The notes below the pieces were generated by a model, which made no database searches, was not told where the DNA came from, and saw nothing but the letters and a program-made list of their open reading frames with translations. This document shows, piece after piece, positions 1-64,000 of a stretch of 64,000 bases of DNA. The first letter of the stretch is position 1. The number at the start of each line of letters is the position of its first letter. The translations under genes were made by a program, and so were the position numbers. Location: positions 1,077,347 to 1,141,346 of the forward strand of contig CAVYVA010000001.1 of the NCBI GenBank assembly GCA_963771835.1, in the 5' to 3' direction. This stretch comes from an uncultured Actinomycetota bacterium (GTDB lineage: Bacteria > Actinomycetota > Actinomycetes > Prado026).

Positions 1-40
1 CTGCCAGGTGCCGGTGGAACTCGGCGAGCGCCGTGGACAT
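1..40 (-). CDS. tyrosine recombinase XerC-like, first 13 codons only (gene runs off the left edge)
   Basis: ATG at 40..38 opens MSTALAEFHRHLA, the usual XerC/XerD N-terminal pattern. It lies directly downstream of dprA, as xerC does in mycobacteria. Too short for certainty. Confidence 0.35.
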   Translation of the reverse strand, partial: MSTALAEFHRHLA

Positions 41-128
41 CTCCCCGGAAGCTCCGCCCGCACCACCGGCAGCTGTCGTCCGACCGGCTCCGGCGGGACG
101 TCGGCGACGCGCGCAGGTCCCGGAGCGC

Positions 129-1367
129 TCATGTTGCTCCACGCTGGGTGCCAGGGCCGTCCTGGTCAAGGACCGCCACGGTCGCAGGTCCCGGGAGCTC
201 GCGGCGACGTTCCGCCCCGCCGCCCGGGCCCGCCAGCGTCCGTCCTGCTCCTGGGCCAGTCCGCGCGCGGCCAGCCGGCCGAGCGCGGCACGGACGTCGC
301 GGGCCCGCCACGGCGCTGCGGGTGGCCACCGTCCGCTCGCTGACCCAGACGCCCAGGTCGAGGGCGTCCAGCACGCGCAGGTCGCCCGGCGGCAGCCCGT
401 CGTGGGCGCGTCGGGCCGCGTGGGTCGCCAGCCCGGCCGCCGTGGCCTCCGCGCCGGCCTCGCTCAGCGCCTCGCCCATGGGCCCCAGCTCGGCCACCAC
501 CTCCCCGGCGCTGCCGACCAGCGTCGCGCCTCGTTCCCGGATCTCCCGGTGCACCCCCGCCGACAACGGCGACGTCACCGGGCCGGGGACGCCGAGCACC
601 GGCCGTCGCATGCGCCGCGCCCAGGTCGTGGTGTTGACCGCGCCGCTGCGGTAGGCGGCCTCCACGACGACGGTCCCGGGCGTGAGCGCGGCGATCAGGC
701 GGTTGCGGTCCAGGAAGCGCCCGCGGGTGGGACGGGCTCCGAACGGCAGCTCGGCCACGACCAGGCCCTCCGCCCCGATCCGGTCCAGCAGGCCCTGGTG
801 CCCGCGCGGGTAGGCGACGTCGACGCCGCAGGCGAGGACGGCGACCGTGATGCCGCCGGCCGCCAGGGCGCCGCGGTGCGCCGCCGAGTCGATCCCGTAG
901 GCGGCGCCCGACACGGTCGTCCAGCCGCGGTCCGCCAGCCCGGCGCCCAGCTCCGAGGCGACCCTCGAGCCGTAGCCGGACGCGGCCCGCGAACCCACCA
1001 CCGCGGCGGACCGCAGGACGCAGGTGCGCAGGTGCTGCGGGCCCCTCAGCCACAGGCCCAGCGGCGGTACCGCCCGGGGCTGGTCCTCGCCGGCCCGCAG
1101 GTCCAGGTCGCCGAGCTGGCTGGGCCACTCGAGGTCGCCGGGCACCACGAACCGGGCGCCGAGCCGCTCGGCCCGGCGCATCGCCGCCAGCGGGTCGAGC
1201 AGCCCGAGCCGGCCCGTGTACGGCCCGTCGGGCGAGCCCGCCCTGATCCGCTCCAGCGCAGCGACGGGACCTTCGTTGCGGACCAGCTCCCACAGCCGGG
1301 CGTCGTTGGGCTCGGCCAGCGTCATCAGGTCGACACGGGCGAGCCGCTCGTCGTCCGGGGCCCTCAC
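129..1367 (-). CDS. dprA: DNA processing protein DprA (Smf)
   Basis: ORF 129..1367 carries the DprA Rossmann core (GSRAASGYG, GAAYGIDSAAHRGAL, VLACGVDVAYP, FLDRNRLIAAL, VVEAAYRSGA). Its start overlaps the comM stop (ATGA). The last ~90 codons look off-frame: shifting frame near 303 gives RDVRAALGRLAARGLAQEQDGRWRAR, a typical DprA tail, so the true 3' end is uncertain. Confidence 0.85.
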   Translation of the reverse strand: MRAPDDERLARVDLMTLAEPNDARLWELVRNEGPVAALERIRAGSPDGPYTGRLGLLDPLAAMRRAERLGARFVVPGDLEWPSQLGDLDLRAGEDQPRAVPPLGLWLRGPQHLRTCVLRSAAVVGSRAASGYGSRVASELGAGLADRGWTTVSGAAYGIDSAAHRGALAAGGITVAVLACGVDVAYPRGHQGLLDRIGAEGLVVAELPFGARPTRGRFLDRNRLIAALTPGTVVVEAAYRSGAVNTTTWARRMRRPVLGVPGPVTSPLSAGVHREIRERGATLVGSAGEVVAELGPMGEALSEAGAEATAAGLATHAARRAHDGLPPGDLRVLDALDLGVWVSERTVATRSAVAGPRRPCRARPAGRARTGPGAGRTLAGPGGGAERRRELPGPATVAVLDQDGPGTQRGAT

Positions 1368-2901
1368 GCGGCGAGCCCGGGCAGGACGGACGAGGTGCGC
1401 AGGTGCACTGCATGGGCGATCTCGCTGAACCGGGGCCGCCGGTGACCCGCCAGGTCAGCCAGCGTCCACGCCAGCCTGAGCACCCGGTCCGCGCCTCGTG
1501 CGGAGAGGCGACCCTTGGCGAACTCGTCGTGCAAGGGCTGCAGGTCCGGACCGGCGAGCCGATGGTCGGGACCGCGCAGCACCGGCCCGGGCACCTGGCC
1601 GTTGCAGGTCCAGGGCATGTCCCGCCAGCGGCTCAGGGCGCGTTCGCGGGCCTGCGGCGACGCGGACCCGGACGGCCGCCGACGGTTCGCCACCGGCCCC
1701 GTCGAGCAGCTCGGCCCGCGTCGGCTGCTCGACGGTGACCAGCAGGTCGATGCGGTCCAGGACCGGACCGGACATACGCCCCACGTACCTCAGCTGGGTG
1801 ACCGGTGTGCAACGGCACGCAGACCCGGTGGTGGCGAACCCGCACGGGCACGGGTTCGCGGCGAGGACCAGCTGGAAGCGGGCCGGGAAGTCGACGGCGC
1901 CGCGTGAGCGGTGCAGGACGACCCGCCCGGACTCCAGCGGCTGCCGGAGCGCGTCCAGCACCCCGCGGGCGTACTCGGGCGCCTCGTCCAGGAACAGCAC
2001 ACCGTGATGGGCCAGGCTCGCCGCCCCGGGCCGGGCGATCCCGCTGCCCCCGCCCACGATGGCCGCCGCCGACGCCGTGTGATGCGGCGCGCGCAGCGGC
2101 GGCGCGGTGACCAGGGCGACGCCCGTCGGGCAGCTCACCGGCGACGGAGTGGATCGCGGTCACCTCCAGCGACTGGTCCCGCGTCAGCGGCGGCAGCAGG
2201 CCCGGCAGGCGTTCCGCCAGCATGGTCTTGCCGGCTCCCGGCGGACCGTGCAGGAGCAGGTGGTGCCCGCCGGCGGCCGCGACCTCGAGCGCGAACCGGG
2301 CGCTCGAGTGTCCGGCGACGTCCACGAGGTCGGGCAGCGGAGCCCCGCTCGCCTCGAGGTCCGGACGCGGCACCGCCGTCCCGGCCGCGTCGCCGCGCAG
2401 CACGGCGATGAGCTCGCACAGGGTGGAGACCGCGAACACCGACGCCCCCGGCACCACCGCGGCCTCGGCCGCGTTGCCGACGGGGACGACCACCTTGGAC
2501 CGCCCGGCGGCAGTCGCCGCGAGGACCGCGGGGAGCACGCCGCGGACGGGACGGACCACGCCGTCCAGGCCGAGCTCCCCGACCAGCACGAGGTCCGCGA
2601 CCTGCTCGGCGGGCACCCGCTCCGCCGCCGCCAGCACGCAGACCGCCAGCGCCAGGTCGAACCCGCTGCCCGACTTGGGCAGCGACGCCGGGGACAGGTT
2701 GAGGGTGATCCGGTGCTGGGGCCACGGCTCGCCGCTGTTGACGACGGCGGCCCGGATCCGGTCACGGGACTCCGACAGCGCCGCGTCGGGCAGACCGACC
2801 AGCGTCAGACCCGGCAGCCCGTGGGCGAGGTCGGCCTCGACCTCGACGAGATGGCCCACGACCCCGACCACCGCGACCGAGCGGGTGCGCGCCAGCGTCA
2901 C
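1364..2901 (-). pseudogene. comM: YifB/ComM family Mg-chelatase-like AAA+ ATPase; frame broken twice in this sequence
   Basis: Three collinear pieces sit in three frames. Piece 2901->~2122 has the Lon-like N-domain and Walker A LLLHGPPGAGKT. Piece ~2122->~1650 has HHGVLFLDEAPE and NPCPCG. Piece ~1650->1364 has ARERALSRW...LRLAWTLADLAG. Both breaks are explained by one extra base in a G/C run (CCC 2122-2124; ~1650). GTG start overlaps the yraN stop (GTGA). Confidence 0.9.
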
Positions 2902-3260
2902 GACAGCACCCCGCGGACATGATCGACGCGCGCGGCGCCGTGCCCGGACGCGAGCACGCCGACGACGTCGAAGCGCACGTGCGCCGGTCGGACGCCGTGC
3001 GCGGCCAGCCAACGACCGGCCAGCCGTCGCAGCCGGGCCGCCTTCGCCGCCGTCACGGCCTCCAGCGGCGTCCCGAACCCGGTGGTGCGACGGGTCTTGA
3101 CCTCGCAGATCACCAGCACGGCGCCGTCGCGACCGACGATGTCGATCTCGCCCGCGTCGCATCGCCAGTTGCGTTCGAGCACCACGATGCCCTGCTCGAT
3201 CAGGTGCCTGGCCGCCACGTCCTCGCCGTAGCGGCCGAGCGCGTCCTTCGCCCGCACCAC
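2898..3260 (-). CDS. YraN family endonuclease (UPF0102)
   Basis: Sequence [50 protein letters not shown] is typical of YraN. GTG at 3260 follows GGAGG by 6 nt. About 120 aa. Confidence 0.85.
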
Positions 3261-3355
3261 CGACCACCTCCGCCGGCAAGGCTCGGCGAGATCGGCCGCA
3301 CGCGCATCCACCGGTCAGCGTGCTGTGGACGGCGCGGAGCCGTCCACAGGCGGGG

Positions 3356-3664
3356 TCAGTCCTGCGGGACCTGGAGGTCGGGCTGGGCGAGCTCCTCGAC
3401 GTTCACGTCCTTGAACGTCAGCACCTTCACGTTCTTGACGAACCGCGCGGGCCGGTACATGTCCCAGACCCACGCGTCGCTCATCGTGACCTCGAAGTAG
3501 ACCTCGCCGTCCGCCGTGCGCACCTGCAGGTCGACCTTGTTCGTCAGGTAGAAGCGGCGCTCGGTCTCGACGACGTACCCGAACAGGCCCACCACGTCGC
3601 GGTACTCGCGGTACAGCTGCAGCTCCATGTCGGTCTCGTACCGCTCGAGGTCCTCGGCGCTCAC
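3356..3664 (-). CDS. DUF2469 family protein (Rv2901c-like)
   Basis: Intact 102-aa ORF (MSAEDLERYETDMELQLYREYRDVVGLFGYVVE...). It occupies the conserved actinobacterial position between rnhB and yraN. GTGA overlap with the rnhB stop. Confidence 0.8.
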   Translation of the reverse strand: MSAEDLERYETDMELQLYREYRDVVGLFGYVVETERRFYLTNKVDLQVRTADGEVYFEVTMSDAWVWDMYRPARFVKNVKVLTFKDVNVEELAQPDLQVPQD

Positions 3665-4509
3665 CGCCGCACCTCCCCGTCAGCCGTCGGAACCGTCACG
3701 ACCCCATCTTGCCCGTCCGTCAGGTCCACGTCCGCCTCCAGCACCAGCTCCTCCTCGGAGAGGCCGTCCTCGTCGAGCAGCCCGTCCTCGGCGTCGTCGT
3801 CCAGGCCGAGACGCCAGGTCACCCGGTGGTACGGCGACGGCCCGAACCGGCGCAGGGCCGCCCGGTGGTACGGCGTCGCGTAGCCCTTGTTGACCTCCCA
3901 CCCGTACTCGGGGTGCTCGGCCGCGAGCCCGACCATGTACGCGTCCCGGGTCGCCTTGGCCAGCACGCTCGCCGCCGCCACGCTGGCACAGGTGAGGTCG
4001 GCCTTGATCCGGGTGCGCACGGTCGGGTGGCGCGGCAGGCCGACCGGCTCCGGCTCGGGCCGGGCCGGCACGACGTCGAGGGCGAGCTGCGAACGCGGCG
4101 TCAGGTAGTCGTGGTTGCCGTCCAGGAGCACGCAGTCGGGCAGGTCGGGCAGCTCCGCCAGCGCCCGGTGCGCGGCCAGCCGGAGCGCGGCGATGATGCC
4201 GTACGTGTCGATCTCCGCCGCGGTGGCGTCGGCGACGGCCCCGGCGACCACCCACCGGTGGATGCGCGGGACCAGGGCCCGCCGCTGCTCGGCGGTCAGC
4301 AGCTTGCTGTCGCGCAGACCTCGCGGTGGGCGACCGACGGCCGGGTCGACGACGACGACGCCGACGGTGACCGGGCCGGCCAGGCAGCCGCGTCCGACCT
4401 CGTCGGCCCCGGCGACGACCAGGTAACCCTCGTCCGCCAGCCCGGCCTCGACCAGCAGCCGGGGTGCGCGGCCCGGCGGGCGGGCAGCCGGGCGGCCCGG
4501 GCGGCTCAC
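3661..4509 (-). CDS. rnhB: ribonuclease HII with acidic C-terminal extension
   Basis: Motifs VAGADEVGRGCLAGPV, DSKLLTAEQR and LLDGNHDY. GTG at 4509 overlaps the stop of the upstream NUDIX gene (GTGA). The longer ORF to 4881 is an off-frame run-in. Confidence 0.9.
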   Translation of the reverse strand: MSRPGRPAARPPGRAPRLLVEAGLADEGYLVVAGADEVGRGCLAGPVTVGVVVVDPAVGRPPRGLRDSKLLTAEQRRALVPRIHRWVVAGAVADATAAEIDTYGIIAALRLAAHRALAELPDLPDCVLLDGNHDYLTPRSQLALDVVPARPEPEPVGLPRHPTVRTRIKADLTCASVAAASVLAKATRDAYMVGLAAEHPEYGWEVNKGYATPYHRAALRRFGPSPYHRVTWRLGLDDDAEDGLLDEDGLSEEELVLEADVDLTDGQDGVVTVPTADGEVRR

Positions 4510-5024
4510 GGCCCGACGTCCCGGGGCGTGTCGGGCGGGCCGTCGGCGAGCAGCCGCTCCAGCTCGGCGGCCAGCGACCGCGGGTAGACCACCTCCGCCG
4601 TGTCGGCGAGCTCGTCGACCGACCACCAGCGGTAGTCCTCGATGCTGTCGCGCTCGACCTTGGTCCAGCCGGAGGTGTCGACCTGGTGCGAGCGCACCCG
4701 CACGAGGAAGAAGCTCTCGCGCTGGCGGTAGCGACGGCCGAGGAAGCCGAACTCGGCCGTGCGTTCCCAGACCGGCGGGCCCAGGTCGGTGGCGACCAGG
4801 CCGGTCTCCTCGGCGACCTCGCGGCTGGCGGCCTGCTCGATGGTCTCGCCCGGGTCCACGCCGCCACCGGGGGTGAACCACCAGGTCCCCGAGCCGGGGT
4901 CGGCCGGGTCCCGCCCGCGCAGCAGCAGCACCCGCGACTCGGCGTCCACCACCAGCACCCGAGCGCCCACGCGGTCGATCACGGGCTCGGCGGCAGGGCC
5001 GACACCCGGGGCGGGGGAGGTCAT
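4506..5024 (-). CDS. NUDIX hydrolase (paralog 2)
   Basis: ATG at 5024. NUDIX box GGGVDPGETIEQAASREVAEETG. 172 aa. Shares the frame of the artefactual 638-aa ORF 4506..6422. Confidence 0.85.
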   Translation of the reverse strand: MTSPAPGVGPAAEPVIDRVGARVLVVDAESRVLLLRGRDPADPGSGTWWFTPGGGVDPGETIEQAASREVAEETGLVATDLGPPVWERTAEFGFLGRRYRQRESFFLVRVRSHQVDTSGWTKVERDSIEDYRWWSVDELADTAEVVYPRSLAAELERLLADGPPDTPRDVGP

Positions 5025-5043
5025 GCCCGCAGCGTACGTCCGG

Positions 5044-5565
5044 TCAGTTCCACCACTCGAAGGGCTCTTCGATCGGCTCGCCGGCCAGGAACGCGGGCAG
5101 CAGCTCGGGCAGGCGGCCGGGGAAGAACCGCTCGCCGGCCGCGACCACCTCCGGCACCGGCCACCAGCGGTGCCCGGTGTAGTCCTCGAGCTCCTCGGGC
5201 GTGCGGTTGTCGCGGACCGGCGCCGGCCCACGACCGGGCAGTCGCACCGCGACCACCAGCTCGTGCTGGAGCACCCGCCGCCCGCGGCGCAGGTAGGTCG
5301 CTGCCCGGGTCCAGGTGGGTGGGCCGAACTCGGCCGGCTCCAGCCGGAAGCCGGTCTCCTCGGCGAGCTCGCGCGCCGCGGTGCCCGCCACCGACTCCCC
5401 CGGCTCCATCCCGCCGCCGGGCAGCTCCCACCAGGTCCCGAGACCGCGGTTGTACGGGTCGACGGTCTCGAACAGGAGCACGGCACCGGTGCCGTCCTGC
5501 ACCACGACGCGGACGGACGTGCGCTCCACGTCGGCGACCAGGTCGGCAGGGACCTCGACGGCCAC
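5044..5565 (-). CDS. NUDIX hydrolase (paralog 1)
   Basis: ORF 5044..5565. NUDIX box GGGMEPGESVAGTAARELAEETG. Shares GTWW(E/F)xPGGG with the downstream paralog. Confidence 0.85.
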   Translation of the reverse strand: MAVEVPADLVADVERTSVRVVVQDGTGAVLLFETVDPYNRGLGTWWELPGGGMEPGESVAGTAARELAEETGFRLEPAEFGPPTWTRAATYLRRGRRVLQHELVVAVRLPGRGPAPVRDNRTPEELEDYTGHRWWPVPEVVAAGERFFPGRLPELLPAFLAGEPIEEPFEWWN

Positions 5566-5568
5566 AGG

Positions 5569-6422
5569 TCAGGTCTGCGCGCTGCGCCAGCGGAGGCTGT
5601 CGACGCCGTCGCCGCAACGCGACGACCGGCAGCGCGCCGACCAGGCCGAGGGCGAGCGGGCTGCTCGCCGCGGCGGTGGCGGTCTTCTGCAGCCCGGGCT
5701 GGTCGTACGTCGTCGGGGTTCGACAACCATGCCCAGTGCGAGACCGGCCAGATGACCACGAACGCGCGCCCGATCACCTTGGCCTCGGGGACCGTCCCGC
5801 CGCCCGGGTCGGCGAGGTGGGCGCGCGAGTCAGACGACATGTCGCGGTGGTCGCCCATCACCCAGAGCCGCCCGGCCGGGACGGTGATGTCGAACGGCTG
5901 CTCGGACGGCTTGACGCCCGGGTAGAGGTAGTCCTTCTCGTCCAGCGGCACGTTGTTGACCGTGACCCGCCCCTGCGCGTCGCAGCAGACGACGCGGTCG
6001 CCGGGGATCCCGATGACCCGTTTGATGAAGTCCTTCTCCGACGGGGGCGCGAAGCCGACGAGGCCGGCGAACCAGGCCAGTCCCTTGGCGACCGGGTTGG
6101 TCGGCTCGGCGATCGTCACCTCGGGGGTGAACGAGTCCAGCCCGTCGAACACGACGATGTCGCCGCGCTTGATGTCACGCAGGTGGTACACGACCTTGTT
6201 GACCATGACCCGGTCGCCGACCTGCAGCGTGTTCTCCATCGACCCCGAGGGGATGTAGAAGGCCTGCAGCAGGAACGTCTTGAGCAGGATCGCCAGTGCG
6301 ACCGCGACCACGATCAGGATGGGCAGCTCCCGCCAGACCGAACCGGGCGGCGACGGCTTCGGGCTGCGCTTGGGCGCGACCGGCTCGTCCACAGGTTCGA
6401 CCCCGGCGGTGTTGGCGTCCAT
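5569..6422 (-). CDS. lepB: signal peptidase I; 3' end frame-disrupted
   Basis: TM helix then SGSMENTL, GDRV, IKRVIGIPGD and GDHRDMSSDSR. After ...VIWPVSHWAWLSNP the believable sequence (TYDQPGLQKTATAAASSPLALGLVGALPVVALRRRRR) is in another frame. The only nearby stop (5571..5569) is in the third frame, so there are at least two indels near ~5700 and ~5600. Confidence 0.8.
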
Positions 6423-6467
6423 CGACGACAGGCTACGTGAACTGTCTGAACAGCTGCTGAGTGCGGA

Positions 6468-6833
6468 TCAGGCCTGCGACTGGGGCATGGCGTCGCGCTT
6501 CTCCTTGATGCGGGCCTTCTTGCCGCGCAGGTCGCGCAGGTAGTACAGCTTGGCGCGGCGCACGTCGCCGCGGGTGACGACCTCGATCTTCTCGATCACC
6601 GGGGTGTGCAGGGGGAACGTGCGCTCGACCCCCACCCCGTAGCTCACCTTGCGGACGGTGAACGTGGCCCGGACCCCTGCGCCCTGGCGGCGGATGACCA
6701 CGCCCTGGAAGACCTGGATCCGGGACTTGTTGCCCTCGACGACCCGCACGTGGACCTTCAGCGTGTCGCCGGACCGGAACTCGGGGAGGTCGGGACGCAT
6801 CGAGGCGGCGTCGACGAAGTCGAGGGTCTGCAT
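6468..6833 (-). CDS. rplS: 50S ribosomal protein L19
   Basis: ATG at 6833. [51 protein letters not shown]... Confidence 0.95.
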
Positions 6834-7003
6834 GGTCGGTTCGCTTTCTCGCAGGAGCCACGGGTCTGCTGCGGTGTGAGCAGGCACGGGCCGGCAGGCG
6901 CCGGGACGTGCGGACGGACGAGCTGGCTGACCGGTCCGCACCCGCGCTGCGCCCCCCTGTGGCAGGGCACGCTGGAGCACGCGAAGTGGTGCGGAACGGC
7001 GGC

Positions 7004-7816
7004 CTAGTGTGTCACAGCGTCGCCGGGCGGCGAAAACCGCCCGTCGGGGCCGACGGTCCAGCCGAGGGTGGCCAGCAGCTCACGGTCCGCCCGGTCCAGC
7101 GAGGCCGGGTCGAGGGCCAGCAGCAGGTCCGGCCGCATGGCGGCGGTCCGCCGCACGGCGGCCGTCGCGCCGCCAGCCGGCGACCGCCTGGTGGTTCCCG
7201 CTGAGCAGCACCGCGGGCACCTCGTGCCCGCGCCACTGCGCCGGCTTGGTGTACACCGGGTACTCCAGCAGGCCGTCGGCGTGGGACTCCTCGGCCAGGG
7301 ACTCGGCGTTGCCCAGCACCCCCGGCAGCAGCCGGGTCACGGCCTCCACCACCACGATCGCCGCGGACTCCCCGCCGGCCAGCACGTAGTCGCCGACCGA
7401 GACCTCGTCGACCCGCACCCTGCTCGGCGGCGTCCTCGACGAAGCGGCGGTCGATCCCCTCGTACCGCCCGCAGGCGAGGACCAGCCACGGTTCGGCCGC
7501 GAGCTCGACCGCCAGGTCCTGGTCGAAGCGCCGGCCCGACGGGGTGGGCACGACCAGGCGCGGCGCGGTCGCCGCCGCCGGTCCGGCGGACCCCAGCAGC
7601 TCGTCCAGCGCGCGTCCCCACGGCTCCGGCGTCATGACCATGCCGGCGCCGCCGCCGTACGGGGTGTCGTCGACCGTGCGGTGCCGGTCCGTGGGCGTAG
7701 GCGCGCAGGTCGTGCACGCGAAGGTCCACCAGCCCGGCCTCGCGGGCCCGGCCCAGGAGCGAGAGCCCGAGCGGGGCGAGGTACTCGGGGAAGATCGTGA
7801 CGACGTCGATGCGCAC
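7004..7816 (-). pseudogene. trmD: tRNA (guanine37-N1)-methyltransferase TrmD; frame broken three times
   Basis: There are four collinear pieces. They read [41 protein letters not shown], then [26 protein letters not shown]...[18 protein letters not shown], then [37 protein letters not shown]...[13 protein letters not shown], then [22 protein letters not shown]...PPGDAVTH with stop 7006..7004. Frame switches are at ~7690, ~7420 and ~7150. Confidence 0.9.
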
Positions 7817-7817
7817 G

Positions 7818-8336
7818 TCAGCCGTCCGCGTCGTCCAGCAGGCCCGGCGGGGGCTCGACCACGAGCCGGCGCCCGCCGAGGTCCACCTCGGGAACGATCT
7901 CGTGCACGAACGGGACCAGCAGCTCGAGGCCGCCGGCGCGGTCGACGGCGAGCACGTCGTGGCCCGGCAGGTGCAGGACCTCGCGGACCGTTCCCAGCAC
8001 GCGCCCGTCCGCCAGCACCGCGTCGAGGCCGACCAGCTGGTGGTCGTACCACTCGTCCTCGTCGGCAGGGCTGACCGCAGGGTCGATGTCGACCAGCAGC
8101 AGCGTTCCCCGCAACGCCTCCGCGGCCGTCCGGTCGTCGACCCCGTCGAAGGTGAGCAGCAGCCGTCCGCTGTGCACGCGTCCGGTGCGGACGGTCAGCG
8201 GACCGACGGCCTCGGGGTCGGTGACCAGCACGGCTCCGGGCGGCAGCCGGTCCTCCGGCTCGTCGGTGCGGACGTCGACCGTGACCTCGCCCTTGATGCC
8301 GTGGGCGCGACCGATGCGGCCGACGACCAGCAGCAT
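7818..8336 (-). CDS. rimM: 16S rRNA processing protein RimM
   Basis: Intact 172-aa ORF: [31 protein letters not shown]...WYDHQLVGL... Confidence 0.9.
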
Positions 8337-8341
8337 CGGGG

Positions 8342-8584
8342 TCAGCGCACCTCGTCGACGTCGACGAAGTCGATCCGGACGCCTTGCCCGGGGCTGATCG
8401 CGCCGATCACCGTGCGCAGCGCCTTGGCAGTACGCCCGCCGCGGCCGATGACCTTGCCGAGGTCGTCGGGGTGCACGCGGACCTCGAGCACCCGCCCCCG
8501 CCGCAGGGTGCGCGGTTGGACCGTGACGTCGTCGGGGTGCTCGACGATGCCCTTGACCAGGTGCTCGAGCGCCTCGTCGTCCAT
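8342..8584 (-). CDS. KH domain RNA-binding protein (YlqC-like)
   Basis: 80 aa with the KH GXXG motif ([15 protein letters not shown]). Conserved position between rpsP and rimM. Confidence 0.85.
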
Positions 8585-8660
8585 CAGGCCTGCTCGCTCG
8601 TTCCCTCGGCGTCCGTGGCCGGCGCGGGCTCGTCGGCGACGGGCTCTGCGTCAGTCGCGC

Positions 8661-8716
8661 TCAGCGACCTCAGCGACCTCAGCTCGACCTCAGCGACCTC
8701 AGCGACCTCGGCGGCC
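8661..8716. repeat. 9-bp tandem repeat (TCAGCGACC-like, 6 units, third unit 11 nt) inside the rpsP 3' tail
   Basis: Read directly from the sequence as tcagcgacc tcagcgacc tcagctcgacc tcagcgacc tcagcgacc tcggcggcc. On the minus strand it encodes (E-V-A)n in one frame. Confidence 0.8.
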
Positions 8717-9172
8717 GGCTCGGCCGCGGCTACCTCGGCGACCGGCGCAGCCTCGACGGACCTCGGCGGGAGCCGCCTTGGCGGGGGCCTTCTTCGCCCG
8801 CGGGGTCACGGCCTCGGCGCGCGGCTCGTCGGCCGACTCCTTGGCCGCGGCCTCGAAGACCGCCTTCTTGTCCGCGCGGGGCGCGCGCACCTGCAGCGTG
8901 CCCTCGGAGCCGGGCAGGCCCTTGGCTGCCTGCCAGTCGCCGGTCACCTTGAGGATCGCCTCGACGGCCTCGGTCGGCTGCGCGCCGACGCCGAGCCAGT
9001 AGCGGGCCCGGGCGGAGTCGACCTCGATGAGGCTCGGGTGCTCCTTCGGGTGGTACTTGCCGATCTCCTCGATCGCCCGGCCGTCGCGCTTCGTGCGCGC
9101 GTCGGCGACCACGATCCGGTACTGCGGGTTGCGCATCTTGCCGAGGCGCTTGAGCTTGATCTTCACTGCCAC
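8699..9172 (-). CDS. rpsP: 30S ribosomal protein S16 (C-terminal tail uncertain)
   Basis: GTG at 9172. [44 protein letters not shown]... The called tail ...[22 protein letters not shown] looks off-frame. An alternative frame from ~8755 gives an Ala/Glu-rich acidic tail ending at 8584, overlapping the next ATG. Confidence 0.9.
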
Positions 9173-9353
9173 GGGAGGGACATCTCCTGGGTGTCGATGG
9201 GGTGAGACCCGTCTGCCCGCGTGGGGTTGCGGCGCCGGAAGCCTCGGGTGGACGCCTCGGGCAGGGAGAGAGGGCCCCGCGCGGCGGCGTTCGGTCGCTC
9301 AGTGTGCCAGAGCCCCCACCCCGGAGCGAAAACGTCGGCCCCGATCTGCGCGG

Positions 9354-10912
9354 TCAGCCGGGTGGGAGGAGGCCCTTGAGCTCCTCGGGAAGCTCGAAGG
9401 AGTCGAGGGCGGCCGCCTGGGCGGCGCCCGCAGCATCGGTGCGGCGGCTGGCGGCGGCGCGCTCCTGCTCGACCCGCTTGGCCGGGTTGCCGCTGCCGCG
9501 CTTGGACTTCTTCCCCTGCTTGGCCTGCTTGCCGGGCCGGCCGCGGCCGGGACCGCCGCCGGCCATCCCGCCCAGTCCCCCGGGCATCCCCGGGATCGAC
9601 GGCATGCCGCCCTTGCCCATCGACGCCATCATCTTCCGGGCCTCGTCGAAGCGGTCGACGAGCCCGTTCACGTCGCTGACCTCGGTGCCCGAGCCGCGGG
9701 CGATCCTGGCCCGGCGCGACCCGTTGAGGATCTTCGGGTCCCGCCGCTCGGTCGGGGTCATCGACTGGATGATCGCCGAGACGCGGTCGATCTCCCGCTC
9801 GTCGATGTTCTCGATCTGCTCCCGCATGTCCCCCATGCCCGGGAGCATCCCGAGCAGCTTGGTCAGCGAGCCCATCTTCCGTACGGCCTGCATCTGCGCC
9901 AGGAAGTCCTCGAGGGTGAACTCGCCGCCGCCGACCAGCTTCGCGGCCATCGCCTCGGACTGCTCGCGGTCGAACGTCTTCTCGGCCTGCTCGATCAGCG
10001 TGAGCATGTCGCCCATGCCGAGGATCCGGGACGCCATCCGCTCCGGATGGAAGACGTCGAAGTCCTCGAGCTTCTCGCCGTTGGACGCGAACATCACCGG
10101 CTTGCCGGTGACCGTGGCGATGGACAGCGCCGCCCCGCCGCGGGCGTCGCCGTCGAGCTTGGTGAGCACGACCCCGTCGAAGCCGACCTGCTCGCCGAAC
10201 GCCTGGGCGGTGACGACGGAGTCCTGGCCGATCATCGCGTCGACGACCAGCAGGACCTCGTCGGGGTCGACCGCGGCCCGGATGTCGGCGGCCTGCGTCA
10301 TGAGCTCCTCGTCGATCGCCAGCCGGCCGGCGGTGTCGACGATGACGACGTCGTACTGCTTGGTCTTCGCGTGCTCGACGGCGTCCCTGGACACCCGCAC
10401 CGGGTCGCCGACGCCGTTGCCGGGCTCCGGGGCGAAGACCGGGACGCCGGCGCGCTCGCCGACCACCTGGAGCTGGGTCACGGCGTTGGGACGCTGCAGG
10501 TCGGCGGCGACCAGCAGCGGGGCGTGGCCCTGCTCGTGGAACCAGCGGGCCAGCTTGCCGGCCAGCGTGGTCTTGCCGGCGCCCTGCAGGCCGAGCAGCA
10601 TCACGACGGTCGGCGGGGTCTTGGCCAGCCGGACCCGGCGGGTCTGCGCCGCCCAGGATCTGGACGAGCTCCTCGTCGACGATCTTGATGACCTGCTGGG
10701 CGGGGTTGAGCGCCTGGGAGACCTCGGCCCCCATCGCCCGCTCCTTGACCTGGGCGACGAACGTGCGCACGACCGGCAGCGCGACGTCGGCCTCGAGCAG
10801 CGCGACCCGGATGTCGCGCACAGGTGTCGTCGATGTCGGCCTCGGACAGGCGGCCCTTGCCGCGCAGGTTCTTGAACGTCGCGGCAAGGCGGTCCTGCAG
10901 GCTGGCGAACAC
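9354..10912 (-). pseudogene. ffh: signal recognition particle protein Ffh (SRP54); frame broken twice
   Basis: The three pieces read MFASLQDRLAATFKNLRGKGRLSEADIDDT, then VRDIRVALLEADVALPVVRTFVAQVKERAMGAEVSQALNPAQQVIKIVDEELVQILGG, then TRRVRLAKTPPTVVMLLGLQGAGKTT...DTAGRL... followed by the M-domain with Met/Gly-rich tail. Frame switches are at ~10822 and ~10650. Confidence 0.92.
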
Positions 10913-11009
10913 TGGCGCTCCGGGGACGGACTGGGTCTGGGAGGACCCGCCCAGGCTACCCGGGGCCTTGGCGCAACCGGTCGAGCAGCATCGGGAACGA
11001 AGCAGCCGA

Positions 11010-13322
11010 TCAGGCCAGCGCAGCCCGCAGCTCGAGGGCGACCGCCCTGGCCCGGTCCTCGGTCAGCGGCGCGCCGTCCGGACCGACGACGTAGAAGACG
11101 TCGACCGCCTCCGACCCCAGGGTCGAGACGAGCGCCGACCGCACGTCCACCGAGCACGCAGCCAGCGAGGCGCCGATGCGGTGCAGCAGACCGGGCCGGT
11201 CGTGCGCACGGACCTCGAGCACGGTCGCGGTCCGGCTGGCTCCGCCCACGACGTCCACCCGGGGCGGCGGCACCGGCACCCCTGGGCGGCGCGAGGACGA
11301 CTGCTCGCGGTCGGCCAGCCGGGCCGAGACGTCCAGGGTGCCCTGGACGGCCCGGTGCACGTCCTCGCGCAGGCGTTCGACGGTCGCGGGCTCGCCGAAC
11401 TCGGGCAGCACGTGCCACACCTGGACAGCCATCCCGCCGTCGGTCTGGGTGGAGGCCGAGCGGACGGCCAGCCGGTTCAGGCTGAGCACGCCGGCGACCT
11501 GCCCGAGCAGGCCGACCGCGTCCGGGGCGACCACGGTGACCTGCACGCCCTCGGTGCCGGCGGCGGTCGACCCGTACGGCCAGCGTGCCGGCCGCGACGA
11601 GGTCGGCGTGCTCCGCGGCGAGGTCGGCGGGCTGCGGGACCTCGTGCCCGCCGAGCAGCGCCCTGGTGCGCTCGACGAGGTCGACGATCAGCGCCGCCTT
11701 CCACTCGGTCCACGCGGCCGGGCCGGTGGCGAGCCCGTCGGCCTCGGTCAGCGCGTGCAGCAGGTCGAGCACCTCGAGCGTGCGGACGGACGCGGCGACG
11801 TGCGCGACCGTCGCCGGGTCGTCGAGGTCGCGCCGGGTCGCGGTGTCCGGCAGCAGCAGGTGGTGCCGCACCAGGGTCACCAGGACCTCGACGTCCTCCG
11901 GGCCGAAGCCCAGGCGCGGGGCCAGGTCCGCCACCACCGCGACGCCGGCCTCGCAGTGGTCCCCCGGCCAGCCCTTGCCGATGTCGTGCAGCAGCGCGCC
12001 GACCAGCAGCAGGTCGGGACGGTCGACCTGGCGGGCGTACGCAGCCGCTCCGACCGCGGCCTCGACGAGGTGCCGGTCGACGGTGAACCGGTGCACGGCG
12101 TTGCGCTGCGGCCGGTTCCGGACCCGTTCCCAGTCGGGCAGCAGCGTGGCCGTGATCCCGGCCTGGTCCAGCGCCTCCCACACACCGATCGCCGGGCGGC
12201 CGGCGCCGAGCAGGCTGACCAGCCCGTCCAGAGCGGCCCGCGGCCACGGTTCGGGCAGCGGTGCGCTCTGCGCCGCAAGCCGCTGGACGGTGTGCGGCGC
12301 GAGCCGCAGCCCGGCCTGCGCGGCGGCCGCCGCGGTCCGGAGCACCAGCGACGGGTCCGCGGCCGGGTCGGCGTCGCGGGCGAGGACCACCTCGCCGTCC
12401 TGCTCGACCACGCCGTCCGCCAGCGGTGCGCGCGTGCCGAGCCGGCGGACGCCGAGCCGGGCCAGTGCGCCCGCGCGAGGCGAGCGTCCGCTCGACCCGG
12501 AACGCCGCCTCGTCGAGAGCGAAGGCCACCGACCGCCCGACACCCGCGACCTGGCGCAGCAGGGCGTCGGCGTCGAGCAGGCCGAGCCGCTTCGCGATGG
12601 CCGCCTGGTCCTGCAGCACCAGCCGGTCGGACGGCCGGCCGGTCACGTCGTGCGCGCGTCGCGCGCGTCGAGCAGGCGTCTGCCGCGCCTCGTCCAGCCC
12701 CTCGTGCCGGACGTCGGCGACCCAGGAGGCCGCGACCGCGCGCAGGCTGACCAGGTCGCGCAGGCCGCCGCGGGACTCCTTGAGGTCGGGCTCGAGCGAG
12801 AAGGCCAGGTCGCCGGTACGAGCGGCGCGCTCGGCGCACCCGGCGAACAGGTCGGGCAGCCGGCGCCTGGCGAACCCGCGCCAGTCGGCGAGCACCGCCT
12901 CGCGCAGCGCCGCGCTCACCGCCTCGTCGCCGGCGACGTGCCGCAGGTCGAGCAGGCCGAGCAGGGCGCGCAGGTCGTCGCTGGCGACCCGCCGGGCCTC
13001 CGCGGGCGTGCGCATCGCGTGGTCCAGCCGCAGGCCGGCGTCCCAGATCGGGTACCAGACCGCCGAGGCCACCGCAGCCGCCTGCGCGTTGGTCGCGGTG
13101 CCGGGGACGACCAGCAGCAGGTCCAGGTCGCTGCCGGGCGAGAGCTCCGCGCGGCCGTAGCCGCCGACCGCGACGAGGGCGGCCCCGATACCGGGACCGC
13201 CCGCGTCGCTCGAACAGGCCGCCGACCCATCGGTCGGTGAGCCCGGTGAGCGCCCGCCGCCGGCCCGGCCCGAACAGCTCGGGCCGGGCCAGCAGCTGGG
13301 CCCGGTCTTCGACGTAGCCCAT
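11010..13322 (-). pseudogene. glnD: [protein-PII] uridylyltransferase/adenylyltransferase GlnD; frame broken at least three times
   Basis: The N-terminus is MGYVEDRAQLLARPELFGPGRRRALTGLTDRWVGGLFE. The nucleotidyltransferase piece follows (...VASAVWYPIWDAGLRLDHAMRT...SLEPDLKESRGGLRDL). Next is the HD domain (FTVDRHLVEAA...LLHDIGKG), then two C-terminal ACT domains (ORF 11010..11546). Frame switches are at ~13205, ~12470 and ~11565. Confidence 0.9.
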
Positions 13323-13339
13323 CGGTCAGTGCGCCGGCA

Positions 13340-15027
<1,688 letters not shown>

Positions 15028-15092
15028 ACCCTCTCCCCTCGATGGCCGCCGGACCGGCCGTTCGATGTCGAGGTGGAGCCTGGTGGCCGCGG

Positions 15093-15130
15093 GTTTCGGG
15101 GTGGACGCCGGCGTGTTTCCGCGACGTGAC
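15093..15130 (-). promoter_or_regulatory. candidate GlnR operator upstream of amtB-glnK-glnD
   Basis: The minus strand reads GTCAC-n6-GAAAC-n6-GCGTC-n6-GAAAC, 66-103 nt upstream of the amtB ATG. This fits the actinomycete GlnR box pattern gTnAc-n6-GaAAc repeated twice. Confidence 0.55.
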
Positions 15131-15146
15131 CGATGCCCCGATCGTG

Positions 15147-15948
15147 TTAACGCCGTGTGACGGCAGCGCGTCGCGAGGCCGCGCGCGGGCCGAGCCGGCG
15201 GGACAGGGCCCGCGCCGTGGCGACGACGTCGGCCGCCAGCACCGCGCGATCCGCCGGGCCCCGGACGGTCCGCCGCCGGGAAGCTGACGCCGACCGCGGC
15301 CACCGGCCGGCCGGTGGGGTCTGCGACCGCGGCGGCGACCGAGGCGATGCCCGCCGTGACGTGGCCGTCCTCGGTCGACCAGCCCAGCGCCGACTCCTGC
15401 GCCAGCAGAGCGCGCAGCTCGCCCGGGGTGGCCGGGCCCGACCCGGTGCGGTCGACGAACGCCGCCTGGCTCGGGTACAGCGCCCGTACCTGCGCGCGCG
15501 GCAGGGCGGCCAGGATGGAGCGGCCGGAGGCGGTCAGGTGCGCCGGCAGCCGCACACCGACGTCGGTCACCAGCACGACCGAGCCGCGCGGCGCCTCTTT
15601 CAGCAGGTACAGGGTCTCGGCGCCGTGCAGCACGCCCAGGTGCGCCGTGCCGCCGACCCGCTCCACCAGCCGGACCAGCAGCGGCCGGGCCAGCCGTTCC
15701 AGCGGGTCGTGCCGCAGGTAGGCAGAGCCGAGCTCGAAGACCGCCACGCCCAGCCCGTACGCCTGCGCCTCGGGCAGGTGCACCACGAAACCCTCCCGCT
15801 CGAGCACCGCGAGCAGGTGGTAGGTGGTGGACCGCGGCAAGCCCAGCTCGCGGGCCAGCGCCGCCGCCGGCACGGGGGTCGCCCGCGACCCGAGCAGCCG
15901 CAGCAGCGCCAGCGACCGGCTCAGCGCCGGCACGCTCGACCCCGCCAT
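15147..15948 (-). pseudogene. IclR family transcriptional regulator, HutR-like, divergent from hutH; one frameshift near the 3' end
   Basis: ATG at 15948. HTH is LARELGLPRSTTYHLLAVLEREGFV and the effector domain runs to ...AAVGVSFPAADRPGP. The credible C-terminus ADRAVLAADVVATARALSRRLGPRAASRRAAVTRR, with stop 15149..15147, is in another frame (switch ~15262). That break makes the artefactual 898-aa ORF 13675..16371. Confidence 0.8.
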
Positions 15949-15965
15949 CGCCGCCCCTCTCGCGT

Positions 15966-15983
15966 TGTCTGGGATACCAGACA
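15966..15983. promoter_or_regulatory. 18-bp perfect palindrome TGTCTGGGATACCAGACA in the regulator/hutH divergent intergenic region; candidate HutR operator
   Basis: 7-bp arms TGTCTGG/CCAGACA with a 4-nt spacer. The site is located 54-71 nt upstream of the hutH ATG and 18-35 nt from the regulator ATG. Confidence 0.5.
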
Positions 15984-16036
15984 CATTGTGACCCCTGCAC
16001 GCAGACGCACCGACGCCGGACCGATCCAATGGGGGC

Positions 16037-17587
16037 ATGAACGCCAGCCCCGCCTCGACGGTGTCCGTCTCCGCCGCTCCCCTGGACCCGCGCGAGGTGG
16101 TCGCGGTGGCCCGGGACGGGGCCCGGATCGAGCTCGCGCCGGAGGCGCTCGCCGCGCTCGCCAAGGCCCGCGAGGTGATCGACGAGCTGGCCGCCAGCGG
16201 GGAGCCGGTGTACGGCGTCTCGACCGGGTTCGGCGCCCTCGCGACCCGGTACATCGACCCGGCGATGCGGGCCCAGCTGCAGCGCTCGCTGGTTCGCTCG
16301 CACGCCGCCGGCTCCGGACCCGAGGTCGAGCGCGAGGTGGTCCGGGCGCTCATGCTGCTGCGCCTGCGCACGCTGGCCTCCGGTCACACCGGCGCCGACC
16401 CGGCGACGGCCCAGGCGTACGCGGACCTGCTCAACGCGGGCATCACGCCGGTCGTGCACGAGTACGGCTCGCTCGGCTGCTCGGGCGACCTGGCGCCGCT
16501 GGCGCACTGCGCGCTGGCCGTGATGGGCGAGGGCGACGTGCGGGACGCCGCCGGGGTCCGGCAGCCCGCCGCACAGGCGCTGGCCGCGGCCGGGATCGCG
16601 CCGCGCGAGCTCGCCGCCAAGGAGGGCCTGGCGCTCATCAACGGCACCGACGGCATGCTCGGGATGCTGGTGCTGGCCCTGCACGACCTGCAGCGGCTGG
16701 TGCGTACGGCGGACGTCTCGGCGGCGATGAGCGTCGAGGCATTGCTGGGCACCGACGCGGTCTTCGCCCCGGACCTGCAGGCCCTGCGCCCGCAGGTCGG
16801 TCAGGCCGTCGCCGCCGCCAACATGACCCGCCTGCTGGCCGGTTCGGCCATCGTCGAGTCGCACCGCGAGGACTGCCTGATCGTGCAGGACGCGTACTCG
16901 TTGCGCTGCGCCCCGCAGGTGGCCGGGGCGGTGCGCGACACGATCGCGCACGCGCAGACCGTCGCGGCCCGCGAGCTGGCGTCCGCGGTCGACAACCCGG
17001 TGGTGCTGGACGACGGCCGGGTGCGCTCCAACGGCAACTTCCACGGTGCCCCGGTCGGCTACGTGCTCGACTTCCTCGCGATCGTCGCGGCCGACCTCGC
17101 GTCGATCAGCGAGCGCCGCACCGACCGGCAGCTCGACGTCGCACGCTCGCACGGGCTGCCGCCGTTCCTGGCCGGCGACCCCGGTGTCGACTCCGGGCAC
17201 ATGATCGCCCAGTACACGCAGGCGGCCCTGGTCAGCGAGATGAAGCGGCTGGCGGTGCCCGCGAGCGTCGACTCGATCCCCTCGTCGGCGATGCAGGAGG
17301 ACCACGTCTCGATGGGCTGGTCGGCGGCGCGCAAGCTGCGCCGGTCCGTCGACGCGCTGACCAGGGTGCTCGCGATCGAGATCCTCACCGCGGCCCGCGC
17401 GCTGGACCTGCGCGCGCCGCTGACGCCGGCGCCCGGGACCGCAGCCGTCGTCGCCGCGCTGCGCACCACGGTGGCCGGCCCCGGTCCGGACCGGCACCTG
17501 TCCCCCGAGATCGAAGCGGCCGTGGCGATGGTCGCCGACGGCTCGTTGCTGGCTGCCGCGGAGTCGGCCGTCGGCGCGCTGGCCTGA
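16037..17587 (+). CDS. hutH: histidine ammonia-lyase
   Basis: Intact 516-aa ORF with VYGVSTGFG and GSLGCSGDLAPLAH (the MIO region, here Cys-Ser-Gly), and NGNFHGAP. Confidence 0.93.
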   Translation: MNASPASTVSVSAAPLDPREVVAVARDGARIELAPEALAALAKAREVIDELAASGEPVYGVSTGFGALATRYIDPAMRAQLQRSLVRSHAAGSGPEVEREVVRALMLLRLRTLASGHTGADPATAQAYADLLNAGITPVVHEYGSLGCSGDLAPLAHCALAVMGEGDVRDAAGVRQPAAQALAAAGIAPRELAAKEGLALINGTDGMLGMLVLALHDLQRLVRTADVSAAMSVEALLGTDAVFAPDLQALRPQVGQAVAAANMTRLLAGSAIVESHREDCLIVQDAYSLRCAPQVAGAVRDTIAHAQTVAARELASAVDNPVVLDDGRVRSNGNFHGAPVGYVLDFLAIVAADLASISERRTDRQLDVARSHGLPPFLAGDPGVDSGHMIAQYTQAALVSEMKRLAVPASVDSIPSSAMQEDHVSMGWSAARKLRRSVDALTRVLAIEILTAARALDLRAPLTPAPGTAAVVAALRTTVAGPGPDRHLSPEIEAAVAMVADGSLLAAAESAVGALA

Positions 17588-17623
17588 ACCGGCACCGAAC
17601 ACCGCGAAACAGCGAGGGAAGCG

Positions 17624-19291
<1,668 letters not shown>

Positions 19292-19295
19292 CTGC

Positions 19296-20549
19296 GTGGC
19301 CGACCAGGGCGAGGGCCCGACGTCGTTCAGCGCACTCTGGGACGCGCTGCTGCCGATCGGCCGGGACGCGCGCACCGGCGGCTACCGGCGGTTCGCGTGG
19401 ACGGCGCAGGACCTGGCCTGTCGGGAGTGGTTCACCGACGCCGCCGCTGCGCGCGGGATGGCAGTGCACAGCGACCGGAACGGCAACCTCTGGGCGTGGT
19501 GGGGCCCGCCGGGTCGCGATGCGGTCGTGCTCGGCTCGCACCTGGACTCGGTGCCCGACGGCGGGGCCTACGACGGCCCGCTCGGGGTGGTGTCCGCGTT
19601 CGCCGCGCTGGACGTGGTGCGCGCCGCGGCGCCGGCGGGCGACCCGCGCCGCCCGGTCGCGGTGGTGGCGTTCGCCGACGAGGAGGGGGCACGGTTCGGC
19701 GTGGCCTGCGCCGGCTCCCGGCTGCTGACCGGCGCGCTGGACCCGGACCGGGCCAGGGCGCTCACCGACGAAGACGGGGTGTCGATGGCGGAGGCGATGC
19801 GCGCCGCCGGGCACGACCCGGGCCGGCTCGGGCGCGACGACGAGTCGCTGAGCCGGATCGGCCGGTTCGTTGAGCTGCACGTCGAGCAGGGTCGCGCCCT
19901 CGTCGACGTGGACGCCCCGGTCGGTGTGGCGACCGCGATCTGGCCGCACGGGCGGTACCGGTTCACGTTCACCGGGGAGGCCAACCACGCCGGGACCACG
20001 CGGCTGGAGGACCGTCGAGACCCGATGCTCACGTTCGCCGAGACCGTGCTCGCCGCACGAAAGAAGGCCCGCCAGGCGGACGCGCGGGTCACGTTCGGCC
20101 GAGTCGAGGTCGAGCCGAACGGGACCAACGCCATCGCGTCGACGGTGCGCGCCTGGCTGGACGCGCGGGCGGCGGACGAGACGTCGCTGGCGACCCTGGT
20201 CGCCGAAATCGCGCACGGCTCGACCCAGCGGGCCGGACGGGACGGGACGAAGGTCGAGCTGACCACCGAGTCGGTGTCGCCGGAGGTGCGCTTCGACGGG
20301 ACGCTGTCGCGGCGGCTGGTCGACGCGGTCGGCGCGTCCCGGCTCGACGTGCCGACGCTGCCGACCCAGGCCGGGCACGATGCAGGCGTGCTCGCCGCCC
20401 ACGTCCCGGCCGCGATGCTGTTCGTCCGGAACCCGACCGGGGTGTCGCACTCCCCAGCGGAGCACGCCGACCTCGCCGACTGCCTGGCCGGGGTCGCCGC
20501 GCTGGCTTCGGTGGTCGAGGGACTGCTGACCCGGGACGACGACCGGTGA
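19296..20549 (+). CDS. M20 family Zn-dependent amidohydrolase (allantoate amidohydrolase / N-carbamoyl-L-amino-acid hydrolase family) embedded in the hut operon
   Basis: Intact 417-aa ORF with [29 protein letters not shown] and [12 protein letters not shown] at 19296 lies 4 nt after the hutU stop. Its stop overlaps the hutF start (GTGA). Confidence 0.8.
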
Positions 20550-21904
20550 CCGCGTACCTGTGCGAGCACGCGTGGTTGGGCGGCCCGACCTCGCACCACC
20601 AGGTGCTGGTCGAGGTCGACGGCGGGCGCATCTCGGGGGTGACCCCGGACTTCGGCGGCGCCCCGCCCGACGGCACGGCGCAGCTGCCCGGGCTCACGCT
20701 GCCGGGCCTGGCCAACGTGCACTCGCACGCCTTCCACCGGGCGCTGCGCGGCCGCACGCACACCGTCGACACGCTGGGCACCGGCTCGTTCTGGACCTGG
20801 CGCGAGCAGATGTACTCCGTCGCGGAGCGGCTCGACCCGCAGCGGTACCTGGCGCTGGCGACGGCGGTGTACGCCGAGATGGCGCTGGCCGGGATCACGG
20901 TGGTCGGCGAGTTCCACTACCTGCACCACGGTCCCGACGGGCAGCCCTACGACGACCCGAACGAGATGGCGCACGCGCTGGTGGCCGCGGCCCGGACCGC
21001 AGGAGTCCGGCTGACGCTGCTCGACACCTGCTACCTCGCCGGCGGGATCGGCCGCCCGCTCGCCGGAGTGCAGCTGCGCTTCGGCGACGGCTCCGCGCAG
21101 GCCTGGGCCGAGCGCGCGGCCGCGCTGCACGCGGCCTACCCGGCGGCCGCCGACGTGCGGGTCGGGGCGGCCGTGCACTCGGTGCGCGCGGTCCCCGCCG
21201 AGGAGATCCCGGTCGTGGCGCGGTGGGCCGAGCTGCACGGCGCGGCGCCGCTGCACGTCCACCTGTCCGAGCAGCCGGCCGAGAACGAGGCTTGCGTCGC
21301 CGCGCACGGACGGACGCCGACCCGGCTGCTCGCCGACTCCGGCGCGCTCGGGCCGACGAGCACGGCCGTGCACGCGACGCACCTGACCGCGCAGGACATC
21401 GAGCAGCTCGGCGGCAGCCGGACCGGGGCCTGCCTGTGCCCGACCACCGAACGCGACCTCGCCGACGGCGTGGGCCCGGCCCGCGCGCTGCTGGACGCCG
21501 GGTCGCCGCTGTCGCTGGGCTCGGACAGCCACGCCGTCATCGACCTGTTCGAGGAGGCTCGCGCCGTCGAGCTGGACGAGCGGCTGGTGTCGATGCGGCG
21601 CGGCCACTTCGACGCCGCCACGCTGCTGCGGGCCGCGAGCTCGGGCGGCTGGCAGGCCCTGGGCCGCCCGGACGGCGGCCGGATCGCGCCGGGCGCCTGC
21701 GCCGACCTGGTCGCGGTTCGGCTCGACTCGGTCCGCACTGCCGGAGCCGGGCACGGACCGGAGGCCGCGGTGTTCGCCGCCGGCGCCGCCGACGTCTCCC
21801 ACGTCGTGGTCGGCGGGGACCTCGTGGTCGAGGACGGCGTGCACGTCCGGGTCCCGGACGTCGGGCGGGCGCTGGCCGACTCCATCGCCGCGGTCCTGCC
21901 GTGA
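20546..21904 (+). CDS. hutF: formimidoylglutamate deiminase
   Basis: Intact 452-aa amidohydrolase-superfamily ORF ([17 protein letters not shown]..., [18 protein letters not shown]). Coupled to the M20 gene and to hutI. Confidence 0.85.
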
Positions 21905-23058
21905 GCACGCTCGTCACGGGCATCGGCCAGCTCGTCACCAACGACGCGCGACTGGGCGACGGCAGCCGGCTCGGGGTGCTCACGGACGCCGCGGTCGTCG
22001 TGGACGCAGGGGTGGTGGTCTGGGTGGGTCCGGCCACGGTCGCCCCGGACGCGGACGAGCGCGTCGACGTCGAGGGCCGGGCGGTCGTCCCGGGATTCGT
22101 GGACAGCCACGCCCACCTGGTGTTCGCCGGCGACCGCGCCGACGAGTTCGCGGCACGGATGGCCGGGCAGCCGTACGGCGCCGGGGGCATCCGCAGCACC
22201 GTCGCGGCGACGAGGGGCGCCGACGACGCCACCCTGGAGCGCAACACGCGCCGCCTCGCCGACGAGATGCGCCGCGGCGGCACGACGACGTTCGAGTGCA
22301 AGAGCGGCTACGGGCTCACCGTCGACGACGAGGCCCGCTCGCTGTCGGTCGCGCGCCGGCTCACCCCGGAGACCACCTTCCTCGGCGCGCACGTCGTGCC
22401 GCCCGAGTACGAGGGGCGGCGGGACGCGTACGTCGAGCTCGTCGCCGGCCCGATGCTGGACGCGTGCGCGCCGCACGCGCGCTGGGTCGACGTGTTCTGC
22501 GACCGTGGCGCGTTCGACGCGGACGAGACGCGTGCGGTCGTCGCGGCCGGCGTCGCGCGCGGGCTGCTGCCCCGGCTGCACGGCAACCAGCTCCAGCACG
22601 GACCCGGGGTGCAGGTCGCCGTCGAGGTCGGTGCCGCGAGCGTCGACCACTGCACGTACGTCGACGACGGCGACGTCGACGCGCTGGCCGCGTCCGGCAC
22701 GGTCGCGACGCTGCTCCCGGCCGCCGAGTTCTCGACCCGCTCGCCGTACCCGGACGCGCGCCGGCTCATCGACGCCGGCGTCGCCGTCGCGATCGCGACC
22801 GACTGCAACCCCGGCTCCTCGTACACCACCAGCATGGCGCTGTGCCTGGCGCTCGCGGTCCGCGAGATGCGCATGACGCCGGCCGAGGCGCTGTGGGCGG
22901 CGACGGCCGGCGGCGCCCGGGCCTTGCGTCGCGCCGACGTCGGCACGTTGACGACGGGCGCCCGAGCCGACCTCGTCGTCCTGGACGCGCCGTCCTACAT
23001 CCATCTCGCCTACCGCCCAGGCGTGCCTCTGGTGTGGGCGGTCCTGCCGGCGCTCTGA
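21901..23058 (+). CDS. hutI: imidazolonepropionase
   Basis: GTG at 21901 overlaps the hutF stop. Motifs [25 protein letters not shown] and ATDCNPGSS. 385 aa. Confidence 0.92.
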
Positions 23059-23179
23059 CCGCCGTGGCTCACCAATCGGCCGAAACGGTGTCCACATGTC
23101 GGCGTTGTGGGGGTGCCGGACCCGGCTGGCGGTCTAACGTCCTGCCGCGGATTCCGGACGCGACGGGGGCAGGCACGGA

Positions 23180-24961
23180 GTGGACGAGTACAGGAACGCC
23201 GCCGGCGGTCGTCGGCTGAAGATCCTGCTCCGGCTGGTGCTGTTCTTCGTCGGCTGGTGTGCGGTGGCGGTGGCCGCCTTCGTCGACGCACCCACGAACG
23301 TGGTCTCCCAGGGCGAGGCGCTCGGCTGGCTGACCCTGGTCCTCGTCCTGGGGGCGGCGCTCGCACTGCTGCTGCGGCTGCTGATCCGGGTACCGACCCC
23401 GGGCGAGCCGAGCCCGACGGTGGCGCTGCTGACAGACGAGGACACCGACCCGGACTCCCAGCTGGACGGTCGGCGCCGGCTGATCTCCGCAGAGTTCGAC
23501 AACGCCGAGGCCAGCTACTCCGGCGACGAGATCGCCAGCCTGCTGCACACCATCGTGCACGCGAGATCGGGGACCAGGCGAGTCACCGAGAAGCTCACCC
23601 TGCACGACGAGTACATCGTCAGCTCGACGATCCGCGAGATGGTGCTCCCGCCCGACCCGGACCGAGCCTCGGTCTCGGTGCTGGTACCGATCCTGCGCAG
23701 TCGCAAGGGCATCATCAACGACGGCGTGACCACCACGGCCGAGGGCGGCAGCGCACGGGTGCTGACGTACCGGGAGACGATCGGGGTCCTGGCCGTGACC
23801 ATCGACCGGCTGTACCGCAGCGCCTACGTCGCGGCGCCGTCGATCACCCAACGGCAGCGGGCGGTCGTGGCCGCCGCCTGGGCTGTCGCCTTCTCCCAGC
23901 ACCGCGGCCGCGCCGCCCGCATCCGGGACGTGATCGAGCAGGCGGACGTGTGCGGCGCGGCGGTGAGCCCGGACCGCCGGTCCGAGCTGATCCACCTGCT
24001 GAACGCGCTGTCCGGCTCGACGTTCCTGGTCGCGCACGTGTCCGGCGCCCCGGGCACCTGCGTCGAGGTGACGCTGACGCGTTCAGAGCGGCGGACCGAC
24101 CATCTGCGCGGATTCCTCGACCAGGTCCGGATCTTCCTCGGGTTGCGCGTCCGCACGTATCTCCTCCCGCTCCCGCACCTGTTCACGGCCCCGAGCGTCC
24201 ACGTCGAGGCGACGGCGCCGGACGGGCTGTACCTGGCCGGTCGGCAGGTCCTCGTCCAGGCCGCGCGCGACACCATGCCCATCACCCCCGTGGTGGCCTC
24301 CGCGGCCAGGGAACCGATCGCCGCGTTCTCCGACACCCTGGGTCTGGCCACCGTGCACCTGCTCGCCCGCGACCTGGACTACAAGACGCTCACGGCACGG
24401 ACCGGGGCGCCCGCGACGACGGACCCGCGCGGGGTCCGCGCCAGGCCGGTCTCCGCCTTCATGGCCCTGGACTTCCGCGAGGTCCCGCCCGGCCTGCTCG
24501 GGCCGATCACCCTGCTGTCGAGCGCTCTCACGTTCCTGGTGTGGCTCATCGGCTACCACCACGACCAGGTGTTCGGCTCGGTCGACCCGTCCGGGGCCGT
24601 GGGTGGCAAGGTGGGCCTGGTCACCCTGGCCCTGAGCGTCCCGGCGATCCTGTCCGGGTGGCTGGTCTCGCGCTTCGACGAGAAGGCGCTGAAGCGCTCC
24701 TCGCTCGCCACGATCATCGCCATGCTGACCCTGCTGCTGATCAGTGTCGGGGCGGTCTCGCTGGCCGCGATCAAGGCATCGGTACAGCTGGCCGACACTC
24801 GGGACCTCGACGTGTTCGGCGTCTTCCACGTGCACGTCTCGCACCCGCACTGGGCCCTGCTGATGGTCGCCGCGCTGGCCCACACGCTGCTGTGCCTGGC
24901 ACACCTGCTCGCCCGGCACCGTCGCTACGTGTCGCTGCTGAAGTCCACTCCGACCCTCTGA
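23180..24961 (+). CDS. hypothetical integral membrane protein, 593 aa (2 N-terminal TM, ~370-aa soluble middle, 4 C-terminal TM); no family recognised
   Basis: Long intact ORF with host-like GC3-rich codon usage. Hydrophobic helices by eye are LLRLVLFFVGWCAVAVAAFV, LGWLTLVLVLGAALALLLRLLI, ITLLSSALTFLVWLIGY, VGLVTLALSVPAILSGWLV, LATIIAMLTLLLISVGAVSLAAI and WALLMVAALAHTLLCLAHLLA. Start GTG 23180 is not certain. Confidence 0.75.
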   Translation: MDEYRNAAGGRRLKILLRLVLFFVGWCAVAVAAFVDAPTNVVSQGEALGWLTLVLVLGAALALLLRLLIRVPTPGEPSPTVALLTDEDTDPDSQLDGRRRLISAEFDNAEASYSGDEIASLLHTIVHARSGTRRVTEKLTLHDEYIVSSTIREMVLPPDPDRASVSVLVPILRSRKGIINDGVTTTAEGGSARVLTYRETIGVLAVTIDRLYRSAYVAAPSITQRQRAVVAAAWAVAFSQHRGRAARIRDVIEQADVCGAAVSPDRRSELIHLLNALSGSTFLVAHVSGAPGTCVEVTLTRSERRTDHLRGFLDQVRIFLGLRVRTYLLPLPHLFTAPSVHVEATAPDGLYLAGRQVLVQAARDTMPITPVVASAAREPIAAFSDTLGLATVHLLARDLDYKTLTARTGAPATTDPRGVRARPVSAFMALDFREVPPGLLGPITLLSSALTFLVWLIGYHHDQVFGSVDPSGAVGGKVGLVTLALSVPAILSGWLVSRFDEKALKRSSLATIIAMLTLLLISVGAVSLAAIKASVQLADTRDLDVFGVFHVHVSHPHWALLMVAALAHTLLCLAHLLARHRRYVSLLKSTPTL

Positions 24962-24972
24962 CAGGATGCGCC

Positions 24973-25329
24973 ATGGCCGCACACGAGTCCGCCCGCACGC
25001 AGGACGTCGTCTTCATGCTGGTCGACCTGGCCGCGGAGGACGACGCGGCGGAGGCCCACGCTCACGAGTCGATCGACGACTACCTGCACGAGCACCGGGA
25101 CGACCTCTTCCTGGCCTCGTACTCCGACGCGTTCTCCAGCGACAGCTTCGAACGTCCGACGCAGGAGCTGACCACGGCCGAGACCGCCAGGTTCTTCAAG
25201 GACATCGGGTCGGCGCACGCCAGGGCCAGAGCCGAACGCGAGGCGCCGGGGTACGACTCGCGCTGGAGCGCCGTGTGGTCCATGGTCGACGCCATCGTCA
25301 CCCGTGAGGTCCCGGCCACGGGTCGCTAG
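24973..25329 (+). CDS. hypothetical small acidic protein, 118 aa; no family recognised
   Basis: ATG at 24973, 11 nt after the upstream stop. Asp/Glu/His-rich N-half (LAAEDDAAEAHAHESIDDYLHEHRDDLF). GC3-rich codons. Its stop overlaps the convergent ftsY stop at CTAG 25326-25329. Confidence 0.65.
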   Translation: MAAHESARTQDVVFMLVDLAAEDDAAEAHAHESIDDYLHEHRDDLFLASYSDAFSSDSFERPTQELTTAETARFFKDIGSAHARARAEREAPGYDSRWSAVWSMVDAIVTREVPATGR

Positions 25330-26432
25330 TCGAGCAGGGCGTCGACGAACGCCTCGGGGTCGAACGGCGCGAGGTCGTCCACGCCCTCGCCGAGCCCGAC
25401 GAGCTTGACCGGAACGCCCAGCTCGCGCTGCACCGCGACGACGATCCCACCCTTCGCGGTGCCGTCCAGCTTGGTCAGCACGATCCCGGTGACGTCGACG
25501 ACCTCGGCGAACACGCGCGCCTGCTGCAGCCCGTTCTGACCGGTCGTCGCGTCCAGCACCAGCAGCACCTCGGTGACCGCGGCCTGCTTCTCGACCACGC
25601 GCTTGACCTTGCCGAGCTCGTCCATCAGCCCGGTCTTCGTGTGCAGCCGTCCGGCCGTGTCGACGAGGACGACGTCGACCGCGCCGTCGATCCCGGCCTG
25701 CACCGCCTGGAACGCGACGCTGGCCGGGTCGGCGCCCTCGGCGCCGCGCACCGTCCGCACCCCGACCCGCTCCCCCCAGGTCTGGAGCTGTTCGGCAGCG
25801 GCGGCGCGGAAGGTGTCGGCTGCGCCGAGCAGGACGGTCCGACCGTCCGCCACGATCACGCGCGCGAGCTTGCCGGTGGTGGTGGTCTTGCCGGTCCCGT
25901 TGACACCGACGACGAGCACCACCGCCGGTACCCCGGGCGCGCCGGTCAGAGCCAGGGACCGGTCCAGCGCCGGGTCGACGAGCGCGACCAGCTCCGCCCG
26001 CAGCAGGCCCCGGACGCGTCCGGGATCGCCGGCTCCCTGGGTCCGCATCTGCTCGCGCAGCCGGCCCAGCAGCTCGTTGGTCGGTCCGACACCGAGGTCG
26101 GACAGGAGCAGGGTCTCCTCGACCTCGTCCCACGTCCCCGCGTCGACGCTGTCGCGCGAGAGCAGCTGGACCAGGCCGGAGCCCAGAGTGGTGCCGGACC
26201 GGGCCAGCCGCCCGCGCAGCCGCGCGAACCGTCCGGCCGCCGGCTCGGGCGTCTCCGCGACCGGCTCGACGGCGGCTTCCGGGGCAGGCGCGGCGACCTG
26301 GGTGGCCGTGGGCTGCGCGGCGGGCCCCGGTGCGGCAGCCGGCGGCCGACCGCGGCGGCGACCGACCAGCGCGACCCCGCCGACCAGGAGCAGCGCCAGC
26401 ACGACGAGGGCGATCAGGACGGTGGCGCTCAC
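25326..26432 (-). CDS. ftsY: signal recognition particle receptor FtsY
   Basis: Intact 368 aa. N-terminal TM plus Pro/Ala-rich linker, then the NG domain (GVNGTGKTTTTGKLA, DTAGRLHT, TKLDGTAKGG). Confidence 0.95.
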   Translation of the reverse strand: MSATVLIALVVLALLLVGGVALVGRRRGRPPAAAPGPAAQPTATQVAAPAPEAAVEPVAETPEPAAGRFARLRGRLARSGTTLGSGLVQLLSRDSVDAGTWDEVEETLLLSDLGVGPTNELLGRLREQMRTQGAGDPGRVRGLLRAELVALVDPALDRSLALTGAPGVPAVVLVVGVNGTGKTTTTGKLARVIVADGRTVLLGAADTFRAAAAEQLQTWGERVGVRTVRGAEGADPASVAFQAVQAGIDGAVDVVLVDTAGRLHTKTGLMDELGKVKRVVEKQAAVTEVLLVLDATTGQNGLQQARVFAEVVDVTGIVLTKLDGTAKGGIVVAVQRELGVPVKLVGLGEGVDDLAPFDPEAFVDALLD

Positions 26433-26462
26433 GGCGCGAGTCTGCCAGTCACCGAGCCGAGC

Positions 26463-29400
26463 TCACGCGGGCTGTTCCTCGCGCAGCCGCTGGCTGATCA
26501 CGCTGGTGACGCCGTCGCCGCGCATGGTCACGCCGTACAGGGCGTCGGCGACCTCCATGGTCGTCTTCTGGTGCGTGATCACGATGAGCTGGCTGGACTC
26601 GCGCAGCTCCTCGAACAGCGTCAGCAGCCGCCCGAGGTTGGTGTCGTCGAGCGCGGCCTCGACCTCGTCCATGACGTAGAAGGGGCTCGGCCGGGCCTTG
26701 AAGATCGCGACCAGCAGCGCGACCGCGACCAGCGAGCGCTCGCCGCCCGACAGCAACGAGAGCCGCTTGACCTTCTTGCCAGGCGGGCGCGCCTCGACCT
26801 CGATGCCGGTCGTGAGCATGTCGTCGGGATCGGTGAGCACCAGCCGGCCCTCGCCGCCGGGGAACAGGCGCGCGAAGACGGCCTCGAACTCGCGCGCGGT
26901 GTCGTGGTAGGCCGCCGTGAACACCTGCTCGACCCGCTCGTCGACCTCGCGGACGATGTCGAGCAGGTCGCGGCGGGTCTTCTTCAGGTCCTCGAGCTGC
27001 TCGGTGAGGAACTGGTGCCGCTCCTCGAGCGCGGAGAACTCCTCCAGCGCCAACGGGTTCACCCTGCCCAGCAGCGCGAGCGCGCGCTCGGCGCTGCGGG
27101 CTCGCTTCTCCTGCTCGGTGCGCACGTACGGCACGGGGTCGGCCGGCTGCGCGTCCGGGTCTGCGTCCGGCTCCGGCAGCGACGGCGGGACCAGCTGGTC
27201 CGGGCCGTACTCGTCCAGGAGCGTCTGCGGGTCGACGCCGAGCTCCTCGATGGCCTTCGCCTCGAGCGTCTCGATCCGCAGCCGCTGCTCGGTCCTGGCC
27301 ATCTCGTCGCGGTGCACCGAGTCGGTGAGCGAGTCAAGCTCGGCGGCCAGCTCGCGGGCCCTGGTCCGGACTCCGGCCAGCTCGCCGTCGGCGGCCGTCC
27401 GCTCGTCCTCGGCGGCCGATCGCTCGGACGCCGCGGCCTGCAGCGACAGCTCCAGCCGGGCCAGCGAGACCACCACCGCCCGGGACACGGCCCCCGCGAC
27501 CGCCAGCTCGCGCACCCGCCGTTCGCGCCGCTCGACGGCGCGCTCGCGCGCCGCGCGCTCCTCCGCGGCCGACCGTTCCAGCGCCTCCGCGCGACCGGCG
27601 AGCGCGCGGGCGCGCTCCTCACCCGTCCGCACGGTCAGCCGGGCCTCGACCTCGGCCTGCCGCGCTGTCGACGCCGCGACCGCGAGCGCGTCCCGACGGT
27701 CGGCGGCCGGCGCGACCTCGGACGGGACCTGCTCGGCCTCGTCCAGGCGCTCCTGCAGCTCGTCCACCGCGTCGCGGTCGGCCCGCACCGCATCGTTGGC
27801 GGCGGTGAGGGCCGCCTGCAGCCGGTCGGCCTCGCCGGTCGCCGCCCGCGCCGCCGCCCCCAGCTGCCCGAGCTGCTCGGCCACCGCGGCGAGCCGCGCG
27901 TCGGACTCGTGCAGCCGCGCGAGCGCGGCCTCGCACCGGTCGGACGCCTCCTGCCGCTGCTGGATCGCCGCCGCCAGCTCGAACCGCACCCGCTCGGCCC
28001 GGTGCGCCGCGGACTCCAGCCGGACCTCCGCCTCGTCGACGGCGGCGCGCACCTCGAGCAGCGACGGGGCCGACGACGAGCCCGCCGTGCGCGAAGCCGG
28101 CCGACAGCACGTCGCCGTCCCGGGTCACGACCGTGAGCTCGGGACGCGCCCGGAGCACCTCGCGGGCCGCCCGCAGGTCGTCCACCACCACGGTCGAGGC
28201 CAGCACCCGTCGCACCGCCGCCGCGACGTGCGCGGGCGCCTGGACCAGGTCCGGCGCGGCGACCGCGCCGGCCGGAAGTCCGGCCAGCACCGCCGGGACG
28301 GTCGCTGCGGGCGTCGCTCCCGACGAGCAGCGGCGCCCGACCGGCGTCGTCGTCCTTGAGCAGCCGCAGCGCCCCGACGGCGGCGTCCAGGCCGTCCACG
28401 GCGACCGCGTCGGCCGCCGTTCCCAGGGCCGCCGCGAGCGCCGCCTCGTACCCCGGCCGTACCGTGACCAGCGCGGCGACGGAACCGAGCACGCCGCTGA
28501 GCCGGTCGCCGGCCGCCAGCAGCGCGGCCGAACCGTCCTTGCGGGCGAGGCTGAGCTCGAGCGCCTCTTTGCGAGCGGTGAGGGCAGCCCGGTCGCGCTC
28601 CGCCTCGCGCTCCTCCTGGCGCAGCTGGACGACCTGCCCCTGCGCCGCCTCGTACGCGGCCGCGGCCTGCTCGTGCTCGGTGTCCAGGCCGATCTCGCCC
28701 TCGTCCAGGCCGGCGACCCGCGACTCCAGGGCGACGAACTCCTCGTGCGCCACCCGGGCCCGCTCGCGGGCCTCCTCCAGGGCAGTGGCCAGCCGGCCGA
28801 TCTCGGCCTCGCGCGTCTCCAGCCGGGTCCGGGCCGCGCCCACCTGGCCGACGAGCCGGGCCAGACCCTCGCGCCGGTCGGCGTGGGCGCGCTCGGCCGA
28901 CGCCACCCGACGCTCCTCGGCGACCAGCTCGTCCTCGGCGGCGGTGCGGACGGCCACCGCCGCCGCGAGCCGCTCGCGGTCCTGCTCGACCTCGGCGACC
29001 AGCGCGGCCTCCTCGGCGCGCACCCTCGCCGCGGCGGCGTCCAGCTCGACCGGGTCACGTCCGGGCCGGTCGTCCTCGGGCTCGGTGGCCAGGATCCGCA
29101 GCCGCTGGTCGGCCATCCCGGCGGTGCCGCGCAGCCGCTCCCGCACACCGTTGAGCCGGTACCAGACCTCCTGCGCCCTGGCCACGGCCGGCGCCCGCTC
29201 GGCCGCAGCGGCCTCCAGCTCCGCCTCGCGCGCCTGCGCCGTCGCGAGCGCCGCCTCGACCTGAGCCCTGCGCTCGCGCAGGGCCGTCTCGTCGGCGACC
29301 TCCTGCTCCAGCGCGGTCCGCAGCACGAGCAGGTCGTCGGCCATCAGCCGCAGCCGCGCGTCGCGCAGGTCGGCCTGCACCACGCTCGCCCGCCGGGCCA

Positions 29401-30031
29401 CCTCGGCCTGCTTGCCGAGCGGCTTGAGCTGGCGGCGCAGCTCGGCGGTCAGGTCCGAGACCCGGGTCATGTTCGCCTGCATCGCCTCGAGCTTGCGCAG
29501 CGCCTTCTCTTTGCGCTTGCGGTGCTTGAGGACGCCCGCGGCCTCCTCGATGAACCCGCGCCGGTCCTCCGGGGTGGCGGACAGGATCTGGTCCAGCTGC
29601 CCCTGACCGACGATCACGTGCATCTCGCGGCCGATGCCGGAGTCGGACAGGAGCTCCTGCACGTCCAGCAGGCGGCACGACTCGCCGTTGATGGCGTACT
29701 CCGAGCCGCCGTTGCGGAACATGATCCGCGAGAGCGTGACCTCGGCGTAGTCGATGGGCAGCTGCCCGTCGCTGTTGTCGATGGTGAGCAGGACCTCGGC
29801 CCGGCCCAGCGGCGGCCGCCCGGACGTGCCGGCGAAGATGACGTCCTCCATCTTGCCGCCGCGCAGGCTCTTGGCGCCCTGCTCGCCCATGACCCAGGCC
29901 AGCGCGTCCACGACGTTGGACTTGCCGGAGCCGTTCGGGCCGACGACGCAGGTGATCCCCGGCTCGAAGCGCAGGGTCGTGGACGAGGCGAAGGACTTGA
30001 AGCCGCGCAGGGTCAGGCTCTTCAGGTGCAC
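26463..30031 (-). pseudogene. smc: chromosome segregation protein SMC; frame broken twice in the hinge region
   Basis: The N-terminal head is MHLKSLTLRGFKSFASSTTLRFEPGITCVVGPNGSGKSNV, followed by coiled coil to ...LLVGSDA. The hinge piece is TPAATVPAVLAGLP...VVTRDGDVLSAGFAHGG. The C-terminal half starts SSSAPSLLEVRAAV and carries the signature motif LSGGERSLVAVALLVAIF and Walker B FYVMDEVEAALD. Frame switches are at ~28315 and ~28093. Confidence 0.92.
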
Positions 30032-30219
30032 GGTGGAGGCGCTCCTGCGGGTAGCCGTCGGACGCAGGGTCGACGCGACGGGGCGGGGGTCGGGGAAGAC
30101 CGCCGCCAGACTACCGGGCGGTACGCGCGGGCTGGATCCGCCGCGCCCGGAAAGCCCGGCCCGCGCGGGCCCGTGAGGGGGGCGGGCGGCGCGCGCGGGG
30201 GGCCGGGCTCGTCCGGTGT

Positions 30220-30414
30220 CTAGGTGAGGACGGGCTCGCGGTCGCTGACCGAGAGGACCTGGTCCTCGGCGAGCACCGCGGTCAGTGCGTCGTTCACGGC
30301 GTGGAGCCGGTCGACCTCGGCCTCGAGGTCGCGTACGCGGCCACGGAGCCGCGCGATCTCAGCGAGGACAACGGGGTCCGGGCCGCCGAGGTATCCGAGC
30401 AGGGCCTTCGCCAT
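30220..30414 (-). CDS. hypothetical small coiled-coil protein, 64 aa
   Basis: ATG at 30414 is preceded by AAGGA 8 nt upstream. GC3-rich codons. Heptad-like LAEIARLRGRVRDLEAEVDRLHAVNDALTAVL. No family recognised. Confidence 0.6.
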   Translation of the reverse strand: MAKALLGYLGGPDPVVLAEIARLRGRVRDLEAEVDRLHAVNDALTAVLAEDQVLSVSDREPVLT

Positions 30415-30641
30415 CGAGGGTCCTTACCGGGTCACGGTGCCGGTTTCCGGCACACAGGGCTGGTCATGAGGGGCGCGCGCGGAGCCGGGGCTCCGGCGGC
30501 TGAGGGACAGCGGGTGGAGCATGTCGCCCGAAGGCGACCCGGGACAGCGGGAGGAACTGTCCCACGTACTCAGGCCAGGGTGGCACCAGGTCACGAAACG
30601 GTCAACACCGCCGCGCAGCCGGTCACTCGAACGGGTCAGGC

Positions 30642-30914
30642 TCATCGCTCGGCGAACCCGGGCGGCACGCCCTGGGCCGCACCCCAGCGCTCGGTCAGCC
30701 CGGTGACCCGGCCCGGACCGGCGCCCGACCCGAGCGCCGCGAGCAGCCGCTCGCAGGCCTCGCGCGGACCCTCCGCCACCACCTCGACGCGGCCGTCCTC
30801 GAGGTTGGCCGCCCAGCCGCTCAGACCCAGCTCGAGCGCCGTCGCCCTGGCCCACCAGCGAAAGCCCACCCCCTGGACCCGGCCGCGCACCCAGACCGTC
30901 AGCCGTACGTCCAC
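30642..30914 (-). CDS. acyP: acylphosphatase
   Basis: GTG at 30914. [47 protein letters not shown]. 90 aa. Confidence 0.88.
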
Positions 30915-30945
30915 GACCGGCGAGGCTAGCCGCCAGACTGGGCGG

Positions 30946-31137
30946 GTGACCGTCCTCGCCGCGAACCCGTGCCAGCTGGTGTGCGACTGGTCCGCGACCG
31001 GGGACCGGCGCGACGGGCTGGCCCTGTTCCGGTGCTCCGCGTGCCGGTCCGAGTGGGTGCGCACCGAGGCCTGGACGCCGGCGCGCGCCGACGGCACCGT
31101 CTCCGCCGAGGTCGCCGCCGAGGCCGCCCGCCGCTGA
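30946..31137 (+). CDS. hypothetical small zinc-ribbon-like protein, 63 aa
   Basis: From GTG 30946 nearly every codon ends in G/C. Cys pairs CQLVC...(17 aa)...CSAC. It sits in the gap between acyP and mutM on the opposite strand. Confidence 0.5.
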
Positions 31138-31174
31138 CCTCGCGGGAGCGCGCGGCCCGGCGGGCGGCGCGCAC

Positions 31175-32029
31175 TCACCAGCGGCCGTGGCGCGGTCTGG
31201 GCTGGCAGCGCGGGCAGGTGAACGACGAGCGGTTCATGAACGGGTCGCGGCGGATCGGGGCGCCGCAGCGAGGGCACGGCCTCCCCTCCTGCCCGTACGC
31301 GTCCAGCGACCGGTCGAAGTAGCCGCTGCGCCCGTTCACGTCGACGTACAGCGAGTCGAACGACGTGCCACCGTCGGCGAGCGCCTCGTCCATCACCGTG
31401 CGGACGTGGCCCAGCAGCCGGTCGATCTCGGGACGGCGCAACGTGTCCGTGGCTCTGGCGTAGTGCAGCCGGGAGCGCCACAGCGCCTCGTCGGCGTAGA
31501 TGTTGCCGACACCGGAGACCAGCGACTGGTCCAGCAGCGCGCGCTTGACGCCGGTGCGCCGGCGCCGCAGCGCCGCGGCGAACGCGACGTCGTCGAACTC
31601 GGGGTCGAGCGGGTCCCTGGCGATGTGCGCGACCGGTGCGGGCACGCCGTCGCCGTCGGTGCGCTCGACGGACAGGCCGCCGAAGGTGCGCTGGTCGACG
31701 AACCTCAGGTCGTGGCCGTCGTCCAGCGCCAGCCGTACCCGCAGGTGCACTTCGTCCGGCGCCCCGGACGGCTGCACCAGCAGCTGGCCGGACATCCCCA
31801 GGTGGGCGAGCAGGGCCTCGCCGGAGTCCAGCGGCAGCCACAGGTACTTCCCGCGCCGGTCGGTTGCCAGCACGCGGCGGCCGGCCAGCCGGCCGGCGAA
31901 GTCCGCGGCACCCGGCAGGTGCCGGCGGACCGCGCGAGGGTGCCGTACCTCGACGTCCCGGACGGTGCGACCGACGACCCAGCGCTGCAGACCGCGGCGC
32001 ACCACCTCGACCTCGGGCAGCTCGGGCAT
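31175..32029 (-). CDS. mutM: formamidopyrimidine-DNA glycosylase
   Basis: ATG at 32029. [14 protein letters not shown]..., H2TH region, and C-terminal zinc finger [25 protein letters not shown]. 284 aa. Confidence 0.93.
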
Positions 32030-32043
32030 GACGTGCGGCCGCG

Positions 32044-32740
32044 TCAGCCGCGGGCGGCGCGCAGCGAGTGCCACGCGGCCGACGCGGCCTCCTGCTCGGC
32101 TTCCTTCTTGCTGCGCCCCGTGCCGGACCCGCGGTCCTCGCCGGCCACGCGGACCACGGCGGTGAAGAACTTCTCGTGGTCGGGACCCTCGTCCCAGATC
32201 TGGTACTCGGGTACGCCGAGGCCGTCGTTGGCGGTCAGCTCCTGGAGCGAGGTCTTCCAGTCCAGCCCGGCCCCGAGTCCGGCCGCGGAGTCGATGACCG
32301 GGTCGAACAGCCGGTGCACCAGCACCTCGCTCGGCGGACAGGCCCAGGTCGACGTACACCGCGCCGAGCACGGCCTCGACGGTGTCGGCCAGGATCGACC
32401 CCTTGTTGCGCCCGCCGGTGGACTCCTCCCCCCGACCCAGCCGCAGGAACTCCCCGAGCCCGAGGTCGCGACCGACGTCGGCCAGCGCCTTGGCGTTGAC
32501 CACGGCCGAGCGCAGCTTCGCCAGCTGCCCCTCGGGCAGGTCGGGGTGGGCTCGGTACAGCGTGTCGGTCACCACCAGGCCCAGCACCGCGTCGCCGAGG
32601 AACTCGAGGCGTTCGTTGGTCGGCAGCCCGCCGTTCTCGTACGCGTAGGACCGGTGCGTCAGAGCCCGTTGCAGCAGCCCGGGCTCGACGTTGCACCCCA
32701 GCCGCTCCGACAACGTGGCGTACGGGTGTTCGTCGATCAC
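32044..32740 (-). pseudogene. rnc: ribonuclease III; one frameshift
   Basis: GTG at 32740. The first piece reads [34 protein letters not shown]...[20 protein letters not shown]. The second piece (ORF 32044..32325) reads [15 protein letters not shown]...dsRBD...[13 protein letters not shown]. The frame switch is at ~32340. The N-terminal piece runs in frame into mutM, giving the artefactual 558-aa ORF. Confidence 0.9.
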
Positions 32741-32867
32741 TGGTGAACCTCCACGGCGGGCGGCCCGCCGGCAGCACCGGTCGGGCGGGCACGTGTGCGG
32801 TCCCACAGGAACGAGGTGGACGCCACCCCCAGCCGGTGCGGCGTCGACCACGACCCCAGGGGGCCGA

Positions 32868-33041
32868 TCAGACGGAGAGGACCTGCCGCTTGTTGTACGT
32901 GCCGCAGGTCGGGCAGGCGATGTGCTGGAGCTTCGGCTGCTTGCAACGGTCGCAGGTCGACAGCGCGGGCGCGGTGGTCTTCCACGCCGACCGGCGGTGC
33001 CGGGTGTTGCTGCGCGAGGTCTTCCGCTTGGGGACGGCCAC
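32868..33041 (-). CDS. rpmF: 50S ribosomal protein L32
   Basis: Hand translation from GTG 33041 gives (M)[56 protein letters not shown]. 57 aa, below the ORF-track size cutoff. Confidence 0.9.
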
Positions 33042-33044
33042 CGG

Positions 33045-33572
33045 TCAGCTCTCTTCCTCGTCGTCGGGTACGCCAGGTGTGTCGATCGTCAGTGCCTGCA
33101 GCGCGGCCCAGCGCGGGTCGCCCTGCTCGTGCACGTGACCCGGGTGGTCGGCCAGCCTGGCCCCGCACTCCGAGCACAGCCCCGGGCAGTCGTCCCGGCA
33201 CACGGGCCGGAACGGGAGCCCGAGGACCACCGCGTCACGCAGCAACGGCTCCAGGTCGAGGTAGTCGCCCTCGAGCCGCCCGGCCTCCTCGTCGTCGATG
33301 TTCTGGTCGGGGTAGTAGTACAGCTCCTGGACCCGGACCTCCTGCTCGGAGGAAACCGGGTCGAGGCAGCGCACGCACTCGCCCTCGACGTGCACCCGTG
33401 CCGTTCCCGTCACGAGCACCCCCTCGACGACCGACTCGAGCCGCAGCTCGAGCTCGACGTCGGACCCCTGGGGGACACCGACCACATCCGTACCGAGCTC
33501 CGCGGGAGCCGGGACGACCCGGCTGACCGAACGCATCGACCCTGGACGGCGGCCGAGGTCGCGGGTGTCCAC
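33045..33572 (-). CDS. YceD/DUF177 family protein
   Basis: 175-aa ORF with CVRCLDP...[13 protein letters not shown] and an acidic C-terminus. Conserved position immediately upstream of rpmF. The exact start is uncertain. Confidence 0.85.
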
Positions 33573-33724
33573 GACGAACGGCGCGCGCGGGTCGAGCCTG
33601 GACAGCCTGGCCTCCGCGGGGCACCACGAACCACGGTCCCGGACGAGACCGAGCGCTCAGGGTACCCGAGCGCCGGCACCCCCGGGAAACGCCGGCGGCG
33701 GGCCGGGCCGGTGGAGCCGTCCGG

Positions 33725-34231
33725 TCAGTCCCGGACGGCCGGGATCTCGCCCGTCTCGGTGCCCAGCGTGCCCAGCGCCTCGAGCTCACCACGGCCGCGC
33801 AGCTTGTCCCGGCCCCGGGAGACCGCGGCCAGCGTCTTGTTCAGCGTGATCTCGAACGTGGCGAGCTTCGCGTCGACGTACTCGTCGACCTGCTTGCGCA
33901 TCGACTCCGCGTCACCGTGCGCCTCGGCCACCACCCGGGCCGCCTCCTGCTGCGCCTGGGCGTAGACCTCGGTCTCGGACACCAGCCGCATGCGCTCCTC
34001 CTGTGCGGCGGCGATGATGCGGTCGGACTCGGCCCGGCCCTCGTCGACGACCCGGTCGCGCCCGGCGAGCAGCTGCTCGGCCAGGTCGAGCTCCTCGGGC
34101 AGCAGCGCGCGCAGCTCCTCGAGCAGGGCCAGCAGCTCGGGCCGGTTGACGATGCACGACGCCGACATCGGCATCGCCCTGGCCTGCTCGACCAGCCCGG
34201 TGATCTCGTCCAGCTTCTCGTGCACGTCCAC
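33725..34231 (-). CDS. DivIVA-like coiled-coil protein of the mycobacterial Rv2927c (SepIVA) family
   Basis: GTG at 34231. KLDEITGLVEQARAMPMSASCIVNRPELLALLEELRALLPEELDLAEQLL and ...VDEYVDAKLATFEITLNKTLAAVSRGRDKLR parallel the Rv2927c sequence as I recall it. The neighbourhood is the same (next to DUF177/rnc). Confidence 0.7.
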   Translation of the reverse strand: MDVHEKLDEITGLVEQARAMPMSASCIVNRPELLALLEELRALLPEELDLAEQLLAGRDRVVDEGRAESDRIIAAAQEERMRLVSETEVYAQAQQEAARVVAEAHGDAESMRKQVDEYVDAKLATFEITLNKTLAAVSRGRDKLRGRGELEALGTLGTETGEIPAVRD

Positions 34232-34286
34232 GGGCGGTCTCTTCCTCCGGCTCGGCCGGACCGGCGGTGGGCCGGACCCGGGTGGT

Positions 34287-34766
34287 TCAGCGTCCCGCGA
34301 GCCGCTCGCGCAGCCGCGTGGCCACCGCGTCGGGGACCAGACCGGCCACGTCGCCGCCGAGGGCCGCAACCTCCTTGAGGAGGCTGGACGAGAGGTAACT
34401 GTAGGTGGCGCTGGTCGGCACGAACAAAGTCTCCAGCCCGCCGAGGTGACGGTTCATCTGGGCCATCTGGAGCTCGTAGTCGAAGTCGGAGACGGCGCGC
34501 AGCCCCTTGACGACCGCCGGGATGCCCCGGTCTCGGCAGAAGTCGACCAGGAGCCCGCTGTAGCTGTCCACCACGACGTTCGACCAGGCGACGGTGACCT
34601 CGTGCAGCATCTGGATCCGCTCGTCCACGGTGAACAGGCCCGCCTTGTTCACGTTGAACGCGATCATGACGATGACCTCGTCGAACAGCGCGGCGGCCCG
34701 GCCGATGATGTCGAGGTGCCCGTTCGTCACCGGGTCGAACGATCCCGGGCAGACGGCTCTGCGCAC
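34287..34766 (-). CDS. coaD: phosphopantetheine adenylyltransferase
   Basis: GTG at 34766. AVCPGSFDPVTNGHLDIIGRAA...ISSSLLKEV-like SYLSSSLLKEVA. 159 aa. Confidence 0.92.
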   Translation of the reverse strand: MRRAVCPGSFDPVTNGHLDIIGRAAALFDEVIVMIAFNVNKAGLFTVDERIQMLHEVTVAWSNVVVDSYSGLLVDFCRDRGIPAVVKGLRAVSDFDYELQMAQMNRHLGGLETLFVPTSATYSYLSSSLLKEVAALGGDVAGLVPDAVATRLRERLAGR

Positions 34767-34780
34767 GGCGAGGCTCCCGG

Positions 34781-35382
34781 CTACTCGGGGTCCCGGCGTG
34801 GGTCGCCGGACCAGGCGGCGCGACCGTACCAAAGCGTGCCCTCCCCGTACCGGCGGTCCCGGATCGCGGTGAAGCCGGCCGGCCACGCCCACGGGTCGTC
34901 GCGGCTGGCCCGCTCGACCACCACGAGCGCGCGTCGAGCCCAGCCAGCCGTGCTCGGCGAGCAGCCGACAGCACCGCCGCCACGGCGCCGGCCGGGGTCG
35001 GGTACGGAGGGTCCAGGAACACCAGGTCGTACGGTTCGCCGGGGTTGGGTCCGGCCGCGAGCCGCGCCACGTCGTCCCGCACGACCTGCGCCCCGGCGAG
35101 CCCGAGTGCGGCCACGTTGGCCCGGACGGTGTCCGCCGCGCGCCGGTCGCTGTCCACCAGGAGCACCTGCCGGGCGCCGCGCGAGAGCGCCTCCAGCCCC
35201 ACGGCGCCGGACCCGGCGTACAGGTCCAGCAGCCGGGTGCCGCGCAGTCCCGCGGGCGCCAGCATCGAGGTCAACGCCGAGAACAGGGCCTCCCGGGCCC
35301 GGTCGGACGTCGGTCTGGTGGCGGTCCCGGGTGGCACCGTCAGCCGGCGGCCGCCGGCGGTGCCCCCGATGACGCGGGTCAT
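34781..35382 (-). pseudogene. rsmD: 16S rRNA (guanine966-N2)-methyltransferase RsmD; two frameshifts near the 3' end
   Basis: ATG at 35382 (ATGA overlap with the upstream stop). The first piece is MTRVIGGTAGGRRLTVPPGTATRPTSDRAREALF...DLYAGSGAVGLEALSRGA...VFLDPPY. The C-terminus is then split over two more frames: LLAEHGWLGS, then ALVVVERASRDDPWAWPAGFTAIRDRRYGEGTLWYGRAA... with stop 34783..34781. Frame switches are at ~34968 and ~34930. Confidence 0.88.
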
Positions 35383-35921
35383 CGCAGACCCGGCAGCCCG
35401 TCGATGCTGGTCCCGTTGCGCTCCTCGCGGTAGGCCGCCAGGCCGTCGGCGCCGCGGCGCTCGTGCCAGCGCTCCAGCACGTCCCGCTCGGCGACCAGCT
35501 CGAGGAACGGGACCCCGTAGCCGCACGAGTCGGCGATGCGTTCCACCTCCACCACGACGACCGCGCGCCGACCGCTGCGCGCCGGGAAGTGCCCGGCCAG
35601 CTCGTCCCACTCCTCGTCGCCCGCGAGCACCGCCCGCCCGGTCCCGTACAGGCGCACGATCTTGGGCGGCCCGGCGAACGCGCAGAACATCAACGTGATG
35701 CGGCCGTTCTCGCGCAGGTGCGCGATCGTCTCCACGCCGCTGCCGGTCAGGTCCAGGTAGGCCACGGTGTGCGGCCCGAGCACCGCGAACGTGTCCGCGT
35801 AACCCTTCGGCGAGACGTTCACGTGCCCGCCGGCCGCCGGGGCAGTGGCCACGAAGAACACCGGCTGCGCGGCGAGGAAGGCGGTCATCCGGTCGTCCAG
35901 CGCGTCGAACGTCTGCCCCAT
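35379..35921 (-). CDS. pyridoxamine 5'-phosphate oxidase family (FMN-binding split-barrel) protein
   Basis: ATG at 35921. FFVATAPAAGGHVNVSPKG...GRITLMFCAFAGPPKIVRLYG... Confidence 0.75.
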   Translation of the reverse strand: MGQTFDALDDRMTAFLAAQPVFFVATAPAAGGHVNVSPKGYADTFAVLGPHTVAYLDLTGSGVETIAHLRENGRITLMFCAFAGPPKIVRLYGTGRAVLAGDEEWDELAGHFPARSGRRAVVVVEVERIADSCGYGVPFLELVAERDVLERWHERRGADGLAAYREERNGTSIDGLPGLR

Positions 35922-35963
35922 CGCCCCACTGTGGCACGGCGGCCCGAGGCGACGCCGCACCGG

Positions 35964-38234
35964 TCACGCCTTCTCGAGGTACTCCGACTGCTCGTCGTCG
36001 ACGTAGACCGCAACGGCCGCGCGCAACGCCGGGTGGTCGGCCAGGTCGGGGTCGCGCTCGACCAGCGCCGAGGCCTCCTGGCGGGCCTGCTGGATCACGT
36101 CCTCGTCGCGCAGCACGCGCAGGTGCCGCAGCGACGAACGCCGCCCGGACTGCGTGGCCCCGAGCACGTCGCCCTCACGACGCGACTCCAGGTCCACCCG
36201 GGCGAGCTCGAACCCGTCGTTGGTGCTGGCGACAGCGTCCAGCCGGGCGCGGCCGGGCGTGCCCGGCTCAAGGTCGGTGACGAGCAGGCACAGCCCCGGT
36301 GCACCGCCACGCCCGACCCGGCCGCGCAGCTGGTGCAGCTGGGACACCCCGAACCGGTCCGCGTCCATCACGACCATCCCGGTGGCGTTGGCGACGTCGA
36401 CCCCGACCTCGACCACGGTGGTCGCGACCAGGACGTCCACGGTGCCGGCGGCGAACCGCTGCATCACATCGTCCTTGGCCTCGGACGGCATCCGGCCGTG
36501 CAGGACCTCCAGCCGCAACCCCGCGAGCGGTCCGGCGGCCAGCTGCGGGGCGACGTCCAGCACGGCGACGAGCGGGCGCGCCGCCGCGCCCCCGGCAGCG
36601 GACGCCGACCCGTCCTCGTCGAAGCCGTCGGAGCCGTCGTCGGAGCCCCGGTCGAAGGACTCGTCGAAGCCCTCGTCCCGCACGTCGCCCTGGTCGTCAC
36701 CGCCGATCCGCGGGCACACGACGTACACCTGGTGACCGGCCGCGACCTCCTCGCGCAACCGCTCCCAGGCCCGGTCCAGGTAGTGCGGCTTCTCCCCGGT
36801 AGGGACCACATGGGTCGCGATGGGCGACCGGCCGGCCGGCAGCTCGGTCAGCGTGGACACGTCGAGGTCGCCGAACACCGTCATCGCGATCGTGCGCGGG
36901 ATCGGCGTGGCCGTCATGACCAGCACATGCGGGGGCGTGACCCCCTTGGCCGCGAGCGCCGAGCGCTGCTCCACCCCGAACCGGTGCTGCTCGTCGACGA
37001 CCACGAGCCCCAGGTCGGCGAACTGGACGTGCTCCTCGAGCAGCGCGTGCGTGCCGACGACGAGACCTGCCTCGCCGCTGGCGGCCTGCAGCAGCGCCTG
37101 GCGCCTGGTCGCGGCGCCCTGAGAGCCGGTCAGCAGCGTGACGCGGGTCCCCACGTCCTCGCCGCCGAGCATCCCGCGCTCGGCCAGCGGACCGAGCAGG
37201 GCCTGCAACGAGCGGTGGTGCTGCTGCGCCAGCACCTCCGTCGGCGCCAGCAGCGCGGCCTGCCCCCGGAGTCGACGACGGCCAGCATCGCCCGCAGCGC
37301 GACCACGGTCTTGCCCGACCCGACCTCGCCCTGCAGCAACCGGTGCATCGGGTGCTGCCCGGCCAGGTCGGCGGTGAGCTGCGCGCCGACCTCGCGCTGG
37401 CCGGTCGGTGAGCTCGAACGGCAGCCGGCGGTCGAACGCGGCCAGCACCCCGTCCTCGGTGGCCACCCGCGGGACCGCCGGCAGCGCGGCGGCCAGGGCG
37501 CGCCGGCGGGCCAGCTCGACCTGCAGGACGTACGCCTCCTCGAACCGGAACCGGTCGACGGCACGGCGCCAGTCCGGCTCGGTCGCGGGCCGGTGGATCA
37601 GCTCGAACGCCTCGGACAGGGACGGCAGGCCGCGGCGCTCGCGCAGGTCCGCCGGCAGCGGGTCGGGCAGGTCGCCGATCGTGTCCAGCACCGGCGCCAC
37701 GGCCTTGGCGATCTTCCAGGTCGTGAGCGACTTCGTCGCGGGGTAGACCGGGATCAGGCTGCGGGCGAAGGCGGCAGCGGCGTCCGCGGCGTCCGCCTCG
37801 TCGAGGTCGTCGCCCGGGTCGCCGACGAGCAGGTAGTCCGGGTGGGTCAGCTGCCGGGCGCCCTGGAACGAGCCGACCTTGCCGGCGAACAGCCCGTGCC
37901 GGCCGACCCGGAGCTGGCGCTCGCGCCACTCGAGCTGGCCCTTCTTCTTCCCGAAGAACGTCAGCTTGAGCCGGCCGCGGCCGTCGGTGACGACGACCTC
38001 GAGCACCCAGCCCGGGCGGTTGCGCATCGGGTAGAGCCGGGTCCCGGCGACCTCGGCCATGACCGTGGCCTCCTCGTCCACCCGCAGGGCCGACAGGTCG
38101 GTGAGCTCGCCGCGGACCGCGTACCGGCGCGGGAAGTGACGCAGCAGGTCGCCGACCGTCTCCAGGCCGAGCCCGGTGGCCAGGGCCTTGGCCGACGCGC
38201 CACCGACGACCGTGCGCAGCGGTTCCTCGAGCAC
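35964..38234 (-). pseudogene. recG: ATP-dependent DNA helicase RecG; an insertion/deletion pair puts the Walker A segment out of frame
   Basis: GTG at 38234. The wedge domain and helicase motifs (DEQHRFGV, MTATPIPRT, LHGRMP, QLHQLRGRVGRG) are in the main frame. Motif I (QREVGAQLTADLAGQHPMHRLLQGEVGSGKTVVALRAMLAVVDSGG) reads only in the frame of ORF 37130..37564. Frame switches are at ~37400 and ~37260. Confidence 0.9.
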
Positions 38235-38244
38235 GCCGGTCCGC

Positions 38245-39852
38245 CTACTCCACGCCCAGCAGCACGGGGTAGTGCTCCTGGCCGCCGTCGTGCACCTGGG
38301 TCTCCACCTCGGGGTGCGCATGCCGGACGTGGTCGGCCAGCGCCTCGCCCAGCCCGGTCCCGGCGTCCTGCCCGACGATGACGGTCACCAGCTCGCCGCC
38401 CGCGGACAGCATCCGGTCCAGCACCTGCTCGGCGACCTCGCCGACGGTCGCGCCGATGCACGCCACATCGTCCTCGACCAGGCCGAGGACATCGCCGGGC
38501 CGGCACACCCCCGCGGACGTCAGCGCCTCCCGCACGGCCACCGTCACCGCGCCGCGCCTGGTCGCCCGGGCAGCCGCGGTCATCGCCACCACGTCGTCCT
38601 CGAACCGCCGGCCCGGGTCGTGCACGGCGAGCGCCGCGAGCACCTGCACCGGTGCCCGGGTGGGGATGACCGCCACCCGCAGACCGCCGGCCCTGGCGTA
38701 CTCCGCGGCCGCCTCGGCCACCGCCACGGTGTCCCGGTCGTCCGGCAGCACGACGACCTCGTCGGAGTGCGCCTGCTGGACCGCCAGCAGGACGTCGCGC
38801 GTAGCCGGCCGCCGGCCCGGCGAACCGGCCGCGGACTCGACCACCAGCGCGCCGCACGCCAGGGCGAGCTCGGCCAGGCCGCGTCCCGGGAGCAGGGCGA
38901 CCACGGTTCTGGTCCCCGGCGCCCGGGCGGCCTGCTGCCGGGCGACCTGCTCCCCGAAGTGCGTGACCTTGATCCGGTACGGGCGTCCGGCCCGTACCCC
39001 GGCCTCGATCGCGGCGCCGACGTCGTCGACGTGGACGTGGACGTTCCACAGTCCGTCGCCACCGACGACCAGCAGCGAGTCGCCGAGCCCGGCCAGGCTC
39101 GCCTTGAGGCCGTTGGTGGCCTGCTCGTCGGCCTCCAGCAGGAACATCACCTCGAACGCCGGGCCGCCCCGGTACGCATCTGCGGCCCCGGCGAGCGGCG
39201 CCGTGAGCTGGGGCTGTGCCATCCGGGACGGCGCCGCGGCGGGGCGCTGCCCGGTCATGGTCTGGACGAGGGCGTCCAGCACGACGGTCAGGCCACGGCC
39301 ACCCGCGTCCACCACGCCGGCCGCACGGAGCACGTCGAGCAGCTCAGGGGTGCGTTCGAGGGCCTGGTGGGCGCCGTGGGCAGCGGCCCTGACCACCTCG
39401 GCGGTGCCACCCTCGGTCGCGCGGGCCGACTCGGCCGCGACCCGGGCCACGGTCAGGATCGTCCCCTCGACCGGCTGGGCCACTGCGGCGTACCCGGACC
39501 GCGCCGCATGCTCCAGCGCCGTGCGCAGGGCCTCGGCCGGGTCGGTCCCGGCGCGGGTCCCGACGAGGGCGTCAACGGCGCCCCTGAGCAGCTGGCTGAG
39601 GATCACACCGGAGTTGCCGCGGGCGCCGAGCAGAGCCCCGTGCGCGAGCGTGCGCAGGTCGGCGGCCACGTCGCCGTCGTCCGGACGGGTGGCCAGCTCC
39701 TCGACCGCGGACTCCACGGTGAGGAACAGGTTGGTGCCGGTGTCTCCGTCGGGCACCGGGTAGACGTTCAGCGCATCGATCTCCTCGCGGGCACGGCCGA
39801 GCGCCTCCAGGGCGTCCCGGGACCCGCGCCGGACGGTCGGGCCGTCGAGCAT
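38245..39852 (-). CDS. DAK2 domain fusion protein YloV
   Basis: ATG at 39852. [27 protein letters not shown] and a DegV-like C-terminal half. Conserved upstream partner of recG. Confidence 0.88.
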
Positions 39853-40085
39853 CGGCACCCCTTCCGTCCAGGGCCGCATGGGCCGAGCCGCGTGCCCGCA
39901 GGGTAGCCGCGTTCCACCGTCGCGCTCGGGTCGTCGCCTCACCCCGGCTCCTCGCCTCGCCGCTGTGTTGGCGTCGGTGGAGGCGCGTCAGGTACCCTCG
40001 GCGGGCCGACCGGGGTCCCCGGGTCGCGCATCCCGATGCGCCGGCGATCCGTCCGTCCCTGCGAATGTGCTGGAGAGTGTCGACC

Positions 40086-40271
40086 GTGGCTGCCAACTGC
40101 GAGGTCTGCGGCAAGGGGCCGGGCTTCGGCAACAGCATCTCCCACTCGCACCGCCGCACCCGCCGCCGCTGGAACCCGAACATCCAGACGGTGCGCGCCG
40201 TCGTCGGCGGTGCCCCGAAGCGGCTGAACGTCTGCACCTCGTGCATCAAGGCCGGCAAGGTCACTCGCTAG
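40086..40271 (+). CDS. rpmB: 50S ribosomal protein L28
   Basis: GTG at 40086. (M)[60 protein letters not shown]. Confidence 0.93.
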
Positions 40272-40280
40272 CCCGACGCG

Positions 40281-41290
40281 CTAGACGCTGAAGTGCCGCC
40301 ACCCGCCCGGACCCTCGTACGCCCCTGCCGGTAGCCCGGCGACCGTCACCCGGTGCTGCGCCGAGTCGTCGTCAGCGGTGGCCCCGGCCCAGGCGAGCAC
40401 CTCCCCGACCACCGTCCAACCCTTCGGCACCGCCTTGGCCGAGGGGAACGTCGCAGCCAGCGCGTGGTCCTCGCCCCCGGTCAGCACCCACTCGAGCGGG
40501 TCCTTGCCCAGCGCCGCCGCCGCGTCCCGCACCGGCGCTGCGACCTCCAGCGCCGCGACCTCGAGCCGCACCGCCACCCCGGACGCCACCGCGACGTGCG
40601 CCAGGTCGCCGAGCAGCCCGTCGCTCACGTCGACCATCGCGGTCGCCCCGGCCAGGGCGGCCTTCGGCCCGGCCTCGTACACCGGCTCCGGCCGCCGGTG
40701 CGCAGCCACCAGCACCCGCGGCGACCGGAAGCCCCGGCTCAGCACCGCGAACCCGGCGGCGGACCAGCCCAGCCGGCCGACCATCGCGACCACGTCGCCG
40801 GCCCGCGCGCCCGCCCTGGTCACCGGCTCGCGGCCGTCCAGCGAGCCCAGCGCGGTGACCGAGACGACGACGTGCTCGCCGGCCACCACGTCGCCGCCGA
40901 CGACCGCGGCCCCCGCCCGGGCCGCCTCGGCCGCCAGACCGTCGGCCAGGCCGAGCGCCCACGCGGTCGGCAGGCCGGCCGGCGCGGCGAGCCCGACCAG
41001 CAGCGCGGTCGGCCTGGCCCCCATCGCCGCGATGTCGGCGAGGTTCTGCGCAGCCGCCTTGTGCCCCACGTCCACCGCCTCGGACCAGTCGCGGCGGAAA
41101 TGGACGCCCTCGACCAGCAGGTCGGTCGTGGCCACCACGCGGCCGTCGCTCGCGGCGACGACGCCGCGTCGTCGCCGGGTCCGAGGAGCACTTCCGGGCT
41201 GGACGGGAGCCGCTGCACGATCGCGGCTACGAGCGCGGTCTCGCCGGTCTCGCCGACCGTGCCGCCGCCGGTTCCCGCCATGCCCGTCAT
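40281..41290 (-). pseudogene. thiL: thiamine-monophosphate kinase; one frameshift near the 5' end
   Basis: The N-terminus MTGMAGTGGGTVGETGETALVAAIVQRLPSSPEVLLGPGDDAA (frame of ORF 40820..41341) continues as VVAASDGRVVATTDLLVEGVHFRRDW...AAQNLADIAAMGA... in ORF 40281..41138. The frame switch at ~41170 looks like one missing G. Confidence 0.9.
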
Positions 41291-41352
41291 GCTGTCATCT
41301 CCCGGGCCTGCTGCCCGTGCCGCGGACCCGGTAGCCTCCACGCGTCAGCGCG

Positions 41353-41613
41353 ATGGAGCACAGCGGGAGGCAGATCGTGGTGGTCCAGGCGTACATCTTG
41401 ATCCAGACCGAGGTCGGCAAGGCGGCGGACGTCGCGACCGGGATCGCCCAGATCGCCGGGGTGACCCTCGCCGAGGACGTGACCGGCCCCTACGACGTGA
41501 TCGTGCGTGCCGAGGCGAAGAGCGTCGACGAGCTGGGCAAGCTGGTGCTCGCCAAGGTCCAGGCGGTCCCCGGCATCACCCGCACCCTCACCTGCCCGGT
41601 GGTCCACCTCTGA
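41353..41613 (+). CDS. Lrp/AsnC ligand-binding (RAM) domain protein, stand-alone
   Basis: 86-aa ORF: VVVQAYILIQTEVGKAADVATGIAQIAGVTLAEDVTGPYDVIVRAEAKSVDELGKLV. The start may be an internal GTG. Confidence 0.8.
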   Translation: MEHSGRQIVVVQAYILIQTEVGKAADVATGIAQIAGVTLAEDVTGPYDVIVRAEAKSVDELGKLVLAKVQAVPGITRTLTCPVVHL

Positions 41614-41620
41614 GTCGATC

Positions 41621-42148
41621 GTGACGGGTTCCGAGCCGACCGGTTCCGAGCCCGCCGCGTCCAGCCCAAGGCTGAGCCGCGTCGTGCTCATCGTGTTCGT
41701 CGCCGGGGTGGTCGTGCTCGGCCTCGTCTCCGCCGTGCTGCTGCGGTCCCGACCGGTGCGGGTCGTCGTCCCGGACGCCCGCGGCGCAGCTGCCGACGCC
41801 TGTCACCGGCTGCACGGGAGGTTGCCCGCGACCGTGGCCGGCCAGCCCCGGCTGGGCACCGACCCGGTGTCCGACCAGACCGCGGCCTGGGGTGGCGCCC
41901 CGATCGTCCTGCGCTGCGGGGTCGGAGCCCCAGCAGGTCTGCAGCCGACCAGCGACCTGACCACGATCGACGGGATCGACTGGTTCGCCGAGCCGGTGGA
42001 CGGCGGCTCGCGCTACACGACGGTCGGCCGGGTGGCCGACATCGAGGTTTCGGTGCCGCGGGACTACCAGCCCGCCGCGGACGTGCTGGTCGAGCTCGGG
42101 CCGGTGATCGGTGCCGCCGACCCCGCCCTGGCCGCCCCGTCCCCCTGA
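41621..42148 (+). CDS. DUF3515 family membrane-anchored protein
   Basis: GTG at 41621. N-terminal GSEPTGSEP repeat, one TM (VVLIVFVAGVVVLGLVSAVLL), then a Cys-containing domain. Conserved position before ddl. Confidence 0.7.
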   Translation: MTGSEPTGSEPAASSPRLSRVVLIVFVAGVVVLGLVSAVLLRSRPVRVVVPDARGAAADACHRLHGRLPATVAGQPRLGTDPVSDQTAAWGGAPIVLRCGVGAPAGLQPTSDLTTIDGIDWFAEPVDGGSRYTTVGRVADIEVSVPRDYQPAADVLVELGPVIGAADPALAAPSP

Positions 42149-42170
42149 CCAGCGGCCGGTCCGCGGCGGC

Positions 42171-43304
42171 TCAGCGCAGACCGCGGCGCTTGCGGAGGGC
42201 GGAGCGGATCAGGCGGTCCACGAGGGCGGGGTACGGGACGCCGCTGGCGGCCCACAGCATCGGGAACATCGACACCGGCGTGAACCCTGGGATCGTGTTC
42301 AGCTCGTTGACCGTGACTGTGCCGTCCGGCGCCACGAAGAAGTCCACGCGCGCGAAGCCCTCGCAGTCCAGCGCGCGGAAGGCCACCGCAGCCATCGCGC
42401 GGACGCGTTCGGACACCTCGTCGGGCAGGTCGGCGGGCACGTCCAGCCTGGTCACGTCGTCCACCTCGAGGTACTTGGCCTCGAAGTCGTAGAACTCGTG
42501 CCCGCCGAGGACGGTGATCTCGCCGCAGACGCTGGTCTCCAGCGACCGTCCGTCCGCCGACTCGAGCACGCCGCACTCGATCTCGCGGCCGGCCACGGCC
42601 TCCTCGACGAGCACCTTGGGGTCGTGCCCCCTGGCCGCCTCGACGGCCCCGGCCAGGCCGTCCCAGCTCGCGACCCTGCTGACGCCGACGCTGGACCCGG
42701 CCCTGGCCGGCTTGACGAACACCGGCAGCCGCAGGCTCGACCTGATCCGCGCCTCGGTCCCGGCCGACGGCCAGTCCCGGTCCGGCACGACGACGTACGG
42801 GCCGACGGGCAGGCCGGCGGCGGCCAGCAGGACCTTCATCACGGACTTGTCCATCGCGGCGGCGGAGGCGAGCACCCCGGACCCGACGTAGGGCACGCCG
42901 GCGAGCTCCAGCAGCCCCTGCAGCGTGCCGTCCTCGCCGAACGGACCGTGCAGCAGCGGCAGCACCACGTCGACGTCGCCGAGCACGCGCGGGACGTCGC
43001 CGGGCTCGGACACCATCAGGCCGCCGGAGGTCGGGTCGCCCGCGAGGACGACCTGGGCCCCGCTGCCGTCCACGGCCGGCAGCCGGCCCGAGGTGATGGC
43101 CAGCCGGTCCGGGTCGTCGGCCTCGAGCACCCAGCGCCCGTCGGTGGTGATGCCGATCGGAACCACGTCGTACGCGATCCGGTCGATCGCCCGGAGCACG
43201 CTGCCGGCGCTGATGCACGAGATCGCGTGCTCGCTGGAGCGACCGCCGAAGACCACAGCGACGCGCGGGCGGCCACCGCTTGCCGGTGGTGAGGAGTCGG
43301 CCAT
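42171..43304 (-). CDS. ddl: D-alanine--D-alanine ligase
   Basis: Intact 377 aa: [38 protein letters not shown], and an ATP-grasp C-terminus [10 protein letters not shown]. Confidence 0.95.
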
Positions 43305-43339
43305 CGTCGGCGACCCTACCGGGCGCGATACTGCCGGTC

Positions 43340-44429
43340 ATGCCGACCGCGCAGCCGCTCCCGCAGCCCCCGGACCGCCTCGCTCTCGCCACCCGGGTGG
43401 TGGCGTCCGGCCGCCCGCCACGGATCCCGGACGCCGCGTTGGGCGTCCCGGTCACGTTCGCCTCCACGTACGTCGCCGGCGGCGAGGTGGAGTACGGGCG
43501 GTACGGCAACCCGACCTGGACCGCGCTCGAGACGGTGCTCGGCGACCTCGAGGGCGGCTGGGCGCTCGCGTTCGCCTCCGGGTTGGCGGCCGCTTCGGCG
43601 GTGCTGTCGTTGCTGCCCGAGGGCGGCACCGCGGTGGCACCGGACAACGCGTACTCCGGGACGCTGTCCCTGATCCGGGAACGGGTCGACGCCGGCCGGG
43701 CCAAGGTTCGCGCGGTCGAGGTGTCCGACACGGCGGCGACGGTGGCCGCCGCCCAGGGCGCCGACATCGTGTGGCTGGAGTCGCCGACGAACCCGCGGCT
43801 GGACGTCGCCGACCTGCCGACGCTGGTGTCGGCCGCACACGCGCGCGGGGCACGGGTCGTGGTCGACAACACGTTCGCCACCCCGGTCCTGCAACGCCCG
43901 CTGGAGGTGGGGGCCGACCTCGTCGTGCACAGCGCGACCAAGCTGCTGGCCGGGCACTCCGACGTGCAGATGGGCATCGTGTGCGGGCGGGACGAGAGCC
44001 TGCTGGCCCGCCTGGGCGAGCACCGCCGCCTGCATGGCGCCATCCCCGGTCCCATGGAGGCGTGGCTGACGCTGCGCGGGATCCGGACCCTGGCGCTGCG
44101 CGTGGCCCGCGCCCAGGAGACGGCGCAGACCCTGGTGCCGCGACTGGCCGCGCACCCGGCCGTGTCGCTGGTCCGCTACCCGGGGTCGGGGACGATCGTG
44201 TCGATCGAGCTGGCCGGCGGCCGCGCCGCCGCCGACGCGCCTCGCCGCGGGCGTACGGCTGTGGGTGCACGCGACGAGCCTGGGCGGGGTGGAGTCCACC
44301 CTGGAGCGACGTCGCCGCTGGGAGTCCGAGAGCGAGGCGGTGAGCGAGTCGCTGGTCCGGATGTCGGTCGGGATCGAGGACGCCGAGGACCTCTGGTCGG
44401 ACCTGGCGGCCGCCCTGGACCGGGTGTGA
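43340..44429 (+). pseudogene. Cys/Met-metabolism PLP enzyme (cystathionine gamma-synthase/lyase family); one frameshift near the 3' end
   Basis: ATG at 43340. [16 protein letters not shown] and [12 protein letters not shown] (PLP lysine). After ...[12 protein letters not shown] the conserved end [28 protein letters not shown]...[24 protein letters not shown] is in another frame (switch ~44240, stop 44427-44429). Confidence 0.85.
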
Positions 44430-44434
44430 CCCGG

Positions 44435-45443
44435 CTAGGCCGGCGCCTGCTCGGCCTTCGCGTCCCTGGTCATCAGCGAGCGGGCCATCTCCCGCGGAGC
44501 GAGTCCCTCGTGCACGGCCTGGACGACGGCTTCGGTGATCGGCATGTCGACGCCGTGCGCGTTCGCCAGCTCGAGGATCGGACGGCAGGACTTGACGCCC
44601 TCGCAGGTCTGCCGCATCGCCGCGATCGCCTCCTCGGCGCGTCATCCCGCTCCCGAGGTTCACCCCGAACGTGCGGTTGCGCGACAGCGGCGACGTGCAC
44701 GTCGCGATCAGGTCCCCCAGACCGGCCAGCCCGGCGAACGTCATCGGGTCCGCACCGAGCGCCACACCCAGCCGGGCCATCTCGGCCAGCCCGCGCGTGA
44801 TCAACGACGCCTGCGCGTTCTCGCCGAAGCCCAGCCCGACCGCCACCCCGTTCGCGATCGCGATCACGTTCTTGACCGACCCGCCGAGCTCGGTCCCCAC
44901 CACGTCCGGGTTGGTGTACGGCCGGAAGTACGGCGTCAGGCAGGCCTGCTGGACCCGCCGGGCGGTGTCCGCGTCGGTGCACGCCACCACCGTCGCCGCC
45001 GGCTGCCGCTGCATGATCTCCCGGGCCAGGTTCGGCCCGGACACCACCGCGACCCGGCTGTCCGGTACCCGGGCGACCTCGGCGACGACCTCGCTCATGC
45101 GTCGCATGGTGCCAAGCTCGATGCCCTTCATGAGGCTGACCAGCACCGCGTCGGGCGGCAGCAGCTCGCGCCAGCCGGCCAGCGCCGCGCGCAGCGCCTG
45201 CGCGGGTACGGCCAGCACGACCAGGTCGGCACCGGACAGCGCCGCCGCGGGGTCGGCGGTCGCGTGCACGCTGTCGGGGAGCCGGATCCCGGGGTGGTAC
45301 CCGGAGTTCTCGCGGCTGGACTCGATCGTCGCGGCCAGGCCGGGGTCCTTCCCCCAGAGCGCGACCTGTCCCCCGGCGTCCGCCAGCACCATGCCGAACG
45401 CGGTCCCCCAGGAGCCGCTGCCCATCACCGCGGACCGGGTCAC
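44435..45443 (-). pseudogene. gpsA: NAD(P)H-dependent glycerol-3-phosphate dehydrogenase; one frameshift near the 3' end
   Basis: GTG at 45443 (GTGA overlap with the plsC stop). [12 protein letters not shown]...GPNLAREI...[12 protein letters not shown]...[18 protein letters not shown] is followed by [37 protein letters not shown]... in the frame of ORF 44435..44617. The frame switch is at ~44640. Confidence 0.9.
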
Positions 45444-46294
45444 GACCGGCGCTCCGCGTCCGGCTCAGGTCCGGGCACCGCGGGCGGGCGGGCCCGCCGG
45501 CGCGGGTGCCGGTCGAGGTGGTAGACCACGTGGGCGTCGCCGGTGGTGGCCAGCTCCTCGTGCCGGGGGTCCAGCCTGGTCGGCGGAGCGGGCTCGCCCC
45601 GCAGCTCGGCGACCAGGTCGGTGACCGCGGCCATGATGCGGTCGGTGGCGACCCGGAGCGTCGCCGGTTCGGCGGCCGTGCCGCGCAGGTCGGACAGGTC
45701 GACCGGCGGACCGACCGTGACCTGCATCAACGCCCGCGGGAACAGGTGCGGGCGCTTGGAGTACGGGGCGAGCAGGTCCTGCGGGCCCCAGGCGGCCATC
45801 GGCACGACCGGGCAGCCGGTCGCCAGCGCGATCCGGGCGGCGCCGGTCTTGCCGGCCATCGGCCACAGGTCCGGGTCCCTGGTCAGCGTCCCCTCGGCGT
45901 ACACCACCACGCACTCCCCGCGCTGCACCGCGTCGACCGCGTCACGGAAGGCGTCCCCGGCGTCGCGGGACTCGCGATAGACCGGGATCTGCCGGGCGCC
46001 GCGGAGCACCCGGCGCACGAAGAAGACGTCGAACAGCGACGCCTTGGCCAGGAACCGGGGCAGCCGCCCGTTGTCGTACAGGAAATGGGCCACGATCAGC
46101 GGGTCGACGTGCGAGATGTGGTTCGGGACGACCACGACGCCACCGGTGGCCGGGAGCCGCTCGGTGTGCGTCCAGGAGCGCCGCGTGAAGACGGTCAGCA
46201 CCGGACGGATGACCAGGACCGCGAAGGCGTACCAGGGTTCGGGTCTGCGGCGTGTCACCCGGCGGGACCTCCTCGCTCGCTTGGGTCCCGCCAT
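45440..46294 (-). CDS. plsC: 1-acyl-sn-glycerol-3-phosphate acyltransferase
   Basis: Acyltransferase motifs [12 protein letters not shown] and YAEGTLTRD. Start ATG 46294 (MAGPKRARR...) was chosen over the upstream alternative at 46321. Confidence 0.85.
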
Positions 46295-46353
46295 CTTGCT
46301 GCCGCCCGAGTCCCGCCGCAAACACCCGCGCGACCAGGGGCCACGATGGGCGC

Positions 46354-47016
46354 ATGAGCCGGTGGACGGTCCTGGTGCCGGTCAAGGACCTGGCGGTCGG
46401 CAAGACCCGGCTGACGCGGTTCGCCGGTCCGGCGAGGCAGGACCTCGCGCTGGCGTTCGCGGTCGACACCGTCGCAGCCGCCCTCGCCGCCGACGGGGTG
46501 GGCGTCGTGCTGGTCGTCACCGACGACGCGCGCGTGGCCGAGCAGGCGCTGACCGTCGGCGCGCAGGTCGTCGCAGACAGCCCGCGGGCGGGACTCAACC
46601 CGGCGCTCGTGCACGGGGCGCAGGTCGCGGCCGGACGCTGGCCCGGCCGCCCGCTCGCGGCCCTGTCGGCCGACCTCCCGGCGCTGCGCCCGGACGAGCT
46701 CGCCTATGCCCTGTTGACCGCGGCGGACCTGCCCGCGGCCTTCGTCGCGGACACCGAGGGCACCGGGACCACGCTGCTGACCGCAGCCAACGGGCACGAG
46801 CTCGACCCCCGCTTCGGGCACCGCAGCCGCGCCCGGCACAGCGCAGCCGGCGCGGTCGAGCTGGTGACCGGACCGCTGGCCTCGGTCCGGCGGGACGTGG
46901 ACACCGAGGTCGACCTGTTCGACGCCGGCCGTCTCGGGCTCGGCGCGCGGACGCGCGCGGTGCTCGCCGACCTCGCCGGCCAGGACGGGGCACCGGGGCC
47001 CGCGCCGCGCGGATAG
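46354..47016 (+). CDS. cofC: 2-phospho-L-lactate (phosphoenolpyruvate) guanylyltransferase CofC/FbiD (F420 biosynthesis)
   Basis: ATG at 46354. WTVLVPVKDLAVGKTRL...LSADLPALRPDEL...DTEGTGTTLL. The position next to gpsA/plsC matches mycobacterial fbiD. Confidence 0.85.
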   Translation: MSRWTVLVPVKDLAVGKTRLTRFAGPARQDLALAFAVDTVAAALAADGVGVVLVVTDDARVAEQALTVGAQVVADSPRAGLNPALVHGAQVAAGRWPGRPLAALSADLPALRPDELAYALLTAADLPAAFVADTEGTGTTLLTAANGHELDPRFGHRSRARHSAAGAVELVTGPLASVRRDVDTEVDLFDAGRLGLGARTRAVLADLAGQDGAPGPAPRG

Positions 47017-47025
47017 CCTGCGACG

Positions 47026-47244
47026 GTGCAGGCGACCGTGCGCACCTTCGACCCCGCGAGCCGGAGCGGTTCGGTCCTCCTGGACGACGGGGTGGAGCTG
47101 CCGTACGACCGCGGCGCGTTCGACGCCGGCGGGCTGCGGCTCGCGCGGGTCGGCCAGCGGGTCCGCATCCGGGTGGACGACGCCGCGGAGCGCGTGACGT
47201 TCCTGACCCTGGCCACACTTCCGGCCGAGCCCGACCCGTCCTGA
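47026..47244 (+). CDS. hypothetical small protein, 72 aa
   Basis: Intact ORF with GC3-rich codons (MQATVRTFDPASRSGSVLLDDGVELPYDRGAFDAGGLRLARVGQRVRIRVDD...). Followed by a strong hairpin. No family recognised. Confidence 0.55.
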   Translation: MQATVRTFDPASRSGSVLLDDGVELPYDRGAFDAGGLRLARVGQRVRIRVDDAAERVTFLTLATLPAEPDPS

Positions 47245-47256
47245 CGGGCGGACGCC

Positions 47257-47291
47257 GACGGCCCGGCACCCCTGTCGGGGACCGGGCCGTC
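47257..47291. terminator. bidirectional terminator-like hairpin between the convergent 72-aa ORF and hupB
   Basis: GACGGCCCGG-n15-CCGGGCCGTC is a perfect 10-bp stem, with an inner CCCC/GGGG pairing possible. It lies 13 nt after the plus-strand stop and 34 nt after the hupB stop. Confidence 0.55.
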
Positions 47292-47324
47292 GGACCGTTC
47301 GCCGGGCGACCGGCGCCGGAGGGC

Positions 47325-47948
47325 CTAGCGGGTGCGGCGGGCCGGGGCCTTCTTGGCCGGAGCCTTCTTCGCCGGGGCGCGCCTGACCGCAGCCTTCTTG
47401 GCGGGCGCGGCCTTGCGGACCGCAGTCTTGCGGGCCGGAGCCTTGCGGGCCGGGGCCTTGCGGGCCGGAGCCTTCTTGGCCGGAGCGGCCTTCTTGACCA
47501 CGGCGCGCTTGGCGGGTGCCGCCTTCCTGGCGGTCGCACGCTTGGCCGGAGCCCGCTTCACGGGAGCCTTCTTCGCCGCTGCCCGGCGGGCGGGTGCCGC
47601 CTTCTTCGCGGCAGCCCTGGCCGGAGCCGCGGCCTTCGCCGGAGCGGCCGGAGCCGCCTTGGTGAGCTTCTTGGCACCGCTGACGAACGCCTTCAGCTCC
47701 GCCCCGGGGCGGAACTTCGGAACCGAGGTCTTGCGGACCTTGACCGTGGCCCCGGTGCGCGGGTTGCGGGCAGTGCGCGCGCCACGCTCCACCTTCTCGA
47801 AGATGCCGAAGCCCGTGATCGCCACCTTCTCCCCGGCCACGACGGTGCGCGTGATGGTGTCCAGAACCGCGTCGATCGCGACCTGGGCCTCCCTCTTGCC
47901 GACGCCGAGCCGGTCGGCGAGAGCGTCGATGAGCTCGCTCTTGTTCAC
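47325..47948 (-). CDS. hupB: HU family nucleoid protein with long Lys/Ala/Pro-rich C-terminal tail (HupB/Hlp type)
   Basis: GTG at 47948. The HU fold reads MNKSELIDALADRLG...GFGIFEKVERGARTARNPRTGATV. A ~115-aa AKKAAPA-type repeat tail follows. Confidence 0.93.
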   Translation of the reverse strand: MNKSELIDALADRLGVGKREAQVAIDAVLDTITRTVVAGEKVAITGFGIFEKVERGARTARNPRTGATVKVRKTSVPKFRPGAELKAFVSGAKKLTKAAPAAPAKAAAPARAAAKKAAPARRAAAKKAPVKRAPAKRATARKAAPAKRAVVKKAAPAKKAPARKAPARKAPARKTAVRKAAPAKKAAVRRAPAKKAPAKKAPARRTR

Positions 47949-48105
47949 TACTTCTCCTAGGGAATGTCCACGTCGAGCCGATGCCCGACCGGGGGAACGC
48001 TATGACCAAACACGCTCCGGAGACAAACACCGGCGCGGCGGAACGTCCTTGTGTCGCAAGGGGTTTGTGGGTCACGGGTCTGCCACGGACACCCCTGCGC
48101 GTCGG

Positions 48106-48711
48106 TCAGTCGACAGCCAGGACCGGTGATGTCGTGGGCAGCCAGCCCGGACGGCCCTCCTCGAAGGCGGTCACCTCGTCGACGTGCCGGAGCGTGAGTC
48201 CGATGTCGTCCAGCCCTTCCATCAGGCGCCACCGGGTGTAGTCGTCGATGTCGAACGGCTCCGTGCCGCCGGCCCAGCGCACCTCGCGCGAGCGCAGGTC
48301 GACGGTCAGCTCGGTGCCGGGATCGGCTTCGACGGCCGACCAGATGCGCTCGATGACGTCCTGCCCCAGCTCGACGGTGAGCAGCCCGCCCTTGGCGCTG
48401 TTCCCCTTGAAGATGTCGCCGAACCTGGGCGACAGGACCACGCGGAAGCCGTAGTCCAGCAGCGCCCACACCGCGTGCTCGCGGGACGAGCCGGTGCCGA
48501 AGTCGGCGCCGGCGACCAGGACGGTCGCGCCTGCCCTGGCCGGGTCGTTGAGCACGAAGCCGGGATCCTGGCGCCAGGCCGCGAACAGGCCGTCCTCGAA
48601 CCCGGTGCGGGTGACCCGCTTGAGGTAGACCGCGGGGATGATCTGGTCGGTGTCGACGTTGGCCCGCCGCAGCGGCAGCGCCCGACCGGTGTGCACGACG
48701 ATGGGTTCCAT
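48106..48711 (-). CDS. leuD: 3-isopropylmalate dehydratase small subunit
   Basis: ATG at 48711 overlaps the leuC stop (ATGA). [16 protein letters not shown]...[17 protein letters not shown]. Confidence 0.95.
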
Positions 48712-50141
48712 CAGCTCGCCCTCCGCTGCGACCCGGCGACCGGCGGCAGGTCCGTGGGGGCGGCCAGCCGGCCGACCACCGCCGTGGCGGCCGCGACCGG
48801 CGGTGAGACCAGGTGGGTGCGACCACCCTTGCCCTGCCGACCCTCGAAGTTGCGGTTGGACGTGGAGGCGCTGCGCTCGCCAGGCGCGAGCTGGTCGGGG
48901 TTCATGCCCAGGCACATCGAGCAGCCGGCCCCGCGCCACTGCGCGCCCGCGGCGATGAAGACCTGGTCCAGGCCCTCGGCCTCGGCCGCGAGCCGGACGC
49001 GTACCGACCCCGGCACCACGAGCATGCGCACCCCGTCGGCCACCCGGCGCCCGGACAGGACGGCGGCGGCGGCGCGCAGGTCCTCGATGCGGCCGTTGGT
49101 GCAGGAGCCGAGGAACACGGTGTCCACCGCGATCTCGCGCAGCGGCGTGCCCGCGGTGAGCCCCATGTACGCGAGCGCACCCTCGGCCGAGGTGCGCTCG
49201 GACTCGTCCTCGAACGACGCCGGGTCGGGCACCGACGCCGTCAGCGGCAGCCCCTGCCCGGGGTTGGTTCCCCAGGTGACGAACGGCGCCAGGTCGGCCG
49301 CTTCGATGACGACCTCGCGGTCGAACACCGCGTCGTCGTCGGTGGTGAGCGTGCGCCAGTACTCGACGGCCTCGTCCCACTCGGCCCCCTGCGGTGCGTG
49401 CGGACGGCCGCGCAGGAACTCGAACGTCGTCTCGTCCGGGGCGATCATGCCGGCCCGTGCCCCGGCCTCGATCGACATGTTGCACACGGTCATCCGCGCT
49501 TCCATCGACAGCGCCCGCACGGCCTCGCCGCGGTACTCGATCACGTGGCCCTGCCCGCCACCGGTCCCGATCCTGGCGATCACCGCGAGGATCAGGTCCT
49601 TGGCCGTGACACCGTCGGGAAGCCGGCCCTCGACCGTCACCGCCATGGTCCGGAACGGTCGCAGCGGCAGGGTCTGGGTGGCGAGCACGTGCTCGACCTC
49701 GCTGGTGCCGATGCCGAAGGCCAGCGCGCCGAACGCGCCGTGGGTGCTCGTGTGCGAGTCACCGCAGACCACCGTCATCCCCGGCTGGGTGAGACCGAGC
49801 TGCGGGCCCACCACGTGCACGATGCCCTGCTCGACGTCGCCGAGCGGGTGCAGCCGTACGCCGAACTCCGCGCAGTTGCGGCGCAGCGTCTCGATCTGCT
49901 CGCGGCTGACCGGGTCGGCGATGGGCTTGTCCAGGTCCGTGGTCGGGATGTTGTGGTCCTCGGTGGCCAGCGTGAGATCCGTGCGCCGGACCCGGCGGCC
50001 GGCTGCGCGCAGACCGTCGAACGCCTGCGGGCTGGTGACCTCGTGCAGGAGATGCAGGTCGATGTAGAGCAGGTCGGGTTCGCCGTCGGCCCGTCGCACG
50101 ACGTGCGCGTCCCACACCTTCTCCGCCAACGTGCGTCCCAT
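48711..50141 (-). CDS. leuC: 3-isopropylmalate dehydratase large subunit
   Basis: ATG at 50141. [15 protein letters not shown]...[14 protein letters not shown]...[23 protein letters not shown]...[10 protein letters not shown]. Confidence 0.95.
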
Positions 50142-50218
50142 CCGGGGCCTCCTGCTTGCCGGTGCCCGAGCGTGTCGGGATTGCAGGGAAGACTCTCCGC
50201 GCTGCACCGTTTCTTCGC

Positions 50219-50247
50219 ACTAGCGTCTCGTATGTCGAGACGCTAGT
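50219..50247. promoter_or_regulatory. perfect 12-bp inverted repeat ACTAGCGTCTCG-n5-CGAGACGCTAGT in the leuC / IclR-regulator divergent region; candidate operator
   Basis: Read directly from the sequence. It ends 8 nt before the regulator ATG (50256) and lies 78-106 nt upstream of the leuC ATG (50141). Confidence 0.55.
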
Positions 50248-50255
50248 ATCGCCAC

Positions 50256-50975
50256 ATGGACCACTCCACCAGCGGCGTCGGCGTCCTGGACAAGGCAGCG
50301 CTGGTGCTCGGGGCCCTCGAACCGGGCCCGCAGACCCTCGCCGGGCTGGTCCAGGCGACCGGGCTCGCGCGACCCACCGCGCACCGGCTGGCGGTCGCGC
50401 TCGAGTACCACCGCCTGGTCGGCCGCGACCTGCAGGGCCGGTTCGTCCTGGGCCCCCGCCTGGCCGAGCTCGCCGCCGCGGCCGGCGAGGACCGGCTGCT
50501 CGCGGCCGCGGGGCCGGTGCTGGCCTGGCTGCTCGAGACGACCGGCGAGAGCGCCCAGCTGTACCGGCGGCAGGGCGACGAGCGCATCTGCGTGGCCGCG
50601 GCCGAACGGCTGCACGGTCTGCGGGACAGCGTGCCGATCGGCAGCGTGCTCTCGATGCACGCCGGGTCCGCGGCCCAGATCCTGCTCGCCTGGGAGGAGC
50701 CGGACCGGCTGCACCGCGGCCTGATGGGCGCCCGCTTCACCGCGACCATGCTCGCGGGCGTACGGAGGCGGGGCTGGGCGCAGAGCGTCGGCGAGCGCGA
50801 GCCCGGCGTGGCCTCGGTGTCCGCGCCGGTGCGCGGCCCGTCCGGACGGGTGGTGGCGGCCGTGTCGGTGTCCGGCCCGCTGGAACGCCTGACCCGCTCC
50901 CCCGGACGCATGCACGCCCCCGCGGTGATCGCGGCCGGCCAGCGGCTGACCGAAGGACTGCAGAAGGCGACGTGA
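50256..50975 (+). CDS. IclR family transcriptional regulator divergent from leuCD (LtbR-like position)
   Basis: Intact 239 aa. HTH is LAGLVQATGLARPTAHRLAVALEYHRLV, followed by an IclR effector domain. The arrangement matches mycobacterial Rv2989 and corynebacterial ltbR. Confidence 0.85.
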   Translation: MDHSTSGVGVLDKAALVLGALEPGPQTLAGLVQATGLARPTAHRLAVALEYHRLVGRDLQGRFVLGPRLAELAAAAGEDRLLAAAGPVLAWLLETTGESAQLYRRQGDERICVAAAERLHGLRDSVPIGSVLSMHAGSAAQILLAWEEPDRLHRGLMGARFTATMLAGVRRRGWAQSVGEREPGVASVSAPVRGPSGRVVAAVSVSGPLERLTRSPGRMHAPAVIAAGQRLTEGLQKAT

Positions 50976-50993
50976 CCGCTCGACCCGCGCCGC

Positions 50994-51772
50994 TCAGCGC
51001 GTACAGGTGGCGGATCCGCACCGACAGGCAGGTGACGCAGCCCTCCAGCTTCTCGAACTCGCCGATGTCGACCGGCACCGGCGTGTAGCCGAGGTCGGCG
51101 AGCAGCTCGGCGGTTCGCGGGGCGGCGGACGACAGCAGCAGGCGGTCGCCGCCGAGCAGGACGACGTGCGAGCCGGGCTCCTCGGGCACGGGCACGAAGC
51201 GCGGGTAGACGGCCGCATCGTCGACGAGCGGCGGGTACCCGATCACCGACCCGTCCGGCAGCGCGGTCACCGCGCTCTTGAGGTGCAGGACCTTGGTGAC
51301 GGGGACCGCCACGACGCTGGCCCCCAACGGCTCGAGGATCGCGCGCAGCTGGCGGACGCCCTCGGCGTTGGTCCGGCCACCGCGTCCGACGTAGACGGTG
51401 TCGCCGACCTTGAGCACGTCCCCGCCGTCCAGAGTCCCCGGCGCGCGGACGGCGTTGACCGAGCAGCCCAGGGCGGTGACCACCTTCTCGACCTCGACCG
51501 TCTCGGGCTTGCGCTGGTCCGCGCCGGGCCGGCTCACCACCGCGACGTTGCGGAACATGACGACCGTGTCCTCGACGAACGCCGAGTCCGGGCAGTCGAC
51601 GGCCGGCGGCACCTCGATGGTCGTCCAGCCGTGTCTCACGCAGCGCCCGGACGTAGCCTTCCCACTGCTCGAGAGCCAAGCCGAAGTCCACCGGCCTGCG
51701 CTCGAGGTGCGTGAGCAGGCCCTCGGCGAGCCGAGGGCTGGGGCGGCGGACGAGCGCCTGCATGCTGGACAT
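50994..51772 (-). pseudogene. dimethylarginine dimethylaminohydrolase-like (amidinotransferase superfamily) enzyme; frame broken near the 5' end and probably at the stop
   Basis: MSSMQALVRRPSPRLAEGLLTHLERRPVDFGLALEQWEGYVRALRE (frame of 50243..51772) continues as GWTTIEVPPAVDCPDSAFVEDT...GGDVLKVGDTVYVGRGGRTN...EGCVTCLSVRIR (frame of 50737..51825). The frame switch is at ~51635. That frame then runs 240 nt into the convergent regulator gene. A TGA at 50996..50994 is reachable by removing one base. Confidence 0.75.
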
Positions 51773-51836
51773 GCCCCGGATCGTTCCACCTGCACAGTCC
51801 TGTTCGCACGGTCCCGTCGTCGCACGGTCCGGTCGG

Positions 51837-52462
51837 TCAGCCGGCCGGGTCCAGGTGCTCGCGGGCCCAGAGCGCGGCGCTGGTGCGGTCGCCGACCCCG
51901 ATCTGCCGGAACACCCGGCCCAGGTGCGCCTTGACGGTCCGCTCGCTGATGCCCAGCGCCCGGCCGATCTGCTTGTTCGCCAGGCCTTGCGCGACCAGCT
52001 CGAGAACCTCCCGCTCGCGCCCGCTCAGCCCGTCCGACACCGACGGGCCGGCCGTGGACGGAAGCAGGGCGCGGGCGACGCGGGGGTCGAGCGGGGCGTG
52101 GCCCTCGGCCGCGGCCCGGACCGAGGCCACCAGGTCGCGGGGGTCGCAGTCCTTGAGCAGGTAGCCGACGGCGCCGGCCGCGAGCGCCTCGGCCACCCGT
52201 GGCTGGTCCGAGAACGAGGTCAGCACGACCACGGCACAGTCCGGCTGCTGCCGCAGGACTCCCTGGTCGCCGCGACGCCGTCCATCACGGGCATGGACAG
52301 GTCCATCAGCACCACGTCGGGGTGCAGCTCGGCGGCAAGCTCGACGGCCCGCCGTCCGTCCGCCGCCTGTCCGACGACGCGCAGGTCGTCGGTGCCGTCC
52401 AGCAGCGCCGCAAGACCGGCGCGGACGAGCTGGTGGTCGTCGGCCAGGAGCACGTCGATCAC
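51837..52462 (-). pseudogene. NarL/LuxR family response regulator; one frameshift
   Basis: GTG at 52462 (GTGA overlap with the kinase stop). The REC domain is VIDVLLADDHQLVRAGL...VVLMDLSMPVMDGVAAT. It is followed by ...PDCAVVVLTSFSD and the HTH LSGREREVLELVAQGLANKQIGRALGISERTVKAH in ORF 51837..52232. The frame switch is at ~52265. Confidence 0.88.
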
Positions 52463-53753
52463 GGCCGCGTCACCACCAGCCGCCAGCGGGTGCCGGCGCC
52501 GGGCGCCGACGCGACCTGGAGCACGGCCCCGGCGCGGTCGGCGAGGTCTCGGACGACGCGCAGGCCGAGGTGGCCCTCGGGCGGGCTCGCCAGCGTCGCG
52601 GGTACGTCGAAGCCGACGCCGTCGTCCTGCACCGACAACGTGACCGTTTCCTCGGTCACCGCCAGGGAGACGTCGACGTGCTCGGCGGACGAGTGCCGCG
52701 CGGCGTTGCGCAGGCGACTCCTGGGCCACCCGGTACACCAGCCGCTCGCCGTCCTCGTCCAGCCAGGTGCGGCCGTCCGCGGGCAGGTCCAGCCGCACCG
52801 TCGATGTCCCGGGTCCGCATCGTGCCGGCCAGGTCGGTCAGCGCCGCGACCAGCCCGGACGAGCGCAGGCTCGGCGGGTAGATGTCGACCAGCAGCGACC
52901 GCAGCCCGCCGATGGACCCGCGCACGGCGGCCGCGGCCGTGCCCAGGGTCCCGGCCAGCTCGCCGCGGCCGTCGGCCTCGGCCCGGTCGGCCGCTCCCGT
53001 GACCGCGAACGATGCGGCGGCGAGCTCCTGGACGACGCCGTCGTGCAGGGTCGCGGCGATCCGGCGCCGCTCGTCGGCCGAGGCGTCGACCGCATGCTCG
53101 AGCAGCGCGACCCGCTGGGCCTGGGCGGTCTGCACCCGGTCCAGCAGCCGCCACAGGATCGGCAGCATCAGCGCGACGAGCAGCAGCAGGCTGGTCATGG
53201 TGATGCCGGCGAAGCCGCGCCACAGCTGGCTCGTGCGGGTGGTCACGGTGTCGTACGGCAGATAGGTCTCGAACAGCAGCGGCCGGCCGCTCGGAGTCCA
53301 GACCGGACGGTAGACCTCGAGCAGCTTCCCGCGGCCCTGCTCGTACTTGTTCTCCGGGCGGTCAGGTCGCTGACCTCGGCGTGCGTGGTCGGGTTCTCGA
53401 GCACCTGACGCTCCTCCTCGCCGAGCGCGAACGTGGCGCCGATGATGCGCGGCTCGTCGGAGTACAGGATCCGCCCGTCCGGGGTCCAGATCTTGACCCG
53501 GACGACGGCGTCGCCGAGCACGCGGGTGCGGACCGCGTCGTCCAGCCGGGCGAGGGCGGCGGGCGACCCGGTCAGCAGGGCGTCCTCGAGGGCGGGCTGC
53601 ACGGCCGAGGCGGCGAGCAGGTCGGTGGTCTGCGCAGCGTCGTTGACGGCCTCCCGCTCGGCGACCTTGCGGCTGGCGACAGCGCCGGCGACGGCGACGA
53701 CGACGAGCGACCGCGGCCATGGCCGCGACCACCTGCGCGAAGATCCGCCGCAT
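52459..53753 (-). pseudogene. sensor histidine kinase (HisKA_3/DesK-NarX type) with extracytoplasmic sensor domain; frame broken four times
   Basis: ATG at 53753 opens MRRIFAQVVAAMAAVA (TM1). The sensor domain is RKVAEREAVNDAAQ...VRVKIWTPDGRILYSDEPRIIGATF... and then ...RPENKYEQGRGKLLEVYRPVWTPSG. TM2 follows, then the H-box ERRRIAATLHDGVVQEL and the ATPase LSVQDDGVGFDV...GHLGLRVV. Frame switches are at ~53705, ~53362, ~52800 and ~52718. Confidence 0.85.
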
Positions 53754-53889
53754 CCGGACCGGGCGGTCGGCCGGCCCGGGACGCCGGCCGACGCCGGACA
53801 CGGTGACCCAGGGCGGGACGCCGGTCGTGCGGCGGCACCGCGGGGACCGGTGCGGTCCGCGCGGTGCCGCCGCCCGGAGGTGTCCGCTG

Positions 53890-54298
53890 TCACTGGTGCG
53901 CGGCGCCGTCGTCCCCGCCGTGCTTGCCGCTCCCGGCGCTCGGCCGCTCTGGCCGCCGTTGTCGTCGCCCGGCTCGGCGTGCGTGGTCGCGCCGCCGTTG
54001 TCGTCGCCGGCTCGGCGTGCGTGGTCGCGCCGCCGTTGTCGTCGCCGGGCTCGGCGTGCGTGGTCGCGCCGCCGTTGTCGTCGCCGGGCTCGGCGTGCTT
54101 GGTCGCGCCGCCGTTGTCGTCGCCGGGCTCGACGTGCTTGGTCTGCCCGCCGTTGTCGTCGGCGGCCTGGGCCGCAGCCACCTGGGCGGGGACCCGCACC
54201 GGGACGCTCTGGGCGAAGGATGCGTTGCCGGCCAGGCCGGTGATCGCCGGGACGGCGGCGGCGACGGCCGCCGCGGTGAAGATGAGCAGTCGCTTCAT
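53890..54298 (-). pseudogene. secreted tandem-repeat protein, about six copies of GDDNGG(A/Q)T(K/T)H(A/V)EP; frame broken in the repeats
   Basis: ATG at 54298 opens the signal peptide MKRLLIFTAAAVAAAVPAITGLAGNASFA. The repeats read ...DDNGGQTKHVEP GDDNGGATKHAEP GDDNGGATTHAEP GDDNGGATTHAEP, then (other frame) GDDNGGATTHAEP GDDNGGQ.... The plausible end ...SAGSGKHGGDDGAAHQ*, with stop 53892..53890, is in the third frame. No family recognised. Confidence 0.7.
53952..54162. repeat. 39-bp tandem repeat array (about 5.4 units) encoding the 13-aa repeats; unit 2 is 38 bp
   Basis: Units are 53952-53990, 53991-54028 (38 nt, reading GCCGG where its siblings have GCCGGG/GCCCGG), 54029-54067, 54068-54106 and 54107-54145, plus a partial unit. 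Confidence 0.85.
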
Positions 54299-54453
54299 GG
54301 GGTGCTCCTCGATCGTTGGGTTCGACTGCTCTCCATTGGCGGGGACGGCTGGTCTCGTCCGCCATCGGACCTTGGCACTAGTACCACGTACCCGGACCGG
54401 GCGGAGTTCACCGCGTCGGCCCGGGACGGCCCGACGCACCCGGTGACGGGGCG

Positions 54454-55014
54454 CTACGCGCAGCGGGCCGAGGCGCCCAGACGCCGGTAGCGCACCTGGT
54501 GCCCGTCCGGCCAGGTCAGGACGAACGACGCGACCGCCCGGACCCGGGTGCCAGGCCGACAAATCTGCACGCGCGAGCGCTGGGCGTCGGCCCGGTTGCG
54601 CTGCGGCGCGGAGGGCTTGGCCGGGGTGACGTACACCCAGTGACCCCGGCCGCGGTACTCGGCGACCTTGAGCACCGCGCGCACCCAGTACGCCCGGCCG
54701 GCGGGACAGGCCAGGCTCGGGCCGGTCGCGTAGACCGTTGCGCCGACGATGTGCACGCGGGTGGCCCCGAGCGTCGCGCACCCGGACGGCAGCGGCCCGC
54801 GCGGAACCTTGTCCCAGCGGACAGCCGGCAGCTTCGGTCCTACCGGCGTCGCGGGCCCGGAGGCGGTGGGACTCGGCGAGGCGGTCGTGGGGGCCGGCAG
54901 GGCCGACGAGGCGGTGGGTGAAGGCGACCGCCTGGGCGGGTCGCCGGTGCATCCGGTCAGCCCCAGGAGCGATCCAAGAACGACCACAGCACACAGCGCA
55001 CGGACACGTCGCAC
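54454..55014 (-). CDS. hypothetical lipoprotein
   Basis: GTG at 55014. Signal peptide plus lipobox VRRVRALCAVVVLGSLLGLTGC, then a Pro/Ser/Thr-rich linker and a ~110-aa Cys-containing domain. No family recognised. The longer ORF to 55116 is less likely. Confidence 0.65.
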   Translation of the reverse strand: MRRVRALCAVVVLGSLLGLTGCTGDPPRRSPSPTASSALPAPTTASPSPTASGPATPVGPKLPAVRWDKVPRGPLPSGCATLGATRVHIVGATVYATGPSLACPAGRAYWVRAVLKVAEYRGRGHWVYVTPAKPSAPQRNRADAQRSRVQICRPGTRVRAVASFVLTWPDGHQVRYRRLGASARCA

Positions 55015-55132
55015 GACTCTCCCCCGTCGACCCGGCCGACCACTGGCCGGCCACTGACCGGCCAGGTGGCCGGCGACGGGATCGTGCCTGCTGCGTGCGA
55101 CCTTGTCCAACGACACGCCGACGGCACAGGAC

Positions 55133-55165
55133 GAAGGCCCGGATCGACAGACGACCCGGGCCTTC
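55133..55165 (-). terminator. hairpin immediately 3' (on the minus strand) of the orphan tRNA-Glu 3' fragment
   Basis: GAAGGCCCGG-n13-CCGGGCCTTC, a perfect 10-bp stem. Probably the native terminator of the tRNA-Gln/tRNA-Glu unit, displaced by the islet. Confidence 0.45.
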
Positions 55166-55171
55166 GCTGCC

Positions 55172-55199
55172 GTGGCCCCGACGGGATTCGAACCCGCGC
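55172..55199 (-). repeat. orphan copy of the 3' 28 nt of tRNA-Glu (direct repeat, putative distal att site)
   Basis: 27/28 identical to 57779-57806 (GTgGCCCCGACGGGATTCGAACCCGCGC versus GTaGCC...). No D-arm or anticodon arm can be folded upstream of it. Confidence 0.8.
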
Positions 55200-55413
55200 C
55201 CTGCTACCTGGCTAGCCGGCGACCCTGACTCGCAGCCTTGCCGACTATGCAGGACCAGCCGGCCACCTGGTGTTGTGGCTCGTGAGTGGTTTGCATCCCG
55301 TCAGCAGCTGTTGTCCTGGAGTAGTTCACAACAACGACGCAATCCCCGACGGCGGGGGGCACGGGTAGCCCCCTTGGTGTTCGCCGCCGTGGAGAGCGGG
55401 TCGTGACAGTCTG

Positions 55414-56502
55414 TCAGGACACGGCCCAAGCAGCGGGATAGGCGTCTTCTGAGCCTCCTGCGTAGCCAGTTATCACCCAGATGTGTGCGTCGCCTGGGGT
55501 CAGGATGTCGGTCACCTGGGGATCGATGGCGACCGTTTGAGTGTCGGAGTTGCCGGACAGGATTCCATTGTTGGTGCCCGTGTCTTTCACGACGGGTACC
55601 GGAATGCTGGTTTCCTGACCCGACTTGAGGTCGACGCCGACCAGAGTCTCGGTCATGTAGCCCTGGGTGATCATCCAGACGTCAGCGGCGCCGAGTGCCA
55701 TGGGGAAGGCCCAGCTTGGAGTCGCTGTCCCCTTGTACGCAGTCTGGGATTGTAGGGAAAGGTCGCTCGCCGCAAACCGGCTGATCGTCCCGGGGCTGAC
55801 GATATACACGGTGTCCCCGCCGTGCAGTACGACTGAGTCTTTCGGCACGAGCCAAAGATTTCCGGCCGCCGACTTCGGGCTGCTGTCGGTCGGGAGAACA
55901 TTCAGCGCCACGTGGCCATCCCAGGCTGTCACTCGTGTTCCCAGCGTCGGGACATCGCCGTCGGGCAGAGCGACGGTCGTCCAGACCTGGTCCTGCGGGG
56001 TGAACGAGAAGAGTTGCTGACTGTCGACCACCGCTACCCACAGCGACCCATCGGGGGCAGAGGCGAGGTCGACGGCTCGGCCTCCGCGACCGTCGCCCGC
56101 GTCCTTCCAGGGCCCCTCGTGTGAATCGATCGAGCCGGTCGACGGGTCATAGGAGACCAGGACCGAACCCCAGACGGCCCAGACGACCCCGCCGTGTGTG
56201 GTGACAGCCCCCCGAAGCCAGTCAGAGCCGTCGTCAGAAAGGACTACCGTCTTGCTTTGACCAGTCGCCGGATCGAGGTCATCGAGTACGACTGAGTTGT
56301 TCACGTCTGTACGCGTCAACGCCCAAATGTGACCGGTTGCTGGGTCGAGTGTGGTCGCCCGGAACCCCGCCGGAAGGGTGGTGGAGATCGGCGTCATGGA
56401 TCGCACCTGCGCCGCGGGCGCTTGATCACGTGTCGTGGCGGTCCCACAGCCTGCAAGCAGCAGCGCAACACCCAGCGGAGCCGCCACACGCACGGCCCTC
56501 AT
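55414..56502 (-). CDS. hypothetical lipoprotein, beta-propeller-like repeat architecture
   Basis: ATG at 56502 overlaps the upstream stop (ATGA). Lipobox LLLAGC. About seven recurring blade-like segments are centred on hydrophobic-W motifs (GHIWALT, GVVWAVWG, GSLWVAVV, QVWTTVAL, GNLWLVP, DVWMITQG, AHIWVITG). No family assigned. Confidence 0.7.
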   Translation of the reverse strand: MRAVRVAAPLGVALLLAGCGTATTRDQAPAAQVRSMTPISTTLPAGFRATTLDPATGHIWALTRTDVNNSVVLDDLDPATGQSKTVVLSDDGSDWLRGAVTTHGGVVWAVWGSVLVSYDPSTGSIDSHEGPWKDAGDGRGGRAVDLASAPDGSLWVAVVDSQQLFSFTPQDQVWTTVALPDGDVPTLGTRVTAWDGHVALNVLPTDSSPKSAAGNLWLVPKDSVVLHGGDTVYIVSPGTISRFAASDLSLQSQTAYKGTATPSWAFPMALGAADVWMITQGYMTETLVGVDLKSGQETSIPVPVVKDTGTNNGILSGNSDTQTVAIDPQVTDILTPGDAHIWVITGYAGGSEDAYPAAWAVS

Positions 56503-57323
56503 CGCACAGCCCCGTAGGTCTGGAAGTGCCTGTGGTCGCCCGTTACGTAGGGCGAGTAAGCGAAGTCAGGACGGTTCTGAACAATCGCAGTCGTAACTCC
56601 GGCGCTCCAGTCCGCCCAGCCGCTGGCGCCGTGCAGGCGCATCGTCTGGTTTGTATTCGGCGTCGCTGAACCGAAGTTCGACATCGGCATACCCATGTAC
56701 CCGCTGGGACCGCTCCATGTCTCGTTGGCTGCGGCCATGAACCCGGAGATCGGGTAGACCACACACGACGAGTCCGTGAGCGTGCTGTTGTTGTAGTACG
56801 TCAGCCAACAGTTGTCAGAGGACGAGTATTGGATCCGATACGTCACAAGGCCGCTCAGACCCAATGATCCCATGTGCTTGATGAAGTAGAAGCCGTTGGG
56901 CTCGAGCTGCTCAAAGTAGAGCAGGTACTGGTTGTACGAGTAAATGCAGTTGATATCGAAGGTGCAGTTGCTGATTGTGTGGCCTCGGGTCACGAGGCCA
57001 CTAGCCCATCCGATCTGCAGCCAGGCGCTGTTCGCCGTGTTGAAGTTCGCATCCACGTACCCAATCGAATGCGCGTCGTTGTTGATCGGGATCGGCGCCA
57101 ACTGCGGCGGTGTCTGGATCTGGCCGTCAACACCGTTGTAGCCGTAGTACGGGTTCGAGTCGCCAGGGCAGACCACGGCTCCGCTGGTACTGGCAGTCAG
57201 TTGAGCCGAGTAGCCGTACCCGCCACACGGGCCAGACGCGCTCGCCACACCATTTCCGAAGCCGACCAAGGCAACGCCGACACAGCACGCGATGGCAACG
57301 CTAGTCAGGCGCCGAAATGCCAT
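56499..57323 (-). CDS. hypothetical secreted Cys-rich protein, 274 aa
   Basis: ATG at 57323. Signal peptide MAFRRLTSVAIACCVGVALVGFGNGVASA. The mature part is rich in Tyr/Asn/Ser/Gly with 8 Cys. About 52% GC. No family assigned. Confidence 0.7.
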   Translation of the reverse strand: MAFRRLTSVAIACCVGVALVGFGNGVASASGPCGGYGYSAQLTASTSGAVVCPGDSNPYYGYNGVDGQIQTPPQLAPIPINNDAHSIGYVDANFNTANSAWLQIGWASGLVTRGHTISNCTFDINCIYSYNQYLLYFEQLEPNGFYFIKHMGSLGLSGLVTYRIQYSSSDNCWLTYYNNSTLTDSSCVVYPISGFMAAANETWSGPSGYMGMPMSNFGSATPNTNQTMRLHGASGWADWSAGVTTAIVQNRPDFAYSPYVTGDHRHFQTYGAVR

Positions 57324-57742
57324 GGGGTCCCCCTTCTGGGCGCAACGTACTCAGGGCGAAGAGCGACAGGCAATCCTGAAGTTCATTCCGGTGTCGCGCG
57401 CCAGCGACTTCGTACACACAGTCCCCCACACGTTGAGCCGGAGTGAGTGAACTGCTAGGCCACGGGGTGACTGGGGGGTGGCCAGAAATGTTCCGATGAG
57501 CTGGTCGGCCGTGAGGGTCGGGGCGCCCAGCTCGACGAAGCGCAACGAGCGAGAGTACGGCTGAGTCGGCAAGGACGATCGCGCCGACGGCGGGGGGCCG
57601 ATGGGTTACACAGCGAGTCCCTGGTTGTGCAGCCCTATCACTGTGGGGTATCGGCAGGCATCGCCTGCTACCAAGCCGTATCGATCTTTACCACGTCGTC
57701 CGTGGTCAAAGTGCGGTCAAGATCGTTTGTGGCCGGGCCAAT

Positions 57743-57777
57743 GGCAAAGGCCCAGGTCGCTGACCTGGGCCTTTGCC
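57743..57777 (-). terminator. perfect 15-bp hairpin directly 3' of tRNA-Glu
   Basis: GGCAAAGGCCCAGGT-cgctg-ACCTGGGCCTTTGCC starts 3 nt after the tRNA 3' end on the minus strand. No U-tract follows. Confidence 0.5.
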
Positions 57778-57779
57778 AG

Positions 57780-57852
57780 TAGCCCCGACGGGATTCGAAC
57801 CCGCGCTACCGCCTTGAGAGGGCGGCGTGCTAGGCCGCTACACAACGGGGCC
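57780..57852 (-). tRNA. tRNA-Glu (anticodon CUC)
   Basis: Hand-folded cloverleaf. Acceptor GGCCCCG/CGGGGCT (G1-U72 wobble), D-stem GTGT/GCAC, anticodon stem CCGCC/GGCGG with loop CT-CTC-AA, and T-arm GCGGG-TTCGAAT-CCCGT. No encoded CCA. Confidence 0.85.
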
Positions 57853-57897
57853 GGACAGGCTCGGTACGCACCGGAGTCCCGGGACCCACCGAACGCG

Positions 57898-57969
57898 CTG
57901 GGGTACCAGGACTCGAACCTAGACTAACGGAGCCAGAATCCGTCGGGCTGCCAATTACCCCATACCCCA
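57898..57969 (-). tRNA. tRNA-Gln (anticodon CUG)
   Basis: Hand-folded cloverleaf. Acceptor TGGGGTA/TACCCCA (U1-A72), D-stem GGGT/GCCC, anticodon stem ACGGA/TCCGT with loop TT-CTG-GC, T-arm CTAGG-TTCGAGT-CCTGG, and discriminator G. Confidence 0.85.
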
Positions 57970-58055
57970 TGGGATGCACGCGGGTGGCCGAAGCTCCCGA
58001 GCACTGAAGAGCAAGAGGCGAGGCTACCCGATCGGCGCTGGCCGGGCCAAAGCGG

Positions 58056-59567
58056 TCAGCCGGCGAGCCGCGACAGCAGCGCCCGGACCCGCGCGACGGA
58101 CTGATCCGCCCCCAGCAGCTCCATCGACTCGAACAGCGGCGGCGACACGCGCCGGCCGGTGACTGCCACCCGGACCGGCGTGAAGGCGTTCTTCGGCTTC
58201 AGCCCGAGGTGGTCCACGAGCGCGGCCCGCAGCGCCGCCTCGATCCCGTCGTGGGTCCAGGCGGGGACCCGGGCAAGGTCCTCGAGTGCGGCCAGCGCGG
58301 CGGCCAGCACCCGCTCCGCGTCCGCCCCCAGCCCGGCGACCGCCTCGTCCTCGACCGCGAACGCCGCCGGGTCGACCACCAGGAAGCCGAGCATCCCGGG
58401 GGCCTCCTCCAGCACGGTCATCCGCTGCTGCACCAACGGTGCCGCGGCGAGCAGCAACGCACGCTGCTGCTCGCTGGGAGCGGCCGGTGCCTGCGGCAGC
58501 GCGCCGGACCGCTGCAGGAACGGGACGACCCGCGCGGCCAGGTCGGCCGGGTCCAGCGCGCGCAGGTGCACGGCGTTGATCGCCTCGGCCTTCTTCAGGT
58601 CGAACCGCGCGGGGTTCGCGCTGACCCGGGCCAGGTCGAACGCCGCAGCCATCTGCGCCATCGTGAAGATCTCCCGGTCCTCGCCCATGGACCAGCCCAG
58701 CAGAGCCAGGTAGTTGAGCAGCCCTTCGGGCAGGAACCCGCGCTCGCGGTAGAGCCCCAGCGAGGACGCCGGGTCGCGCTTGCTCAGCTTCTTGTTCCCC
58801 TCGCCCATGACGTAGGGGAGGTGGCCGAACCGCGGCGTCCCGTCGGCGACACCGATCGCCTGCAGCGCCTCGTACATCGCCAGCTGGCGCGGGGTGGAGG
58901 AGAGCAGGTCCTCGCCGCGCAGCACGTGCGTGATGCGCATCAGCGCGTCGTCGACGGGGTTGACCAGCGTGTAGAGCGGCTCGCCGTTGCCGCGCACGAT
59001 CACGAAGTCGGGGACGTGCTCGTGCGCGAACCCGATCGGCCCGCGCACCAGGTCGTCCCAGTGCCAGTCGCGGTCCGGCATCCGGACCCGCAGCACCGGG
59101 AGCCGGCCGTCGGCGCGCAGCTTCGCCTTCTCGTCGTCGGTCAGGTGACGGTCGGCGTTGTCGTACCCCAGCTTCGGGTCCTGCCCGGCGGCAGTGCGCC
59201 GCGCGGCGACCTCCTCCGGGGTGGAGAACGACTCGTACGCGAAGCCGGCCTCGACCAGCCGCGCGGCGACGTCGGCGTAGACGTCGAGCCGCTCGGACTG
59301 CCGGTACGGCGCGTACGGGCCGCCGACCTCCGGCCCTTCGTCCCAGTCCAGCCCCAGCCACCGCAGCGCCTCGAGCAGCTGGCCGTAGCTGTCCTCGCTG
59401 TCCCGGGCGGAGTCCGTGTCCTCGATCCGGAAGACGAAGGTGCCGCCGGTGCGTCGGGCGTACGCCCAGTTGAACAGGGCGGTCCGGACCATGCCGACGT
59501 GCGGGTTGCCGGTCGGCGACGGGCAGAACCGCACCCGCACCGTGCCGGGCGACGCCTCGACGCTCAT
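58056..59567 (-). CDS. gltX: glutamate--tRNA ligase
   Basis: Intact 503 aa. [21 protein letters not shown] (HIGH region) and KLSKR (KMSKS). Followed by tRNA-Gln and tRNA-Glu on the same strand. Confidence 0.95.
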
Positions 59568-60352
59568 GCCACCACCGGGTTCCGCAGGGTGCCGATGCCC
59601 TCGATGCGGACCTCGACCGTGTCGCCGTCGACGATCGGACCGACCCCGGCGGGCGTGCCGGTCAGCAGGATGTCACCGGGGAGCAGGGTCATGACCGCGC
59701 TGGCGTACGAGACGAGCTCGGCGACCGAGTGCAGCATGTCGCGGGTGCGACCCTGCTGGCGCAGCCCGCCGTTCACCCGGCACTCGACGGCGAGGTCGCC
59801 GGGGTCCAGCTCGGTCTCGATCCACGGTCCGAGCGGGCAGAAGGTGTCGAACCCCTTGGCCCTGGCCCACTGTCCGTCCGATCGCTGCAGGTCGCGCGCG
59901 GTGACGTCGTTCCCGCAGGTGTAGCCGAGCACCGCCTCCATCGCCCGCTCGATCGGCAGCTCCCGGACGAGCCGGCCGATGACGACGGCGAGCTCGGCCT
60001 CGTGGTGCACCTCGGCGCTGAGCGCGGGCAGCCGGACGTTGTCGTCCGGCCCGACCACCGACGTGGAGGGCTTGAGGAACACCACCGGGTCGGCCGGCGC
60101 CTCGCCGCCCATCTCCCGCGCGTGGTCCGCGTAGTTCTTGCCGATGCCCAGCACCTTGCTCGGCACCACCGGGGCGAGCAGACGGACCTCGCCGAGCGGG
60201 AACCGGGCGGCGGACAGCTCGAACGGACCGAACGGGTGCCCGTCGATCGCGGTGACGTGGGCGGCGTCGGCACTGCCGGGCGCGGCCGCGGGGTCGCCCT
60301 CGACGACCCCGAAGGCGATCTGGTCGGCGACCGAGAAACGGGCGATGCGCAC
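59564..60352 (-). CDS. fumarylacetoacetate hydrolase family protein
   Basis: GTG at 60352. [28 protein letters not shown] and TPAGVGP. The stop overlaps the gltX ATG (ATGA). Confidence 0.88.
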
Positions 60353-60362
60353 GGGCGTCAGG

Positions 60363-61973
60363 CTACCCGGCGGCGTCCGGCGCCCCGGCGTCCCGTCCGG
60401 CGCGCAGCAGCCCGTACGCGACGGCGTCCTCCAGCGCCATCCAGGAGGCGGCGATGACGTTCTCGTGGACGCCGACGGTGTCCCACTCGCTCTCCCCGTC
60501 GGAGGTCTCGACCAGCACCCGGGTGATCGCGCTGGTGCCCTGCGACCCCTCCAGGATCCGGACCTTGTAGTCGACCAGCTCGAGCCGGTCCAGCTCGGGG
60601 AAGCTGTTCTTGAGCGCCTGCCGCAAGGCCTGGTCCAGCGCGTTGACCGGACCGTTGCCCTCACCGGTCGCGACGATCCGCTGCCCGCCGGCGTGCACCT
60701 TCACCGTCGCCTCGCTGCGCACCACGCCGTCGGGTCCCTGCTCGACGATCGCCCGCCACGACTCCACCGTGAAGTGGCGCAGCCGGCGGCCGGTGACCTC
60801 GTCGCGCAGCAGCAGCTCGAACGACGCGTCGGCGGCCTCGAAGGTGAACCCGCGGGCCTCCATCTCCTTCACCCGGTCGACGACCCTGGACAGCGCCTCG
60901 CGGTCGTGCCCCAGCTCGTAGCCGAGCTCGCGGCCCTTGAGCTCGATGCTGGCCCGGCCGGCCATGTCGGACACCAGCATCCGGGTGTCGTTGCCGACCC
61001 GGGCCGGGTCGACGTGCTGGTACAGCATCGGGTCGACCTTGACCGCGCTCGCGTGCAGCCCCGCCTTGTGGGCGAAGGCCGACAGGCCGACGTACGGCTG
61101 GTGCTGGTTCGGCGACACGTTGGTGACCTCGGAGACCGCGTGCGCGATCCGGGTCAGCTCGCCGAGGGCGCCCTCCGGGACGACCGTGCGGCCCTTCTTG
61201 AGCTGCAGGTTCGCGACGACGCTGAACAGGTTCGCGTTGCCGGACCGCTCTCCGTAGCCGTTGGCCGTGCCCTGGACGTGCGTGACGCCGGCGTCCACCG
61301 CGGCGAGCGTGTTGGCCACGGCGCACGCGGTGTCGTCGTGGCAGTGGATGCCGAGCCGGGCCGAGGTGGCGGCGAGCACCTCCGCGACGACGTCGGCCAG
61401 CTCCGTCGGCAGCATGCCGCCGTTGGTGTCGCACAGCGCGACGACGTCGGCCCCGGCCGCGGCCGCGGTGCGGACGACCTCCAGCGCGTACGCGGGGTCG
61501 GAGCGGTACCCGTCGAAGAAGTGCTCCGCGTCGAGGAAGACCCGCTGCCCGGCGCCCACCAGGTGCTCGACCGTGTCGCGGATCATCGCGAGGTTCTCCT
61601 CGAGCGTGGTGCGCAGCGCCAGTTCCACGTGCCGGTCGTACGCCTTCGCGACCAGCGTCACCACGGACGCGCCGCTGTCTCGCAGCGCGCCCACCATCGG
61701 GTCGTCGGCCGCCTTCGCGCCGGGGCGGCGGGTGGATCCGAAAGCGGTCAGCGTCGCGTGCTTGAGGTCCAGCTCGGTGCGCGCCCTGGCGAAGAACTCG
61801 GTGTCCTTGGGGTTCGCCCCCGGCCAGCCGCCCTCGATGAAGCCGACCCCGAGCTCGTCCAGGTGCCGGGCGATCGTCAGCTTGTCGGCGACGGTCAGGT
61901 TGAGGCCCTCCTGCTGCGCACCGTCGCGCAGGGTGGTGTCGTAGACGTGGAAGGCGTCGTCCACGGCCGGCAT
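60363..61973 (-). CDS. cimA: citramalate synthase (LeuA/CimA family, LeuA_allo type)
   Basis: ATG at 61973. FHVYDTTLRDGAQQEGL, HCHDDTACAVANTLAAV, and a C-terminal LeuA-dimer regulatory domain. 536 aa. Confidence 0.85.
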   Translation of the reverse strand: MPAVDDAFHVYDTTLRDGAQQEGLNLTVADKLTIARHLDELGVGFIEGGWPGANPKDTEFFARARTELDLKHATLTAFGSTRRPGAKAADDPMVGALRDSGASVVTLVAKAYDRHVELALRTTLEENLAMIRDTVEHLVGAGQRVFLDAEHFFDGYRSDPAYALEVVRTAAAAGADVVALCDTNGGMLPTELADVVAEVLAATSARLGIHCHDDTACAVANTLAAVDAGVTHVQGTANGYGERSGNANLFSVVANLQLKKGRTVVPEGALGELTRIAHAVSEVTNVSPNQHQPYVGLSAFAHKAGLHASAVKVDPMLYQHVDPARVGNDTRMLVSDMAGRASIELKGRELGYELGHDREALSRVVDRVKEMEARGFTFEAADASFELLLRDEVTGRRLRHFTVESWRAIVEQGPDGVVRSEATVKVHAGGQRIVATGEGNGPVNALDQALRQALKNSFPELDRLELVDYKVRILEGSQGTSAITRVLVETSDGESEWDTVGVHENVIAASWMALEDAVAYGLLRAGRDAGAPDAAG

Positions 61974-62004
61974 GGCTGCTCCCTGGAATCCCTGGAAATG
62001 ACGA

Positions 62005-62030
62005 AGGCCCCCCACGGTCGTGGGAGGCCT
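62005..62030 (-). terminator. strand-specific hairpin between ilvE and cimA (terminator or attenuator)
   Basis: The minus-strand RNA AGGCCUCCCAC-gacc-GUGGGGGGCCU forms 11 bp with one G-U, followed by UCGUCAUUUCC. On the plus strand the same position is a C-A mismatch. It lies 32 nt upstream of the cimA ATG. Confidence 0.45.
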
Positions 62031-62157
62031 GCGCGTCGGGACGGGGTCCCGGCGCGCGCTAGGTAATGACGCTGCAGTACGCGGTGCGGTGCACGCTCCG
62101 ATTGTCGCACACGTCCAGCGGTCGGGACAGCCCGTCCGTCATCCGGACCGGCCGGGC

Positions 62158-63291
62158 TCAACCGGCCAGCGGGTGCACCCAGCCGTGCCGGTCGGGGGCC
62201 ACGCCGGTCTGGATGTCCAGCAGGGCCTGGCGCAGCCGAGCGGTGACCGGCCCGGTCCCGCCGTCCCCGACCGTCCACTCGTGCTCGGTGGAGCGGACCG
62301 CGCCGACCGGGGTGATCACCGCAGCGGTCCCGCAGGCGAAGACCTCGGTGAGCTCGCCGCTGGCGTTGCCCTCCCGCCACTCGTCCGTGGACACCCGACC
62401 GGCCCCGGAGACGTACCCCAGGTCGCCGGCGAGCGTGAGCAGCGAGTCGCGGGTCACTCCGGCCAGCAGGCTGCCGGTCAGCTCGGGGGTGACCAGCCGG
62501 GCGTCCGCGCCGGACCCGTAGACGAAGTAGAGGTTCATGCCCCCCATCTCCTCCACGTACCGGTGCTCGACGGCGTCCAGCCACACGACCTGGTCGCAGC
62601 CGCGCTCGGCGGCCTGGGCCTGGGCCACCAGCGAGGCCGCGTAGTTGCCGGCGCACTTGGCCTCGCCGGTCCCGCCCGGCGCGGCCCGGGTGTAGTCCTC
62701 GGACAGCCAGACGGTCACCGGCTTGACCCCGCGCGGGAAGTACGAACCCGCGGGCGACGCGATCAGCACGAACAGGTACGACGAGGACGGACGCACGCCG
62801 AGGCCGACCTCGGTGGAGAACATCAACGGGCGCAGGTACAGCGAGCGCTCGGCGCCGGACGGCACCCAGTCCGCGTCCTGCGCGACCAGCGCCTGGATCG
62901 AGGCCAGGAACAGCTCCTCGGGAAGCTCGGGCATCGCCAGGCGCCGGGCGGAGCGCTGGAAGCGCAGCGCGTTCTGCTCCGGACGGAAGGTCGCGATGGA
63001 CCCGTCGGGCTGGCGGTAGGCCTTGAGCCCTTCGAAGATCGCCTGCCCGTAGTGCAGCACCATGACAGCCGGGTCCAGCGAGACCGGGGCGTACGGCACC
63101 AGCTGGGCGTCGTGCCAGCCGCGCCCGGTCTCCCAGGCGATCGTGACCATGTGGTCGGTGAAGAACCGGCCGAACCCCGGGTCGGCCAGCCGGGCCTCGC
63201 GCTCGGCCGCGGCCAGCGGGGTGCTGGTGGGCTTGAGCGCGATCAGCGTGGTCGGGTCGGTACGCCGGTCGGTTGCGGTCTGCTCGGTCAT
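62158..63291 (-). CDS. ilvE: branched-chain amino acid aminotransferase
   Basis: Intact 377 aa. [35 protein letters not shown] and [11 protein letters not shown]. Confidence 0.95.
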
Positions 63292-63370
63292 CGGTGCTCG
63301 GTCCTCGCCTCGTCGTGTGACACCACGGTAGCCAGCCGGTCGGGCAGGCGTCAGCCCGCCCCGCGCTCGG

Positions 63371-64000
63371 TCAGCCCGACACGCGGGCTGCGAGCGCGTC
63401 GCCTACCTGGGCGGTGCTGCGGGCGCCGGTGCCGGCCCGCTCCGCCAGGTCGGCGGCGACCGCGGCGTTCACCTGCGCGGCGGCCCCCGGCAGGCCCACG
63501 TGGTCCAGCAGCATCGCGACCGAGAGCACCGTGGCCGTCGGGTCCGCCTTGCCCTGGCCGGCGATGTCCGGCGCCGAGCCGTGCACCGGCTCGAACATGC
63601 CCGGGTTGGTCCCGCTCACGTCCAGGTTGCCGCTGGCGGCCAGCCCGATGCCACCGGCGATGGCCGCGCCCAGGTCGGTGAGGATGTCCCCGAAGAGGTT
63701 GTCGGTGACCACGACGTCGAATCGCTGCGGCTGGGTGACGAAGAACATCGACGCGGCGTCGACGTGCAGGTACTCGGTCCGCACGTCCGGGAACTCGGTG
63801 CCGACCTCGGCGAACGTCCTGGTCCACAGGTCTCCGGCGTGCGTGAGCACGTTGTTCTTGTGCACCAGGGTCAGCAGGTGCCGGGGGCGGGCCGCGGCGC
63901 GGCCGAACGCGTCCCGGACCACGCGCTCCACGCCGTACCGGGTGTTCAGGCTCTCCTCGGTCGCGATCTCGTGCGGCGTGCCGCGGCGCAGGAAGCCGCC
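63371..64000 (-). CDS. leuB: 3-isopropylmalate dehydrogenase, C-terminal ~210 codons (gene runs off the right edge)
   Basis: [22 protein letters not shown] and [22 protein letters not shown]. The frame stays open to the window end. Confidence 0.92.

Follow-up and report, generated by a model that had tools for sequence, protein, structure and literature searches.

The islet at 55172-57806 of the window, by which we mean the whole stretch of 64,000 nt that was analysed, is best explained (probability about 0.8) as a foreign segment of 2,607 bp that was inserted site-specifically at the T-loop/3' end of a tRNA-Glu(CUC) gene, and of which a CIME-like relic remains that has no recombinase and keeps both att sites. 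It is bracketed by a tRNA-derived repeat, differs from the host in composition, is exactly delimited by comparison with an empty site, and carries an intact cargo and no recombinase. The islet is thus genuine but unremarkable, the remnant of a mobile integrating element that lacks an integrase of its own. The insertion was presumably made by a tyrosine integrase of the T-loop class, and the segment probably came from a larger element or arrived by means of a helper. The features are listed in Table 1.

Repeat, empty site and junctions

On the minus strand, the 28-nt sequence GCGCGGGTTCGAATCCCGTCGGGGC[C/T]AC occurs in the window only at the two ends of the islet, 2,607 bp apart. It comprises the T-arm, the 3' acceptor strand and the discriminator of tRNA-Glu(CUC); as a core of 28 bp it starts 2 nt before the T-stem and ends with C74. 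The copies agree at 27 of the 28 positions, while none of 100 shuffled sequences gave any match, and the only mismatch, as already seen in the first-pass annotation and confirmed here by the repeat search, is tRNA position 72, where the intact gene has T and the orphan copy C. A complete tRNA-Glu, identical in sequence to that of the sister genome L086, thus stands at one end of the islet and a partial 3' copy at the other, the arrangement by which integration into a tRNA 3' end is recognized.

The composition of the islet is unlike that of its host, as expected for an integrated element. Its G+C content is 62.7%, against 74.4% in the rest of the window, of which it is the lowest-G+C stretch of 2.6 kb (z = -8.1) as well as the one that deviates most in tetranucleotide usage. 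The two islet genes have GC3 values of 0.78 and 0.74, compared to 0.88-0.97 in neighbouring genes. The islet had been described, from three lines of 60 nt, as AT-richer at 52-55% G+C, which holds for its local minimum (54% in the lowest 300-nt window) but not for the islet as a whole.

The empty site is seen in the sister genome. Its contig L086 is 96.2% identical to the window over 64000-57747 and 93.4% identical over 55199-45001, and the islet is absent from it. Homology breaks at 57779 and resumes at 55199, ending at ...GGGGCTAC on the side of the intact gene and restarting exactly at GCGCGGG on the side of the orphan, so that both window junctions map onto L086 9836-9902. L086 and L087 both lack the 2.6 kb, and in both of them gltX, tRNA-Gln and tRNA-Glu are succeeded by the hairpin and the lipoprotein gene without any intervening segment; the hairpin and the lipoprotein gene that directly follow the tRNA-Glu of L086 are those found after the orphan copy in the window. 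The segment was therefore inserted precisely, with 28 bp of the target duplicated, and this is the hallmark of site-specific integration at the T-loop/3' end in a tRNA gene. The proposal that an element had integrated into the tRNA 3' end and displaced the native 3' end by 2.6 kb is borne out by this allele, in which tRNA-Glu is joined directly to the ortholog of the 55131-55167 hairpin, as the first-pass annotation had anticipated for an uninterrupted relative.

The empty-site genome was reached through the downstream lipoprotein gene and not through relatives of gltX. Among 80 gltX loci of other actinobacteria no empty site was detected, GltX identity being at most 79% and synteny being lost right after the tRNA, and none of these loci encodes the cargo proteins. 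In a third close GltX relative (L096) the contig ends inside gltX. The comparison is between one filled genome and one near-identical empty genome, which is counted against the insertion reading.

The orphan copy is native by its flank, not by base 72. It had been proposed to be native since its C72 would pair perfectly with G1, but this argument fails: the pair G1·U72 is present in 103 of 104 tRNA-Glu genes from the 80 actinobacterial gltX loci and in the uninterrupted gene of the sister, and the C72 of the orphan is therefore a derived base instead of an ancestral one. It may have arisen by mutation once the copy had no function, have been derived from attP, or reflect an error in the assembly; a change after integration or an assembly error would be the likely origin. 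Tempting as the heuristic may be, a G·U pair at positions 1 and 72 is no evidence of a foreign 3' end, and here it represents the conserved native state.

Both copies are followed by a hairpin, as had been noted, although the stems of 15 and 10 bp given at first were too weak. The computed stems are of 17 bp at 57742-57778 (-46 kcal/mol, z = -8.9) and of 16 bp, including G-U pairs, at 55131-55167 (-38 kcal/mol, z = -7.2). The islet-side hairpin differs in sequence from the native hairpin of the sister but has the same AAGGCCCRGGTC design. Its resemblance to a clade-typical tRNA-Glu terminator is counted against the insertion reading and implies that the attP arm must derive from a tRNA-Glu locus.

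A genuine second tRNA covering the orphan copy (55172-55260) had been named as a finding that would speak against an insertion, and ARAGORN indeed calls a tRNA-Leu(CAG) at 55172-55256. With Rfam, this call scores 20.9 bits, compared to a gathering threshold of 29, and the cloverleaf is irregular: the acceptor and D stems are 4 nt apart, the D stem has 3 bp and its loop 5 nt, the anticodon stem has 4 bp, and the anticodon is found at position 30. Its 5' part falls in DNA that is missing from the sister genome. The fold somewhat exceeds what chance would give, since ARAGORN made a call for only 5 of 500 shuffled versions of the upstream sequence, but a bona fide tRNA-Leu is rejected on account of its geometry and score.

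Table 1 Features of the tRNA-Glu islet and its flanks (window coordinates)
Feature	Position	Strand	Basis
Intact tRNA-Glu(CUC), ending in repeat copy 1 (attL-like core, 28 nt, 57779-57806)	57779-57852	-	ARAGORN, Rfam 60.4 bits
Hairpin that arrived with the insertion, immediately 3' of the intact tRNA, terminator-like substitute for the native one	57742-57778	-	Fold, 17-bp stem
Non-coding islet arm (P'-like), 63.5% G+C; 15-nt motif GCCCCCCGCCGTCGG (tRNA strand) at 57584-57598	57324-57741	-	
Cargo gene 1, 274-aa secreted protein	56499-57323	-	GC3 periodicity
Cargo gene 2, 362-aa lipoprotein, predicted beta-propeller	55414-56502	-	Lipobox, AlphaFold
Non-coding islet arm (P-like), 65% G+C; 15-nt motif at 55346-55360	55200-55413	-	
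5' part of the ARAGORN pseudo-tRNA, last 57 nt of the P-like arm	55200-55256	-	
Orphan 28-nt tRNA-Glu copy, attR-like core, C at tRNA position 72	55172-55199	-	Repeat search, sister alignment
Native tRNA-Glu terminator hairpin, now apart from its tRNA	55131-55167	-	Orthologous to L086 9864-9902
Native downstream lipoprotein gene, marks host side of right junction	54454-55014	-	87% identical to P0003 / L086 10001-10561
Native upstream context: gltX (58056-59567) and tRNA-Gln (57897-57969)	57897-59567	-	Order same in 80 actinobacterial loci; tRNA-Gln by ARAGORN and Rfam (57.8 bits)

Cargo and absence of a recombinase

The cargo is a single intact two-gene operon, in which the ATG of gene 2 overlaps the stop codon of gene 1 by 4 nt. 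The 274-aa product of gene 1 has a Sec-type signal peptide and conserved cysteines, and gave no match in Pfam, NCBIfam, PHROG or the PDB sequences. Its family is very rare: a search of 5.8 billion protein clusters at E <= 0.001 yielded two proteins, the window's own and P0002 (50% identity), and a partial third homologue is present in L091; the structure model, made from an alignment of two sequences, reached a pLDDT of 32. The 362-aa product of gene 2 has a lipobox (LLAGC), of which the cysteine is invariant across close homologues, and belongs to a family with 52 representatives in 1.84 billion proteins. Its AlphaFold model (pLDDT 86.6) is all-beta, with streptogramin B lyase, YncE and SMP30, all beta-propellers, as the best PDB matches, and the lipoprotein is accordingly predicted to be a beta-propeller. 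Homologous two-gene cassettes in the metagenomic contigs L081 and L091 do not adjoin tRNA fragments, which is counted against the insertion reading.

No integrase adjoins the att site within the islet. Searches of the two islet ORFs with Pfam, NCBIfam and PHROGs detected no recombinase or replication families, the only Pfam hits being weak, below threshold and to unrelated families. When six-frame fragments were included, Pfam and PHROGs likewise gave no integrase, excisionase or replication gene or a relic thereof, and the fragments of both non-coding arms matched no family at all; the first-pass annotation was right in this respect. An integrase was also absent among the 20 large ORFs tested in window positions 1-45000, which are housekeeping genes, and from the Pfam list for the called genes of the L086 locus, which is syntenic with window positions 45001-64000.

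The larger elements sharing cargo and an integrase for which a search had been suggested did not turn up: blastn of the islet against phages and plasmids gave no larger relative, metagenomes and IMG/VR, scanned for the protein pattern of the 274-aa family, revealed no larger element, and the exact 20-mer at the attL junction is absent from JGI metagenomes and IMG/VR. A match in a Streptomyces plasmid (L095) was set aside, as it consists of a 78-nt 3' half of a different tRNA and a near-identical hairpin beside a Tn3 transposase gene.

The two non-coding arms have an exact direct repeat of 15 nt in common, at 146 and 180 nt from the core; none of 300 shuffles gave a match of this length, the longest being 11 nt. 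This shared motif is compatible with retained attP-like structure, and would fit putative arm-type binding sites.

Competing explanations

According to the preferred reading, the foreign DNA would have recombined with the only tRNA-Glu(CUC) gene that follows gltX and tRNA-Gln, at its T-loop/3' end, thereby duplicating the 28-bp core. The gltX-proximal, attL-like junction would then consist of a complete tRNA followed by the hairpin that arrived with the insertion, and the distal, attR-like junction of the 28-bp orphan, behind which the terminator hairpin and the downstream genes native to the locus still lie. The recombinase would have been lost from the islet or never have been in it, leaving a relic that would be unable to move alone but would have kept both att sites. 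Also counted against an insertion are the frameshifts in several neighbouring genes relative to L086, which suggest an error-prone assembly.

It is possible, though unlikely, that the islet is a functional miniature integrative element, i.e. a minimal att-flanked cassette with a tRNA-restoring core and a terminator that is moved in trans by a tRNA-Glu-specific integrase encoded elsewhere (AICE, prophage or island) or by accretion. In favour of such a cassette are the compact organization without pseudogene debris, cargo genes that are both intact while neighbouring host genes are frameshifted, the near-identity of the cores, the strong hairpin that follows the restored tRNA and the motif shared by the arms. 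However, a second copy, a circular form or a helper integrase was not found, and the attL-junction 20-mer does not recur in the metagenome and viral collections. The cassettes in L081 and L091, which are contigs of separate metagenome samples, are AT-richer than their flanks, as a mobile cassette might be, but these homologues lack tRNA fragments and have no non-coding DNA in common with the islet. Similarly, L036 contains another integrase-less islet of 2.8 kb bracketed by a tRNA-Glu 3' repeat, but its core is of another type (anticodon loop, 42 nt) and it therefore does not belong to the same element family. A broader proposal, which we consider quite improbable, is that integrase-less cassettes of 2-3 kb with a tRNA-restoring core, a terminator and arm motifs form a class that parasitises the tRNA-Glu-specific integrases of actinobacterial phages or AICEs in trans, with the window islet as an active member. 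If true, such cassettes would be the integrase equivalent of MITEs, the window islet would deliver a rare pair of a secreted protein and a propeller lipoprotein, and other examples would be the L036 islet and perhaps also the 2-4-kb modules that separate duplicated tRNA-Glu genes in Saccharopolyspora and Dietzia.

Explanations that do not invoke an integrase fare worse. An artefact, in which a low-GC fragment of another organism was joined into a metagenome-assembled contig at the conserved tRNA-Glu, is very unlikely. The source does have the look of a metagenome assembly, the sister contigs were deposited under generic contig_N names in ENA metagenome-analysis records, the frameshifts mentioned above point the same way, and the tRNA-Glu sequence is near-identical across many actinobacteria; yet beyond the islet the contig continues in the same genome from exactly the same tRNA position, with 28 bp duplicated, so that two matching chimeric joins would be needed. 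Moreover, an independent Logan assembly of run ERR11592903 contains the identical 274-aa gene with 484 nt upstream, which extends to the edge of the 28-nt repeat, a point at which the graph of a short-read assembly would be expected to break. The relic of a tandem tRNA-Glu duplication, with two ancestral genes and their terminators of which the second had its 5' two-thirds replaced by foreign DNA, has become extremely unlikely. Relatives (Kineococcus, Geodermatophilus, Blastococcus, Saccharopolyspora and Dietzia) commonly have tRNA-Glu in tandem or split copies, most of which are followed by a hairpin of their own, and a hairpin of clade-typical design follows both window copies. This explanation is nevertheless largely refuted by the empty site, since the sister (93-96% identity) and L087 have a single tRNA-Glu to whose flank that of the orphan is orthologous. 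Identity to the tRNA also begins exactly at the T-arm, and the residual similarity of the 57 nt upstream of the orphan to the 5' part of tRNA-Glu is not significant (local p = 0.88, global p = 0.09). Insertion of a transposon or IS element was rejected as well: no transposase was found, no terminal inverted repeat is present among the 25 longest inverted pairs listed for 53000-60000, and the duplication, at 28 bp, falls on a tRNA sublocation of which integrases make use.

Relation to known elements and significance

A site-specific insertion that has left a relic brings the islet close to the CIMEs (cis-mobilizable elements), derivatives of ICEs or IMEs that have lost their integration and transfer genes but retain attL and attR (PMC5704250). 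Like the ICESt1/ICESt3-related CIMEs of Streptococcus thermophilus, the islet has att-like repeats on both sides at the 3' end of a target gene, lacks integrase, excisionase and transfer genes, and contains only cargo. It differs from these CIMEs in its actinobacterial host, its size of only 2.6 kb and the lack of a known parent ICE/IME, helper or accretion partner; descent from a full ICE or IME is not apparent, since searches of plasmids, phages, IMG/VR and JGI metagenomes yielded nothing related.

Integration at tRNA 3' ends is well documented for AICEs and for AICE remnants, including remnants without modules (PMC3218068). The islet shares with this group (pSAM2, SLP1, pMEA300) a high-GC actinobacterial host. 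In contrast to AICEs, the islet retains none of the int, xis, rep and tra modules and resembles no PLSDB plasmid in sequence, and for that reason descent from an AICE rather than from a prophage cannot be shown.

With respect to the core, mycobacteriophage Ms6 offers a close parallel. It integrates in the T-loop of tRNA-Ala by a class II integrase, using a 26-bp attP/attB core, AGGGGTTCGAATCCCCTTAGCTCCAC (PMC1762012). The islet core occupies the same positions of the tRNA, namely the T-stem, the 3' acceptor strand, the discriminator and one base more, and has the same class II (T-loop) sublocation in an actinobacterial host. Unlike Ms6, the islet is located at tRNA-Glu instead of tRNA-Ala and has no phage genes and no integrase. 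The target itself is shared with two other loci: L097 has a prophage end with terminase and portal genes and a 42-nt 3' part of tRNA-Glu with its own hairpin, and L036 has the 42-nt repeat that brackets 2.8 kb. Both resemble the islet in having tRNA-Glu(CUC) as the target and a partial 3' copy followed by its own hairpin, and L036 also in its small size and lack of an integrase. Their cores, however, start in the anticodon loop (class I), whereas the 28-nt core of the islet starts at the T-arm, which implies a different type of integrase for the islet.

The islet thus adds a member to a known class of elements and gives no pointer to a new mechanism. It provides a clean and fully delimited tRNA T-loop insertion in a poorly sampled actinobacterial lineage, for which both the filled and the empty site are available, and shows that the tRNA-Glu(CUC) gene beside gltX serves repeatedly as an attachment site in Actinobacteria. 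The two cargo proteins, which are inherited together, are a secreted protein almost without relatives in 15 billion sequences and a predicted propeller lipoprotein, and may merit functional study.

Empty site and insertion boundaries

The islet is the 2,607-bp AT-richer segment that lies between the intact tRNA-Glu(CUC) gene, which together with tRNA-Gln is located downstream of gltX, and an orphan copy of its 3' end. The gltX relatives that were retrieved first showed at most 79% identity, with synteny being lost immediately after the tRNA. A contig of a sister genome (L086) was reached via the native lipoprotein gene downstream of the orphan (54454-55014), of which it carries an 87% identical homologue. 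Its identity to the window is 96.2% over positions 64000-57747 and 93.4% over positions 55199-45001, it has no islet, and both window junctions map to L086 9836-9902. There, tRNA-Glu is directly followed by ACGGCAGCGAAGGCCCGGGTC...CGTCCTGTGCCG...GTGTCGTTGGACAA, the sequence that comes after the orphan copy in the window, and the same uninterrupted arrangement is present in a more distant relative (L087). The empty site that the first-pass annotation proposed to search for, with gltX-tRNA-Gln-tRNA-Glu joined to the orphan-side sequence, was thus found in two relatives. The cargo proteins are encoded in none of 80 actinobacterial gltX loci. The uninterrupted site and the mapping of the junctions show that the islet is a precise insertion of 2,607 bp, with duplication of the target over 28 bp.

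Features of the islet and its flanks (window positions)
Feature	Position	Strand	Remarks
gltX	58056-59567		both tRNA genes downstream
tRNA-Gln(CUG)	57897-57969	minus	ARAGORN and Rfam
tRNA-Glu(CUC)	57779-57852	minus	ARAGORN and Rfam; 60.4 bits in Rfam tRNA model
Element-side hairpin	57742-57778		after intact tRNA-Glu; 17-bp stem, -46 kcal/mol
Cargo gene 1	56499-57323	minus (tRNA strand)	274 aa, Sec-type signal peptide
Cargo gene 2	55414-56502	minus (tRNA strand)	362 aa, lipobox LLAGC
Orphan 28-nt copy	55172-55199		one mismatch to tRNA-Glu 3' end
Orphan-side hairpin	55131-55167		after orphan copy; 16-bp stem including G-U pairs, -38 kcal/mol

The duplicated sequence, GCGCGGGTTCGAATCCCGTCGGGGCTAC, comprises the final 28 nt of tRNA-Glu, starting 2 bases ahead of the T-stem and ending 1 base beyond the discriminator. 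The single difference noted initially, T to C at tRNA position 72, was confirmed, and the pair is unique: no further match with up to three mismatches occurs in the window, nor in 100 shuffles. The hairpins described after each copy also exist, but both are stronger than was stated. The one 3' of the intact tRNA-Glu differs from the native hairpin while sharing its design, and AAGGCCCRGGTC has exact matches in the window in these two hairpins only. Since this motif also follows tRNA-Glu in five of the gltX loci (L001, L002, L007, L009, L016), the attP arm appears to be derived from the tRNA-Glu locus of some actinobacterium, bringing a replacement terminator. A hairpin almost identical to that of the islet, with the same loop and one compensatory G-C/C-G swap, is present on a Streptomyces sp. 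NBC_01294 plasmid (NZ_CP108424.1), where it follows the 3' half of another tRNA (L095 5986-6063) located at the end of a gene for a Tn3-family transposase.

Position 72 and the tRNA-like fold

According to the first-pass annotation, the G1·U72 wobble of the intact gene marks the donated 3' end and C72 of the orphan is native, but comparative data reverse both assignments. In the 80 gltX loci, 103 of the 104 tRNA-Glu genes end in ...GGGG(C/G)TAC, i.e. have G1·U72, the sole exception being an Arthrobacter gene with G1-C72 (L045), and the uninterrupted gene of the sister genome also carries T72. The wobble is a lineage-wide property of the acceptor stem of tRNA-Glu(CUC) and no defect, and C72 of the orphan is therefore the derived base. 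It could have arisen by mutation once the copy had no function, or could be the base of attP if crossover occurred 3' of position 72. An assembly error is also conceivable, as several window genes are frameshifted relative to L086. The orphan copy is native solely through its junction to the native flank.

A bona fide second tRNA at 55172-55260, considered at the outset, was not found. ARAGORN does call an 85-nt tRNA-Leu(CAG) at 55172-55256, but this was rejected because of its irregular fold, its low score in the Rfam tRNA model (20.9 bits, versus a threshold of 29 and 60.4 for the real tRNA-Glu) and the location of its 5' part within inserted DNA. The drawn structure has 4 nt from acceptor to D stem, a 3-bp D stem closed by a 5-nt loop, a 4-bp anticodon stem and a 7-bp acceptor stem in which two pairs are G-U, and its 5' part has no detectable likeness to that of tRNA-Glu. 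Since only 5 of 500 shuffled upstream sequences (1%) also gave a call, the fold is somewhat better than chance; it may still be due to chance.

Composition and cargo

The AT-richness noticed between the copies is real: G+C content is 62.7%, versus 74.4% elsewhere in the window, making the islet the lowest-G+C stretch of 2.6 kb (z = -8.1) and the most deviant by tetranucleotides. Coding periodicity is confined to two ORFs, with a third-position G+C of 0.78 and 0.74, as compared to 0.88-0.97 in neighbouring genes. The ATG of the 362-aa gene overlaps the stop codon of the 274-aa gene. Neither protein matches Pfam, NCBIfam or PHROGs above curated thresholds, and six-frame translation of both non-coding arms revealed no recombinase relics, so that the initial statement that an integrase is lacking is borne out.

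The model of the 362-aa protein is confident (pLDDT 86.6) and all-beta, and among PDB entries it most closely resembles beta-propellers (streptogramin B lyase, YncE, SMP30), which suggests a propeller fold but assigns no function. The family comprises 52 representatives in 1.84 billion proteins searched, and the lipobox cysteine is invariant among the nearest homologues. For the 274-aa protein, a single full-length homologue (P0002, 50% identity) was found in 5.8 billion protein clusters, and a partial one is encoded on metagenomic contig L091. Both L091 and another metagenomic contig, L081, carry a 274-type gene followed by a 362-type gene, so that the pair forms a conserved module. On a third such contig (L093 1882-3045), the gene for a 375-aa homologue of the propeller lipoprotein is followed, after about 640 nt, by an IS110-family transposase gene.

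Both islet genes are intact, unlike split genes in the regions 51840-53874 and 26463-30031. Compared with intact orthologues in L086, the coding sequences of a HisKA_3 histidine kinase and of its response regulator are spread across several frames, and the SMC gene consists of two overlapping ORFs. Between the lipoprotein and histidine kinase genes, a small secreted-protein gene contains six tandem 39-nt units (53932-54203), each encoding a 13-aa repeat (DDNGGATTHAEPG-like); one unit is 38 nt long, which puts the gene out of frame with the 133-aa L086 orthologue. The split genes are either pseudogenes or the result of an indel-prone assembly.

Origin of the islet and attachment-site parallels

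Since tandem tRNA-Glu copies are frequent in relatives, the islet might be regarded as a relic of tandem duplication, but this is contradicted by the single copy in the sister genome and by the orphan boundary lying exactly at the T-arm. For a chimeric assembly, two matching joins would be required, and this reading is further opposed by an independent Logan contig that has the identical 274-aa gene and 484 nt upstream of it, up to the repeat boundary. The islet is real and well delimited, has no integrase, and is located at the T-loop/3' end of tRNA-Glu. Most likely it is a decayed integrative element of which both att sites were kept intact; less probably, it is a miniature element mobilised in trans. 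None of the collections searched yielded a parent element.

A tyrosine integrase of the T-loop class would leave such a 28-bp duplication, from the T-arm to just past the discriminator. In mycobacteriophage Ms6, the attP/attB core is 26 bp long and occupies these same positions of the tRNA (PMC1762012). The non-coding arms share an exact 15-nt direct repeat, GCCCCCCGCCGTCGG, with one copy lying 146 nt upstream of the orphan core and the other 180 nt downstream of the intact one; this length was never reached in 300 shuffles (longest match 11 nt), and the repeats would fit arm-type binding sites.

Elsewhere in Actinobacteria, tRNA-Glu(CUC) also serves as an attachment site. A prophage end from IMG/VR with terminase and portal genes (L097) terminates in a 42-nt 3' part of tRNA-Glu followed by its own hairpin. 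In gltX locus L036 (12608-15495), the same 42-nt repeat brackets 2.8 kb of host-like G+C (69%) with one gene for a 592-aa secreted protein and no integrase. The repeats of L097 and L036 start in the anticodon loop, whereas the 28-nt core of the islet starts at the T-arm. Locus L039 (13173-13314) has two tandem 120-nt repeats downstream of an intact tRNA-Glu, each composed of a tRNA-Glu 3' half and a hairpin. In three further loci (L014 12647-15145, L061 11789-14379, L063 11676-15465), two full tRNA-Glu copies bracket one- or two-gene modules of 2.3-3.6 kb, with no integrase between them. From reading the translations, we take the Saccharopolyspora module to encode an AraC-type regulator and a DJ-1/PfpI-like protein, and those of two Dietzia species presumably encode a TetR-type regulator and an MFS-type transporter.

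Integration at tRNA 3' ends has been described for AICEs and their remnants (PMC3218068).

Follow-up and report, generated by a model that had tools for sequence, protein, structure and literature searches.

Introduction

Of the catalytic classes of proteases, glutamic peptidases are the rarest and have been studied least. The characterised members are acid-active zymogens (PMC9343461, PMC6154417). Eqolisins are recognised by the hallmark residues W39, G41, D43, G44, Q53, G55, W67, E69 and E136 (PMC6154417), and the plant enzyme neprosin carries a Glu188/Glu297 dyad bridged by water; in the neprosin study, just one bacterial eqolisin was counted as functionally assessed (PMC9343461). A further bacterial case of glutamic type is the di-glutamate mucinase HC7 (Narimatsu et al. 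2024, cited in PMC13003899), whose family is described, in the title of that work, as a bridge between glycan hydrolases and peptidases. The same fold is common to glutamic peptidases, glycoside hydrolases and lectins.

Here we analyse a pair of genes, A and B, from an uncultured member of the Actinomycetota, located in a stretch of 64,000 nt (hereafter the window). A first-pass annotation of the window had described their products as a horizontally acquired, cell-surface two-protein module, a view now supported by base composition, a repeat of a tRNA end and the adjacency of the two genes in other genomes. As the best explanation, which we hold tentatively, we propose that the pair is a horizontally moved, self-contained operon of two genes encoding an exported enzyme (A), likely a peptidase, and a lipid-anchored propeller partner (B).

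Results

A two-gene islet of foreign composition at a tRNA-Glu gene

By composition and gene content, the window resembles DNA of a high-GC actinobacterium. Genes A and B (Table 1) lie on a low-GC islet of 2.6 kb, both borders of which are marked by a 28-nt repeat of the 3′ end of tRNA-Glu. The GC content of the islet is 57-66%, compared with 72-79% in the flanks, and its GC3 is 0.74-0.79 versus 0.97 in gltX, leuA and ilvE. The two repeat copies are identical at 27 of 28 nt and their likeness reaches ~60 nt with gaps; with the hairpin that comes after the distal copy, at 55134-55171, the similarity spans 55134-55199. A 'tRNA-Leu' called by ARAGORN at 55172-55256 was rejected as a genuine tRNA, being negative in Rfam, having irregular arms and copying tRNA-Glu in its 3′ third. 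According to the ORF list, A and B are the only genes between the repeats, and no integrase, recombinase or other mobility gene is found there. The base composition and the repeat of the tRNA end, with the conserved adjacency of A and B in other genomes, support a horizontally moved islet. The pair had no match in plasmids and phages by tblastn, and a search with narrow alignments returned no related locus from JGI metagenomes and viral contigs; these results give no support to an origin from a phage or plasmid. The neighbouring two-component genes, in the 51.8-54.4 kb region, appear frameshifted.

In the leader upstream of A, no sigma-70-like site was recognised and no Rfam family was found, and the region 5′ of A had no similarity to, or conserved non-coding element in common with, the upstream regions of homologous loci. 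The short hairpin downstream of B is a possible weak terminator, a reading of low confidence that the terminator scan did not call; it sits within a 29-nt repeat whose second copy is at 57570-57598.

Table 1 Features of the A-B islet and its borders (positions within the window).
Feature	Position	Strand	Basis or remark
Gene A, 274-aa secreted precursor	56499-57323	minus	ORF list, AF2 model, homologue family
Gene B, 362-aa lipoprotein precursor	55414-56502	minus	ORF list, AF2 model, homologues
A signal peptide, residues 1-29	57237-57323	minus	sequence
B lipobox Cys19 codon	56446-56448	minus	sequence
ATGA start/stop overlap of A and B, predicted translational coupling	56499-56502	minus	sequence
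Shine-Dalgarno-like GAAGGGGGA	57328-57336	minus	4 nt 5′ of the ATG of A, read from sequence
Leader between tRNA-Glu and gene A, 455 nt, non-coding	57324-57778	minus	expected promoter site
tRNA-Glu(CTC) 3′ end, proximal direct-repeat copy	57779-57806	minus	repeat search; tRNA by ARAGORN and Rfam
Distal copy of the tRNA-Glu 3′-end repeat	55172-55199	minus	repeat search
Short GC hairpin CCCCG-CCGT-CGGGG	55344-55357	minus	57 nt 3′ of the B stop

Export signals and composition of A and B

In A, the N-terminal MAFRRLTSVAIACCVGVALVGFGNGVASA precedes SGPCGG; the signal peptide ends in VASA, its AXA cleavage site lies behind residue 29, and the mature protein has 245 aa. The eight Cys and the Tyr/Asn/Ser/Gly richness noted at first pass were both recovered (20 Tyr, 19 Asn, 26 Ser and 27 Gly among the 245 mature residues). 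However, C13 and C14 lie inside the signal peptide, so that mature A has six Cys; these can be grouped into three family-conserved pairs (C33/C52, C120/C126 and C172/C187). The protein is rich in Tyr and Trp, and the pI of its mature form is 5.26, with a family median of about 5. Judged from its sequence, A is without a prodomain or prosegment: in A, 3 residues separate the signal peptide from the first conserved Cys, and across the family this distance is about 0-30 residues.

In B, the N-terminal MRAVRVAAPLGVALLLAG runs directly into the Cys of a lipobox, LLLAG/C19 (residues 16-19; consensus [LVI][ASTVI][GAS]C), which, like the signal peptide of A and the ATGA overlap, had already been read correctly from the sequence. 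The public annotation of B (P0003) is 327 aa long and starts at Met36, and the lipobox is thereby lost. The longer start is supported by the lipobox Cys kept in homologues, which were found at 25-37% identity, and by the recurrent tight linkage to the A gene.

Two families without sequence-level relatives of known type

The earlier statement that neither protein matches a nameable family holds at the sequence level, with no significant match to A or B in Pfam, NCBIfam, PHROGs, PADLOC or PDB sequences. Neither A nor any of 43 family members matched Pfam, including Peptidase_A4 and Neprosin, even at E ≤ 10, and a profile of the A family had no match among PDB sequences. Alignment of this family with SGP+AGP by hhalign reached a probability of 1.5% over 12 columns, and no alignment of A to eqolisins over the full length could be trusted in its global and low-threshold modes. 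A match of A to the SPV1 VP4 capsid, spanning 25 residues at the junction of the signal peptide (E 0.013), was dismissed as a low-complexity chance match. The family itself, 77 cluster representatives among 1.84 billion, was revealed only by exhaustive HMMER search; word-indexed homologue searches gave 2, 2 and 5 matches. One member, P0050, is a fusion protein of an A domain and an unassigned 226-aa N-terminal domain, on which Pfam, NCBIfam and PDB gave no clue. Both A and B are real genes and not chance ORFs: relatives were found for each, and both products fold confidently.

Predicted folds

The AF2 model of A (pLDDT 89.5, pTM 0.85) is an all-β sandwich which, among known structures, most resembles the glutamic-peptidase fold of eqolisins and neprosin. 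The top five Foldseek matches were neprosin/celiacase entries (E 1e-6 to 6e-6, TM 0.55-0.60), and scytalidoglutamic peptidase was also matched (2ifr_A, E 1.5e-5, TMq 0.51, TMt 0.66; 2ifw_A, TMt 0.65). The first-pass guess of an eqolisin/G1-like fold is thus borne out by a ranking that places glutamic peptidases first. HC7 was matched at a TM of about 0.45, and a viral structure library returned only generic concanavalin-like matches. GH16 glucanases, lectins and galectins were significant as well but ranked below the glutamic peptidases, with TM values of 0.3-0.5 versus 0.55-0.66; rmsd was also lower for the glutamic peptidases.

B models as a predicted lipoprotein with a generic 6-7-bladed β-propeller, in keeping with the blade-like repeats suspected at first pass. 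Its AF2 model (pLDDT 75.9, pTM 0.77) has about 25 strands in 6-7 blades. Foldseek gave 774 matches at E ≤ 1e-3; the best 50 of the 774 were all propellers, of generic kinds (Kelch, WD40, BamB, Vgb lyase, regucalcin, YncE and BT2095). Weak Pfam similarity of B was to Reg_prop, SGL and DUF5074.

Conserved residues and the candidate catalytic set

Two glutamates stand out in the A family, E138 (67/71) and E201 (64/68; 94% each). Other conserved positions are G105 (67/68), H85 (57/63), Y/F136 (67/71), W62 (55/60), G64 (58/61), D/N66 (56/61), G67 (56/62) and Q103 (56/69), the last replaced in about 19% of members. The family motif W-x-G-[VI]-[DN]-G matches the eqolisin hallmark AWVGIDG. When slid along A, the AWVGIDGD block fitted columns 61-68 (GYNGVDGQ in A, GWxGVDGQ in the family consensus) with a score of 28.5 versus 5.9 for the next-best offset, a value reached by 0.2% of shuffled motifs, and hhalign independently recovered the same block. 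The first-pass pairing of SAWVGIDG with NSAWLQIG consequently falls; the WLQIGW stretch instead best fits the catalytic-Gln block of eqolisins (Q53, ILQTGF) at A 100-107 (W-L-Q-I-G-W), ranking 1 of 238 offsets without reaching significance. The two other pairings made then, YLLYFEQLEP with AWYEWYP (rank 8) and AANETW with AEWIVE (rank 16, that of the eqolisin E136 block), have some plausibility but are weak.

By sequence comparison, the eqolisin segment W39-x-G41-x-D43-G44 can be assigned firmly in the A family, and G105, Y/F136 and E138 would correspond to G55, W67 and E69. E138 and E201 are 63 residues apart, versus 67 for eqolisin E69-E136, and four β-strands lie between them in the model; strand count and spacing would favour E138 as the counterpart of eqolisin E69 over neprosin E188. 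For the candidate catalytic set of A, three residue mappings are possible.

The shared fold also admits a reading in which A is a two-glutamate glycoside hydrolase or a lectin and B a glycan-binding propeller, the pair capturing and cutting, or simply binding, a surface polysaccharide or glycoconjugate. Consistent with this are the significant Foldseek matches of A to GH16 β-glucanases, lectins and galectins, the Tyr/Trp richness of A, the prodomain that is absent as in glycosidases, and the pair of conserved β-strand glutamates, equally typical of retaining glycosidases. Two-component regulators that sense glycans carry the propeller Reg_prop, to which B has a weak match; this match, and the bridging position between glycan hydrolases and peptidases given to the HC7 family in the title of its study, point the same way. 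However, glutamic peptidases outrank all GH16 and lectin matches of A, with higher TM and lower rmsd, and the GH16 motif ExDxxE is absent from the A family, in which E141 is not conserved and the eqolisin W-x-G-x-D-G is present. We regard the glycan-directed reading as rather unlikely.

Overlap and co-occurrence of A and B

The plus strand reads TCAT at the junction of the two genes, so that the ATG of B overlaps the TGA of A as ATGA. Co-occurrence in other genomes, a question raised at first pass, was surveyed over ten distinct loci, and a B homologue with a lipobox lay directly downstream of the A homologue in eight of them. In these linked loci the A homologues range down to 25% identity, the surroundings are unrelated, and the genes overlap or are separated by ≤7 nt (the overlap is GTGA in L001 and L006, and the gap measures 1-7 nt in L007, L010 and L013). 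The downstream gene encodes the lipobox Cys in all seven other loci (MLVAC, LIAGC, GMAGC, AVASC, LLAAC, LGVAC and CIGAC). The A homologues of L015 and L017, both on short contigs, have no B downstream. The related-locus search with narrow alignments found L006 as its sole genome locus. Toxin-antitoxin genes were seen near the pair in L010 and L006. We found no description in the literature of an obligate linkage between a propeller lipoprotein and a gene for a protein of glutamic-peptidase fold.

In effector-immunity pairs, the gene for the enzyme is usually followed by a partner gene that overlaps it tightly, and A could accordingly be a Sec-secreted hydrolase directed at the envelopes of competitors, with B a surface-anchored immunity protein blocking its cleft. 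The absence of a prodomain in A, which calls for another means of self-protection, would agree with this, as would mobile foreign DNA, a patchy distribution and the toxin-antitoxin genes near two of the loci. β-Propeller proteins can inhibit enzymes tightly, as BLIP-II of Streptomyces does. We nevertheless judge a toxin-immunity pair distinctly unlikely: PADLOC and PHROGs gave no toxin or defence family match for A or B, A genes occur solo in L015 and L017, and a domain dedicated to secretion or delivery is absent.

It is highly improbable that the pair represents the degenerating leftover of an integrated element, without present function, or a set of chance ORFs in GC-rich DNA. The islet does lack an integrase, measures only 2.6 kb, has no recognised promoter and adjoins two-component genes that look frameshifted. 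However, both ORFs are intact and full-length against homologues at 25-50% identity and have kept their export signals and conserved residues, both products have confident folds, and the linkage holds in unrelated genomic surroundings.

Discussion

Starting from the export signals, folds, conserved residues, gene linkage and foreign composition of this islet, we infer the catalysis and substrate of A, an A-B complex and the role of B as follows. A would be exported via Sec, form three disulfides and adopt the curled β-sandwich of glutamic peptidases of the eqolisin/neprosin type, with the conserved carboxylate/amide set probably placed in its concave cleft. E201 may act as the general base, assisted by Q103 of the L-Q-x-G block as in eqolisins, and E138 may correspond to eqolisin E69 or else to neprosin E188. 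On this basis, A most likely cleaves peptide bonds, and it would do so without a prodomain, unlike every characterised glutamic peptidase of the same fold that we compared. B would be synthesised in step with A via the start/stop overlap, lipidated at Cys19, and its propeller displayed on the outside of the membrane, where it most likely binds A one-to-one. At the cell surface it could then act as a tether for A and the substrates of A, or restrain a prodomain-less hydrolase near the envelope of the producer, in line with the surface enzyme and partner or inhibitor suggested at first pass.

A more specific version, in which a prodomain-less glutamic peptidase owes its latency, localisation or self-protection in trans to the co-translated propeller lipoprotein, and the two-gene islet carries a new actinobacterial family, is unlikely as a whole. 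If A is active, it would represent a new peptidase family, and raise the question of how a prodomain-less protease of acid type is controlled at the bacterial surface. The A family has the predicted fold of glutamic peptidases and a large part of the signature residues of eqolisins, with neither detectable sequence homology nor a prodomain. Neither the A nor the B family has a Pfam or NCBIfam model, and the public annotation of B misses the lipoprotein signal. Should A instead be a lectin or glycosidase, the pair would be a more routine accessory surface module.

Comparison with known systems

The islet resembles tRNA-targeted genomic islets in its low GC and GC3, its position directly 3′ of tRNA-Glu and the 28-nt repeat at its far border, and differs in having no mobility gene, a size of 2.6 kb and two cargo genes. 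B shares the propeller fold with BamB, the B12-binding lipoprotein BT2095, YncE, Vgb lyase and regucalcin, and a predicted lipid anchor with BamB and BT2095; unlike these generic propeller lipoproteins and binders, it has no sequence-level family membership and no recognised catalytic motif.

Among the relatives by fold, HC7 of Bacillus cereus (8PN3/8PN5/8PMU) is, like A, bacterial, secreted and of the same fold class, and it has a Glu-Glu catalytic pair. However, HC7 carries a CBM5 carbohydrate-binding module, whereas A is single-domain, and the structural match between them is weaker. Neprosin (plant DUF239/PF03080; 7ZU8, 7ZVA-C) is the best structural match to A and has a pair of glutamates that may be comparable with the two conserved in A, whose conserved His, Gln, Trp and Tyr could mirror H134, Q173, W175 and Y214. 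Unlike neprosin, A is bacterial and has neither a Neprosin_AP prodomain (PF14365) or zymogen form nor a sequence match, and its Glu-Glu spacing is 63 versus 109.

Eqolisins (MEROPS G1; 2IFR/2IFW, aspergilloglutamic peptidase 1Y43; Pfam Peptidase_A4) are pepstatin-insensitive endopeptidases of acid optimum and show the secretion, disulfides and β-sandwich of 7+7 type that are predicted for A. On the mapping proposed here, their L-Q-x-G block, aromatic-x-Glu block and subsequent conserved Glu would line up in order with those of A, at a similar Glu-Glu spacing (67 versus 63 in A). In contrast to eqolisins, A has no HMM-detectable homology and no prosegment, the Gln is not invariant in its family, and it is longer by ~40 residues, among them those of an additional strand at 85-93 and of a disulfide loop at 113-126. 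The A family also differs from eqolisins in its actinobacterial hosts and in being encoded almost always beside a lipoprotein gene.

Overlapping genes for two proteins with export signals

The first-pass annotation had described two exported proteins encoded by overlapping genes, and its coordinates, ATGA overlap, VASA signal and lipobox were all found. On the plus strand, 56499-56502 reads TCAT, so that the TGA of A (the secreted protein) and the ATG of B (the lipoprotein) overlap as ATGA; a Shine-Dalgarno-like GAAGGGGGA lies 4 nt 5' of the ATG of A. The N-terminus of A is a classical Sec signal whose last residues, V-A-S-A, precede Ser; that of B, MRAVRVAAPLGVALLLAG followed by Cys, has n- and h-regions plus a lipobox. 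The eight Cys counted previously in A are correct, but two belong to the signal peptide, leaving six in the mature protein as three pairs that are conserved across the A family. The public annotation of B (P0003, 327 aa) starts at Met36 and so misses the signal peptide and lipobox. This is probably a start-site misannotation, and the longer start is better supported because the downstream gene has a lipobox Cys in 7/7 other readable loci and because close linkage to the A gene recurs, with 4-nt overlaps in two loci.

Readable DNA was available for ten A loci (the window, L001, L006, L007, L010 and L013-L017), the homologues outside the window being 25-50% identical to A. A B homologue lies directly downstream on the same strand in eight of these, the exceptions being L015 and L017, and one further A locus has a candidate 324-aa gene downstream. 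Since the surroundings vary between loci (ABC transporter; BrnT/CopG and PIN toxin-antitoxin genes; Cas1 gene), the conserved unit is the two genes A and B. Pattern scans with B, run to see if it also occurs apart from A, gave no matches. The loci have a GC content of 57-68%, and one is from an Actinomycetales MAG. The toxin-antitoxin-type neighbours in L010 and L006 fit accessory or mobile surroundings.

Coordinates of features in the window and at other loci with A-family genes
Feature	Position	Strand	Remarks
Gene A	56499-57323	-	274 aa; ORF listing of window
Gene B	55414-56502	-	362 aa; ORF listing of window
tRNA-Leu(CAG) call	55172-55256	-	ARAGORN; irregular arms, anticodon at position 30
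LuxR-type response regulator	51837-52798	-	Response_reg positions 1-63 in ORF 52220-52798; positions 74-110 and GerE domain in ORF 51837-52232, different frame
Sensor histidine kinase	52459-55054	-	Sensor domain, 53243-55054 frame; HisKA_3, 52656-54365 frame; ATPase-like end, 52459-53223 frame
39-nt tandem array	53952-54172		5.7 copies, 94% matches
220-aa ORF	54454-55116	-	Lipobox-like LLGLTGC
29-nt direct repeat	55332-55360, 57570-57598		79% identical
A/B spacing, window			ATGA overlap; tool coordinates
A/B spacing, L001, L006			GTGA overlaps; tool coordinates
A/B spacing, L007, L010, L013			Gaps of 4, 7 and 1 nt, respectively; tool coordinates
A/B spacing, L014			Overlap as called; tool coordinates
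L016			Of B, only the N-terminus is on the contig
L015			Short contig, no B; downstream gene on opposite strand
L017, solo A-family gene	1000-2053		Short contig, no B downstream; convergent tRNA-Gln(CTG) 143 nt off
L010, BrnT with CopG-like gene	201-1447		Near A-B pair
L006, PIN-like ORF	4211-4615		Near A-B pair

Family and predicted fold of protein A

At the sequence level, A matched nothing in any library scanned. Word-indexed searches returned one relative, and exhaustive HMMER against 1.84 billion cluster representatives gave 77 matches, 57 of them below 1e-10; the family is real but rare. None of its 43 full-length members matched a Pfam model at E<=10. One member of the HMMER set, P0050 (483 aa), fuses an A-type domain to a 226-aa N-terminal domain lacking Pfam, NCBIfam or PDB sequence matches, and this fusion could provide a functional clue.

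The AlphaFold2 model built on the family alignment is confident and all-beta (pLDDT 89.5, pTM 0.85). Its top Foldseek matches in the PDB are five neprosin and celiacase entries (E 1e-6 to 6e-6, TM 0.55-0.60), followed by scytalidoglutamic peptidase (SGP; TMt 0.65-0.66) and then the HC7 di-glutamate mucinase. The families of these leading matches, three in all, are each glutamic-class peptidases (PMC9343461, PMC13003899). This fold is also common to glycosidases and lectins; GH16 glucanases, lectins and galectins ranked below the glutamic peptidases, with lower TM and higher rmsd. The glutamic-peptidase resemblance noted in the first-pass annotation is borne out by the model. This fold is very likely for A, and 'hydrolase of glutamic-peptidase fold' is a well-supported description.

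Conserved residues and candidate active site

The hallmarks of eqolisins, which include SGP and aspergilloglutamic peptidase (AGP), are a tentative W39 with G41/D43/G44, Q53/G55, W67/E69/P72 and E136 (PMC6154417). Two Glu are conserved in the A family, E138 (67/71) and E201 (64/68), together with G105 (67/68), Q103 (56/69), H85 (57/63), W62 (55/60), G64 (58/61), D/N66 (56/61), G67 (56/62), Y/F136 (67/71) and W239 (69/69). Aligning the family profile with SGP and AGP in hhalign (SGP sequence identical to PDB at 206/206 residues) joined 12 columns only (GYNGVDGQ/AWVGIDGD) at an insignificant probability of 1.5%. In a motif scan, AWVGIDGD scored best at family columns 61-68 (28.5 versus 5.9 at the next-best offset), a score reached by 0.2% of shuffled motifs; this corrects one of the motif pairings suggested earlier, in which this hallmark was set against NSAWLQIG. 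The catalytic-Gln block AILQTGFD was best at 100-107 (AWLQIGWA; rank 1/238, not significant), and the W67/E69 and E136 blocks ranked 8 and 16 at their predicted positions.

We prefer a mapping in which W62/G64/D66/G67 would correspond to W39/G41/D43/G44, Q103/G105 to Q53/G55, Y136/E138 to W67/E69, and E201 to E136. Motif order is kept, Glu-Glu spacing is 63 in A versus 67 in eqolisins, and the model places four strands between the two Glu, as in SGP. The mapping would need an inserted strand at 85-93 (with H85) and a disulfide loop at 113-126. Alternatively, E138 and E201 could form a neprosin-like di-Glu dyad, and a low-confidence hhalign path gives another register again for A versus the eqolisins.

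Predicted fold of protein B

Pfam matches to B are weak and at blade level only (Reg_prop, SGL, DUF5074, PQQ_2), and one weak relative looks like a propeller of the Vgb type. The AlphaFold2 model, for which homologue identifiers were taken by exact look-up, agrees with the propeller proposed earlier: it has 6-7 blades (pLDDT 75.9, pTM 0.77), with residues 1-33 as a disordered lipoprotein tether. Foldseek returned generic propellers only (Kelch, WD40, BamB, Vgb lyase, regucalcin, YncE, BT2095 lipoprotein), and no catalytic motif stands out in B. The protein looks like a binding scaffold.

The islet and its surroundings

A and B fill 2.6 kb of DNA with a GC content of 57-66%, against 72-79% around it, and their GC3 is 0.74-0.79 versus 0.97 for gltX, leuA and ilvE. 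This islet begins directly 3' of tRNA-Glu(CTC), which comes after tRNA-Gln and gltX. At its other end the 3' end of tRNA-Glu is copied (27/28 nt), and a looser resemblance runs on through the next hairpin (55134-55199 versus 57747-57806). The copy forms the 3' 28 nt of a tRNA-Leu(CAG) call, which we rejected as a true tRNA owing to its irregular arms, its lack of a match to the Rfam tRNA model (E<=0.1 or gathering threshold) and this copied 3' part; a pseudo-tRNA or att-like remnant is more probable. No integrase was found in the islet, and searches of phage, plasmid and viral-contig collections gave no relatives. The islet is thus tRNA-associated and of foreign composition, with its mobility machinery gone or acting in trans.

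A 29-nt direct repeat lies just inside both islet ends, each copy containing a small hairpin (CCCCG-CCGT-CGGGG); the repeat may serve as terminators or mark a mobile unit's inner borders. The tRNA-Gln(CTG) beside the solo A-family gene of L017 is the same tRNA species as the islet's neighbour in the window, a hint that insertion may recur at a tRNA-linked site.

Beside the islet, a LuxR-type response regulator is apparently split by a frameshift near 52232, and the adjoining sensor histidine kinase is apparently spread over at least three frames. The kinase gene has either decayed to a pseudogene or been broken up by local assembly indels, in contrast to the intact A, B, gltX, leuA and ilvE. 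The PGDDNGGATTHAE repeats encoded by the tandem array follow a signal-peptide-like MKRLLIFTAAAVAAAVPAITGLAGNASFAQS, which starts near 54300 on the minus strand; the open frame shifts within the array. Just outside the islet, the 220-aa ORF has no Pfam match; it could encode a further orphan lipoprotein or be spurious, owing to high GC.

Proposed function and comparison with known glutamic peptidases

We propose that A would be exported by Sec and oxidised to three disulfides, acting as a cleft-type hydrolase through E201 with Q103 and/or E138. B would be made in step with A and lipidated at Cys19, displaying its propeller at the end of a tether of about 25 residues. Tight coupling, shared export and conserved adjacency suggest a one-to-one physical partnership, in which B might either dock A and substrate at the surface or hold back A, which has no prodomain, near the envelope of the producer itself. 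That A is a catalytically active hydrolase seems fairly probable and a direct A-B complex an even bet, whereas peptidase activity, at slightly less than even chances, is our leading guess and not a result. The surface enzyme with a partner envisaged in the first-pass annotation remains a hypothesis.

The family is acidic, with a median pI of about 5 and a value of 5.26 for mature A. Eqolisins and neprosin are made as zymogens that carry an N-terminal prodomain (PMC9343461, PMC6154417), whereas in the A family the first conserved Cys directly follows the signal peptide, leaving no prodomain. The pair is best described as a sequence-orphan family that combines a glutamic-peptidase fold free of a prodomain with an obligate-looking lipoprotein partner in a tRNA-flanked islet.
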